A stretch of 64,000 nucleotides of DNA from Amphiscolops sp. MND2022 (taxonomy: Eukaryota), in assembly GCA_964187785.1 (NCBI GenBank), contig OZ076409.1:21020001-21084000 (forward strand), in the 5' to 3' direction. Position numbers and translations under genes: made by a program. Under the pieces are notes generated by a model. That model had not been told where the DNA came from, did not search any database, and worked only from the letters and a program-made list of their open reading frames with translations. Shown in pieces: positions 1-64,000 of this stretch. Numbering within the stretch: the stretch's first letter is position 1; each line of letters starts with the position of its first letter.

Positions 1-4
1 CGGT

Positions 5-1189
5 GTGTGCCGGTATCCCACCAAACCACTGGCGAGAGCAGTGCAGGTGCACATGGTCTCCTTCTGCACCTATCTCCAAGGCCGCCCCCCACTGACCTAT
101 CAGCGCATCGTGCAGGCCGTATTGAGTGGCGAGGTGCCGCATGGGTATACCACCTTGAAGTCGGAGAAACAGCTGGAAGAGAACTTGATGGGTCTGTTGC
201 GTGCCCGCACACGAAAGGCGTGCCCTTTGACACGAGAATACGGCCAAGTCAACTGGTACTCCGCGCCTCTCAGCCTGAATGGAGTCCCCTTTAGATTCCC
301 TTGGTCGCAGGAGTTTATACGCAAAGTGATCCGTGCCAGCACTAGTGCTGGTCCACCAATAGATCCCCTGTACGCCTTCAAGTGCATCACCTTCCCAAAT
401 CACTACTGGAAGGAGCCACTGGGATGGCCCAGAGCAAAACCCGTTGGTCGCGCCCCTGAAGCCTTCAATCGCCAAATCCAGTATGTTGAATTGGCTCAGA
501 TCCCAAATTGGATTGAAGGAGCAGCTCAGACTCGTCAGAGGAACCTGCAAAGACGCGTGACTCCGTTCCCTAGAAGAGCTGCCTGGAGACCGCAGGCCAA
601 GATGACGATGTCAGGGGATATGTCCATCGTCCAGCACGATGAGATCAATTCCGTGCTAGGCCCCGAAGCCCGCGCAGAGTGGGAAGGACATTGCTTGGAG
701 CTGGAGAATGCCAGCTTCCCAAAATGGAAGCGAGCTTGCGAGCTCTGGAGTCAGCCTGGCTGGGTCTCCAAACGAATATCCTTGGCCGTGGAGAGTAGAG
801 CTGAACTCGAGAGACAACAGGCGTTCGCGCCTGCCATGCTGGCACCCACAATGGCCATGTCATTAAGTCAGCCCATCGACCGGCCCGTGACTCTGGATTT
901 GCCTACCCATGTTCTACAGCCAGAGCCTGTGAGTCCACCATCGACACAGGCCAGTCCTCAGTCATCGCAACCCCAAACCGGAGAACACGCCGCTGAACTG
1001 ACCCCTAACACTATCCTGGTGCAGCCGATCGCCGATTTAGCGCTCCCAGAAGACCTATCAGACTCGGAAACAGTAGTTACTGTGGTTCCTGCTCAACGTA
1101 GAGCGTCAGTTGCGTCGGAAGATGCCAGCAATCCAGGAACTCCCGATGATGCCATAAAGAATCGAGCTCGACGCAGCTCAGCCCAATAA
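5..1189 (+). CDS. Unknown protein, 5'-truncated; probable accessory ORF upstream of the 3' LTR
   Basis: 394 open codons in GC-richer sequence, with a Pro/Ser/Gln-rich C-terminus and AATAAA overlapping the stop. No RT, integrase or env motifs recognised. Confidence 0.6.
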   Translation: MCRYPTKPLARAVQVHMVSFCTYLQGRPPLTYQRIVQAVLSGEVPHGYTTLKSEKQLEENLMGLLRARTRKACPLTREYGQVNWYSAPLSLNGVPFRFPWSQEFIRKVIRASTSAGPPIDPLYAFKCITFPNHYWKEPLGWPRAKPVGRAPEAFNRQIQYVELAQIPNWIEGAAQTRQRNLQRRVTPFPRRAAWRPQAKMTMSGDMSIVQHDEINSVLGPEARAEWEGHCLELENASFPKWKRACELWSQPGWVSKRISLAVESRAELERQQAFAPAMLAPTMAMSLSQPIDRPVTLDLPTHVLQPEPVSPPSTQASPQSSQPQTGEHAAELTPNTILVQPIADLALPEDLSDSETVVTVVPAQRRASVASEDASNPGTPDDAIKNRARRSSAQ

Positions 1190-1962
1190 ACCCTGCCGCC
1201 AATGGGAGCGTTCGCGCTCCCTATAGACTCTAAACTCCGCCGAAACTGTGCCTTCAAACTTATCGCTTTAACCGGTGCTACCCGTACATGGTGCAATTTT
1301 TTGTTCATAGTTATTACTTAGTTAATGTATTGTTAGTAATGCGCTGGGAGTACGGCCAATAGAGTGCGCCTGCCCCAGCTGCTTCGCCTACAAAAGTAAA
1401 CAAGAATCTATTACCAAAGAGAAACTGCTATTTTTGTTGCGCGCCGTTCGCGGTGTTTTTGAGTTGCCATAGCCAAGAAAAAGTCTTAGCCTTTTAGTTA
1501 CGGTTTTTGCTGTTTTTCCTTGTGTTTTGGTGTTCAAGCATCTTCTATCGACTGTCTAAGGAGTAGCCGAAGCGGCGCCCTCCCAAAAGAAGTTTTACGT
1601 TGCCCGAAATTGACCGAAAACTGTAAATGTCAAGTTGCATAAAAAAAGGAGATTTTAGCTGACCTTGGTCGCAAAAGAATTTTTAGCGAAAACTGCTTGC
1701 CCAAACGAGTTTTAACCGACTGAAAACCTTAGCTCTCGAGCTGGTGCTAAAACCTCGTTTGCATTTTTGTAAAAAATACTAGGCAGTAAAATTTTCCTTG
1801 AAAAAAACCGCGAAATTTGCCAAAAATAGTTGCTGAAAAACAAGGACTCGTCCTTGTCCCCTGTGGTGTGGATGATGGTTCCCAGCAGTCACTGCGATGC
1901 CGTTTCCAGACGAGGCCAGATGCCGCTTGCCAGGAACGACAAGCCAGAAGCCCGGGGAGTGA

Positions 1963-2677
1963 TGTAACGGCAACTGCCCATGTCAAAATTTTCGAAGCAA
2001 AAATTCGTTCGAATCTGACGTGGCACTCAAACATGCTCCAGACGAAAGACCTGTCAGAAAAGCATATCAGAAATCAGAAATCGCCCCCCGCGAGAGACGA
2101 CGAGAAGAGAAGACGTAGAAATCAGTCCCTAGAACACGGTGATGTGCCCATCTTTGGCGTTTACACTACATAGGTAGCAGAAACCGGTGTTCCAGATGCT
2201 CGCCTGAAGATCCTGCGGTGTCCTGTGCGGTGACGAGCGCTAGCGCTGGGAAGCCATGGTCGATTCGTTCCTGTTAGATAACTCAAACTTCTGATGTTGT
2301 TATGCTTATTGTGCTTTCCTTGTTGTAGTAGATTGATATGCTCGAGAGCTGCCCATTTAACATCTGTAGTTACCCCTTTTGATGTCGATTTTATCAGATT
2401 CTCCAATACTATGGCTCAACATCCTCCTTTTTTCAGCCCCCTTTTTAAAGGCTAATTGAGCAGTGGTCTTGAGACATGCAAGATGCCCGTTACTTTTAGC
2501 AGTTACAGACTAGGACCAGGCCAGAGAGTTTCCAACAAGACGGTTCCCCCACCTTGGGACTGGCTCCTTCGGAGGGAAAATGAGCTAGGGCCGCGGAGAT
2601 CTATGTCCCGGATTATATTCGCTGTTCTAGTTCCTCCACTCTACGTTGCGGTTCAAGCGCCAGCGCTTATCGTTACA
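1963..2677 (+). repeat. LTR (715 bp, TGTAACG...CGTTACA)
   Basis: 7-bp terminal inverted repeat with TG...CA ends and an upstream purine tract. Confidence 0.7.
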
Positions 2678-5600
2678 TACGTATTCAGAGCTTTGAAGTC
2701 TCCGGTCGGATTCATCAATCTAATTAGGGTTTAGACAAAATTGGTGTTTCAGACCTAACTAGTTTACTTTTTTTCAAAATAACGGCGCAGCATAGCGAAC
2801 ATGGCGCGAAAAACCCAACCCCGTTTTTCTAGCTGCGTCTCCCGCTGATGTTTTCTGCAAATTGCTTGTTTATCATCACAGAACAGAAAAGAATAAATAT
2901 TTAATTGTTTTTTTTTGGTACGTATTTATTTAGTACAAGAAAAACAAGTTCAAACTCAAATTGAAACCGACCAAAAAAGCTCGATTGTTTTCGATTCTTC
3001 GATTTTGTAACCTCTAAATGACAAAAAGATACAAAACGTTGTTTTGTTATGATTAATACAAAATCATTTTCCTCGAACCACCTGTTCTAACTGATTTCTG
3101 TTAGGACTTTTAAAATCAACAGAAATTGATTCGAAGATCTTAACGAGTTGAATCTTGAGTTTAATGTCAATATTTCTTGAGGCTCGTTCTTTTCGATTTG
3201 TTATTTTCCGCCCACATAAACAGGGGAGGAAATCATAATCTGTGTTACGTTTTTTTTCCAAATTCTGTCAAATCTCTACTTCTTACTCCACTTTTATATA
3301 ATCTCCTGGTGCTTATAAAAAGACCTGCCATTTGTCCTAGCATGCTCTATCCGAACTTTTAACGTTATATACGAAGTAAATTGCGTTTTACTAAGAAGGA
3401 GGCGGAGGTTCCAAAACAAGTCATCGCATTTGAAGGCGAGAATCATCCCGTTGCACAGCGGACGTCTTGTTTTAAAACAAAGTAATTACTTTCATTGTAA
3501 CTAATGGCTCTTGTTGTTTCTTTTGGTTTACGTTGCAATTCAAAACCAAGACGAACTGGAACAGTGATTCATTACGTAATAGTCGAAACAATTCGCTTAC
3601 CAGTTTCGCAAACCTACAAAACATAGGCTGTTAGGGTTTTGTTGCTTTTATATATGCACTGAATACAGTCTTGGGGCTATATTGATTGGTCCTTTTAAAC
3701 CGACTGCAGGCCGTTTTCTGTTCGCTTCGTTCACTGGTTCCAAATCCAATTCTGTTGTGCTTCTTAACAGTTATAGAAAAGATATGATTGATTGAAATCA
3801 TGATCAAAAAAACAACTGATTGCGTTTGCTTGGAAAGAGATGCCTAACATTACATGTCAAACCACGGAAGTTTTCTCAGTGAACTTTTTGTAACGGAATC
3901 GATATGTTTGTTGAAAGAAATCTTTAACGACGTAAATAATCAGATTTGTATCAGCTGTTTTCTTTTAGATGATAGGACCATGAGCTTTTAACTTTTCCGG
4001 GTCGCCGGAACATGAGTTCGCTTTTGTAACATTTACTTTCTGCTTCTACATCGCGGATAATTGTCTCGAAAACATTAGTCGTAAACATTTCTACCGGTCC
4101 TACAAAGTTTGTAAATCCGTCCAAAAGTTTTTCCGTCCGTATTTAACATGGAAAATATTTGAATCAGCCGCGTTTTTTTTTTTTACAAATTTTACAATTT
4201 TCCAAAGTAATATCCAAGTTAAAGGGCTTCATCCATAGAATTCAACTAAACGTAAAATTAGTAGCATGCGATGAGTATTTGTAGAGACTTTTGTTTTTTT
4301 TAGTGACCCGAAAGACACCGGAATGACACAAAGCTGACAAAAACTCCAAAAGCTCAGATTTTCAACGTTTTTTGCAACTGTTGCCAAGTCTTCGCAAAAC
4401 ATCGTGGCTCAAAATGTCGACACGTTCAAAAAGGAAAACAATTCGTTGTCTCTGAAGAATTAAATGCAATTTTAAAATGAAAAATTGCTTCAAATTGCGA
4501 CCGAAATTTACAGAAATTCCAGAACTTTTTTTCACTTTTGTCGAAGTTTCAGATTTCGTGGATCAGAACGGTGAAATCGTTGAACAACGAATGAGTTCGT
4601 TGTCCAAAGGGAATACTGGGGGAGATAATTGCCGTTTTGTTGAATAAAAAATGCCACAAACTGACCCAGGAATAGTCTAGAAGTCTATTTTTGCAAATTT
4701 TATTTTTCAACGCAATGTCCATGAAAAAATTCAAAACCCGAAGTCAAAAGTTTCCCTTTTTTGACAGTTTTAGTCTTTGTTTGTGAAGTGAAATTTTTTG
4801 GGAGCTAAACGGTCCTAAAGCTCCAGACGAAATATCAAGCTGTAACAAAACTTTGTATTCTTTCAAGTGTAACATCTCAGATTGACTCAGAGAAGTTGCA
4901 AATGTGAAACCTTTCCAAAACTCGTGTTTTGTTGTAAATTTCGTCAATTTTCGTCTGATAGAAAAAAGCAAATTTCATTGAGAAACAAACCCCTAATGAA
5001 GTAAACTTTTTGAACACCCATTGCTGTTTCCTGTTAATAAGATCCAGATATGACACAAAATTTACAATTTTTGACTTTAACGCAATTCTTTCGAAAATTT
5101 TCTTCAAAAAGACACGAAGTTTTTCAGATTTTCGTTTTTCATGCATTTTCTGTACAGTTTTGGCAGGTTTTCGCAGTTGAGAAGGTTCAAAACACTCAAA
5201 CGAGAACAAACTAGCTGAACAGTATGCTTTTTTGAAGCGAGAAAGTTGTAGTGTTTTCCTTCAGGGACACTTCAAAATGATGCTTTTTGAGGTGTTTACC
5301 TTTGAAAAGGGATGACAATTTTCGAAATCTTTCAGAACTTTTTACATGAAACTTATGTTCTTTTTGATAGTGCATTGGCTACTCTTGAGCCTCAATTTTA
5401 TGTCGTTGCTAGAACAGTTTGGATGGAAAAGATTCGTATAGTGCTATTGAGCTAGCGTCTTGTTTATAATTTAGTAGTATGAAAAAAACATGAAACCAGG
5501 AAGTTTTGGTGGATTTGAAAAGAAGAAGGCACTTCAAATAGAAAGGATACATTGATTTTCATTAGTGACTTTGTTGAGGTGTTGAGACGCCCAACGGTAC

Positions 5601-5998
5601 TTGATGTTGATGATATCCAATCAAGGTTGTTTTTCTTGGATTTTAAACTCGATTGAAGCAAATTCGAAGGCACTTCAGAAATTGTGTTTCTTCCAATGTT
5701 CTGAACAATTGAAGATATTGCGTGCTTCTCCAGTTATGACTTATTGCTAGAACTATTTCAAATTCAAAAGCAGGTGAATGCACAATTTTGGAGTTGGGAG
5801 ATGTTACGACTACCTAACAGAGTGTTATTTTGAGTAGTCGTTTTGGTTCGTAAGCAAGTTAATGTAGGTGCAAGGAATGTATTTTGAGGCTTTTCTGGTT
5901 TCGAGTTATCATTTCTGATAGTAACAATATGTTTCGAAGAGCCTTGAATTTTTTAACGAAATCGTTCTATATTCCACAGGAACACGATTAAAGTAGTA

Positions 5999-7250
5999 CA
6001 GTTGGGGTCAAAATGATTCGGCACATCGAACAAATAGTTTTTTTCAGGGTAATTGAACTAAGACACTTTCGACAGCTAAACAGTTTCGACAAACTTACTA
6101 TCGGGGAGGCTTTCCCCTTGTTATATGAACAGCTTTAATTCTATCGGGGATTGTTTTTTATGAATCTGCTATTTTTTGATCAGGAAAAGCATAGAATTCT
6201 TCCTGTATCATTGCCCATAACTGATCCATATTGTCAAATTCGAGTCCTTCCAGGGCGGCGTTGAGAATTTTCCATATATGTTCAATAATATTTAGGAACC
6301 TCGCTGGCCAATCAGGAATTAGGGGTATGCCCAGGTCCTCCGTTACCTCTCTTGTCTGGTTGGCACGTTGCATTATCTTGCTGGAATAGAACCCCACATT
6401 GGAAAATTGGGGCCAAAACATCCTTTAAAATGTTCCAATATTGTGTACTATCCATGGAACCCTGCACCCCCACCAACTGACGGTGCCCCGATGCCCAAAC
6501 AGAGCCCCATACCAAAAGTTTTTGATTGTGATTTTTGGATATTTCGCCGAAAATTTCGATTTGGAATGTTCAATGCATTCGCTTGGTCGACAAACAAACT
6601 GTGCCTTTTTGAGACTGGTCTATCATAGTTTTGTCTGAGAAACCCACTTTTTCCCACTCTTGAACTGTGCTTTTTGCACCACTCAAATCTGGCGGTTCTG
6701 TTGGTCTGTGATGAAATTAGTTTTTTGGCAGTTACTTGTCATTTGAGCCCCATTTTTTGTACCTTTCTACGCACGGTACGTGTGGAAAACTTTGAACTTG
6801 GCTCCACTACTTTTTGAGTCGTTTCGAGATTGAAAAGGGACATGCATTTGGAAGTCGCCCTAGCAAACGTTTGGATTAAATGGGACTTTGGGTGGTCTCC
6901 CAATGCTAACGAAGGTGTCACGTGTCTGTCTTTCTTTTATTTTGTTATAATATCACCCACTGTTGATCAGGGAATGCCCGCATATTTCAAAATTTTCACC
7001 TACGAAAAATGTTAGTTTTGCAATCGGACAGCCATTTCTCGGGCAAAAATGGGTTCCAGCGCACCCATAAATTTACCAACACTAACACAACTTTTTAGAC
7101 AATTGTATGCGTAAAACAAGAAGATAAATTACGCGAGTCAATGTTTTATGTCGAAAATAGGCGAAATCAAATTAAAAATATCAACAAAAACGTGCCCAAC
7201 GCAAAACACGCAATAAAAAGTAACCTGCCGAATTATTTTGAGCATGACTG
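5999..7250 (-). mobile_element. Decayed Tc1-like DNA transposon (DD34E-type transposase pseudogene)
   Basis: Imperfect TIRs: CAGTTGGGGTCAAAATGATTCGGCA versus the reverse complement of the right end, CAGTCATGCTCAAAATAATTCGGCA. TA at the left flank. Frameshifted motifs MVWG, FQQDNA and WPA..LNIIEHIW. Confidence 0.85.
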
Positions 7251-7284
7251 TGGCTGAACTTGTAATTGACAAACAAATATGTTT

Positions 7285-7760
7285 ATACTTTTTCAGCATC
7301 TTTCGTTCGTCACCTAAAATTTCCTAGTCATCAAAAAATCGAACTTGTTTACAGCAAACCCTTGTTGATACATATTATTTCAGTCCGGCGTCTAGAAATC
7401 AGGTATGAAAGATCCTAGTCGCGTCAACCATTCGCCAACCTTTGTTGGAAACAATTTTGTTCTGGTGAACATAGTTCCTGTCTTAGCGCCATTAAAGCGG
7501 CAAAATTAGGCTTGTTCATACTTTGAATTCATACGCTAGGCGTGAACAATTACTCAACAACCAGTTCAGAAATTGGGAAAACCAAGAATATATGATGACT
7601 CGCAATTTTGGCTGCAGGACTGAAACGAAGAAAAAGTGTTCTAAGAATGGCAAGCCAAAATTGGAGAAATAATACTAGAAAAGAATATGCATTCAACAAC
7701 TAATGCACTGGTATTAACACATCATCTTCAACAAGTAACTTCATAAACCAGTATAAAATG
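7285..7760 (+). repeat. Diverged interspersed repeat, copy 1
   Basis: Alignable by eye with the region from about 12258 (tatacttttt/ccagcatc...cacctaaaa...atttcagtcc.gcgtc...aaatcaggtat). Ends are approximate. Confidence 0.6.
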
Positions 7761-10700
7761 TTGGTTACATTCTTATTGAATCAGCGTTAGTGAACAATTT
7801 AGAACTGGAAACAAAACGGTGACCTTACGTCAAACAAATGCATAAACATCACGGTTGAGAATATTCTCCTAGAGCAACAATTCAACATAGTCGTAATCGA
7901 TAGATTTAACGATTGATATAAGTACCATAACCATAAAACAAGTTCTGTGATGATAATAACAATAATAGCACATTCAGATAAAGTTAACGTGAGTCGATGT
8001 TGAATTCACGTCACGTAGTTCCAATGTTTGAATACAACGATATTTACTCATGAATAAAGGTTGAATATTCTGGATTTTTCGTGATTTTAACCACTAATTA
8101 CTCTTTCAAAGATTAGCACATCGCTTGCGGTAGTTCAGTTGAAATACTTATTTAAAGTTGACGTAGAGGTTCAGAAAAATTTACCTGTAACGTACTGCCA
8201 ACGTGGTTAATAGTCACTTTTCTAGAGAGATTATATTATGAAAGAATAGCGCTTTAGCCGATAGTTTCAATCTTCATCTTACAACACAGCTGTTTATTTG
8301 TCTAAAATACGACCTAATCATCGTGTATTCCTTACGATGTAAGAGTCTTTTCCTTTTGAAGATAACATTGAGGTTGAGTCAACCTTCGAATGCAACATAG
8401 CGTCAACCTGTGTATTGAGATGAGCTATAGCTGACCGAGACGTTATGACGAGCTTTAGAAAATCTTTCCAATTCTCTAATTAGTGACGTCACAAAATCAT
8501 TCCAAAGAATAGAGTATTGCTAGCAACCTTTTTTGTCACAAAAATCATTCCAATTAGTTCACCACAGTATATTTAATTGAAATAATCGGGTCCAAAGCGA
8601 TAACAGCCGGAAGCTGGCTGTGACAGGAGATATGCGACTTTCCATTGTAAGGAGGTGTTGAAAGTAAACTGTCGCACAAAATTCGTACATGAAGCATAAT
8701 ATTGTTATCTTTTGAAATAACAGAATCAATCGTTAACAGAATCAAGGTTTTTCGTGTTTTTTTCTAGAAGTTTCAAAAAATGACGAGTAATTTATAATTT
8801 TTTGATTTACATCAAATTTAATTTGCTAAAACAGCCGCTAGCATCACTGCTTGTGATTAAATACGAAAAGACTCAATTGCATGTATTCAATATACATCAC
8901 TAGGAACTAATAAATTATTGTTTGATAGTTTCACACGCAATCAATAATTCAATAGTTCTTTTGCAAATATTGGACGATAAATTACGTCATGCACACTTCT
9001 ACCTGACATAACTTGGCGGACCCATTTCGACACCTATAGGTTTTCAAGTTTCGAAAAGTACGAGCCATGGTCTTGTATAAATATATTTTCGAAGCGTCCT
9101 ATTTTTGTTTGACTGCAAAATATGTTTCTCTAGAGTGGAAACTTCCCAAATTAAAATTCAAGTTTTTTTAATATTGGTTAAGTTTTCCATTTTAGACGAG
9201 GGTTCAAACTTCCTTTAATTTTCACGAATCCACTTCGCCAGCTTATGTCACTTGAGTTTATCAAGTCTTTTATAATCGAATGATCAATTTAGCTTGATTA
9301 CGCCTGTCGGAAGGCATTTTTTTACCTGTAAATGATTGGGGCTTGTCCTTCATTCAATGTTGATTCCCTCTGGAAAACTCGAGTTTTCCACCCCACAATG
9401 TCAGGAAAACTTGGATTTAAAGCACATTTCTGCTAATCAGTGCACATTGTCTTTTTTTCATTGAAAACAAGTAGCTGAAAAAATGGTAAAGTTTGAAGAA
9501 ATAGGCGTGTATTTATATTTCACGAACTTCTATTTCAAAGCAAATTTGAAGCGATTAGTGATAGCTAAATTTCAATACTTTATTTATATTGAAGTATTTG
9601 CTGTGTTGGAATAAATCATAATAAATAATGAAAGTTCCCTCTTAGAACCTTGGGCGAAAAAAAAATAGAAGGACTTACCATGTATTTTCCATAGCAAAAT
9701 GCTAATACAGCTCTAAAGATATTTCAAGCCCAGTGCACAATCTTAGAAGAATGCGTACCCTTTCGATATTGCGGCTCTTTTAGCTGATAAATACTTCTGA
9801 TAATGCATATAAAGGGGTTAACCAAATCTTATGGGATGTGCTTAGAAGATGAATGTTCAGCATTCCGTAAATGTCAATTACCCAAAAAAACTGCTCACAT
9901 TTCTCTGTGGAATTGAAAGAAAACACTTTTGACCAAAGCGTCGTCAATATTCTTGTCTAAAAAGCAGATGCGTTATTTATGAACGTCTTCGCGCTTAATG
10001 ACAAAGGCGAAAAGAGCCTCCTAAAAAGTAGCTTTCAAAAGGGGTCGAGAGAAAAGATAGATAAATTATATCAGCTCTGTGTCATGGAAAATACCGGCGA
10101 CTTTAAAGAGGCGAGATTTACTATGCTCATTAATGTTCCAAGCTCCTAAGTGTTTGAGAGGAATTGAAAGAATTTTCAAAAATTGATTTTTTCTTACATT
10201 AAATTTTTTCCCGGTTTAGTCACTGCATTAAAAAATTAGAAAAGAATTTTGTGAATGATTTCTCCATTTTGTTCATTCAAGTCAGTGTGTCCAATTTGGC
10301 TGAATTTTTTTCAAGATTTCAATTTTTCCTGGAGTGAACACTTCGGAAGTCCATGATGAAATATTTTAGGTAAAGAATTTTGAACGGTTATAGAAGGTTT
10401 TGATAAACTTTGTTTGAGAGAAAAGTTTAGAGAAAAAGTCTAAGGATTAGACCAAACTCTTTGTACATGTACGTTTTAGGTAGTTTTTCAAGATCCTGGT
10501 TTCGAAATTCGGTTTTCCAAAGCAACTGTGGAAAAAATAAAATCACTGTAAAAATGTCAGCTCTAACTTTGAACAGTTTTTATCAATCGCACGCTGATTA
10601 AATTAACAAATCAATATGAAAGCTGCACCAGTTTAGTTTGAAACCTTTGACGAAAATGGTGCGTGAAAAACTCTTGGAACCTTTCACAAAAATCTTACGT

Positions 10701-11323
10701 ATTCTTGAAACCCTTGGTAAAAACGTGGCAAGATTCTTTCCAAAAATGCCAACGCTATGTACGATTTTGCACAACAAAAACAGCACAACAAAAACTCGGT
10801 GAAATCCAAACATTACGAGAAGTCTTTTCAAGAAACCCGAAACAAAACAAGAACAAGCGAGGAAAAACAAGAGGTCTCAAGAATCCCATTTACAGCCTAG
10901 TGACCCGCAAACAAACTGAAGCATTGAATTTCCAGAGTAAAATCCGAAATCACTCGAAAAAAATTAGCACTTTAGATCGAAATCATTACCCTAATTATAC
11001 AACATTGGAGTCCGTCAAAGTGCATTCAAAATCTTTGAATGTCCTTTGAAGAAAATCCATTATCCTTGATGGAGTTCACAGTTACTTCAAAGGTTTCAAT
11101 TGACTATCCGAAAGTACTTACTCGTGAGAATTTCACATTTTCACCGGGAAAATATCTGAAACCACTGCAGATTAAGATCTGAAATCACGTTTCCAACTCG
11201 ATCCTCAAAATCATGAAATTCGATGATATTCCTGAAAAATACAAAAAAAATAGAATATTGTCGCCTTTTTCAAATGTTTTGCTAAATTTGCAGCACGAGT
11301 GACCAGGAAGCTGGAAAAGCTGA

Positions 11324-11575
11324 ACATGCTACAACATTCACCCTTCTTTGATTTTCAATTCAGTTTTTTTTCTTGAAACAAATGTTGCCATGAATAATGT
11401 CAAAAACTCAAGTTCCATTTTTTAAGATCTTATCAAGTGTTTGAAGAATTTCTAAAAAAAATTCAAGACCTATAAGATATTTAAAAATTGGAACTTGAGT
11501 TTTTGACATTGTTTGGCAAGATTTGTTTAAAAAAACTGAATTGAAAATCAAAGAAGGGTGAATGTTGTAGCATGT
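11324..11575. repeat. Near-perfect 250-bp palindrome (foldback/MITE-like)
   Basis: acatgctacaacattcacccttctttgattttcaattcag... is the reverse complement of ...ctgaattgaaaatcaaagaagggtgaatgttgtagcatgt. The arms extend almost to the centre. Confidence 0.85.
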
Positions 11576-11738
11576 ATAGACTACAGTTTCAAGTAATTCT
11601 GCTCTTGGTTTTCTCCGTCTGCTAGATTCAAGAACTTGCGATATCTTGGGAAAATTTCAAAAACTTGGAAAAACAAACCTTTTTTGGATAGTTTTCCATA
11701 ATTTAGAATTGATTACATAAAAATTTCAAGGAGGTTGG

Positions 11739-12257
11739 TGTTACGACTATTGTTCGGTGTTGTTTTGGAATTAGTCGCAGTTATTGTTTTAACAGGTGTT
11801 GACGTCCTAGCAACAGAGATGTTTTCAAACTCAGAATCAGTATACTGGTCATTGGTGTAGACAGAGCGCTTCCTGTTCAATGGTGCTATCAATTTAAGCC
11901 TTTCTTTTTGGTTCTCAGCTAGTATTTTGGACAGATCAGATGAAATCTCTTTTCTCAAAGATGTTTTTATTTCGTCTAAGTTGTCTGGCTCAAACCTGAG
12001 AGTTTTACTAGGGCCTGCGATTAGATCCTCAGATGGGATGTTCTCGATTACAGAAGCTTCAAAATCTATAGAAACTAGCTCAGCTACAGCTCTTCTTTTT
12101 TGACTTCTAGTTGTCAATTTTTCAGGTTGAAAAATGAAAGTCTTCGGCAATATTGAATTCTTCGAAGAAGATTATTTTTTGCTATTTCAACGAAACAATT
12201 TTAGTACAAGTGGAATTACAAAACTGCCTAACTCTTTACATGTGTTCTACCTATATA
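11739..12257 (-). mobile_element. Partial LTR (3' part) containing a putative gag N-terminal reading frame
   Basis: ORF (x)TTRSQKRRAVAELVS...KTTPNNSRN runs to a ...AGTCGTAACA end. TATA-like TATATATAG lies upstream. Same layout as the LTRs at 45886 and 53229. Confidence 0.6.
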
Positions 12258-12760
12258 TACTTTTCCAGCATCATTTGTTCCTCACCTAAAAATTCCTAAG
12301 TATCACAAAAATTGGGTTTATTCATCGAAAAGTGATAATGATTGAAATCATTTCAGTCCCGCGTCATAAAATCAGGTATCGAAATTCTTAGTTGCCTCGC
12401 TACTCCGTAATATTTGTTGAAATCGTTTTTGTTCAGGCAATTCCAATTCTGTTTGAGTCTCAAAATTGCGGCAAAATAAAAGTCTAGCTGAAATTTTCAT
12501 CGACGAAAGCACGCCGGCGTGTTAAATTAGTCACTCTCCAAGTTAGGAAATTAATGTTCGAAGCAAAAGTATGACACTCAAAAATATCGACGGAAACGAA
12601 GCGGAGTAAAGAAATTTGGAAAATGGAAAATGCCTAAATACTGGAAAGGAACAAACGATGCTGAAACGACATATCGCAATTATCAACGCAAACAAATATT
12701 CATCATACTTTTAACAATAGTATGGGTTGAACGCAAACATTAACAATTACAACGCGGACA
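12258..12760 (+). repeat. Diverged interspersed repeat, copy 2
   Basis: Similar to 7285-7760. Ends are approximate. Confidence 0.55.
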
Positions 12761-13404
12761 ACCCGTTTGTATAAAACATCAACACCGTCAAAATTAGAAA
12801 AAAGTGTAAAATTCTCAGTTGTCAAAATAAGCAACAAACTAGCATCGAAATAGTAGCATCTCATGATTGCAGTAATAGCACAAACTCAGAAAATTGCAAG
12901 AGGGCATTTGGAAAATGAATTGATCTTACGTTGCATCTTCGGTCTTATTGTCAAAAATATATCTTGCATAAGATGAAGTTTCTCAATTGGAACTCTCCTG
13001 TCAATGAATTAACTGCAACGTAAGTCAAACGTGTTTTTTGTCATCAGTAACATGTGCACTTTGCATTATTACTGTCATTGCATTCAGTGAAAATGGGCAG
13101 AACTAAGTATATTGAGGTTAACATCATGAAGCTGCTTTGATAGTTTTGGGGAATTTGCATCTTTTTGAAATTGGCATCATTATGGGGTTTACAGATACAA
13201 AATAGAATTGGGCGTAACGTAAAATACACGTAAAATTAAAATCACGTTATGTTTGTTTCATCACTTACTTATTACCAAGTTAACACTTTAATCTTCTTTA
13301 CAGTACAGTTTTAATTATTTGAAATCCTGTTCCAAAAATCTCTTAAATGCATCGATTCAAAAAGGAACTGCGTCAGAATTTCGTTTGTACCAATACTTCA
13401 TACC

Positions 13405-13538
13405 TACAGTTTTGCAATTTGCTCCGTAGATGCTCCGTACGTATTAAGATTAGTTATAGCTAAGCAGCGGAATACAATTTTACAATCCGCTCCGTAGTTG
13501 CTCCGTACTTATTAAGATTAGTTATAGCTGAGCAGCGA
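13405..13538. repeat. Tandem duplication, 68-bp period, 2 copies
   Basis: gctccgtag.tgctccgtac.tattaagattagttatagct.agcagcg at 13421 and 13489. Confidence 0.85.
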
Positions 13539-15418
13539 TGATTGTCGGAGAGAAAGCGGAGCGCGTAGGCGAATTCGTTCTCCTTCTCTTAGTTAATTGG
13601 CGTTGCTAGGGGCAACCGAGCATAATTCTATCGGCACGAGCTTAAACAGTTCAATTGAGGAACAACGCTATTGGTCTGTAAAAATAGAAACACCCATTAT
13701 TAGCTCAGTTGAGTGACGCTGTCATAACGTTGTAAACATTTGCTTAAAATCACTTGATTGAGGCTTTAAGTGAATATTGACAACTACTTGGAGAAATAAC
13801 TCACCTATATTCTGTATGTTTTTCATTTTAGATCATATGAACTCCGTGGGATCTCAGAGTTAAATATTATCTTTGATGTTTTCATTTCAGTGAGGAGCAG
13901 GAAAGAAAATGATCCCATTTAGAAAATGTTTCTGTTTCAATATTTAGACTGGTATGGAAAATATCAGAGGATGAAACTGGAAATGAAAAACAGCGTCTCG
14001 CGTGAAAATAGTTGACCAGAGATTTCAGTTAGTCTAATATCATTTCTGAAAATATTCCGTGACACTTACGTCGTGTTTTGCAACTGAAAAATTATCTACA
14101 ATTCACCTAGCTGTACTGTAAGTAGAATATAAGTTAGAAGGTTAAGTTTTAATGAGTTTTAATGATATTTGCAGTATCCTCGGCCGCGTCCTCTTCCTAT
14201 CGCGAAGCACCAGTCGCAACCACGACCGGGAGCGGGTCGTGACAGTTGGTATATTTCCAATATTTTTTCCACTAATAATAGATTGGGTTCGACTCCTTAC
14301 GTTCAGAAATTTCAAAAAATGATGCAATTCATTTTTTCTCATTATATTTTTATCAGTTCGATTCAAGGAATAAACTGTTTAGAACAGCATTCGTAAAAGA
14401 GAAAGTGGACTTGGTATTTCAGAATACATGCAGCTAAAATTACGACAGTTTCTGCGAAATTTTCACTTTCTGCGGGTTGCATGAAATATTGATTGATTGT
14501 TTAAATTTGCCAGGAGAAATGTCTGCAAATTTAGTAAACTAAGTGACAGTCTCTAAATTTAGAAAACCCAGTTTGCTTTTAAAAGCCACACAGCGATTTG
14601 AAGAGAGAAAGGGTCTGTTTACTATCAAAACTAGTAATCATAACAGACGGAACAGCGCCGAGGTTAAATCTACACTCACACGTTGAGAGATCGAAAATGC
14701 TTCCGTCATGTTTAGTTCATACAGCACGGGTGCTGGAAAGTTGAACGTTGAACAAACTGTTGAGAAAGACTAGACCTAGAATATTCAAGTAAACTTCCAA
14801 AACTAGCTCCAAACTGTGGCCGGATCTTATGAATGACAGCTCTCCCCCCCCTCGATTGGGGGTCTGTCTTTCAGTAGGAAGCACTGTGCTTCATAAATAA
14901 CAATGAAACAATAATACAATAAGACAATAATACAACATTGGAAGAAATAAACTGAACCTTTATTTGAAAAAAAAGAATTGTGTCGAAACGAAAATAGTTC
15001 TGAATTCTGCTATCATCCAGGTTATACGGAAATCAAACAATCTACAATTTTTGTTGGGTACTTGAATAGGATTGCAAAAAAACCTCTTAGCTTCAATTTT
15101 CATATTCGTTACAAAAATGGCATATGGAACGTCATTTACGCCAATTGCGTACCATTTGGCCCCTAATTTTCAACATTTGTCTATTTTACAGGAACTTTTT
15201 CATCTCCTGGAGACTTTTAAGTGATAGAAATTTCACTTATATTTTGATGAAAGGTTTTTTACTATTTCATCACGTTTCTCAGCCTAACATGGGCTCAACC
15301 TTTCCTTGCAAAGAATGTGGATTCTTTTTTGATTTCAGATCATTTTTTGACAAAATTAATCTCAACAAAATGTACCAATTATGAGGAAATTTCCATTATC
15401 TTGAACGTTTAATTTTAA

Positions 15419-15570
15419 GCAAAACTCCCCAAATTCTTGAGTAAAAGCGACAAATAAAAATATCACCAAATAAAAAACTAGCATTGTTTGCATGCAAAAC
15501 TCCCCAAGTTCTTGAGTAAAAGCGGCAAATAAACATATCACCAAATAAAAAACTAGCATTGTTTGCATGC
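15419..15570. repeat. Tandem duplication, 75-bp period, 2 copies
   Basis: gcaaaactccccaa.ttcttgagtaaaagcg.caaataaa.atatcaccaaataaaaaactagcattgtttgcatgc occurs twice. Confidence 0.9.
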
Positions 15571-16572
15571 AGCCCAATTTATTTCATGCAGATGAAGTTT
15601 TAGTTCTTTTCTCACACTATTGTAGTTTGAGGCGTCATGACACACCTGATTAACAACAAAAAGTAGCACCAATACTGTTGGAAAATAGACTCGGTGATTT
15701 CTAAAAACATGCAAAAAGTGACACTAAATAATGAAATTATGTTTATTCTATGCCTTATTTTAAACAGAGAATTCCTGCATAACAACCTGAAATGTTCTAA
15801 AATGAAAACTACTATGTTAACGAATTGTGATTAGCTACGTTCACATACCGACAGTTCCCTAATAAGCAGGAGCGAAGCAGAGCAACGTGTCACTACTGGT
15901 CCATCGGTTAGTTTTGACCGAAGCCCATCTCGAGAAGCGCCACGAAGGCCGAGTCAAACAACCAATATTTTGACTGCAATCCATTTAGGACATTTTAATC
16001 TAGAAGACTATAACTTAGAAGGTTTTATCGTAGAAGATTTTGACACGTAAGCCATAACAACTTGACGCCAGTTTATCAGGAGATCATATCATTCAGGGTT
16101 TTTTTTTCAATGAGAGAGGAGAAAAAAGTAAATCACGTTTTTTGCAGCACCTTAAAAATGACGCCCGTCGGACAACAGAATATTTTGCGCTCAAAACTAG
16201 TGGAGTAGCATTTTCCAGGTAGTCGCTAAATCAATTGCACAAACGTTTTGAAAGCTAGTTTTTGCGTCTCTTCTATAAAACTTTCACACATTAAAAATGT
16301 TTTTCTCCAAAAGTGAACATGCTTCGTATAATACCATCGAACTCCGTGGATTAACTGGTGGCCACTGCACTTCCCATCGCAGCCCCACCGGTGCTCCTGC
16401 ACCCCGCGTGGCCACCTGACCCGATGGCCAGTAATACCCCAGACCGTTTCAGTATAAGACAAATTGGGAAACATTGTCTTCAAAAAATGCGGCTGGAATG
16501 AGATTTTTGATCTGGAACGTTAGGCGGAAATGAAACTGAGCTAAATTGATTATTTCACTATCTGTTACGCAA

Positions 16573-17403
16573 CCCAGTGACACGAATCTTGGTAGCCTTG
16601 CCAAGATCTTGGAAAAACATGGAAACGCATGGTAGGCTTACCAAGACGCATGGAAAAACATGATGCATGCTACGCTTGGTAAGATCTTGGCAAGATCTTG
16701 GCAAGATCTTGACAAGCGTTCCATGTGGAAATGCTTGCCAAGATCATGGCAAGATCATGGCAAGATCTTGACAAGATAACCATGGTAAGACATGTAAGCT
16801 GGTATTAATTGTGCATAATTTATTCTTTTCGCAAAAATTCTTTGTCGTCTGCAATTTTTGAATTAGCCATTGTAATAACTTTGGACATAATATTTATTGA
16901 TTGAAAATAGTTTTTAATTGAAAATTATCCAAAATTTGCTCAATAATTTGCTGCACTTATTGACCGAGTTTTGTTACTTGAGAGCACGGCATTGTTACTA
17001 CTAACATGACTTATCATACCAAGCAAACTCCGAATCAAGTTATTGCAACTTGCGGGTTTGCGATATCGGTGTGAAAACCAACTTTTCTAGCTATTATTTG
17101 TTTAGAATTAGCTATTACCTGATCTATTGAGATAACGGGTTCTAATTACTGAAAAATGCATGAAAAAATCCTGGTTGGATTGGCAAGATGGATAGAAAAA
17201 TCTTGGTATGCTTGGCAAGACACATGGAAAAGCTTGGTAAGATACATGGAAAATCTTGGTACGCTTGGTAAGACGCATGGTCAGCCTTGCCATGATCTTG
17301 CATGATCATGGTAGCCTTGGTAAGATCTTGGCAAGATCTTGCCAAGATCTTGGCAAGCATACCCATGCATCTTGGCAAGCGTGCCAAGATTCATGTCACT
17401 GGG
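16573..17403. mobile_element. MITE/foldback element with CCC...GGG TIRs and subterminal arrays of ~11-bp palindromic units
   Basis: Left CCCAGTGACACGAATCTTGG versus right CCAAGATTCATGTCACTGGG. Many (G)CAAGATCTTG(GC) units near both ends. Confidence 0.85.
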
Positions 17404-17726
17404 AAAACAATCAAACACGTTTGTATTGCAGTATTAATGTATTTTCAGTGGGTTTCAGCAAGATGCTGCTATATGTAGCCAATACAGTGGAAAGAGCCGT
17501 CTTATCGCAAAATTACTGTCAATGCCCCACCTGAGTTGTGAAAACTGCAACAAAGTGGGCTCAGTCTATGGGGAAACAATGAGGAAAGGAGGAGAGAAAC
17601 ATCAATTGGGAAAAACCGCTTGAAACAAGAAGACGTAGCTATTGTTTTTTTATGTTCTAATAATACCTAAAGTAACGGAGCTAAACATAATAATTACCAT
17701 TTGAATTATAACGCAGTTTTATACAT

Positions 17727-17742
17727 TATATATATATATAAA

Positions 17743-17820
<78 letters not shown>
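17727..17820. repeat. (TA)n microsatellite
   Basis: About 90 bp of TA with two interruptions. Confidence 0.98.
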
Positions 17821-17823
<3 letters not shown>

Positions 17824-18988
17824 GAGCCAACATGGAGCTACAGCGCAGTTGATAGTATTCAAAATGGCGCTTAGGAATAATAATATTGGAAGCACACGGC
17901 CTGTCAAACGACCTGAAATGCAAAGCAGCGGTACAGGGGCCTGGCAAGCGGTCTCAAAAGCGAAAGCTGAACTGCCGGCATTACTTGTGATTCGTATTAC
18001 ATTTTCATGTGAATAAGTGATAACTCATTTGAACGTCATGGCCTATGGCCTAAGACCGGAATTTCTCCTCCGCATGATTTTTACCCTTAATACTCCGACA
18101 ATCCCTTACTTTAAAGATGTTGAGTTAAATCGAGAATTAATTTCGCTTTCTGTAATACTTGACTGTCATCGTTTTATTTTCATTTTCATTTATCAAATGT
18201 GCTTAGTGATTCATCCTCATATTTGCACTGCCAAGTTCAGCTCCGGCGTCTTGAAAGGGCGGGAATAGGGGGCGAAGAGAAGATGAGTCGCAACTCAGAC
18301 CTGAAGAGGACGCTTGTTTTCCGAGTATTGCTTGAACAAACTGAAAGTCTGAGTTCGACGAGGCGGAACTGAGTTTCCAGTTTCCTGTCTCTCAGGGACG
18401 CCGGACTGAACAAAGCGTGAAAGTTGGGTGCAATAAGTTCCCCGCTTTTGTGAGGAAAAGTATATAAACCTGGGAAATTCAAATTGGATTCATAAAAATT
18501 ACTTTTGGAAACTCAATTTGTTAATCACTTCAACCTTCGTCAAAAAATAAAATTTTTCAACATCTCTGTCTTTCCTCCTAATTTTCTCAGCGAAGAAATT
18601 AGAACAGATAAGAAGATCCTAGGCCTGAAATCTACCTAAAACTAAAATGCCGGAACGTTCATCGAAAAGGAAAGCAAGAACTAGTTCGGTAGAAGAACCT
18701 GAGGCAGCAAGCTTGAGAACTGAAAATATGCCTAGTATCTCAGATAAAGATTTTTCGGAAATTCCCGAAAAGGGGAAAAATCAGTTGAAGAGAGGAAAAA
18801 AATGACTGAAATGGGATAGAGAGAGATCCTGAAAATGATAGAGAACCTCTCCTCAAAAATAGATTCATTGTCTGGAAGGGCGCCTGAAACCGTAGCCTCG
18901 GAAACAAACGAGATCAGCTTGGAAAACGCGGCCTCGACGTCTAGATCAACAAGGAGAAACGAAATGACCCAAGATGAAGGTCATTACA
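17821..18988 (+). mobile_element. Decayed solo or partial LTR with putative gag N-terminus
   Basis: TATATAA at 18461. ATG at 18647 (MPERSSKRKARTSS...), interrupted frame REILKMIENLSSKIDSL...QDEGHY ending at ...CATTACA. 5' boundary uncertain. Confidence 0.55.
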
Positions 18989-21900
18989 ATTACCAAGCCT
19001 AGATGCTTGGATACCCAGTAGCTGTGTAGTCTGGCAAGATGTTATCTGTATGCCTAATTATTGTGTGTAATTACCACATTATGTTCATGAGCTCAAAAGC
19101 TACTACTCGCAGATTAGGTAATATTCCTAATTAAAATAGTTCACCCTGGAAACTGACTTCCTTCCTTTCTTGGCTCTGTATTTAAAAGTTATAGGAACGA
19201 GAGGCAAAATGCCCGTTGCCTTTAGCAGTGACAGACTAAAATAGGTTGAAAGATATTTTCAAGACCCGGTATCCCCTCCCAGCGAAACAGACCAAAAAGC
19301 CGTTTATTTGACTTTTCCAAACTCTCCAATCATTCAAAACTAATTTATAAGCGTTTTCTAGGTTAACAAAAAACACTATTTGGCTATTTAAAAGTGGATA
19401 ACAATTTTCCGCCATTTTTAGCAAAAGCAGAAAAGAATACCATTCTAAACCAGTTAGATAGTTCACTGGTTAGATAGGTAGAGAGTTCGCAAGTATTATG
19501 GCTAAGTCAGCGCTATTGCAGAAGCGGCCAACCAAAAAGAGAGTACACACATCGAGGGAACCTGTTGATAGAAGAACTGAACGAGATGAGGAAATGCTTG
19601 CGTGAAATGAAGAGCAAAGTCAGTCTCAGTAAGGAAAAATTTAAACCATCTATAGACTCCATAGCGCTTGTCAGATGTGACCAGAGTTGGAACCGGGCCT
19701 GGCTTGAAAACGATAGTTTTTTGATAGCAGAAAGGGTCCGAATTAAATTGATTTCACAAAAATTAGTAGATGTTTCAGAACCATTAACGAGGCCGGGTCC
19801 GGTTCCAACTCTGGATGTGACATTGCTGATTAGGGAGAGTGATTGTCATGTTAACGATAGGTTATAATATCAATGTAAGATCTAATGCATCCCGGGGACA
19901 CAGATTCCAAATATTGACGAAGGATTGAAATCATGACTACCAAGAAGGACCTCAACTGGGAAGTTGAAGCAATTTTCGCGCTCTCCGCATCCCCACAGAG
20001 TCCGAACACTCCGATCACAGGGCAGGTCTCTGTAAGCGCTCTCTCGACTAGCAGGTATTATCTGGCTTTCATGAACAAACTTGACTGGACTGAGAATGAA
20101 CGACTAAAAAACGACTCTATGGCACAGGGTTTATCTTTTTTCAGACTTTTTTTGTTTTCGCCGGCATAAAGACAATTTGAAAGAAACAGCTACCCAGAGA
20201 ACAACTTCAGCAATCTTTTATCATCATCCTTCATGCCTTCACTGTAAACGCAGATCATATTGAGAGTCCTAGCAAGAATCTCAAAAAGAGGAGGCAATAT
20301 TAAATGAGCACAATATTCACTTCCAAACGCTTTTAGTTAGTTCACACCGTCAGCTGAACAAACATTCTCTGAAGCTCTGGTACTTACTCTCTTTGAAAGA
20401 GCGCTAACTTAGAAAAGCAGAACAGCCTATTCGGTGTCCGCCCCGCGGAATTGGGGAAATTAACTTTCTTCTTCTTCTTGTTTTGATGTACATTACGATA
20501 CATATGCCACAAAAGTGGAATTCATCATCAAGTGTAAAGTGTAGTTTCCGTAAAACGAGAGCGAACCGTAATCTAGTCAAACAGTGCATCGTGTTCATCG
20601 CGCATTGTGTTGCACAGTGTCATCAAAAATTGCGGATTGTGGTCATTGAGCGTGATTAGAGAAAAGTGGAAACCAGTCAAGAATGTTCAACCTACAATTG
20701 ACTCCTCTGTAATGTGAATGAAGTGTAAATTAGTCAATCTTTGACAAGAATTCACTTTTCGAGTAATTAGAACTATCATTCATTGAATATGGGAAAGTGA
20801 TCAAAGTTTGACTACTTCACATCAAACAAACGATACACCCTATTGCTTTCTTATTCAACAAAAAACGCTTCACATTGTAATGGCCGCTGCGGCAGTCGGT
20901 AATTAGTTTGAATGTTTTACACTATTCATTTTGGCTGGTTTACACTAATTTGACTAATTTACATAATTACATGCGTGAATTCACAAGTGTAGAAACATAT
21001 TGGTTCAGCAAATTGACTCAGCAAAAATTCTCTTCATATCGATACAGCACCTGGTAGTATTAGTAATTCCGGGACGAAAAACTTCCTGGTAGATGAATGC
21101 TCAATTTCCATGCAGTCAGAAAAGAGTGCCTAATCTTTTAACTGTGCATTCTTTCATCCATGGAGAAGTTGAACGTTAGTTTTGTTTTTTAACCGAAAAA
21201 TTAGGTCGCAAATATTTTTTCTGAGTTCCTGGAAAAACGGAACTGTGGAAAATATGGAAACTATGCGTAGTTGAACGAACTAGTTTTCAGTTTCCTAATC
21301 TGTTTTAAATCCAAAATGTAAATAATTACGAGATACTTTGAGCATTGATAGTTTCATTCACAATTGTTATTCACGAAGCATTTCAGTTATCTATAGATTG
21401 GTTATATGAGTTGAGCAAATGTTTATATTGTTCAACTATTATGGTCTACAAATGGAAGCCAATTTCGAGAATTGGTTCCACAAATTATTGGTAGAGCAAT
21501 ATTGTACACACAACTTTCACATGCATGAACTCACGCATGGGCTAAAGCAAAGTTCGAAACATTGAATAAACTTGACTTCAAAAACTTCGTTGTAAACAAA
21601 ATCTGTTAAATATTGCCCTTGTACGAGTAATGAAGAAAGTTTTGCTTCTGAAGATTTGAAGACTTTCGTTGTGGTGTGAAATCATAGTTCAAAAGGAACG
21701 ACCGGGAAAACAATTAGTCGGAGGGGAAGTTTTCACTTTGGAAAAATCGAACGAACACGAAAACAGTTTTTTAAAACATAATTCTCAAAATATGAAACGT
21801 TGTCCAATATTTGTAAAAAAAAAATTGGACCATGTCTTAGTTCAACCCCCCAATACCTCCTAAGCGGTCGCAGGGAGGGAAATAAGACACGAGGTTCAAA

Positions 21901-22048
21901 TAATATTATGTCTACATCTTTCGCAATGAAAATTCGGAACACCAAAATAATTGATGTCGACATAATCTTATATTTTACTTTTATCCACAGTTAAACTTTG
22001 TTCATTCTACGACGGATAAAATTTGCGTTAAAATAGGGCCTTGGCCAT

Positions 22049-23206
22049 TTTTACGTCTGCAAGGTAAACTAACAAAAACACTTACCAAGCTTTACGACGG
22101 CCTGGTTGACAACTTGCGGACAACTTTAAAACTTGTTTGTCCAGGAAAGGCACTTGCAAAAATCACTTCTCTGAACCTTCAATGGGTGATATCGCAACTA
22201 TTTTCAATAAAAATTTAGCTTGCGTTACTTTGAATAAGTTTCCGAAGTCGGTGAAGCAATTACTGCATCTTTGACTTTGCACTTTTTCTGTTTCAAAAAC
22301 ATAAAGTAGCTTTGGAGCTCTAAATTGTGATTATGGGAATCAACTTAGCTGTCTGGATGAGTGGTAGCGTCGTTGATCTGCTAAACCAGACGATAAGTCC
22401 AAATCCTTGCGTCCACGATAACTTTCTCAAGCAAAAATATCGCAACCATATGCAATATAATAAATTGACGTTGGAATTTCGAAACAATATAATATCACTT
22501 GTTCAACTCCAAAAAGCTCTTCAATAGCCAGAGTTAACTGAATTACTTGAACGAGAAACTTCCAAGCTTTCACTTTCTTCAATACTTGAGTAGCAAAGTC
22601 GACTGATTTGGATCTCTACTTGGTTGCTGGTCTCTGGTGTCTTAGGAGTTAACTCTGGTTACTTTTACATACAGGAAATACTTAATAGTGGATGTTTGTG
22701 GTTAAATTTACCATCACCACACAAGCGCCTTGATATATAGAATAAGCAGAAACAAACTATTTAACTGAGATGAAGATATACACCAAAATATGTAAAAGTA
22801 TATATAAAAAGCATACATTTACACCATTTTATGGTTCATGATTATATTTGTTATTTGCACTCAAAGCTTCTATCAGGTTACAAACACTCTATCGACTTCC
22901 GCCTGGACTAGATATAACCAAATATGACCTACTTGAAAGGTTTATTACACAAACAGAACGATAAAGCACCAAATTTGTACTATATCAGAGGGAAGTCTGA
23001 TTTTGAGCCAGAAAAACTTTTTTTTGAAATTTTTGTCTCTGATTCTCAATTTTCTTGCCCAAATCGGTCGAATGCCATAAAAAAATCGGCTGCTTGCTAC
23101 TTTCGTCTTCGAAATCCAAAAAATAACGTCTTTGTAGCAGTTCGAAAACCAGGATTTTTGACCCCTTCTGGTCACAATTTCTCAAGTCAATTCTGAGGCG
23201 CCAACA
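22049..23206 (-). repeat. BEL/Pao 3' LTR
   Basis: Direct repeat of 29923-31080 (offset 7874). Starts TGTTGGCGCC on the - strand after GAAAACGGGGCCGGCGT and ends ...GACGTAAAA. Confidence 0.95.
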
Positions 23207-26200
23207 ACGCCGGCCCCGTTTTCAGATTGAAAACGCTCTTTAAAAACTGGCGCCAATTTTATCACAGGTCGTTTCAGTGTACCGTCATGAGTTTTGATGA
23301 GAACTGATCTCACAACGCCATCTTTTCCTGGGTAAGTCTGAAGAACTCTTGCCATCTTGTAATGAGATCGCTTCACATTGTCTTCTATCAACCAAACAAG
23401 ATCTCCAACTTGAAGATTTGGTTCTGACTTGTTCCATTGTGATCTCGCATTGTTCTGAGGTAGATATTCTTTGACCCATCGTTTCCATATCATGTCTGCA
23501 TAAGCTTGACAAGATCGAAACATTTTTCGATGGTTAGCGTATAACTCTGCATTCGGGATAAAGGGTATACAAATGTTTGCTCGACCCAGAATAAAGTGAT
23601 TGGGTGTAAGTGCTTCCAAGTCATTGGCATCATCACTTGCTGGAGTAAGTGGTCGGGCATTCAAAGTTTGTTCAACCAAACACATAGTCGTAGTCAATGA
23701 TTCGTCAGTTAGTGCTCGATTGCCAAGAATGGGTATCATTGCCTTCTTGCAACTTCTGACTAATCGTTCCCAAACACCCCCAAAATGAGGTGCTCCGGGA
23801 GGGTTGAATTTCCATACAACGTGCTTTTGAGCCAGCTCTGAAGTAATTTGGTCATGATTCCACGAGTTGATGTACTCTTTCAACTCTCTTGCAGATCCAA
23901 CGAAGTTCGTACCATTATCGCTAACGATGGTCGCTGGTTTGCCACGTCTAGCAACAAATCTGTTGATAGCTACCAAACAAGAATCTGTGTCAAGGCTTCG
24001 AACCACTTCGATGTGTACGGCTCTGGTAGTCAAACATGTAAATAAACAGCACCAACGTTTCATAGATCTTCGTAACAATTTTACTTCAAACGGACCGAAA
24101 TAATCCACCCCAACATTGGTAAAGGGATATGATTGATAATCAAGTCTTTCTGGGGGTAGGTCGGCCATAAGCGGGGTCTTATTCTGTGCACGTAATTTGC
24201 GGCAGAACACACAACTACTTTTGATACTCCTCAAAGCATTCCCTAACCCAATTATCCAAAATTTTTGTTGAATAACACTTCTCACATACTCTACACCTTC
24301 ATGATTGTGTTCAAAGTGTAGATCTCGCAACATGGTTATTACCATACCGTGTTTCGTAGATAACAATACTGGGTGACGTTGTTCAAAGCTCAAGTTGGCA
24401 TGCTTGATGCGACCCCTAATTCTGATAACACCTTTTTCATCAAAAAAGGGTGCAAATTTTGACAGGTTTCCGCAATTTTTAGTTTTACCGAAACTTTCCT
24501 TTTCATTGAAAATTTCCGAGAAAGATTCTCTTTGAATCATTCTCAAAACTCGTTCTTCTGCTCGATTCAATTCTTCAACGAGTAAAACTTTCGATTGACT
24601 TCTATACTTCAAACGCAAACAAAACGCGATAACACGGACGCATTTCGAGAAACTACTAAATTTGTTCCATTTAACCGCTAACTCCTGAGTCATACTTGTG
24701 TTCGCAACTACTGCAACTTCAGCATGATCATCAGGAATCACGTTAATTGGCTGCAAAGATAAAGGCCAATCATCAGGATGGTCTCTCAACCAAGAGGGTC
24801 CGGTTAACCATTCACTTTCTGATAACTTCTCTATGGTTATACCACGAGTTCCAATGTCAGATGGATTCAACTCGCCTCGGATATGTTTCCATTCATCAAT
24901 GGTTGAGGTTTCCAGAATCTCAGCTGCTCTGTTGGCAACAAAGACGTTCTGCTTTTTGTCCGCTGAGTTTAACCATTGTAATACAGTAACGGAATCTGTC
25001 CAATGAGTAACACTGTTAATGGGTAAATCGTGTTCTTCAATAATAAATTTTCTCAACCTCACGGAATACAAGGCTGCTTGTAACTCAAGACGTGGAATAG
25101 ACAACTGTTTAATAGGAGCTATTCTACATTTGCCCAACACAAATGACACTTCGATGCCCTCTTCGTTTTCTCCTCGAAAATAGGCAACAATGCACATTGC
25201 TTCCAATGAGGCATCACTGAAAATATGTAACTGCAAGTTTTTGGGGATATTGGAAAAATAATTCCGAGGGAGGGATGTCTGTTTTATTGTCTGCATTTCT
25301 TTTACCCACTCGAGAAAGATTCGCTTATCTTCTTCGTTGATATTTTCGTCCCATGACTGACCAAAACGAATCCAAATACTTTTCAAAAGCATCCTCATTC
25401 GCATGGTAAACGGTGCAAAGATTCCCATGGGATCAAATACCGATGAAACAAAAGATAATACCACTCGCTGTGTCACTTCGTTTGGGCATCCTTTGTTTGG
25501 TCCTCGGCAGACTTGAAGACTGTCCGCATCTATTATCCATTCTAGACCTAGGATGGGTGATGACTCTGCGTTTAATGTAAATTCATTAGACTCCAAATGA
25601 TCTTCCGAGGGGATAATTTCAAGCACGTCAGGGCAATTGCTCGCCCACTTCTTCAAAGTGAAGCCACTGCGCTTCAGTGTTTCCACCAACTGCTGATAAC
25701 ATTCAATGGCCTCTTGTGGTGTATCAACGCTTTTGACAAGGTCGTCCATATAGAAGTTTCTGTCTATTGTAGCGGCTGCTACCGGAAACTCCTTTTTGTT
25801 ATCTCTACCGCCTTGTTGGAAACCATAATTGGCACACGTTGGGGAACTCTTTGCTCCAAACACATGCCGGTTGTACTCAAAAATTCCAATGTCATCATCT
25901 GGTCTATCTCGCCAGAGAAAACGTAAAACTCTACACTCTTCCTTTGGAACTGCTACTTGTAAAAACATTGACTCTATATCGGCAGTGATTGCTATCTGAT
26001 GTTCTCTGAACCTGAAAATTATTCCAACTAGATTCCGCAATAGGTCAGGTCCACTAAGTAGTTTGTCATTCAACGAAACTCCCTTGAACTTTGAGGCTGC
26101 ATTGCAAACTCTTCTGACTTTGCCTGGCTTGTGCGGATGCTTCACTGGGTGATGAGGTAAATACCATTGCGTATCATTTTCAGTCTTGTCAATCTCCTCT

Positions 26201-26481
26201 TGACCGAGTTTTCTAACAAAATTACTTTGTATATCCTTTTCAATGGTAGCTTGATATGCATTTTTCATTTCCGAGTCCTTCTCTAGTCTCTTTTCCATCG
26301 ATAAGAACTGTTGATAAGCTGAGTAATAATTGTTAGGCCGATCGGGATTGTCATCGACCCACATTAAACCAACTTCATAACGCTCGCCGTTGTGTTTTGT
26401 TGTTCTTTCTAAAATTGAAAGTGCTCTCTTTTCTTCTTTGGATCGACCAGAGACATCACACACTGAAGCGTATGTCTCCAT
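23182..26481 (-). CDS. pol: BEL/Pao Pol (RT, RNase H/Pao peptidase region, integrase, C-terminal DUF5641-like region)
   Basis: YLPHHPV, KVRRVCNAAS, ADIESMFLQV, FGAKSSP, NFYMDD, HIFSDAS, SIPRLELQAA, H-H-C-C, GVDYFGP, SDNGTNF, PHFGGVWERLV. The stop lies inside the 3' LTR. Confidence 0.95.
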   Translation of the reverse strand: METYASVCDVSGRSKEEKRALSILERTTKHNGERYEVGLMWVDDNPDRPNNYYSAYQQFLSMEKRLEKDSEMKNAYQATIEKDIQSNFVRKLGQEEIDKTENDTQWYLPHHPVKHPHKPGKVRRVCNAASKFKGVSLNDKLLSGPDLLRNLVGIIFRFREHQIAITADIESMFLQVAVPKEECRVLRFLWRDRPDDDIGIFEYNRHVFGAKSSPTCANYGFQQGGRDNKKEFPVAAATIDRNFYMDDLVKSVDTPQEAIECYQQLVETLKRSGFTLKKWASNCPDVLEIIPSEDHLESNEFTLNAESSPILGLEWIIDADSLQVCRGPNKGCPNEVTQRVVLSFVSSVFDPMGIFAPFTMRMRMLLKSIWIRFGQSWDENINEEDKRIFLEWVKEMQTIKQTSLPRNYFSNIPKNLQLHIFSDASLEAMCIVAYFRGENEEGIEVSFVLGKCRIAPIKQLSIPRLELQAALYSVRLRKFIIEEHDLPINSVTHWTDSVTVLQWLNSADKKQNVFVANRAAEILETSTIDEWKHIRGELNPSDIGTRGITIEKLSESEWLTGPSWLRDHPDDWPLSLQPINVIPDDHAEVAVVANTSMTQELAVKWNKFSSFSKCVRVIAFCLRLKYRSQSKVLLVEELNRAEERVLRMIQRESFSEIFNEKESFGKTKNCGNLSKFAPFFDEKGVIRIRGRIKHANLSFEQRHPVLLSTKHGMVITMLRDLHFEHNHEGVEYVRSVIQQKFWIIGLGNALRSIKSSCVFCRKLRAQNKTPLMADLPPERLDYQSYPFTNVGVDYFGPFEVKLLRRSMKRWCCLFTCLTTRAVHIEVVRSLDTDSCLVAINRFVARRGKPATIVSDNGTNFVGSARELKEYINSWNHDQITSELAQKHVVWKFNPPGAPHFGGVWERLVRSCKKAMIPILGNRALTDESLTTTMCLVEQTLNARPLTPASDDANDLEALTPNHFILGRANICIPFIPNAELYANHRKMFRSCQAYADMIWKRWVKEYLPQNNARSQWNKSEPNLQVGDLVWLIEDNVKRSHYKMARVLQTYPGKDGVVRSVLIKTHDGTLKRPVIKLAPVFKERFQSENGAGVVGASELT

Positions 26482-26493
26482 GTCCCACCATTT

Positions 26494-29400
26494 TTAAATT
26501 TGATTCGCCAATGAGTCGGATGCAACTGAAAGATTACAGGACACTGATAGGTTACTAGCTTCTTTTTTTGGCAAGGCTCCGCTAATGGTCCAACCCAGTG
26601 CTGTTTTAACTGCCCATGGTTGATTTCTTTCGCCAGATTTGTATTCCAGCGGCCTGATTAAATGATAAGCATCCTGACCGAAAATAACTTTAACATCAGT
26701 CATTGAGACTTTAATATTAGGATCAGATAAATAATGGTACCCTTCTTTTAGTTTTCTGAAGTCATAGTCTTTTTCACCAACATTTAGGTTAGGATGACTG
26801 CAGAACGTTACAGTCTCTCCAGCCGTTTCTGTTTCGGTGGAGCCCACTTTTGCTGTTACTATTTGCGTTTTCATATCAGACAAACCGTGAATGCCGGCAA
26901 CGGACATTACCGATTCTTTACCTTTCAATCTGAGAAGATCAACCAAAGTTTGATCCATAAACGAAACAGTGGATCCGGTATCACAGAGCGCAATGGTTTC
27001 AACACATCTTTTTTCATTACCTATCGAAATAGGAATCAGCTGTAAGAAACCGCTGCTTCCCGTTGAAAGCAATGAAGAACTGCCGGCCCTGTTTTGAGAC
27101 GGAGGATCTTCCGTTTTCTTTTCCTTGGTATCTCTATCAATTGTCTGCGAGTCCGAATGTAGGAGCCTGTTGTGTTTCTTAGTGCAACCATTCACACCAC
27201 AAACACGTTCTGATTTACAGTCTTTAATTAAATGTGAGTTTAAGCAACAAAAGCAAAGTTTCAGTTTCTTCATTGTTTCGTATCTTTCATTAACACTTTG
27301 TTTTTCAAACTTGGCACACATCCACAGTTTATGGTCGCCATCCTTTAATGGATATTGTTTGTTAGGCGCTGGAGTGGTTTTGTTTTGATCATTCGACACA
27401 AATGTTGACGTCTTTACCTTTTCCGAAGAGCTTTTTTTATCTGACGGCAATCGGAATTGCACCGTCATCTCATCGTGAACATAAGCAACTTCGTTGAGCC
27501 ATTCGCTGAACTTACAAAGATCAGCATGGTAGTATCCTTTGCTCTTGGCAAGGAAAAACCACTTGGTTTTCAGTTCAGGGGGTAACTTTCTCAAAGCTGA
27601 ATTCAGAACGGACTCTGAATACAAGTCTCCTGTGAAACCAAACTGTTTCAAAACATTGACACAAGTAGTGATCAACTGAGCATACTTAATGATAGCCGCT
27701 GAGTCATGCGACTTGATAAACGGACTCAAATGGATTTGCTTCATCTGTGCATTAACAATTGTTTGTGGACGTCCAAAATTGGTGACTAAAACATTCCATG
27801 CTGCACTGTACATGACTCCTGAGTAACCGAGTCCCGCAATAGCCGCCTTGGCCTTGCCTTTAACGAGTATTTTCAAGTGACTCATTTTTGCATTGTCATC
27901 GATAGGTGCATTGTGGGTGGTAGCTGTGAACAAACTGGACCATTCCGGCCACTCTAATGGATCTCCATGAAATTCAGATAGTTTCAACTTAGGTAAACTT
28001 GTTTGAACAAATTGTACAGGTTGATGTACAGGTACCGCTGGGGTAAAGGAAGGAAAAGGATTTTCTACTTTGAAAGTGGTATTCGCGAATCCATGTTTAG
28101 GCTTCGGTTCGTCATTACCTCGCTGAAGTGAGGTGATTGGCTTCGGAAGAGTAATCACAGGGTTTTTTCTCTGGGGTGACTTACTCGTAGCTCTGTTTTG
28201 AGGTTGCGATGGCAATGGTTGATTTTTCTGATGAGAATATTCTGGAAGTCTCTGCGGCAGCACACTCGACCCCCCTTTGTTTTCTACTTCTCTGCTAGAT
28301 TCCTTAGGTTGGGAGAAACACTTATCAAAATTCTCATCACTTTGCTCTAACCAACTTTTGATGTCGCTGTTTTTGTCTTCGTCAAGTACGAGAGACATCA
28401 GGCTTGGACAAATTGACGGAGCACGAAATGACCCTTCAGCCTCTTCTATCTGCAGTCGCATTTCGTGTTGCTCAAGAGCTTTCTTGCTTTCCATTTCAGC
28501 AATTTCAGCTTCCGCTTGTAAATCAAAAAGCTTCTGGCTCATCTCCATTTGTTTCTTTGTTTTCTCCAATCTCAACTCTCGCAGCCTCTTCTCAATTTCC
28601 ATTTGCGACTTTTGCTCTAATACATTAGCATGCATCTCTAAGCGCCGTCGTTCACTTGCTTTTGACAAGTCGGAACCCACATTCGATTCCCGAGGTTTGT
28701 AGGTATCGCTTTTCGGCAAAGTTCGTGAAGGTGAAAGATCCACTAGCGTACGTCTCTTCGCTGTACTCAAGGTCACTGATCCTGTTTGCCGAGGAGCAAC
28801 TTCCGCACGACTCTCACTTTTATCAAACACTGTGGATTGGTTAACATCTCTCAACAGTTTCAATCCTCTTTGTAGAGTCTCATTCGCCTTTTGTTTCGTT
28901 GAGGCGCCGGAAACATTTACGTTGTCTTTCGACAACTGTGAACGTACAACACCCGACTGTGTTGACTCTTCAGGATTAGTTGTACCCCTTTCCAATTCAT
29001 CAAGTCCTTCCTCAGGATTTGAAAAGATGGTTTTGCTATCTAAGTTTTGGGAAGTGACATCGAATTCTGCACCTGTTTCATCTACATAGGGATCCAAAGG
29101 CTCAACATAAGACAAACATTCTTGTGTTACCTCTTGTAACAGCAGCTTAGCTTGTTCAAGCTCCTCTTCTTTTGGCTTCAAGAAATTTTGATGAAATGGT
29201 TGTAAAAAACTTCTTTGTTGGTTCAAGATCTCTTCTAGTTTTTCCTTCAGGTCTTGAACTTCAGGTAAAACTGATTTAATTCTAGTAGCTCTCGCCCCTT
29301 TAATCATTAATTGCTGGAGATTTTTTGCTTTTGCTTGAAAATCATCCATTATTCGATACCAGTGGTCTGCTGCTCGACAATATTTCAAGAAGTCCTCTTT

Positions 29401-29838
29401 ACTTTTTGCATACTTTGCAAGTAATTTTATACCGTCAAATTGTGGGAACACTTCTGTCCAATTCGAGAGACATTGATCGATTTCTTTTAAAAGATCTGTC
29501 TTTACTTCTCTGCGGGCACTATGGTATCTGTCTTTGAGCATAGGCAGCCCAAACTCGAATTCTTTTTCGAATTTGTCTCTAATTTCCATGAATTTAAGAT
29601 ATAAGTTCCCCAAAACATATCTCAAATTTGAAGAATCCTGTTGCTTTTCTTTCAACTGTTCGAAGTCAGGACCAAGGTTTTTCATGGAACGGAAATACTC
29701 CACAAAGCGATCTTCATGATCATTCCAAGCTTTCAATGCTGAAGAATTTTTCAAACCTTCAGAGAAAGACATCCTTTGGATGGACTTTCCCTTGGTAATG
29801 GTCATCACTTTAGGGTCAATTGTTCCACCACTGGCCAT
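26494..29838 (-). CDS. gag: BEL/Pao Gag plus aspartic protease; same frame as pol, separated by one TAA
   Basis: LPKLKLSEFHGDPLEWPEW (DUF1759-like), Cys/His knuckles (CFCCLNSHLIKDC, CGVNGCTKKHNRLLH), ALCDTGSTVSF protease motif. First ATG after the PBS is at 29838. Confidence 0.92.
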   Translation of the reverse strand: MASGGTIDPKVMTITKGKSIQRMSFSEGLKNSSALKAWNDHEDRFVEYFRSMKNLGPDFEQLKEKQQDSSNLRYVLGNLYLKFMEIRDKFEKEFEFGLPMLKDRYHSARREVKTDLLKEIDQCLSNWTEVFPQFDGIKLLAKYAKSKEDFLKYCRAADHWYRIMDDFQAKAKNLQQLMIKGARATRIKSVLPEVQDLKEKLEEILNQQRSFLQPFHQNFLKPKEEELEQAKLLLQEVTQECLSYVEPLDPYVDETGAEFDVTSQNLDSKTIFSNPEEGLDELERGTTNPEESTQSGVVRSQLSKDNVNVSGASTKQKANETLQRGLKLLRDVNQSTVFDKSESRAEVAPRQTGSVTLSTAKRRTLVDLSPSRTLPKSDTYKPRESNVGSDLSKASERRRLEMHANVLEQKSQMEIEKRLRELRLEKTKKQMEMSQKLFDLQAEAEIAEMESKKALEQHEMRLQIEEAEGSFRAPSICPSLMSLVLDEDKNSDIKSWLEQSDENFDKCFSQPKESSREVENKGGSSVLPQRLPEYSHQKNQPLPSQPQNRATSKSPQRKNPVITLPKPITSLQRGNDEPKPKHGFANTTFKVENPFPSFTPAVPVHQPVQFVQTSLPKLKLSEFHGDPLEWPEWSSLFTATTHNAPIDDNAKMSHLKILVKGKAKAAIAGLGYSGVMYSAAWNVLVTNFGRPQTIVNAQMKQIHLSPFIKSHDSAAIIKYAQLITTCVNVLKQFGFTGDLYSESVLNSALRKLPPELKTKWFFLAKSKGYYHADLCKFSEWLNEVAYVHDEMTVQFRLPSDKKSSSEKVKTSTFVSNDQNKTTPAPNKQYPLKDGDHKLWMCAKFEKQSVNERYETMKKLKLCFCCLNSHLIKDCKSERVCGVNGCTKKHNRLLHSDSQTIDRDTKEKKTEDPPSQNRAGSSSLLSTGSSGFLQLIPISIGNEKRCVETIALCDTGSTVSFMDQTLVDLLRLKGKESVMSVAGIHGLSDMKTQIVTAKVGSTETETAGETVTFCSHPNLNVGEKDYDFRKLKEGYHYLSDPNIKVSMTDVKVIFGQDAYHLIRPLEYKSGERNQPWAVKTALGWTISGALPKKEASNLSVSCNLSVASDSLANQI

Positions 29839-29901
29839 GGTTTTGCAAATGAATAAATTGCAAGTACTAATCGTTTGAAAAAGGGTCTGCAAAACGTGCC
29901 T

Positions 29902-29919
29902 TCCCGGGTCGCGGCACCA
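29902..29919 (-). promoter_or_regulatory. Primer-binding site, tRNA-His-like
   Basis: TGGTGCCGCGACCCGGGA lies 3 nt after the 5' LTR and resembles the complement of a tRNA-His 3' end. Confidence 0.75.
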
Positions 29920-29922
29920 AAA

Positions 29923-31080
29923 TTTTACGTCTGCAAGGTAAACTAACAAAAACACTTACCAAGCTTTACGACGGCCTGGTTGACAACTTGCGGACAACTT
30001 TAAAACTTGTTTGTCCAGGAAAGGCACTTGCAAAAATCACTTCTCTGAACCTTCAATGGGTGATATCGCAACTATTTTCAATAAAAATTTAGCTTGCGTT
30101 ACTTTGAATAAGTTTCCGAAGTCGGTGAAGCAATTACTGCATCTTTGACTTTGCACTTTTTCTGTTTCAAAAACATAAAGTAGCTTTGGAGCTCTAAATT
30201 GTGATTATGGGAATCAACTTAGCTGTCTGGATGAGTGGTAGCGTCGTTGATCTGCTAAACCAGACGATAAGTCCAAATCCTTGCGTCCACGATAACTTTC
30301 TCAAGCAAAAATATCGCAACCATATGCAATATAATAAATTGACGTTGGAATTTCGAAACAATATAATATCACTTGTTCAACTCCAAAAAGCTCTTCAATA
30401 GCCAGAGTTAACTGAATTACTTGAACGAGAAACTTCCAAGCTTTCACTTTCTTCAATACTTGAGTAGCAAAGTCGACTGATTTGGATCTCTACTTGGTTG
30501 CTGGTCTCTGGTGTCTTAGGAGTTAACTCTGGTTACTTTTACATACAGGAAATACTTAATAGTGGATGTTTGTGGTTAAATTTACCATCACCACACAAGC
30601 GCCTTGATATATAGAATAAGCAGAAACAAACTATTTAACTGAGATGAAGATATACACCAAAATATGTAAAAGTATATATAAAAAGCATACATTTACACCA
30701 TTTTATGGTTCATGATTATATTTGTTATTTGCACTCAAAGCTTCTATCAGGTTACAAACACTCTATCGACTTCCGCCTGGACTAGATATAACCAAATATG
30801 ACCTACTTGAAAGGTTTATTACACAAACAGAACGATAAAGCACCAAATTTGTACTATATCAGAGGGAAGTCTGATTTTGAGCCAGAAAAACTTTTTTTTG
30901 AAATTTTTGTCTCTGATTCTCAATTTTCTTGCCCAAATCGGTCGAATGCCATAAAAAAATCGGCTGCTTGCTACTTTCGTCTTCGAAATCCAAAAAATAA
31001 CGTCTTTGTAGCAGTTCGAAAACCAGGATTTTTGACCCCTTCTGGTCACAATTTCTCAAGTCAATTCTGAGGCGCCAACA
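29923..31080 (-). repeat. BEL/Pao 5' LTR
   Basis: Direct repeat of 22049-23206. Confidence 0.95.
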
Positions 31081-31142
31081 GCCTTTTTATTCAAATTGGC
31101 TTGTTGCAGGCGTTAATTTTGGCTATTTTGGACAATAATATT

Positions 31143-31624
31143 AAACAAGCCGGGACCGGCCCAAGTCGGCGCCATATCTAAGGCTCAAAAATAGCAAAAA
31201 GACTTCAAAATGTCAAAGTATTGGTGAATTTGGTACCTTTTATGAAGAAAAAAATTTTTGAAAAAAAGTCTCACAATGCCGAGAAAAACTGAAAGGGAGG
31301 ACCCCTTTGGGATTTTTCAACTTCCACTCTGTTGCAAAACTCCAAAAAAATTGAAGGGGACCCTTTGGTGGGAAAAACATTTGAAAAAAAGTCGCACAGT
31401 GCCGAAAAAAATCTAGAGGGCCTTTGGTCTCGTCCGGTTTTGTATGTCACGCGGGAAACCTTTTTGGTTCAGTTCCTTGGGCCAACAGGTACAATTTGGC
31501 GTCTTTTCAAAATTTTATAGAACTTTTGGTAGAACTATTTTGGTCACTTCAGGTGGTCTCAAAAAACACTGACGAAAAGCCATGACTGTAGTCGACTCTT
31601 TTCAGGAAAAGCGCCGACTAAAAA
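31143..31624 (-). mobile_element. Non-autonomous Helentron-like element (HINE/DINE-1-type)
   Basis: Subterminal inverted repeats AGTCGGCGC (31164) and GCGCCGACT (31611), terminal hairpin GCCGG-GA-CCGGC (31149-31160), A/T-run flanks. Confidence 0.65.
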
Positions 31625-32365
31625 CAAGGTACTTTCTGCTGGAAGTGTCAAAATATCTGTAGACAATCATCTAAGTATTAGTAACGATATAATATTCCTT
31701 TATCTGTAAAATATGTTTTTTTCAAGAGCAAAGTATGTGCTTCGGTGTTGTGGAGGAACAGGAAAAAGGTGTACCTTGGAGGAATAAGAAACATGGTCCG
31801 AAGTGGATATAATTTTCAGAAGTGCGGCCGGAAAAATAAGTGAAACAACATCAGAGAAACTAGAGAGTTCACAAGAATCACCAACTTTGTGAAGGCTTTC
31901 ATAAAAAGCATACATTTACACCATTTTATGGTTCATGATTATATTTGTTATTTTCACTCAAAGCTTCTATCAGGTTACAAACACTCTATCGACTTCCGCC
32001 TGGACTAGATATAACCAAATATGACCTACTTGAAAGGTTTATTACACAAACAGAACGATAAAGCACCAAATTTGTACTATATCAGAGGGAAGTCTGATTT
32101 TGAGCCAGAAAAACTTTTTTTTGAAATTTTTGTCTCTGATTCTCAATTTTCTTGCCCAAATCGGTCGAATGCCATAAAAAAATCGGCTGCTTGCTACTTT
32201 CGTCTTCGAAATCCAAAAAATAACGTCTTTGTAGCAGTTCGAAAACCAGGATTTTTGACCCCTTCTGGTCACAATTTCTCAAGTCAATTCTGAGGCGCCA
32301 ACAGCCTTTTTATTCAAATTGGCTTGTTGCAGGCGTTAATTTTGGCTATTTTGGACAATAATATT

Positions 32366-32847
32366 AAACAAGCCGGGACCGGCCCAAGTCGGCGCCATAT
32401 CTAAGGCTCAAAAATAGCAAAAAGACTTCAAAATGTCAAAGTATTGGTGAATTTGGTACCTTTTATGAAGAAAAAAATTTTTGAAAAAAAGTCTCACAAT
32501 GCCGAGAAAAACTGAAAGGGAGGACCCCTTTGGGATTTTTCAACTTCCACTCTGTTGCAAAACTCCAAAAAAATTGAAGGGGACCCTTTGGTGGGAAAAA
32601 CATTTGAAAAAAAGTCGCACAGTGCCGAAAAAAATCTAGAGGGCCTTTGGTCTCGTCCGGTTTTGTATGTCACGCGGGAAACCTTTTTGGTTCAGTTCCT
32701 TGGGCCAACAGGTACAATTTGGCGTCTTTTCAAAATTTTATAGAACTTTTGGTAGAACTATTTTGGTCACTTCAGGTGGTCTCAAAAAACACTGACGAAA
32801 AGCCATGACTGTAGTCGACTCTTTTCAGGAAAAGCGCCGACTAAAAA
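32366..32847 (-). mobile_element. Second copy of the HINE-like element (inside the tandem duplication)
   Basis: Matches 31143-31624. Confidence 0.65.
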
Positions 32848-34045
32848 CAAGGTACTTTCTGCTGGAAGTGTCAAAATATCTGTAGACAATCATCTAAGTA
32901 TTAGTAACGATATAATATTCCTTTATCTGTAAAATATATGTTTTTTCAAGAATAAAGTATGTGCTTCGGTGTTGTGGGGGAACAGGAACAAGGTGTACCT
33001 GGGAGGAATAAGAAACATGGTCCGAAGTGGATATAATTTTCAGAAAAGCGGCCGGAAAAATAGGTGAAACAACATCAGAGAAACTTTTTGAAGCAATCAA
33101 GTAATCTACTAACTTCCGTCAAAGTTTGCAAACTGGCGAATAAAAACTGGTTTTAAAAATGTGGATTATGTTCTTGTTGGAAGATGGAAGTGAAATTAGA
33201 AGCAAAGCGACTTCCGTCAATTTAGGTCAGGAACATTTGTGCCTCGAACGGAATTGAAAGGAGATAAGCAAATGTTCAGCAGCTACCAAAAGGAATGTCA
33301 AGAGGAAATTAAAGTTATTTGCATTCACACTTGCGCGCGCATCTCTCTGAAGCGGCATGACAAAGATTCGAAGGGAAGTTATGGGATTACCTTAATTGGG
33401 TTATCTAACCTTGACGGCAAAGTGTTGCGTTTCTTCTTCTTTAATCGCAGATCCCACCACCAAAGAGAATTTCTACAAGAGAATGTTCAACGAAGCACCA
33501 CATTTTTAATTCCAAAAAAGGCAGCGATTTTGCTCAAGTTTTCAGTTCTTGCGGATTCCCAAATAACCCCCATCGCCACAAGACCACGGGTACATGGGTA
33601 GTTAACGAAGTTAAACATGCTTCGCATAACAAATTTGTAAGCTTCCTGCAGTTTATTCTTTCATTTTAATTCAACTAAATATTTTTGCTCAACCAAATGA
33701 GCCTCCGCCTTTTAATTTGTCTACATTCGTTCACGCCAAACAAGCCTCAGGTCTTTGAAAGTTCTAAACTCTTCCGCATTGTTTTTTTGATTGTGAATTT
33801 TTCACAATTATTTTCGGGAATACCTTGATGTTCCTTTTAGAATTGTGATATTGGCGAAAAAAGACGAGAATTTTGTTCCACTTGAAAAATAAATATCTTG
33901 AGGTAACAAGCGAGCCCATATCAGGACATGTATCACTCAAAGTGTCCTCAGAGTCCTTTGGGATTACATACTAAATACGTTCAAAAGTAAAAGTAAGCAG
34001 GAAAAGCAAAATACTTCTCTCGTTTGTATACTCAATACTTAAGTA

Positions 34046-35108
34046 CAGTTTTCAGTCCAATATATTCATTCTAATAATGAGGACTAATTTTAAAAGACAT
34101 TTCCAGACTGAAAACACTATTGCAACAAATTTTGAGCGATTTCATAGAACAAAATAACAAGGGAGTGATCAATAAAAATTGATCAATTTAAAAAGTTTTT
34201 CAATTTCATCCAAGACTTGTATAGTTTGACCATTTTTATTTAATTCAATAAAAAATTTAGTTCAATTTAGTTGCAAATTTAACTAATTTCGTTTACCAAA
34301 TTGTAACACTAAGAGATTTGAGCTACTCCTGGTCTGAATTCCAGAGAAATTCAATTTGACACACCGATCAACTGCATAAATGGCATACAAACGTTCCTTG
34401 AACAACTATTCTTACCTTGCTGTAAAGGAAAACCACTAAAAATGTCGAGTCGTTTTTAACAGCTTTTCTCGGAAAATACTTTATCAAAAAGTACATTCGG
34501 CAGAATTAAAAAAACATGGTGTTCACGGCACAATTGGTGCTACAAAACTCAAACTAGCAAAAAACATAGAAGTTCAAGACTAAGAGTGTGTGTTAGAAGT
34601 GTGCTGTTCAGTTACTGGCAAAAGTTGGTTTCTGGGGTGCAGTGAGATTAGATGGCCACCAGAAAAAGGGTGTTGAGTGCCCTGACAGAATGAAAAGCAC
34701 AGACTACGTCAAAATTCTGAACACTTTAGACCAAAAATTGAACTTCCTGGACTTATGCTCCAGCCGGATAATGCCCATTTGCACAAAACTCAAATATTTG
34801 AATGGATTTCCGACATCATGGTTGGAATGTTCTACAGCCCTTACTTGAATATCATTTAGAATATGTAGTCAGTGGTGAAGGAAAGATTCGTAAAACAGAC
34901 TGTGAACTGGGAAACTCTGGAGGAAAAGGTCCATGAAAATTGGATCAGTATCGACCAAGAACTTTTGGAGAATTTCTATAATTCTCTCTCAAAACGCTTA
35001 CACGATGTCACCAAATCCAAGGGAGTCGTTATTGATGATCTCTGTTGAAATCTCTGTTTCTTTTTTTGAAAGACTTGGTCTACGGAGCTTTTTGGTTCCC
35101 TAGTGTAT
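34046..35108 (+). pseudogene. Highly decayed Tc1-like transposase remnant
   Basis: Fragments resembling (V)WGA, MKSTDYVKIL, Q.DNAP.H and LNII.N.W..VK. TIRs not resolved, boundaries approximate. Confidence 0.55.
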
Positions 35109-36162
35109 GAACCCTCGGCGTTTTTTTATTCAAAAATCTTGAATCATTGAAAACGCAAAACGAGAAATACTAAAGAAACGAATATAAATCCAAAGTCAAT
35201 CAGTGCCGGGAAGACACTTTATCTTCGTAGGCAAGCAATCAAAAGTTTTAATCCAGTGTCGGTACATCTGCTTCCCAACACCTGTCACCACAGGCATCAA
35301 CCTCAAGGCCTAATAGAGAGTGTTTTCTACCGAGACGCCACAAAATGGCCGATCCTTAGGCATAACAGAACGGTCGATTTAATAAACGTAAGAAATCGGT
35401 TGACTTTGTCATTGCAACAAAACAGCCGTTTTGAAGGCGCAAAAAATGGCCATTCTTTGAAGCGTAATAAGATGACTTGATCAGCTTCGGAGACACACCT
35501 TTGTGCCTTAGGTGTAAGAGCGAAGCGAAGCAGTGCAACGTGCTACAATTTGACTAGCGTGTGGTTTTGACAAAGGCTGACCTGAAGGGGTAGAAAGTGC
35601 CCCGGAAGGTGGAAGGCCGAGTCATACCGACAATTGTTTGCGTTTTAGATACACAAATTTTTTTAAAAAAAATCATTTTGTCAAATTTTCAAAATGTACC
35701 ATGTTGGTTCATCCGTTTTCTAGCTTTCGACCAGAGTCTAGTATCTTCTGGAAAAGAAATCTCACAGTGTGGCAAAAAAACCGAAGACAAATTATTTGGA
35801 ACTTTTCAAGTACTTGAGTGATGGAGGCAGAATAGTGTAAATATCTCTGATTTGAAAAAAATGAGCAATTCTTATCATGGAAATTGATTTCACAAGATTA
35901 TTTATTTTCACAAGATTCACTGTTAATTTTCGATTACATCAAATCTTCATATCGAAAAACAGTATTTTCCAAAAATACTTAGGTTGTATTCTCCCTTGTA
36001 AAAAATTTCACGATAGTGCGAAAAGTTGAAATATTTGGAAAAAGTGATTTCGAATGTCATATCTACCAATAAAAATACCAATTGAGAAGTAGGCAACATT
36101 GTCGTTTGCGGAAAAGACTCAATCAACGTTTTAACCATTCTCTGAGAATACCACTGTAGTTA

Positions 36163-36883
36163 CCCGGGTTGACCTGACATGCAAATCATAAAATGTTTCC
36201 ATGTTTCCACATTTTATGTTCTTGTTATGACTTTAATGTTTTCCATATATGATCATTGTATGGATTGCATGATTTCATATAACTGTATGGCCCTTTTATG
36301 GAAACCATGTTTTCAAGTATGACCCTTTCATGGAAACCATGTTTTCAAATATGGTCATTCTAGGAATACCATGTTTTTTAAGTATGGCCCTCTTATGGAA
36401 ATCATGTTTTTTGAAGTATGACACTTTGATGAAACCTGCTCTTCTGTTACTATCCTCACAAAAAACAAGTCATATTAGGACTCATAATTTCTTCTGGAAG
36501 TGGCCACTTTTGCTGAAAGCTCAATATAATTTGAACCCATGTTTTCAAAGTATGGTTATTTCATTGAATGCATGTTTTTAAAGTATGTTTTTGAAGTTTT
36601 AAAGATGAAAAACCGAAAAAAGTCACCGTGTTATACAGAGGAACTCCAATTTCTGCCTAATTAATGTTGACAGTGAAAACTTGTTTAAAAAGCACGTTTT
36701 TCACAGTTTGAACAAACTATGGAAACCATTCGTTCCATAATATGACCATAGTATGGGAAACATGTTTCTCATAAAATGACCATAGATCTTTTTGTATGGT
36801 CATTATATGGCTGAACTGATTTCATAAACACCATATATGACATTTTATGATCTACATGTTTTTCGTATGGTGGTCAACCCGGG
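36163..36883. mobile_element. MITE with CCCGGGTTGACC TIRs and internal ~32-bp tandem units
   Basis: TA-CCCGGGTTGACC...GGTCAACCCGGG-TA, with repeated ATGGAAACCATGTTTT.AA.TATG units. Confidence 0.85.
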
Positions 36884-37429
36884 TAGCAAACGTAACACTA
36901 CACTGCAGTTGCAGGGAGTTAGCTTGAAAGTCTCAAAGTCGGAGAAGAGAGGTGCGCTTTCATCTCACCAACTTTTCAACATCTTAGATTCTTTCATGTT
37001 GAAAGAAGAAAACTTTTTTTGAGTCCAAATTGTCCTGTCACCGGAAACCTTTTCTCGTAGATTTTTGGTCTAGCATGACTTTAAGTTTTGAACCTCTATC
37101 TGCGGCCATTGGCACTCCAAGTCTCCTTCTCTTAGTTTCGCTATCTGCTGAAAAACCAACCTTTGTGTAGTTTGACTACTTTGAAAGATAAGAGCTGTAA
37201 GAGGGACACCAATTCAGGATGATTGCAGTTGTTAGAAAAATTTATGTTCCTCAAAATTATATTATAGGAAACATTTCTCAAAAAGTATAATGAGTGTTTT
37301 TTTATCAGTTACCAGTAAGTTCTACCTAAATGTAGACTTTCTCTTTTTTTAAATGATTAGAAAACAAAGCAGTGTTAGCATTTTTAAACTATGAAAGTCA
37401 ACTTACATTTCAAAGAAGCTTCACTGACG

Positions 37430-37855
37430 TGTTTTGTCCTCAGCAAAGACGAGTAATGAATTTCTTCTTCTTTCGACGATATTTTTCTGAAGAGTTCGAA
37501 CGTCCTCTTCCAGTCAAAGTTACCCAAGACTGAAGCCTTTTGCTAATTAACTTTTCCAGAATTAAGTCCTCGCTGTAAGCAACGTCCAAACGGCCGGGAG
37601 AGCAAACTTAGCGTATGTCAGTGGCGCTCCGAATTGGGAATAGTTATTAAAGTGGACAGCAAGCGCCAAGGAAAAGTTAAGGAGCGGAGTTCTTCAGTGG
37701 CATGTAAGAGAATTAATTCCGGACCAGCTTATAAGCAGTTATGAAGAAGTTCTCTTTATAAGTATAATCCAAGATCCAAGACTCAGCATGAATAAAGTAT
37801 TTTATCTAACCAAAGCGTCTCCTTTATGTGGGGGAAACAGACTCTAGTTATAACT
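37430..37855 (+). repeat. Possible decayed solo LTR
   Basis: TGTT start, GC-richer body, TATA-like motif, AATAAA and a ...GTTATAAC end. No TSD found. Confidence 0.3.
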
Positions 37856-39232
37856 TAAAATTGTAAAACAAATCTTGCTAAGCTCACTCCAGGCCGGCAT
37901 GACAAGAAGCGACACTTTTGGACCAAGTCAATACAAAATCACTAGTTTGACTGAATGTGTAAAAAGAAAATTGCGAAATGAAGTTTCAAACAAGTTTCAA
38001 ATCGATTCCAATTTGGCTAAAGATTTGAGGTTTAGGTCTTGTTAAGTGATCTCTGTTTTGGCCGAAGTGTCACTTTTGTAGTTTTATAAAACTGAACCTT
38101 TTATAAATTTGACAGTATATCAACTAGACGCTTGCACGTAAAAACGAAGATATTTCTGGCACGTGTGGAATGGTTTCAACTTATAATGACAAACGTCAAC
38201 ACGGAATTGAATAAAACCAGGCAGCGGTTTGAAGCTTCAGAATTTCTGAAACATTTAAGGGGCTGAAACACCTTTGCAACTTTTGCAAATAAAACTTTGA
38301 CCTGGGTCTTTCACGTTAACTGTAGATCAATGTTATAATATCCAATAACATGTTGGTTATTGTAGTCAAAATACATAAAACAAGCCCAGTTATACACGTG
38401 AAGAGAGGTTGTGATTTCTTGGTGGTCTTACACACTTTCAAAAAACAAAAGGAAAGGTGCAGTAAAGCGAAAGAATGCCGTTTGAATTCCAAGACCATTG
38501 ACAAAATATGCAGCTCAGGAACAGTTTTAGATGGTTTCAACGTTTAGGTATGCATCGGAAAACATTGGCAAACAACTATTTGTTTCAGGCTAGAGGCTAT
38601 GCAAGCGCCACCAAAATATGAAAAAAAATGGTTAACAAAGTTCAAAGACAGTACACAGAGAAACGTTTCAGCTAGCCAGCACTTTCCTATCGTCCGCATT
38701 TTTTTCTTGTACATAACATTCTCATGCATCTGTTTACAAAAGAAAAAGAATAATTTAGAAATCCATCAAAAAAACTTCCATTTTTTGTAGTTTCAGCCAA
38801 GCGTTCATATTGAGATCAGGCGTTTCAGGCGTTTTCAAGTTGATGGCTGAGTAGTTTTTTTTCTGGAGCAAGGAAATTTCCATTTCAAGAACGCTGCATG
38901 AACTAAAGCGGCCAATTTTTCGTCATAAAGACTTACATGCAAGATGATTTTTGAGCCTTAGAACTAGAAAGTATGCAACGACCCTCTAAACTGTTACAAA
39001 AAATTCTAAGGCATTTCCAAATTTGCCCCATCTAAGGTTGTCATTGTAGAAATGCCCTTTACTTTGGATCACTAAGACCCGAAACGAATCAGTGCTAGGA
39101 GATTTGTTAGTACTTAGATTAAGTGATCGTTATAACAATTACCTGACCCAACATCCTCATCATGCTATGATCATAGCATGATCATATTATGATCATAGTC
39201 ATTTCATGATCATGATGATGCCAAAACATTAC

Positions 39233-40950
39233 TGTGGAAATTTTAGTTTTTGGCGTCTACAAAAATCCATTGCCTTTGCGCGAAGTACATACAACCGACA
39301 GGACTATGTTAATCACGTTTTTAGACCGCCGGAATAGTGAAAACAGCTGAACAGGCTGACAATAGCATGCTTCGATATGGCTTATTTGGCAAACTAGGTA
39401 CTTACTTAGTAAACGAAAGTTCTTAGGTAGGTCGACCCAACTACGAACTCGTCGGCCAAGAACGGAATAAGTCATGTAATCAATCGAATTGATAGCCCAT
39501 AGAATATGAAGCCGTTTGCGCATATTTTCGGAACACTACGACGCGTGCAGGTGGAGCACGGACCCTATGTAAATGAACTCGGAATATTATGTAAATGACC
39601 AACAGACGAACCGAGGAACATGAAACTTGCCTAAGATGATCACCTAGCAACACTAAGTAAAATACATGGAAGATACATTATTCGGTCCACCACGCGCGGG
39701 GTAATGTTTGTTTAGGGCACGCGGGACCGGACGTCCGGGATCGGCCAATAAATGACCTTTGACCTTGGTTTTTAATACCTCAAATGAACCGGGATGATGA
39801 ATGTAGTCGTTTACTAACAGGAAAGGAAACGTTTTTGTAACCCATGTGGGGGTAACCGCCTTGAGTAAACAAACGATACGCATAGCATGTAACTCGGGAA
39901 CCATTGACTCTAGGATGATATAGCACGACATGTAGCAACCTTAGATGACGATAAACAACTTCAAGTTCATGGAAGGACCTCAAGTTCTTTTTAGATGTAA
40001 CCCCGGAACGTATGGAACAACTTACGATAAAACAGGTAAATCAACGTCGTTAAGTGAAAACTTATGCAATTCAGTCATGTGAGACGATTTGCGATGCATT
40101 GCTCCCCAAAAGGCGGAAAAGTACCACTTACACGTAGAAAGCATGTAAACCATGTAATTGAAGGTCATTGAAGAATTGTCTCGATATTCAAAGTATCTCG
40201 GGTGGCTTAACTTATTATTGAAATGTGAATTTTGTACAACTATTGTTGAATTCTTTGTCGTTGGCGGCGAAGTACATTTAGTCGAAATATTACGAGTGCG
40301 TTCTCATGCCATAAAAGGAATGGAGCTACGTGAAGTTAAAAGCATGCAAATAAAAGGGTGACATCGGTACAACAAAAATGATCAATCGGCGATGAACAAA
40401 TACAAATGAGGCGGAATTGGAACATACTTGAATAGACAGAACCGAGATAGGAAGCTGGGATTAATTTGAGTCTCGCGTAGACAAGATTCTTGTTCGACCA
40501 CCGAATAAGAGAGCTAGAAGAAAGTTGAGTCTCGCGGAGACAAGAGACACTTCTAGAAGTCTACGTTGTCGCTAGCTAAGTAGATTTGCTGACAAGTCCG
40601 GGACTTGCGATTTGGTTGAAGTTGGAGCTTCAACAAGATTGAATTGCGCCTAACGTACCTGGCTGAATCGGGATTCGATTGTGACTGTATCTTTTATTAC
40701 TGGGAATTGTTTATAGTATTTGACGATTATATTCGCGTGGATTTTTAGCTATAATCCTCAAATTCAATCGAAATATTGCAAGCTGAATTCCCGTGAGTTG
40801 ATAGTCGCGAGCCGAAAGAGCATTATCTGGAGAGAGAAATTGACAGTAACTTCAAGAGAGATGGCTAATTCACTAAAACAACCTTTCTTTCTGTTAAGCT
40901 TCCAATGGGAGGTAAATCTCTCTCCAAGCCACGAATTGGATTTTCTTTCA
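39233..40950 (+). repeat. 5' LTR (about 1.7 kb)
   Basis: TGTGGAAA start. ...TTTCA end lies 1 nt before the PBS. Confidence 0.65.
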
Positions 40951-40951
40951 G

Positions 40952-40970
40952 TGGCGCTCCTGGGTGGGCT
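40952..40970 (+). promoter_or_regulatory. Primer-binding site, tRNA-Asn-like
   Basis: TGGCGCTCCTGGGTGGGCT resembles the complement of the eukaryotic tRNA-Asn 3' end. Confidence 0.7.
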
Positions 40971-41000
40971 ACCCATTCTTTTTGAAGTAACTGTGGATGA

Positions 41001-41936
41001 TTGTGGACTCTGTTAGAGAGAACAGTGGATTTTGCAGTGTTATCAATCCGAGAGATGCATACTGTGGAAACAGCTCTTGGAAGAGACCAAGTGGACGTTG
41101 GAGAATTCCCGAGCAGCAATGAACCCAGTTGGAGATTGTGGTTGCTGAAGTTCTTGAGCACGGCCAATCAGTTGAAATGGATTTACCAGAAGTGTTGCCA
41201 GCAGATATCGGAATCACTCATGGGAGCTGTATTTAATGCTTTTTTGGAAGGCAAGCTCTTCGTTGAAGTAGAATTGGAGGAACCTAGAGTTTCGGATATT
41301 CTCAGCCGAACTGTGCAAGTGATTAGAGTTTCTCAGATCGAACTTATTGAAGAACGTTTTCTTCTGGAGCTTCGACAGAGGAAAGAAGAAAATATCTCAG
41401 ATTATGCACGAAGGTCGGACACACTCAAGACGCTTGCTCTGAAAAATTTCAGTGATAAGCATTGGGCCTCCAATTGTTTGTCAGGATTGAATGACGAGTG
41501 CCTCCGAGATGCTGCCAAGGATGATGCCCAATATACCATGATTGTTCGCGAATTGCAACCCCAAGATTGTTTGGAACAGCAGCTTAATGTATTGGTGTCC
41601 AAAATGCAACGAGTTCGACGTCGTAACGCTGAGCCACAGGCTCAAGAAGAAAAGTCGCCGACTGACAAAAGTCACTTTGGCGTTGTCAAAAGTAATGGAA
41701 GTTTTCAGAAACTTAGGATCTTGTCAAAAAAGAAGCAACCGAGAGACGTTGCTGACGTGAAGAGTTCCAATGATACCCAATGCAAGATCGAACAGACTCA
41801 ATCAAAAAGCATTGCGCACACAAATGCTAGACGTGTGGCGAAGTCAACAAAAACATGGAGAGCCTTATGCCTTGGACGTGAAGACAGTGATGATGAGTAC
41901 GATGATCTTGTTGGAAAACAAGGAAGAACTGCGTGA
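41001..41936 (+). pseudogene. Gag-like ORF (degenerate)
   Basis: LELRQRKEENISDYARR resembles the retrotransposon gag major-homology motif. Located directly after the PBS. Confidence 0.7.
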
Positions 41937-44900
41937 AAGCAGAATCGACGAAGCGAACTGTGGAGTTACCCCAGTGACGAAGAGTGGTCAGATGAAAATC
42001 AGAACTTGCCAGCGGAAACCATGCGAGACCCGCAGCGCCTGAGAAAAGTTACCAGTTGATGCCAATCCAAGAAACTTTGATGTGGAACAATGAAGCTGCT
42101 GAGCGTTCATCAGTATTCAATATGAGCTCTGGAGAAGCAATTGTTCAACGCCTTTGGGTTGAGTATGTTGTGCAGATAAACGTTCAGACGAATAACATCA
42201 ATTGGGCAGAACGTGGCTTGATTGAAAGACCAGTGGTTCGACCGAACCATGAAACAGCAGCTGCAGATTTGGAACAAATGAGTGTTGAGAGACCGACGCT
42301 GTCCTTTGAAAGATGTCCGTTCATATTGGAAGTGTGAATGGAGTTCTCGCAAAGAACTGATGAAACGATGGAAGTCGAAAGTGGGAAATGTCCCACCCAA
42401 GCAGTGGAATGTAACTTCAAACCCACAGAGGAGCTAGTTGATATGAAACTAGAATGTGTGAAGCAAGATAATCAGAATTGGGTGTATGTGCGAAAAGCGG
42501 AAGCAGACAGGTCATCACACGGAGTTCAGACCTTGAATGTTGAAGATGAACCGCAATGGGACCCCGGACCCAGTGCTCGAGTTACGAGGACAGCGTCGCA
42601 GTGTGTGCTAGGCCACAACGTCGATACAAAACAGACAGAAGCAAGCGGTGCTAGACTCAAGAGACAAGTGTGGACTTCATTTCTGTGGCTCATGACTGCC
42701 TGGTGGGTGCAAGTGAATGTACTATATGCGCGAGAAATGTCTTGGCCTTTGAACGTTTTACCCAGAAGTTCCAAGGGATGGTATCATGCGCTTCGGCCTC
42801 CGTCTGTTAAATGGGAACGAGCTGTGTCACGGATGTGCGAGAAAATCCTGGAGTTGAGTTGATGCTCTCGGACACTGATAGTTCCAACGCGAACACGAGT
42901 GTCTTCATCGTTGGCATAAGGAACAGCCACTCAGAAGTGAATGGGAGGCGAATGATGTTCATAAAATTCTCGAGGATTTGTCCTAAACATCTCTGCCACG
43001 ACGAGACTAAGATGACATCGGTGCGTGAGCTCCGAGAAACAAGTTGTAGATCACTGAATGACCAAGCGAGAGAAAGTCACCTCAAGGCATGGAACTTATT
43101 GAAAAGTGCCCTAACTACGGGTGACGAGCACAGGACTGCGAGAAAGTCTATGACAGACAAAAATTGAAACTTTGTGGTGGCAACACAGGCCAAGTGATGC
43201 GCAAGACGATGTTAACTCAAGAAGTGAAGTGGTTTTGCCACCCGCGAGCCACATGAGACCCAACGAAGAGGCCAGTTTCAAGAAGGGTCTGCGGCAGTGG
43301 ACAATGCGCGGCTGGTGCGGAACTAAACGAAATGTGGCTGTTCCAAAGGCTGATTCTTGCAGCTGGATCAGTCACAGGATGTGCGGAAGGTGGAAAGCGG
43401 AGGAACATGCAGCGCAAATCTCGATGAAAAGATAACCTATCGAGGGACGACAACGTGTTCACAAGATGCCTCCCATAAGCCTGTGAGACGTCGAATGAAA
43501 ACTGGTGACAAAAGATTAGTCATGAATTACAAACCTCAACTTTTACTTTTTTTGCTGGAGTTAGCTTTTTGCTTAACTAAATCTGACCAAGCTAGCAGAA
43601 TTTCTGCATGGAATAGCATGTTTTTTTTGGAAAAAAGATGTTACAGTATTGAAGATAAAGCGTTTTTTTTGTTCGCTGCCTAGAAATAAAAAAAGGACAT
43701 GCAGAAGTTCGGGAATGGTCTTTGTTTACTATTTTTTTTTCGGGGACCCAACACAACAGATTATTTTATTTCATACACGTTGGAATTATGCTTTTGAATT
43801 TTGTCTACCCCAAACCGCCGACCCTAACCGTTTTTCTAATACGCATACCCACAACCTCTCTCTCTCTCTCATAACTCCCACACCAGAGCTAAAACTCTCT
43901 GTCTTTGCCTCTTCTGAGCCCATAATAACGCCCCCCTAAACAAAAAGATTAATATTGACATATTCGGGTAGCATTTGTATGGTTTTGAAAAATCTATGAC
44001 CGCAAGACATTCACATACCTATTGTTTTACGCAATTTTGTTCAATATGTCAGACACCCGCAATTTTCTGTACCCCTGGCAAAAAATACACAGGATTTACC
44101 TGAGAAAAGGAAGGACTCAAACAAGTTATAAAAGAGGCGAATTTTACAGTAATCAACTCGGATGAAAGAACATGTTGATGACGGGATGAAGAGGGTACTT
44201 TAGATGAAACGCTTACAGTATGGAAAAGAGAAGGGGTCCGCTCTCCCAGAGCACCCCAAAGATTCTGGCGTGCTATCAGAAAAAGAAGTTTCTGGAATCC
44301 TTGCAGCCCAAACTCGGGCAACCCAAGGTTCCGTATGAAGATGACGAAATTCACCTAGCCCGGGCTTAGATGAGTTAAGCACAAAATGTCCTCTTCCACC
44401 TCCACGGCTAGCTGCACCTCGTGAACTTCCCCCAATTTCCATACGAGTGAAGATAAACACTGTGCGAAAATATTGAGACTTCCGAACCAAATTCGGTAAG
44501 GAAGGGCCTTGAGCCATGTTGTTGGATAGTGCGACGAGTTACGATTTTGAACGTTACAAAACTCCTTGTTACCGTCGACTTAGTGGATACAGGATGTCGG
44601 GACGTTTTCTAGATAAACAAATGCTAGCCCTTCGAGATGAGGGGTAGATCGTCTAACTTAATGGTACCAGTACATTGAGTGGTTAAAAATTGACAGATTT
44701 TGCAAAGTAAATTTGCTAAGTAAACAAAACTTTCAACAGCGGAAAATCCACCTCATATAGTTTTTGACTCTCTGACGTACTTCTAAACGTAAATATCTTA
44801 GCAAGCAAGTGAAGAACCAAGAAAAACCGTACCCGAATGTTGCCGAAAGTAATAGGACTACAGGAAACAATTGTTTGCTCTCTAAACAGATCTCGTAGCA

Positions 44901-45885
44901 GCCCGTCAGATGAAACCTCACGAGTGCGAAAAAATTTGAATATAATAACTTTTGTGTGTGCGGATAGCAAGTAAAATTTCGAGTTTGTTAAGTATTATTT
45001 TAGACTGACTATTCACCATTTTGCGTTCATGGCTTTTATGGGACTGTATGTAAGCAATTGGTACTTCCCGAACTTGAATGTGTACGTCTGAGTAGTAAGA
45101 AACTTCTGCCTCTTCGACCGGGCCCCCATGACATTCGAAGTATCCACCGCAGCCCGTAGGCGGCGAAAAGTAGTGATACGCCCGGGAACGGAGGAGTGGA
45201 GAAGAGTGATGGCGCTCTTCGTAGATTATCGAAGTACGGCGGGTAATCTCAATGCGACAGAGCGGGTTGCGCATGAAGAACTCATGACCTATATGGGGAG
45301 TTTCTATAGGCTGACTCAGTGAAAGAGGAAACAAAATGTAGTATTAGATAGTTAAATTTAACAAATTTCGTTATCCAGGATTTTCGATTTTTTACTTTTT
45401 TATATTCTACCACAATTACTCAGTTTTTTTTATTTGAGACTTCGATGCTTCTATCTTCATAGAATGTTTAAACCGCCTATATTATTGTTTTTTTTATTGA
45501 TGCGTCACTAGTTCATGAATGAAGAAGATCATATCAACCATCGATGTCTTTGCTTTTAATCGGAAATCATTTTGACCAATGCCCAACTGCTATCATGAAG
45601 TGTTTGTTTAACCCAGATTTCACGGTTCAGCCAACGACGTTAAGTTTATTCGTTAGAATAAAAGTCCAGAAAGGAAGAGTGTGGAAATTTTAGTTTTTGG
45701 CGTCTGCAAAAACCCATTGCTTTTGCGCGAAGTACATACGACCAACAGGATCATGTTAATCACGTTTTTAGACTGCCGGAATATTGAAAACAGCTGAACA
45801 GGCTGACAATAGCATGCTTCGAGTTGGCTTATTTGGCAAACTAGTTATTTATTTAGTAAACGAATGTTCTTAGGTGGAATTTATA

Positions 45886-47418
45886 AGTTATGGAATGACG
45901 TCAACAATGAAATGATTCGAATCGGCTAAGTCAGAGTTGATCTCTGAGAGCGAATTTTACTAAGGCCCAATTTCGAGTGAATTTTACTAAGGCCCACTTT
46001 CGAGCGAAAATATTCTAAGGTTCGCTAGGAAAAATCAATCGTCAATTTTCTGCAAACCCCCCCCCAAAGGTTTTCCTCAAAGGCTGTTAGACGTAAAGAC
46101 CTGAAATTTGGGACACGTATATCTGGGTTCAAATACATATTTTCATCATCTTTGTTAAGGTTGTTACCATTAGCATTTTCAGGCCTTCTAGTAAAGTTGC
46201 TATTTAAACTTTCCTCTCTTTCTACTGTGTCAAAATATATTCTCAAAATCAGATGGCATCTCTAGTCCCCAAGATTTCCTAGCTTTCTTTTCCTTTCTGG
46301 TCGTAGGCATTGTAGAGAATCCGAGCGAAATCACTAATTTATTTTGGTCGAAAAGCGAAGTTTTGAATGTTGTATAATAAACTGACTATATTACCAAACT
46401 TAACTAAAGAAAGCGAGCAAAAATTGTGTCCCTCCCCAGAAGAATACTGATGTATATATACCCCTGAGAGGGTGACACTCACATTCTCTACAAATCAATC
46501 TATCTATTTACAAACCCCTCAAGAAGCAGTTGACCAGGGTGGAACACTACCAAACTAATATTTGTTAGCGGCAACAACTTCATCAAAGCAATTCATGAAT
46601 TTGTCCTGTTAGGGTCAAGAGGAAATTCATTCCTAGGTCACAGATAGCAACAGTTGTTTATGGCAACAATACTTCAACGGTATTAGAAAAACACATCAAC
46701 TTGCCATTTTACAGTCAATCCGGTTAAATACTTCTAGTATCATGGGTTTTATTAGCAATCTTGTCCCAAATTGGCCAATATACATGAACCGGATAATAAT
46801 ATCATGCTTCTATCATAGTGGACATGGCGTTTTATTCGTGTATTTAAAAGAATTAACTACTCTTCTTTAACACCTTTAATCACTTCATATGGCGTATTAG
46901 GACATTTTCAAGCACTTTCCAAGAAATGCACGGCACTATAAATTAAACAACATGGGTTGTTTGATGAAAGCCAACTAGGCCGGAATCGGCCATTGGGCCA
47001 GCGTCCGTAAGCGTAGTATTTAGATTAAGGCAAGCGGCCATAACCGGTCAAATAATGTATTGCTGAAAGATAATACTAGCTATACTGCACTGTGATTGGT
47101 TAATACCAAGAGAACGAGCTACGTCGCCGATACGGGACGTTTTAACATTTGAACTCGTTTACTTTGCAGCGTACAGTAATTTGATTGCTTGTATTCTAAT
47201 CATTCTAATTTACATCACCTAACAAATACTAAATCAGCACCATTAAGCAACAGTTAACAGACTAATACAAAATACCTAACAAAATGTATAAATAGACTAA
47301 GGATTATTTCTATGGTTTCAGTTTTAACACTAAAATGTAGGACTCGTTCCTGGTGCGACGTCTTGTCCGTTTGCTGATGTCGTGATGATTGTTCCATTGC
47401 AGGTGGCAGCCTGCGACA
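45886..47418 (-). mobile_element. Solo LTR (1533 bp) with TATA target-site duplication, related to the 53229-54966 LTR
   Basis: TATA at 45882-45885 and 47419-47422. Starts TGTCGCAGGCTGCC like the 54966 boundary and ends ...CATAACT (terminal A mutated). Shares the MPTTRK.KKARKS.GLEM.SD start (ATG 46310). Confidence 0.85.
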
Positions 47419-48383
47419 TATATGGAGACAGTTTCTGGATTTGTATGAAAAGGTAACTTCGAAACATTTAAAAAACACTATCAAGATGAAACTTGAAATA
47501 GCAAAAACTTGAAATAGTAAATGAAACTTGAAATAGTAAATCAAAAAATTCATCAAAACACTACGAGAAAACACTTGCCAAAAAGCATTACAGCCAGAAA
47601 GGAAGATAACTGGATACGAAGAACAAATATTCGGACAAACAATTGAAAGTAAAGAAATTATGCGGCAAATTTGACCCAAGAACACACATGCTCAGCGAAA
47701 AATGCTGAAAGTGCAGAATGAAAAGTTAGGTCAAAAAATGCAATTTAAAACAAAAACAGTTCGTCATTAGTGACTCTGGTACGGAAAAGAAACAGAGAGA
47801 GGGGAAATTTACCCATACATTTGCCGGCGAAGCAAATTGCTTTGAAAAATCCCTAGTTGCGACTGCCGGAACTTTTTAAATGCTGCAGGACTGCATGCAT
47901 GGTAAATGTTTATAAAACCTAGAAAATTCAGTGATAATTCCGAGGGTAATTTTTGTAGAATTAAATTTTTCACTACTGGAATTAAATTTGAAAATAATTA
48001 CCACTTCATAATCGACAAGATCTTTTTGTATTTACACTTTGTTTTCTCAACTACTCATCTGATTTGACCACCGCTTCTCAAATAGGACGCTGAACATGAC
48101 GCGAAGTTTATTACGTGACCGAAGTTATTTTGCATTAAAATGGCTGGTAAGCTAAGAGCAATTTATTTGCTTTTAAAATTAGAACCGCTTTTTAATGAAC
48201 CTGATAAATTTCAATGCTTTAAATTGCCATCAAAACTTTGGAGCTTGATGAAAGTCGAATACAACAGGTAAGAATTTTCGCATGCAAGTTTCCGTAAGAG
48301 TTTTAGAAAATCGTAATAAAAGTTGACGGCAACATTAAAGTACAAGCAAAAATTCGATGACAAAAAAGAACAGAAACAATGCA

Positions 48384-49159
48384 CCTACGTTGAGCTTTCC
48401 TTGAGAATCTGTAAAGATCGTGCCACTGCTACGTAAGGACAACTGCAGATCTGCAAGGATCTTTACAGATGTTCAAAGATTTTCTGTACACATTTCTTTC
48501 TCAGGAAAATTTTTCCGGACCTTCTAGTGAAACTATGCATTTCATTTTTTAGCTTCTTCAGTAGATATTTTTGCTGACGAAGGCTCAGTCAGTTGAAACT
48601 CTCCATCGCTCAAATTTCTTGAGAAGGAAATCTTGTCCCCATCATGGTATTTTTGGTGTCTGGGGAATGTTAGGTGTTGGTTATACACTGAAATTTATCC
48701 ATTTCACTTGAACTTTCCAGAAGTGGTTTTTCAACTTTGAGAGGCTCGTTTGCCATATTGACTTCTTTTTGACAGATGAAATTTGACATGCGACAACCTT
48801 CTGGGTTGGTAGAGGCGTTGATAGAGTGCTGTGGTTGTAATATTTCGGGGACATGGTTTGCTGGAGTAGTTTTAGTAATTGCTGGAAATTCGGAATACGT
48901 TCTAGTCATTTATTGGTATGGTTAATTTATAAAAAATCCTGGAATATCTGCAAGGATCTGTACAGATCTGTACAGATTCGCACAGAAACTTTTTTAAAAC
49001 TTCAAATAAGATGCGTGTTTCTTTCGTGGAGCACTTTTTAACCAACAAATTTCATTTTCGGAAACTGAATTTATGACTATTCAATTTTCGAACAACCCCT
49101 GAATATCTGTCAGGATCTGTGCAGATCTGTAAAGATTCGCAGGGAGTGCTCAACATGGG
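48384..49159. mobile_element. Diverged MITE with GATCTGTA/CAGATC subterminal units
   Basis: Left CCTACGTTGAGCTTTCCTTGAGAATCTGTAAAGATC versus the reverse complement of the right end, CCCATGTTGAGCACTCCCTGCGAATCTTTACAGATC. Confidence 0.7.
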
Positions 49160-49697
49160 TAACAATAGCTAAACATCATTTGCAACTTTTATTGAATGAA
49201 AAAAAAACGATTCTTTGACGTAACGGTAAAATAATGCACAGGCAGACATGTGACCTTAAAAATTTTTTTCTAGCTATTCATTGTGATTTGTTTTGTTAGT
49301 TTGATTCGATTTCAAAACAAAAAATATATATCTAGAAGTAAAGTAGAGGAGAGAGATTTATAATGTTTTTGAAACTTCTGAATCTCCCAAAAAGTTTTTT
49401 GCTAATTCGGAAAACAACATATCGGAAACCAAAGAAACTTGCCGTTTTCTAAAAACGTTTGGATTTTTGGATCGAATCAATATAAGACATCTCAACTGAA
49501 TAGTCACAGCGAGAAGAAGAAGAAGAAAATTAATTTCTCCAATTCCGCGGCGTGGACGCCGAATAAGCAGTTCTGCTCTTCTAAGTCGGCGCCCTTTCCG
49601 ATACGATCTCCCCATAGCAAGGTAGCATATTTGCAGCCAAGTGGTCACGCAATGGTGGGCTTGAAGCTGTTGTTTAAAAGTGACTTGCTCAAGGTCA

Positions 49698-49858
49698 CAA
49701 AGGTCCTGATTGCTCACTGTTGCTCTTTTGGCTTTTCCGTACCACCAAGATAGGGATGATGGACTTGCTTAAGGCCCAATAATGGTAAGCTGAGAGAGAT
49801 TCAAACCTGATACCGCCCCAGTAGAGGCCGAATTCTCTAACCACTACACATGCTCCCC
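49698..49858 (-). mobile_element. tRNA-derived SINE remnant
   Basis: A-box-like TGTAGTGGTTAGA and B-box-like GGTTTGAATC, followed by TGGGCCTTAAGCAAGTCC (CORE-like). No intact cloverleaf. Confidence 0.6.
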
Positions 49859-52800
49859 CTCTAACAACTACACTATGCACCACAACAACTAATCGTCAAC
49901 AGTACATTCTCAATGTAATTCTCAATCAAAATTTTTGATTATGGGGATTATGGGGATTATTAATTCATACTTTTGTAAATCTGCTGGCTGATTTCTGCCA
50001 CCACCACGCCCCCAGTTTTTTGAATGAAGTTTTCAAAAATGTTTCAAACGGGTTCTGCTTTTAAACAGTGATTTTACTGAAAACTAGCCGTTTTTTTGTG
50101 ACTCACAAGTTGAAGCTGTTGATTTCCAAATCAAGAGTGTGTGACTTCATAGGGAAAAATAGTGTGAGCAAAGTTTGCAAATGGATCATAAACTGTCACT
50201 CTGAGGATAAATTTTAAAATTGAGGTTCCTAGTTTAGTTTTTAATGTTTTGTTCTATTTCCACTACTTTTCAAAAAACGGTGGTGGTTTGGGGACAGAAA
50301 AGAACCAATCGTATAATACTGTAGTACCATAGTATTATTCACAAGCTAGTGTACTTTCAGTGTGAACACCAAAGAGGTCTAATGGAATGGAAAAATATTT
50401 AGGAATGAATCGATGTACAGAAAAGTTACATAGACGCGACGATAACGATAAAAATGTCAGCGGTTATTGTTTTAGTTCTCCGGAATTTCCAATGCTCTCT
50501 TTCTTGAATACATAAATGTATGATCTGCATAAATTAGCATACGTTAAACATATATTGTCTGCTCAATACCATTAATCTCGACGCTAATTTTTTTAGCACA
50601 CAAAACAAACAAAAATCAGCACGTGTTAGCAGAAATTCAAAAATTTTGTCTAGTTTTTGGTAACTTTTGTGGAATCTAGTTCTTAGTCTTCGAGCTTGAA
50701 AAGTAAACATATCATTTACTTTTTTAAATGAATATACCTGGGAAAGACACGTTCACGATTGTTGAAATACGAGGTCATTTTTAGCGCTTTCCTAACTCAA
50801 ACTTTGTGGTCATCCACAACTTACTCTCGAAACTTTGAATGTCTTTTCAGAACGGTTATTTAAAGATTATTTTCACACCTTGAAGTAATGAGAAAAAATA
50901 ATGATATCGTAAAAACCTTGGTTTTGAAGCAGCTAATAGTGCTATCTGAAATTTGTTTTATCAAAACATTCAACTTTTTGCACTATTTTAAAGTCATAAT
51001 TTATCTATTTTAAATTTGGTCTTTTCTATAGAAAACTGTCTACTGTCTACTATTTAAGGTTTGTCCCTAACTGCAGCTTATCGTATAATGTCACGACAAC
51101 AGGTTCCACAAACTTCCAAATTTGAATGGAATTGATTTCTAACCAAGGTCTTTTACTTTTTTACTCACTATCCACCTCAGTCGGCTGAAAGGAGATCTCT
51201 TCCCAACATCAGCGAAGCTCACATCCGTTAGTAGTAATTTATATTGATGATTACCCCTTACATGTTTTATCTTGAAAAATTCCTTTGGAGACAAGACGGC
51301 AGCATATGTTCGATGTTTTTTTCTGTCGGTAGTTTCTACTGAACTTTGCATGAACAACATAAATAGTATTATTAAGAATTCTTTTAAATTACTCAGTAAA
51401 GATTGCTGCAATAAAGTTTTTGATGGTCAAATTGTATAGATCGGTCACTGCAGCTGGAAGAAAAACTGGGAACCTTTTAAAACCTTTGACTATCTATCAT
51501 TCCAGAATTATTTTTCACAGATCATTTTCACACTTTAACCCTAAATGGACGGTGGTGCGATTTCGTACCAATTAGTCTCTGCAAACTTTTGAAGGCACTA
51601 GCTGACCGTCAAAGAAAGGAAACTTTTGGATAAGATTTCTTAACAATATTGCATTGCACGCATTTCCACGGAATATTGAATTGATATCTTTTGACGGAGT
51701 ATTGACTCGATGTCTCCGAAATCAAGAAACGGGACCAAAAAAAAGTGAACGTAGAATTTTGGTTTTTCCAGTTTCCGTTTGTGGCCAATTTGTCCCACTG
51801 GTAAGAAGATTGGGTCAAAGCAGCCCTAGCATGTTTTGAAACATGCTGAATGCCGTCAGAGACACGAGGCGTGCAAGGTTTTGGCGGAACCTCCGGAGCC
51901 AGTGAGCGCAAGCGGGCCCCCAGCCCAGTAGTTCAAAAATTAAAATGAAAGCCCTGATTGTCTTCTTTTGAACGCGCTATAAATTGTTTGTCGCTCTCGA
52001 GTAGTTTAAATGATATTGCAGTTTAAAGTTTTAGCACCAGATTTTTGGATGACTTCAGAAATTTCTTCGTCCATTTAGGGTTAAAGCCGTGAGTCAATAA
52101 GACAGTTATATAAAACACAAGACAAAATATATTACAGAACAAAGGTGCAGTGGTACTCCGACACTTTTGGAATCTCAGGAAAAGCTCTTGAGAAAAGATG
52201 AAAACACAAAGTTTAAGTGGAAAACAAATGGAGAAGGCGCATTGGCAAAACAGCATTTGTCGTATACTGTTACAAGATTCCTTAAGGAACAATTTGCACA
52301 CCCTCCAGTCTCAGTTGTCTGACAAAGGTGATTGTTTGAATGTTATGAACAAAAAATACCTCTTTTTATCTGAAAACTAGTTCATGCATAAATGCATTTG
52401 AGGTTGAGAAATGACGAGTCAAAAAATGTATTCCCCAGGCCAAACAAAATCAATTGCGGTTATGACGTCCAAAATCGAAAAGAGCGTGATTTATTGTACC
52501 GAAGGTTGTATCAGAAGACTTTGGTTAGGTGCGAACGAGCTTCGCCCTCTTCCTGGCAAAACGTAACATAATCTGGTTGTGACGTTATTATTCCGGAATG
52601 ACCCCACCTTTTATTTTTAACGTTATAACAAAAAAAGTTTTTATTTCTGTTCAACTTGAAAAGACTCAATGTTCCTCAGTGACAAGATTCGAACTAACGC
52701 TTTCTTCCTATCAACACGTTAATTACTTCATAGTCATTTTTTGAGAGAGATTGCGCTTTTTTAGCTCGATACCTTGGACCATGTCATCTATCCCCCCAAG

Positions 52801-52984
52801 CTGCGATGGGGGGGAATAAGACAGAAGGTTCATATAACATTATGGCGACATCGTTTGCGTTGAAATTTTGGTCCAATAGAATAAATGATGTCAACTTGTG
52901 TAACTCTACCTTTTACAATGACTGCCAGTTGAAAGTTGTTCATTAGATTTTATCGCGGAGAAAATTTGCGTTGAAATAGGGACC

Positions 52985-53228
52985 TTTTTAGTCGGCGCTT
53001 TCGGAAAAAAGTGCCCGATTCTTACAATGAGTATTTTTTTAAACGCGTAAGGTCCACTTTATTGTTCATTTGTTCAACAACTTGAACTACGGAGGATCAA
53101 AACACTCTAACCTCAGAAGCTCGTCCAAAACGAGATGAAAAAACAAAACCGACGTCCAGAACCTTGAAAACATACTAAGGATTCCCTTCGGCTATCTTGG
53201 TGTTTTTCACTTTTTTCGGGACTATGAG
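52985..53228 (+). mobile_element. 5' part of a HINE-like element, interrupted by the Gypsy insertion
   Basis: TTTTTAGTCGGCGCTTT terminus shared with the 31143-31624 element. Abuts the LTR end at 53229. Confidence 0.55.
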
Positions 53229-54966
53229 TGTCATGAATATTTAGATCAGGGTAATCATTGTTTAACTGGTTCTCATCCTGTTCATTTCTCAAGTTGTTCT
53301 TTGCGTTTAGATTTCGCTGAACTTCGGAAATTAGTTCCGGTCTCTCAGACGGGATGTCCCATCCCTTTCTGGTCCCGTGTCCTGATCCGGCCATAATAAC
53401 ATTTTGGATTTGAGGAAGCACCTGAGTACTTATCGCATCACTTATGGCTTTCTGTAATTGGACAATCACAGAATTCATCATCTCGTCCATTTCTCGTGAA
53501 ATGGGGGAATTTAATTCACTTGACAACCTGTTTATCTCAGCACTAGAGTTGCCTGTAACTGAATTGCGGTAACATTCGGTATTTGTCCTAGAGCTAATAT
53601 TTCTCTGGTTTCTACCTATGTTCCCATCTTCATTTTCCGATTCATTGCTTGCAAAGCTTCTAGATCTCCTAAGCAAATTGCTAAATTGCTATATAACTGC
53701 CTTCGCTTTCCCTTGTGTTAAAATGGTTCTCACCTAGCATGATATCTAAATTCTCGATATCGGATAACATTTCAAGTCCTCTCGACTTTCTTGCCTTCTT
53801 CTGTTTTCTAGTTGTAGGCATTAAGACAAGACCGGGTTGAATATTTTAATTATTGAAACCGGAAAGCTGGCAGAGTAACTGTATTGAGTATTTTGAGTAT
53901 CTTTACTAGTGTAAGGTTAACTGGATTAATCCATTCCCCCAACGGGGTGGTAGTATTTTTACTGCTTGGGGAATGACAATCACATTTTTACATGACTATT
54001 TAAGAAAAAAGGAATCATATGATCTACAACTTCATAGGGAAAATGTCCCGACACTTACAATTATTGGGGACATATAAGGAATGGCATCTAAAAGTCACCT
54101 GATAAAATTGCAGCTTCAAACAAATTACCTGCTTAGGCAATTGCATCAAAGTGTCAACAAATACCTCCGCTTACACATTTTACAACAGAGAGAAGTGAAG
54201 GCACGAGCCAACACAAGGCTACTACTGACTACATCAAAAATGGAATGTATCAATGCATGTAGGAATTTCAATATGATTCAAATATGCGTGAAAGGTACAC
54301 TTTCATGTCAAGGTCGGAATGGGTTCAAAACCATGAAATAAACGGCACATTAAGGGGGCATGGTAGAATGGCCTTAATTGTCCATTATATTTTGGTTGGG
54401 GTTACTTGTATACCAAAGCGTCACAAATGCTTTTATCTAGTTTAAAATCACGAATTTATTAGCTCCGCCAAAATACCAGTCTAATTAGGCAACAAAGTAC
54501 TATAATGCATGAATTGGCCGGAACCGGACATTTGACCGAAGTGCTCGTGAAGGCAGGCTACTTTAAGTCAAAAGGCCTCACTCGGCCATTGTAGCATAAA
54601 AGCACCTATACAACAAAAGAAACGATTCTGATTGGTTGATAAATGCACTTGAACACGTTTCCTTCTCGCGATTAACTTGCGTATTGTTTGCTATTGTATC
54701 AATTCAACTTCGCAATCTACTTTCACTTCTCAGTATACTGCATCAACACATTGATTTGGCTAATCCCAAATCGTAATATTAACAGTCTAATATAAACTGC
54801 AACATATTAAAAATATAACAGTTCGCAAACAAATATTATTGTTAAGTGTGAGTTTTAAAGTTCAATTTTGTACTTGCTCAAAATGTAGGTAGGGTTCCGG
54901 GTACCAATTCTTGGTTTGTTGCCGTTGTCTTTATCAGTGTGCCATCACAGGCGGCAGCCTGCGACA
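53229..54966 (-). repeat. 3' LTR (1738 bp, TGTCGC...CATGACA)
   Basis: 5' boundary coincides with the end of homology to the TSD-flanked solo LTR. Contains the MPTTRKQKKARKSRGLEMLS start (ATG 53821). Confidence 0.8.
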
Positions 54967-55663
54967 CTGCGGGTGTTATGAAAAGAAACGCGCCAGCGTT
55001 TAAGCCGTTCTCGTACGCCTCTCTTCTGATCCTTGTTATGTATTCAGGTTCTCCTCTGGGCTTAGATCGGGCAACATACCACTCCACTTTCTCCCTTTTG
55101 ATCGCCTCCGAAGATCTGCTACCAACCATGCATCCAGAAAATAGTTTCTCGCTGACATTCTCGTAAGGCCTTGTGTTTTGCACATGGTAAGAGGCGTGAA
55201 AACCTCCCAAGACAGGCTGCATAATGGTGGTGTCCATACTTGGCCATCTTTCGTGATCAGGGGGTGACATCGGGGACTCTGGCACGGGTAGTAGGGTTTT
55301 GCAAAGCTCTATACGAGACTTCCCCGTTTTCTTCGGGGGAGCATAACACCTTTTCTTGTCAAAGTATTTATGATCCAATTTTGGAGTCACGTCCGTCTGC
55401 GTCTGGGAAGAACTGGGACCAGCTTCTGGTTCGTCTTCTGTAGGCTCGCCTACGGTCATTATACGGCCTCCAATTAACATGGGGCTGGAGGTGACTTCTC
55501 TTTCGATTCTAGCTACAAGTTGCTCCGTATCCGTGGAACAATCCGTCTCCCAGTCTGATGACTCGTCTTCGCTACTTGAGATGTATATCACTGATCTCTC
55601 AGAATCATCAGAATCAGATTCTTCAAGGCCAAATAGTTTTCTCGCGAGGCTGTATTTATTCAT
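54878..55663 (-). CDS. Accessory ORF X, unknown acidic protein; last 28 codons lie inside the LTR
   Basis: Open frame (ORF track 54878-55813; likely start MNKYSLARKLFG at 55663). The C-terminal peptide is 17/28 identical to the one encoded by the solo LTR. Confidence 0.75.
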   Translation of the reverse strand: MNKYSLARKLFGLEESDSDDSERSVIYISSSEDESSDWETDCSTDTEQLVARIEREVTSSPMLIGGRIMTVGEPTEDEPEAGPSSSQTQTDVTPKLDHKYFDKKRCYAPPKKTGKSRIELCKTLLPVPESPMSPPDHERWPSMDTTIMQPVLGGFHASYHVQNTRPYENVSEKLFSGCMVGSRSSEAIKREKVEWYVARSKPRGEPEYITRIRREAYENGLNAGAFLFITPAVSQAAACDGTLIKTTATNQELVPGTLPTF

Positions 55664-56642
55664 GATGACTTTTTTCGCTATTTTTGAAGCTGCCAGAGGC
55701 AACTGAATTGAGATGAAATTTGGTGAAGAATGAATTTGCCCGATCTCAGAATTTAGCCGAATCAGACCTTTTCCGAAGTTTCCAATTTGGCGGTTAAAAC
55801 TTCGGTTGATCATCCTGATCCGTCGTAAACTTTCCTCAAAGGAATTTCATAACCAGTCGGCATCCTTTGATAACTTAGTGTTTACCTCTCATCAATATCA
55901 TCACTGTGAGAGGCGTGAACAACGCTTGAGTTGTAAACATCAACTTTCCTTATTTCAAGTGGGTACTTAGTGAGCCGCTTGAAGGTAATTAACGGCACGC
56001 GGCACCAAATCTTTCTCAAAATAGCTCTGACCAATCAGAATCAAGCTTTGGTAAATTGAAAAATAAATGATAAAAATGGCGAAAATAGTAAATCTGAATT
56101 ACCCAAAATGGCGAAAATTCTAACTAAGGGTAATTATGGTAACTGAACGAAACGGTAAAACAAAACGGGGCGAACGGCAGTAACCGGCCGGTAACTAAGT
56201 AAACTGTAAAGAGCGGAGAACTCTGTACATTTCGCTGGCACACTCCATATTCTAATTGTTTCTTTTGCTTGGATTCGCTCATTAGACACTCATTTCTCTC
56301 CGTCTTCCATCCAGTTTCAGACTTCTTGCTGTAGGAGTATCCCTCTTCTTTCCTGTCAGATCCGGCCGATTCCCCTAATTCCAGCAACCGATCAGGGACC
56401 TATTCCCAACAGTTGATCCGCCACAGTATGTCTTCAGCTGAAGGTTGGTTTGTTTCAAATTTGAACTAAATTTAACTTGATCAGGGCCAAATTTGTTCAC
56501 AAAACGCTTCCTGTTTCCATCAATGAACACGTGGTAACACATTTGATTCAAATTTTCAAAGCACTTCCGGAAGTTTTCTAATGCGGTAAAAAAGGATTTC
56601 TTTCAAGGAAGCACACCGCCAAATTTCATCTCCTTTTGTTCA

Positions 56643-59600
56643 GTGAATCAGTCAGAAAAAGAATCCCAAACACAAACCAACACTCCAACTGACATCCCCG
56701 TTGAGTCTGTCTCAGCAGCGACTCCTGTGAGCGCATCCAACATTGCTTGTGGGCCAGTCCCTTCTCCGTCACTTTTTCCTCCTACTCGACCCCTTAGGTC
56801 GCCAGCCAACTCCACTAACAGCATGGCAAATGTTGCAAGTACCGATGGGAACTCCCAGCCTTCTGAAGAAGCCCAACGCTCAGCCCCACAACAACTTGAG
56901 GAAAATCTTGGAGAGGTAGATCAACTGGACTCAGAGAGTGTGTCGAAGGTTTTACCTCCTGCTGAGGGCGAAACCCCGACTAACCCGTTGCTCTTCCGGA
57001 CCAGCACCCCTACTCAGGACCTGACTAGTGCGTCCACGGTGCTAAATTTGACCCAATTAGAAACTGGACTTACCATCGCACCTTCCTCTCGAACCATGCT
57101 ACCTGAATTGTTGCCAGTTGCTATTCGCGCCGCCGAAGTATCAGCGGTTTCGTTTTTGCAGACTGAGACTGACGATGGTTCGTCTTCCTGTGATGCTCCT
57201 AGGTTACCAACTGGTGAGACCAAAGTAAGGTTCCTCGACGACAGCACAGGGGCTGAGGAAACTGGTGATACATCCCGTCAGGCTAGTGGTCCCCCTTCTG
57301 TATGGATTCGTCCCACCTAGCGCCGCAAACGCGAAAATGGGTGAAGAATCATCATCGGAAGTCTTTGCCCACATTCCTGATCCTTCACAACCGTCTACAT
57401 CTGCTCCACATGACACCACAATTCGAGAATTCTCTGGCCGGGGTAGAGCCATTCTGAAGCAGTATTTTGACGAAGACGCTTCGACCATCAGCTTCCCCCT
57501 CGGCCACAGGACAGTAGCGTTCACGGAACCTCAAGTCTATCATCTTCTCCGTGTACTGACCGATGAGACTTTGAAGATGTCATATGAGGCAATGGAACGC
57601 ATGGTCATTGGAGCAGTCAAGGGTGCGCCTGTTACCTCTGAATCTAGAACTGGCCATTTCAAACTCCAGCGAAGAGCCCAAACGCCTGGACCTGGGCAAC
57701 AAGAAAACTCCAGTGATTGCTCCCAAGACGCCACTCATTTCGGATTTAGGCCCGACACCTCTGAGGAAGTGAGCACTGACAGGGAAGTGAGGGAAATGGA
57801 CTCCTTCAATGACAGTGACAGTTCTGGGGAGATGATCTTGATCTCCCAAGCCTTTAAAGAATCTTCCGGCACCGGACCTGCCACCCGTGAGGCTGTCAAC
57901 ATCAACCCCAAGAATGAGGGCTTTGGGTCTGCGGGTCAATCCAGCCTCGATGCTACGCTCTCAGAACTACGAGACCAAGCAACCCCTGTAGAGCCTCCTG
58001 CGCCAAATTCCAGCAAACGGCCCAAGAAGAAGAGACGCGATCAAGCACGGGGTGTACTCATGAAGGAGAAATTCTTCTATTCTTCTCTAAAATCGGCTGG
58101 ACACGTTCCTTCATTTCTGGCCCAGCAGATCCCCTGCATAACCCTTACATGGTGTAGTGCCACATATCTAAGAAGAATATATCGATAAACACAAAGGGCA
58201 CACTAGAGATTTTACGTCACCACCGCACCGACAAGCACCTTAGACGGGACCAAAGGTGGCGCTATGAATATCTAAGGAGCGTTCAACCAGTAACGGGCAA
58301 GGTGCAACATCGGGTGAGAGGGCGCAATGGCAAAATACTCTCCAAGATCGAGTTGGCAAAAAAACTGGCAAAATTCAAACACGCAGAACTAGTCGACAAT
58401 GAGGAGCGTTTCCTCTTTTACGACGACTTCCTGAAAGGCACGTCAACAACACTCGTCACTCTGACCAATTACCAGTCTAGCTACTGCGACTTCGACTGGG
58501 GGATAACAGAATCTCGGTAGGCTTCACTTAAATTAATACAAGGGCTAGGGCAGATACGGTTTCCCTTCACACTTCATGTGTTTTGTATTTCCTTTTAGAC
58601 CATCTTCCAGTACGTTTTCAATTGCCTGATGAGTGACCTGGCTGCACAGATTGCTGCCACTCAAGGCTTTGGGATTGAGTTTGAGATGCTGGCTCGAATA
58701 GACTCATGTCCGTAAGGTTCTGGAAGTGCGACTCTCTGTGACGAGTTTTCATCTGCCGAAGCGGATTTCCATCCAGTGATTTGACGGGAGAGTTGGGCTC
58801 GCAGAGTTGCTTCCGTTTTGAACATCTTCGACTTGAGACAATGATGCGCAAACCCACCTACAGTGTGTTCGGCCGTATAGACTTCTTCTCGGTCCTAAAG
58901 TGTCTCATGGTCTCGTTGGGAGCGGCCACTGATGAAGATTGGGTCATACAGTCCCCTGACCTGGCGCAAGTACTTATATTATGTTCATCCATGAGGCAAG
59001 GTTGCCAGTAAACAGGTAAAATTTTAGTGTTGATTTGGGTTTGTTTAGGCCATTGACACTTGCAAGTTGAATTTATCGAGTCTACCCAATCTTTGTCGTG
59101 AACTCATGAAGCATTGGAAGGCAGTCCGTCAATACCTCACTTCCCACACTCCCCATCAAGGCATGCAGGGAGTTCATAACCAAGTGCAAAGCTTCGAGTG
59201 GTCGATCACTTGCGACTCTTTCTTCGTGGTGAAGCTGGAATTTTTCCAGCGAATAATCAGCGATTGTAAGTATGCAGTTCTATTTTGTTCGGCATATTAG
59301 GACATTGTCACAATAACGTGTATTTCTGACTAAGGGAATCGGTGAAACAATGGTCTTTAAACATGGTTCTATATATGCGTTCTGTCAGGTCTGTATAGGT
59401 GATCTTATGTGTTTCCAGATGTTTCCAGTTTCGTCGTTAATCTCCAAGGCCGACGGGATGCTTCCTTCTTTCTTTGCGGAGAGGTCTGTCGTTTCGTCTC
59501 GAAATTGTGTGCGCGATGCTACTTGCCTGAGTCCATCCCGGTGGAAAACTCGTAGTTCCTCCTACTGGGGCTCAAAGTAAGCGAAGGAAAATTCATTACT

Positions 59601-60563
59601 GAGGAGAACTTCCTCGTCCGGTTCAGGCTTGCCGCCAAGATAGCTACTGCCAGTAAGCAGAGCGCAGAAGTAGTACTTTTAAACAAGAAGTCCGAAAAAG
59701 CCGCTATCTATAAAAGAGACGCCGAGGTGACTATCAGTTTCGTCAAAGAAGGGCTACAGTTCATCCAGTGCTCGATTAATCAAGTCCTCAGTCAGGCTGG
59801 TTTGAGCTCTGAGATGATCAAGGGATTAGCTGCCTTTGATCCCTTCGTCCTTTTCAAGCGCCCATCCGAAGTTGGACTCCGGCACTTTGAAGTACTGTAC
59901 TCAACTTTCCAGCTTCGGTCTTGGGTTACTAGTGCCAACGAGAACTCTTGCCGAAATGAGTATTTAGCCTTGCTGGATCACCTTGCTGATTTTGACTTGA
60001 TGGAAAGCTCCACTGACCTCATAGATTTCCTGATGGGGCTTGAGTTCTTTCAGACTCATGAGCACTTTTGCTACATCTTCAAGTTGTGTTGCCTTTGCCT
60101 GACTAGTTGCAGTCCTCAGTATCCCCCAATATTGTTCGGGAATGTTGACACAAGTGGGTACCGAAGTCGTTTCGCCGATCTGGTGGTTCCTTGCCAAAGT
60201 TATCTTTCTTGTGTGTCTGATTTCATCTCCAGTTGCAGTTCAGATGCTAATTTGGAGAAGTTCGCTGTTCTTAGTGAGTCCTTTGAACGATCTGCTTTTT
60301 CTCCCGAGTATGATCCATGGACTTATGTGGATGAGTTTGGTTGTTCCAAAAGATACAAAGGTCTACTTGCCACTTACAGGGCTGTCACTGCAATTCCTTC
60401 TGTCCGTTCAGACCGCATAGAAAAAGATACAAGCTCGATCGTCCCTGATGACTCTGCAATAAAGGTGCCTTCCAAGAAGAAAAGGAAGAGAGCAGGTAGC
60501 AATAGCAGTTCAACTATCTCGTCAGCTTCCAAGAAACCCGTTCAGGGATCTTCTAAAGACTAA
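56643..60563 (+). pseudogene. Spliced accessory gene antisense to pol, hAT-transposase-like; disrupted in this copy
   Basis: Low-complexity N-terminus, degenerate Zn finger (V*CHISKKNISINTKGTLEILRHHRTDKH), GT-AG introns 58517-58598, 58970-59048 and 59266-59418 (the last two join ORF fragments in frame), and a basic KKKRKR tail. Confidence 0.7.
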
Positions 60564-60794
60564 TGTGAACATATGTATTTATGTATACAGTGAACTTGTA
60601 AACTTTGTTGATTCTATTCTGATGTTGTATTCATTGTTCTTTTTTGTTTCTTTTGATTTCTTGATCCCGTATTCATTTTCTTCTGGAAGGGATCCTTTGA
60701 AATGCCCCGTTGTTTATTCAAAAGATGTCATAGGGGCCAAACAAAAAGAAAAAGATAAAGAAAAGAACTCCTATTTTCGGGAAGAATTCAATTC

Positions 60795-63700
60795 TTAGTA
60801 TCTGAAGTCTTCTGAGTAGTTTGGAATAGGATTAGGCCTGAGGTTATATCTCCCTCCTCTAGGGCTCAGACTTTCGTTTCTGGTATCGTTCTCAGATATT
60901 TCGGACACGATAATATCATCCCCCTTTTTGGAGAATTTTGTGCGTCATTTTCATTCATCGATTTTCTTTTTGAAAATTTTCCGTCGTTTTCTAGGCTTTC
61001 ATCCGTATTCGGCAAAGTTTTTTCTTGATTTTTTGGGTAAACGGCCGCATTCGGCCAATCAGATTCTTCATTTCTAGTCGCTTCATTAGCTTCATTTCTT
61101 TTAGTGATGTCATCATTTAATCTTTCATTCCGGCTATGCGCCGCATGGTCAGCGTAATTTGTTTCGTCTCTCGTGATTTTGTAATCCGCTTCATTCTCGT
61201 CTACGTCACTTGGAATCGGTTCTGCCGCATTCGGTTGTTCGCCATTCGGCAAGCTAGTCGGAATAGGATCGTGTCCTCGTGTATTTAGCTGGTCGCCGAA
61301 GTCTGTTTCCCACGTTATTATATATAAGTCATCTTGCGGAATAACAATTTCTTCATCAGGCTGTAGCCGCTGTTCTCGGAAATTGTCCTCAAGCGGTTGA
61401 TTGGGGACAAACTTTTTAAAGCGGATCCGATGCAATATTTGAGTCTTGTTTGTGTTAATTCGTCGTACAATATAATTTTCATTTGGCAAAACTTTTTGAA
61501 CTATAAATGGTCCAACCCAACGATAATCACGGAATGGAATTTTTGATCCTTGATGATCCGCTTTCGGCAGTAATCATTCTCCTTTAATGGAGCGGCTTTT
61601 GCTTTGCGGTCGTAATATTCTTTCTACTTGATATACGACTGCACAATATTCTGCTTTGTTTTGTCAATCAAGATTTTTGTCCGATTTTGTATTTCTTCTG
61701 CAAATTCGGTTATAGGGCTAATCTGCTAGTTTGGATTATTTCCAAGCTTGTGATCCAAGATAATATGTGGAATCCGTCCAAGAAATACTCTCGTCGGTTC
61801 ACACCCGATGCTGGCATGGTAACTAGTATTATGATTGAGTACTGCTAATGGTAAGTATTTGTGCCATTGTCGGCGGTATTCCCTGCATGCCATTTTGAGG
61901 TTTGTTTTCAGTGAGGCATGTGTCCGCTCTAATTTCCCAATCGTTTGCGGATGTTTTGTTGTTGCACATTTGAGTGTTATGCCTAAAATTTGTGTAAATT
62001 CCGCAAAAATTGTAGACGTAAATGCAGTACCTTTGTCAGTAATAAGTGTTGTCGGTCAATATGCATGTTTAGTCATGATGTTGATGAGCGCTTTTGCTAC
62101 ATTGATCGCTGATGCATCCGTAAGAGGATAGGCGAAAAAATATCTAGAGAATGCGTTGATTGCTGTTAGGACGTTTTCAAACCCTCCACTCGGGGGAAGA
62201 TTCGGCAATAGGTCGATTTGCATGGCGTCTTCATGTCCAAGGTCCCATTCGGGCAAGTTGAGCAGTTCAGGCGTAATTGTTGTATTAGGGACTCACTTTT
62301 CTCTTGCGCATTCTTCACACCCTTCTACCCATTTGTTGACGTGTTCAGCCATGCTAGGGTAGTAATACCTCTGTCGAATTTCCTGCAACATTTTTGAGAT
62401 GCCAGGGTGTTTATGCGCTGTGCCGTGAAGGGACTGAAGCAATTCCTGGAGTAAGTGTTGCGGGAGCAGAATTTGATGGTATTTAACGTTCCCTGTTTCA
62501 TCAAAGTATTGCCTCGTCAGGATTTCGTCTTTAAGTATAATTCGTTCCAGATTGTTTGCATAATGTCTGTATCGGGCATCCTGCTGCAGTAGGTTCTCTG
62601 AATATTCTTCATGAAGGAGTTTTGCCTTCAATTGTTGTAGTACTGCATCTTCGGATTGCTCGATAATGATTTGATTCGTCTTCCTTATTCGGACTTGTAT
62701 ATCAGGGTGTTGTTTGACCAGATTTGTTGACAGACTTTGTATTGTAACCGTGGGCTCATCAATAGCTGGATGTTTCCTGATTGCTTCTTTCCTTGCCCAG
62801 TATTGTTCCTCTGTCTCATCATTGTCATTAGTGTAGAAGATTTGTTCTTCTTGTGTCACTCCTGCGGATTGGACGTTTATTTCAATTGGTAACGTTTGTA
62901 CATCTTCGCGTATCTTCATGACTGATTTGTTCTTCGGGTCTGCTTCTAAACGGGACAAATAGTCGGCAGCTGTATTTTGTGCTCCTGGGATGTACGCTAT
63001 GACAAAATTGAACTGAATCACGTAATCACACGCGTTTCACAGGGCTGGGGGTATTATTTTTGTTTGAAAAAATTGTGTGACAGCTTTGTTATCTGTAAGG
63101 ATAATTACCGGTTTCGGCGCACCACAGAAGATATGTCCAAATTCCTTGAATGCAAAGTAAATTGCAAGGAATTTTTTGGCGTAAATTGACATCTTGATCT
63201 GTGCTGGGGTAAAGGTTTTTGATCCGTATGTTACAGGGGCATAGGACTTTCTGAGTGACGTGAATTTCTGGCTTGGATCGTCTTCAATTAGGACAGCGTA
63301 CCCAGCTGCACCAAAACTTGCATCAGTCATTAGTGCAATTTGCTTGTTCGGGATAGGTTGTTGTAGGGCCAAATCGCAACATTTGTCGAGTGTTTTATTG
63401 ATTTCTTCAAATTGCTGGATTAATTCTTTCGATACTTGGACCTTTTAGTCACTTTTCAGCATCTTGTAGAATGGAGCAAGGCGTTCTGAAAGTCTTGGGA
63501 CATAATTTCTGTAGTAGTTCAAGAATCCCAAGTAGCGCTGCAAAGCCTTTTTCGACTTTGGGAATTTGGATTTTTCCAGAAAGTTTTGTACATTCTGTTT
63601 TTAGGTTTGACGCCTTGTGGGGCAATCGTTCGTCCGAGGAAATCAATTTCTTTTGCACCGAAGTGACATTTGTGCATTGTCAACTTAAGGCCTGCTTCCT

Positions 63701-64000
63701 GAATGCATTTGAATGTTGCTTTCAGGTTAGCTATGAAGTGATTAGCATCATTAGCTGCAATGCCGATATCGTCCACGTACTGGGCACATTGGTCCGCTTT
63801 GATGACTTTATCAAGGTATTCCCTCATAAAGCTCGAAAATGCGGACAGAGCTCGGCTAAGGCCTTGTGCCAATCGTCTATATGCAAATGTGCGGCTGGCG
63901 AAGTTAAAGGCCAACATTTCAATAGATCGTTGGTCAGCCATCGGCAGGCAGTGGTAAGCCTGTGAACAGTCTAATTAACAGTACAGTTTTTTGCCTGCTA
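60795..64000 (-). pseudogene. pol: Ty3/Gypsy pol (RT, RNase H, integrase) with frameshifts and stops
   Basis: QGLSRALSAFS, AQYVDDIGI, LMTDASFGAAG, ILTDNKA, NTAADYLSR, HGTAHKHPG...CEEC, QIDLLP, TDKGTAF. Ends YNLRPNPIPNYSEDFRY*. Confidence 0.93.

Follow-up and report, generated by a model that had tools for sequence, protein, structure and literature searches.

A family of Ty3/Gypsy retrotransposons in the genome studied here carries an antisense gene between pol and the 3′ LTR, and this gene is a fixed, selected and intron-containing component of the element. One decayed copy on the minus strand, ~15.6 kb long, spans the end of the window, by which we mean the whole stretch of DNA that was analysed (G000:C1:21020001-21084000, 64,000 nt).

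Architecture of the element

The LTRs with TG..CA ends, the short target-site duplication and the pol domain order PR-RT-RH-IN, which is the Ty3/Gypsy order, place the element in Ty3/Gypsy. Its pol-to-3′ LTR interval measures 5.8 kb, given the LTR at 53229-54966, and not the ~3.9 kb stated in an earlier reading made from the letters alone (the sequence-only reading); the minus-strand pol stop at 60795 had been placed correctly there. The interval holds two head-to-head genes, a spliced gene on the plus strand and an ORF on the minus strand. The spliced gene and pol are convergent, with a 231-nt spacer between them. The features are as follows.

53229..54966, minus strand: 3′ LTR, 1738 nt, TG..CA ends
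54878..55663, minus strand: second of the accessory genes, same orientation as pol, 261 aa counted from the ATG, overlooked by the sequence-only reading
55685..56427, no strand: spacer between the divergent genes, with conserved blocks, CCAAT, and AAATGGCG twice
56428..56443, plus strand: antisense gene exon 0, ATG, 16 nt, phase-1 donor
56444..56643, plus strand: intron 0, GT in 36/38 and AG in 33/38 copies, unusually conserved
56644..58516, plus strand: exon 1, low-complexity N-terminal region, finger and helical region, broken in the window copy
58517..58598, plus strand: intron 1, GT and AG each in 38/38 copies, same position in 12/12 further copies
58599..58969, plus strand: exon 2, predicted RNase H-like core, 371 nt long, most siblings having 486 nt
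58970..59048, plus strand: intron 2, GT in 36/38 and AG in 35/38 copies, also seen in further copies
59049..59265, plus strand: exon 3, with an extra intron at ~59183 in a basal subfamily and in distant lineages
59266..59418, plus strand: intron 3, GT in 37/38 and AG in 36/38 copies, also seen in further copies
59419..60563, plus strand: exon 4, helical domain followed by a basic Ser-rich tail, interrupted by a single stop in the window copy
60795..64000, minus strand: pol (RT, RNase H, integrase; Gypsy order), stop at 60795, running past the window end
L021:3048-4817, outside the window in the adjoining stretch: 5′ LTR of the same element, 93.7% identical to the 3′ LTR

A 5-bp target-site duplication flanks the LTR pair of the window element, and the 5′ part of gag is located within the LTR, from ~53821. 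Among 13 LTR pairs checked, the 5-bp duplication was exact in 9 and matched at 4 of 5 positions in 1, and the ends of the other 3 were truncated. The duplications varied in sequence across the 10 complete pairs, which speaks mildly against strict sequence targeting. In some copies the two LTRs are 99.5-100% identical, indicating recent insertions. A PBS-like site starting TGG is conserved after the 5′ LTR, and no tRNA genes were detected in the five stretches scanned. Distant lineages have a short run of purines as their polypurine tract, and in the window's clade the tract is not rich in purines. A Bel/Pao element is present elsewhere in the same window and, given the range of that group, suggests that the host is an animal.

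Splicing, distribution and selection of the antisense gene

The splice sites were aligned across 38 copies, 3 of 41 candidates having been left out because they contained N blocks or were rearranged in the 5′ part. Donors were conserved in 36-38 of the 38 copies and acceptors in 33-38, and most of the misses were gaps. As a control, 40 internal GT/AG dinucleotides of introns 1-3 were kept in a median of 18/38 copies, and only 4/40 reached at least 35. Identity between subfamilies was 34-66% in introns 1-3 compared to 68-80% in the conserved exons, and mismatches in the spliced frame affected 46-65% of third positions compared to 3-15% of second positions. Another 12 copies, of which 11 belong to distant lineages, were inspected by eye, and all 12 showed the same junctions and phases, GT..AG ends and pyrimidine tracts. 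The introns at 58517-58598, 58970-59048 and 59266-59418 proposed in the sequence-only reading coincide exactly with GT..AG sites conserved in siblings. Its further candidate at 56426-56643 has the right end, but the donor at 56426 is unique to the window copy and the true start is 56444.

A fifth intron, located in exon 3, occurs in the 5/38 copies that make up the basal subfamily and also in distant lineages; the clade that holds the window copy (clade support 89/94) lacks it and shows no scar in its place. Judged from this distribution, the fifth intron is ancestral and was lost precisely in the window's clade, as expected from recombination with spliced RNA. Taken together, splice-site conservation and precise intron loss make it a well-supported conclusion that the antisense gene is spliced. 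Introns that lie antisense to the genomic RNA escape removal before reverse transcription, and they persist in this element because the genomic RNA carries them only as the reverse complement. A search for an intronless last junction, with an exact degenerate pattern designed for the window's clade only, gave 0 matches. The junction of copy L105 was rejected as a precise intron loss since exon bases are also missing there.

We also considered an internal in-frame ATG of intron 0 as the main start and rejected it: the apparent codons are invariant at third positions, the conserved block stops at the AG, and there is a conserved upstream ATG exon with a phase-1 donor. It may serve as an alternative start. 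An open spliced frame of 1256-1297 aa was found in 10/38 aligned copies, a fraction that is not a genome-wide rate because many copies were picked for long frames. In the window copy, the first stop of the spliced frame falls at codon 231, and the finger is without its second Cys, which siblings keep. The single TAG ahead of a 278-aa terminal frame, noted in the sequence-only reading, is indeed there, the 278 aa being counted from a GTG. Relative to two siblings the window copy has gaps of 117, ~102 and 112 nt, the 117-nt gap falling after 56240, in the spacer. They were rejected as lost sense-strand introns, being private to this copy and within coding or conserved sequence.

Three protein searches of the genome returned 150, 109 and 109 scored places. 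The three sets were judged disjoint from their identity ranges, which gives >350 places in the genome; the first-look candidate numbers of 6,500-7,800 are not copy numbers. Copies were found on all 13 large contigs. The gene keeps a constant location between pol and the LTR, a point that the sequence-only reading had singled out for checking: in 86 of the 88 distinct copies with an exon-4 match, an integrase frame lies on the opposite strand and ends 59-446 nt away. The same was seen in 70/72 among copies selected by protein-only queries, and the layout is retained in lineages that share 29-36% identity with the window's clade in exon 4 and 60-72% in pol. The exon-4 tree and the integrase tree (a quick tree with 33/40 rows) contain the same three deep groups. 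A protein library search identified 491 representatives at E ≤0.001. Two that were tested are 97-100% present in this genome, another matches it at 38-40% only, and a further one was without a match at E 1e-110; the last two suggest that the family probably reaches another organism. A scan of metagenome contigs gave 174 pattern matches, none of which was confirmed.

Estimates of dN/dS by the Nei-Gojobori method (8 pairs in all) were read where synonymous sites were unsaturated. The finger, exon 2 and exon 4 had values of 0.05-0.09, indicating purifying selection on the main domains. The low-complexity N-terminus of the antisense protein had 0.18, the sense ORF ~0.11 and integrase 0.09-0.19. 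By this measure, amino-acid selection on both accessory proteins is as strong as on integrase. In one subfamily pair the integrase was 98% but exon 4 70% identical, and in another the sense ORF was 96% but exon 4 78% identical. From these identities, pol, the antisense gene and the sense ORF have evidently been shuffled between subfamilies.

The antisense protein, the sense ORF and the putative promoter

The antisense protein begins with an N-terminal region of ~460 aa. Most of this region is low-complexity S/T/P/E/D sequence; it also contains a single conserved hydrophobic island and a basic cluster. A finger with the pattern C-x2-C-x16-H-x5-H follows at 58158-58238 and leads into a helical region. 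The pattern is invariant in 17/17 rows and has no zf-BED Pfam match, and the confidence of the structure model is low there. When the finger region was modelled as a homodimer the score was 0.00, the fold itself being uncertain, and this value speaks neither for nor against dimerisation. The predicted core of exon 2 (three strands, helix, strand, helix, strand) is RNase H-like, and its model aligned to Hermes residues 139-268. The model of the exon-4 helical domain aligned to Hermes 367-609 with moderate scores, colinear with the core match. Thus, in the predicted models, and again with moderate scores, an RNase H-like core is interrupted by a large helical insertion in the Hermes order. Hermes took Foldseek ranks 1-4, with a best E of 1e-3. 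Of 30 Atlas neighbours, 20 carry the hAT dimerisation family; at the feature level the neighbours carry PF05699 and PF27046 and fall in hAT and FAM200/GTF2IRD2-like clusters.

Sequence-level comparisons gave no such signal. Pfam had no match for either accessory gene in window or sibling frames, PF05699 matched 0/89 members, a PDB sequence search with two profiles returned nothing significant, and a word-indexed search of exon 4 against longer proteins returned 0/4531 candidates. HMM and profile-profile comparison with hAT frames of this genome detected no similarity. Foldseek with the exon-4 model against PDB and viral models gave no match at E 0.001. Among the longest inverted pairs listed, no TIR pair flanked the antisense gene in any of 6 copies, an arrangement that the sequence-only reading had named as evidence against its proposal, and the flanks are homologous element sequence in all lineages.

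Hermes uses D180, D248 and E572 in catalysis according to the account in PMC2533014. Placed by motif and predicted secondary structure, the first Asp position of the antisense protein holds E, A or other residues and the second S or T, and the Glu position is variable, most often V, P, A, T or D. Loss of the catalytic triad is well supported at the level of motifs, the DDE positions not being D/D/E. The CxxH, RW and ERxFS motifs of active hAT transposases were absent on motif inspection. Taken together, the Foldseek ranking, the mapping of the models and the Atlas neighbours give moderate support to a hAT-derived antisense gene. This is how the sequence-only reading had described it: the protein motifs that it quoted are present, the DDE and ERxFS motifs that it could not recognise have no counterpart by motif, and its hAT likeness gained moderate support from structural (Hermes) and language-model similarity with sequence-level searches blank. 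Of the profile or structural similarity to hAT that it proposed to look for, the structural part was found (Hermes, Foldseek) and the profile-profile part was not. Basic clusters are present, and the antisense exons, with a maximum 19-residue hydropathy of ≤1.58, contain no transmembrane-like segment.

The last 89 nt of the sense ORF fall inside the 3′ LTR. Among the 56 copies for which ≥6 kb of upstream DNA was available, 49 had the ORF. Its product has an acidic N-terminus and an invariant C, H, CxxC, C series in 15/15 aligned copies, with one change in the window copy, and a conserved in-frame KIAKK-like stretch starts at 55684, upstream of the ATG. Three sense ORFs had no transmembrane-like, and in this respect no env-like, segment (maximum 19-residue hydropathy 0.6-1.2). 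An IYISS-acidic motif, written as a pattern after inspection, occurred in 67/120 sense-ORF homologues and 0/120 shuffles; we take it to resemble SUMO-interaction motifs. Atlas pointed to extended-PHD proteins (0.79), as a lead only. In the spacer between the two genes, the motifs are presumably NF-Y-like and YY1-like. Intron 0 contains GGAAG words at 56507, 56564, 56569 and 56607, four in 10/10 copies compared to ~0.2 in shuffles for this word, which was chosen after inspection; such words are typical of ETS-type promoter sites. From these features we infer that the spacer is probably an internal bidirectional promoter.

Proposed role, alternatives and known systems

We lean towards the reading that a dead hAT transposase was domesticated by the retrotransposon as a nuclear DNA-binding regulator with an internal promoter. 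A Gypsy ancestor would have acquired the gene of a hAT DNA transposon, reversed, between pol and the 3′ LTR and retained it as an accessory gene. Without recourse to the LTR, an internal bidirectional promoter, common to the sense ORF, would drive both a spliced mRNA of the antisense gene and the mRNA of the sense ORF. The antisense product of ~1280 aa would be a nuclear protein in which the finger, together with the hAT scaffold, recognises DNA of the element itself, in analogy to the Hermes BED domains that bind subterminal repeats as described in PMC10368747, and in which the long acidic low-complexity N-terminus recruits host factors. Element transcription would thereby be raised or protected, the protein being a transactivator or anti-silencing factor, and the sense ORF with its SUMO-interaction-like motif may serve the same task. 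A more speculative extension, which we regard as rather doubtful, is that these elements form a clade of 'complex' animal Gypsy elements that is old, spans species and has a two-gene regulatory cassette on an internal bidirectional promoter, in which a dead hAT recognises element DNA and a SUMO-binding zinc protein disarms host silencing. If true, the cassette would correspond, in a retrotransposon, to anti-silencing systems that act sequence-specifically, and the enzyme of a DNA transposon would have supplied its material.

Other roles for the gene can be weighed against the same data. That the dead-hAT protein is an integration tether or end-binding factor, which binds host DNA or cDNA ends with the integration complex and steers insertion or nuclear entry, seems unlikely to us. 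The ability of hAT scaffolds to bind and pair DNA ends, as reported in PMC10368747, the basic clusters, and purifying selection on the whole RNase H-like core and helical domain beyond the finger would suit this role, but the 5-bp duplications differ among the 10 complete LTR pairs, the copies are spread over all 13 large contigs, and integrase regions 98% identical in DNA are paired with antisense genes just 70% identical. We give a low probability to the gene being a brake, whose protein or antisense RNA damps its own element or shuts out competing families. The predicted transcript is antisense and convergent on pol, and antisense-RNA and protein roles are both discussed for plant elements in the account of PMC7264820; however, copies of the family are very numerous and some are young, their LTR pairs being 99.5-100% identical, and selection at the amino-acid level excludes a role of the RNA only.

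Two further alternatives concern ancestry. We consider it improbable that the gene encodes a selected accessory protein that is not hAT-derived and has the generic RNase H-like fold of another transposase or nuclease, perhaps retaining non-DDE catalysis. Many RNase H-like folds equal or beat Hermes by Z, and the sequence-level comparisons are all blank, but two separate models map in order onto Hermes, Atlas independently gives hAT and FAM200/GTF2IRD2-like clusters, and the succession of finger, helical region, RNase H core and long helical insertion is the hAT layout. An independent nested DNA transposon, or neutral cargo, is very hard to reconcile with a position fixed in 86/88 copies, strong purifying selection with saturated synonymous sites, the absence of a flanking TIR pair in 6/6 copies and the lack of similarity to the host hAT frames compared, even though nested insertions are common and the genome is rich in hAT elements (150 scored PF05699 matches).

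The preferred reading, a hAT-derived regulator fixed in the retrotransposon, has partial counterparts in several known systems. Plant Retand/Tat elements (TRP28, PF04195; maize Grande gene23; rice RIRE2) are, in the accounts of PMC11963269 and PMC7264820, Gypsy elements in which pol and the LTR are 2.9-6.6 kb apart and antisense ORFs are conserved. For the ORFs, DNA binding is predicted, and the Grande gene is driven by a promoter of its own and yields a nuclear product; the origin of the ORFs is given as unknown, with no resemblance to other transposons, and the function of antisense accessory ORFs of LTR retrotransposons is likewise given as unknown (PMC7264820, PMC11963269). The likeness lies in a Gypsy element with an antisense gene between pol and the 3′ LTR. 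In contrast to Retand/Tat, the present gene is interrupted by four or five introns, can be traced to a hAT-like origin and is paired with a divergent gene, and its host is probably an animal; the word 'intron' is absent from PMC11963269, and PF04195 had no match in window or sibling frames. Drosophila MDG1-group elements (sORF1/sORF2) and planarian Burro also represent animal Gypsy elements that retain extra genes, described in PMC11952523 and PMC6431247 as sense small ORFs or polyprotein domains, some of them membrane proteins. A spliced antisense transposase-derived gene is unmentioned in those descriptions, and the proteins studied here are without a transmembrane-like segment. Boty of Botrytis, with its antisense gene brtn between pol and the 3′ LTR, and an orchid Gypsy with an AlkB ORF likewise have an extra ORF fixed in a Gypsy family, but these are, as far as the accounts go, fungal or plant elements with unrelated cargo, and the AlkB ORF retains catalysis.

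Compared to the hAT transposases, the predicted protein follows Hermes in the succession of finger, helical region, RNase H-like core and helical insertion, but the gene has no TIRs and no 8-bp duplication, D180, D248 and E572 are without a counterpart by motif, and the protein adds the ~460-aa N-terminal region. It resembles the host-domesticated hAT derivatives FAM200, GTF2IRD2-like and ZBED in that its Atlas neighbours carry PF05699 and PF27046, and it differs from them in having been domesticated by a retrotransposon instead of the host. Among complex retroviruses, foamy bel and lentiviral nef are sense ORFs that overlap the 3′ LTR, as does the sense ORF described here. HTLV has an antisense regulatory gene near its 3′ end (PMC11963269, in its mention of that virus). 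Unlike complex retroviruses, the present element is without env, its proteins are unrelated, and its promoter is probably internal and not in the LTR. Searches of the full-text literature, a body that excludes Repbase reports and most subscription journals, turned up no paper in which a Gypsy element has a spliced antisense gene of hAT origin.

By these comparisons, the antisense gene would work like a Retand or complex-retrovirus accessory gene, and it is neither a TRP28 member nor an active hAT transposon. The data suggest that one kind of mobile element has recruited the protein of another kind as an accessory gene, and that spliceosomal introns persist, and are lost precisely, within a reverse-transcribed genome. 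Comprising hundreds of copies spread over many lineages, diverged and recently active, the family offers a natural series in which to study binding targets and counter-silencing in animals. An antisense ORF with a traceable DNA-transposase source implies that transposases can be domesticated by a mobile element as well as by a host.

Sense ORF and conserved non-coding sequence

The second accessory ORF of the Gypsy element (the sense ORF) lies head-to-head with the spliced antisense gene.

54878-55684, minus strand, second accessory ORF including its upstream KIAKK-like stretch

This in-frame stretch 5′ of the first ATG was kept in 21 of the 25 copies scanned, and its third positions vary among copies. 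Since the stretch is conserved in frame with such third-position variation, these data suggest that the sense ORF may have a non-AUG start or an upstream exon so far unseen. Conservation was also seen in non-coding sequence. Intron 0 of the antisense gene (56444-56643) is 67-88% conserved, compared to 34-66% for the other introns, and contains the word GGAAG four times, with one palindromic pair among these occurrences. Within the spacer between the two accessory genes, a non-coding block (about 3720-3815 in L058, another stretch of this genome) is nearly invariant between subfamilies and is deleted from the window copy (gap at 56241).

LTR boundary and gag start

In the window's clade, the sequence before the 3′ LTR (54967-54990 in the window, and the corresponding sites in sibling copies) lacks a purine tract and carries a pyrimidine-rich run with CAG at its end. 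Distant lineages, which share the gene layout, carry a short stretch of purines at the equivalent place, within the sense ORF. The gag frame starts ∼590 nt into the LTR and continues through the primer-binding site (window 53229-53821, minus strand; L041:3809-5560).

Other features of the window

22049-30959, minus strand, Bel/Pao retrotransposon whose two long open frames span 1153 and 1103 aa
2-1189, plus strand, long open frame of 395 aa
41001-41936, plus strand, long open frame of 311 aa

The LTR segments of the Bel/Pao retrotransposon are identical, and its insertion is very recent. Neither the 395-aa nor the 311-aa frame had a match in Pfam. An abundant repeat (31144-33085) has two copies in the window, 1223 nt apart; the Gypsy element is bordered on its 5′ side by this repeat as well (adjoining stretch L021, from 4819), and the repeat occurs near several sibling copies.

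Mosaicism and distant lineages

The pol, antisense gene, and sense ORF sequences are mosaic between subfamilies (L040, L058, and L090-L103), a pattern that points to frequent template switching. In a distant lineage, a dUTPase-like domain (PF00692, E 4.7e-5) was detected at residues 345-427 of the minus-strand frame L122:2-2929, in the order protease, dUTPase-like domain, RT. On another contig (G000:C5:3368637-3397971), three distant-lineage copies have identical scores and a spacing of 14,102 nt, suggesting that they form a tandem array.
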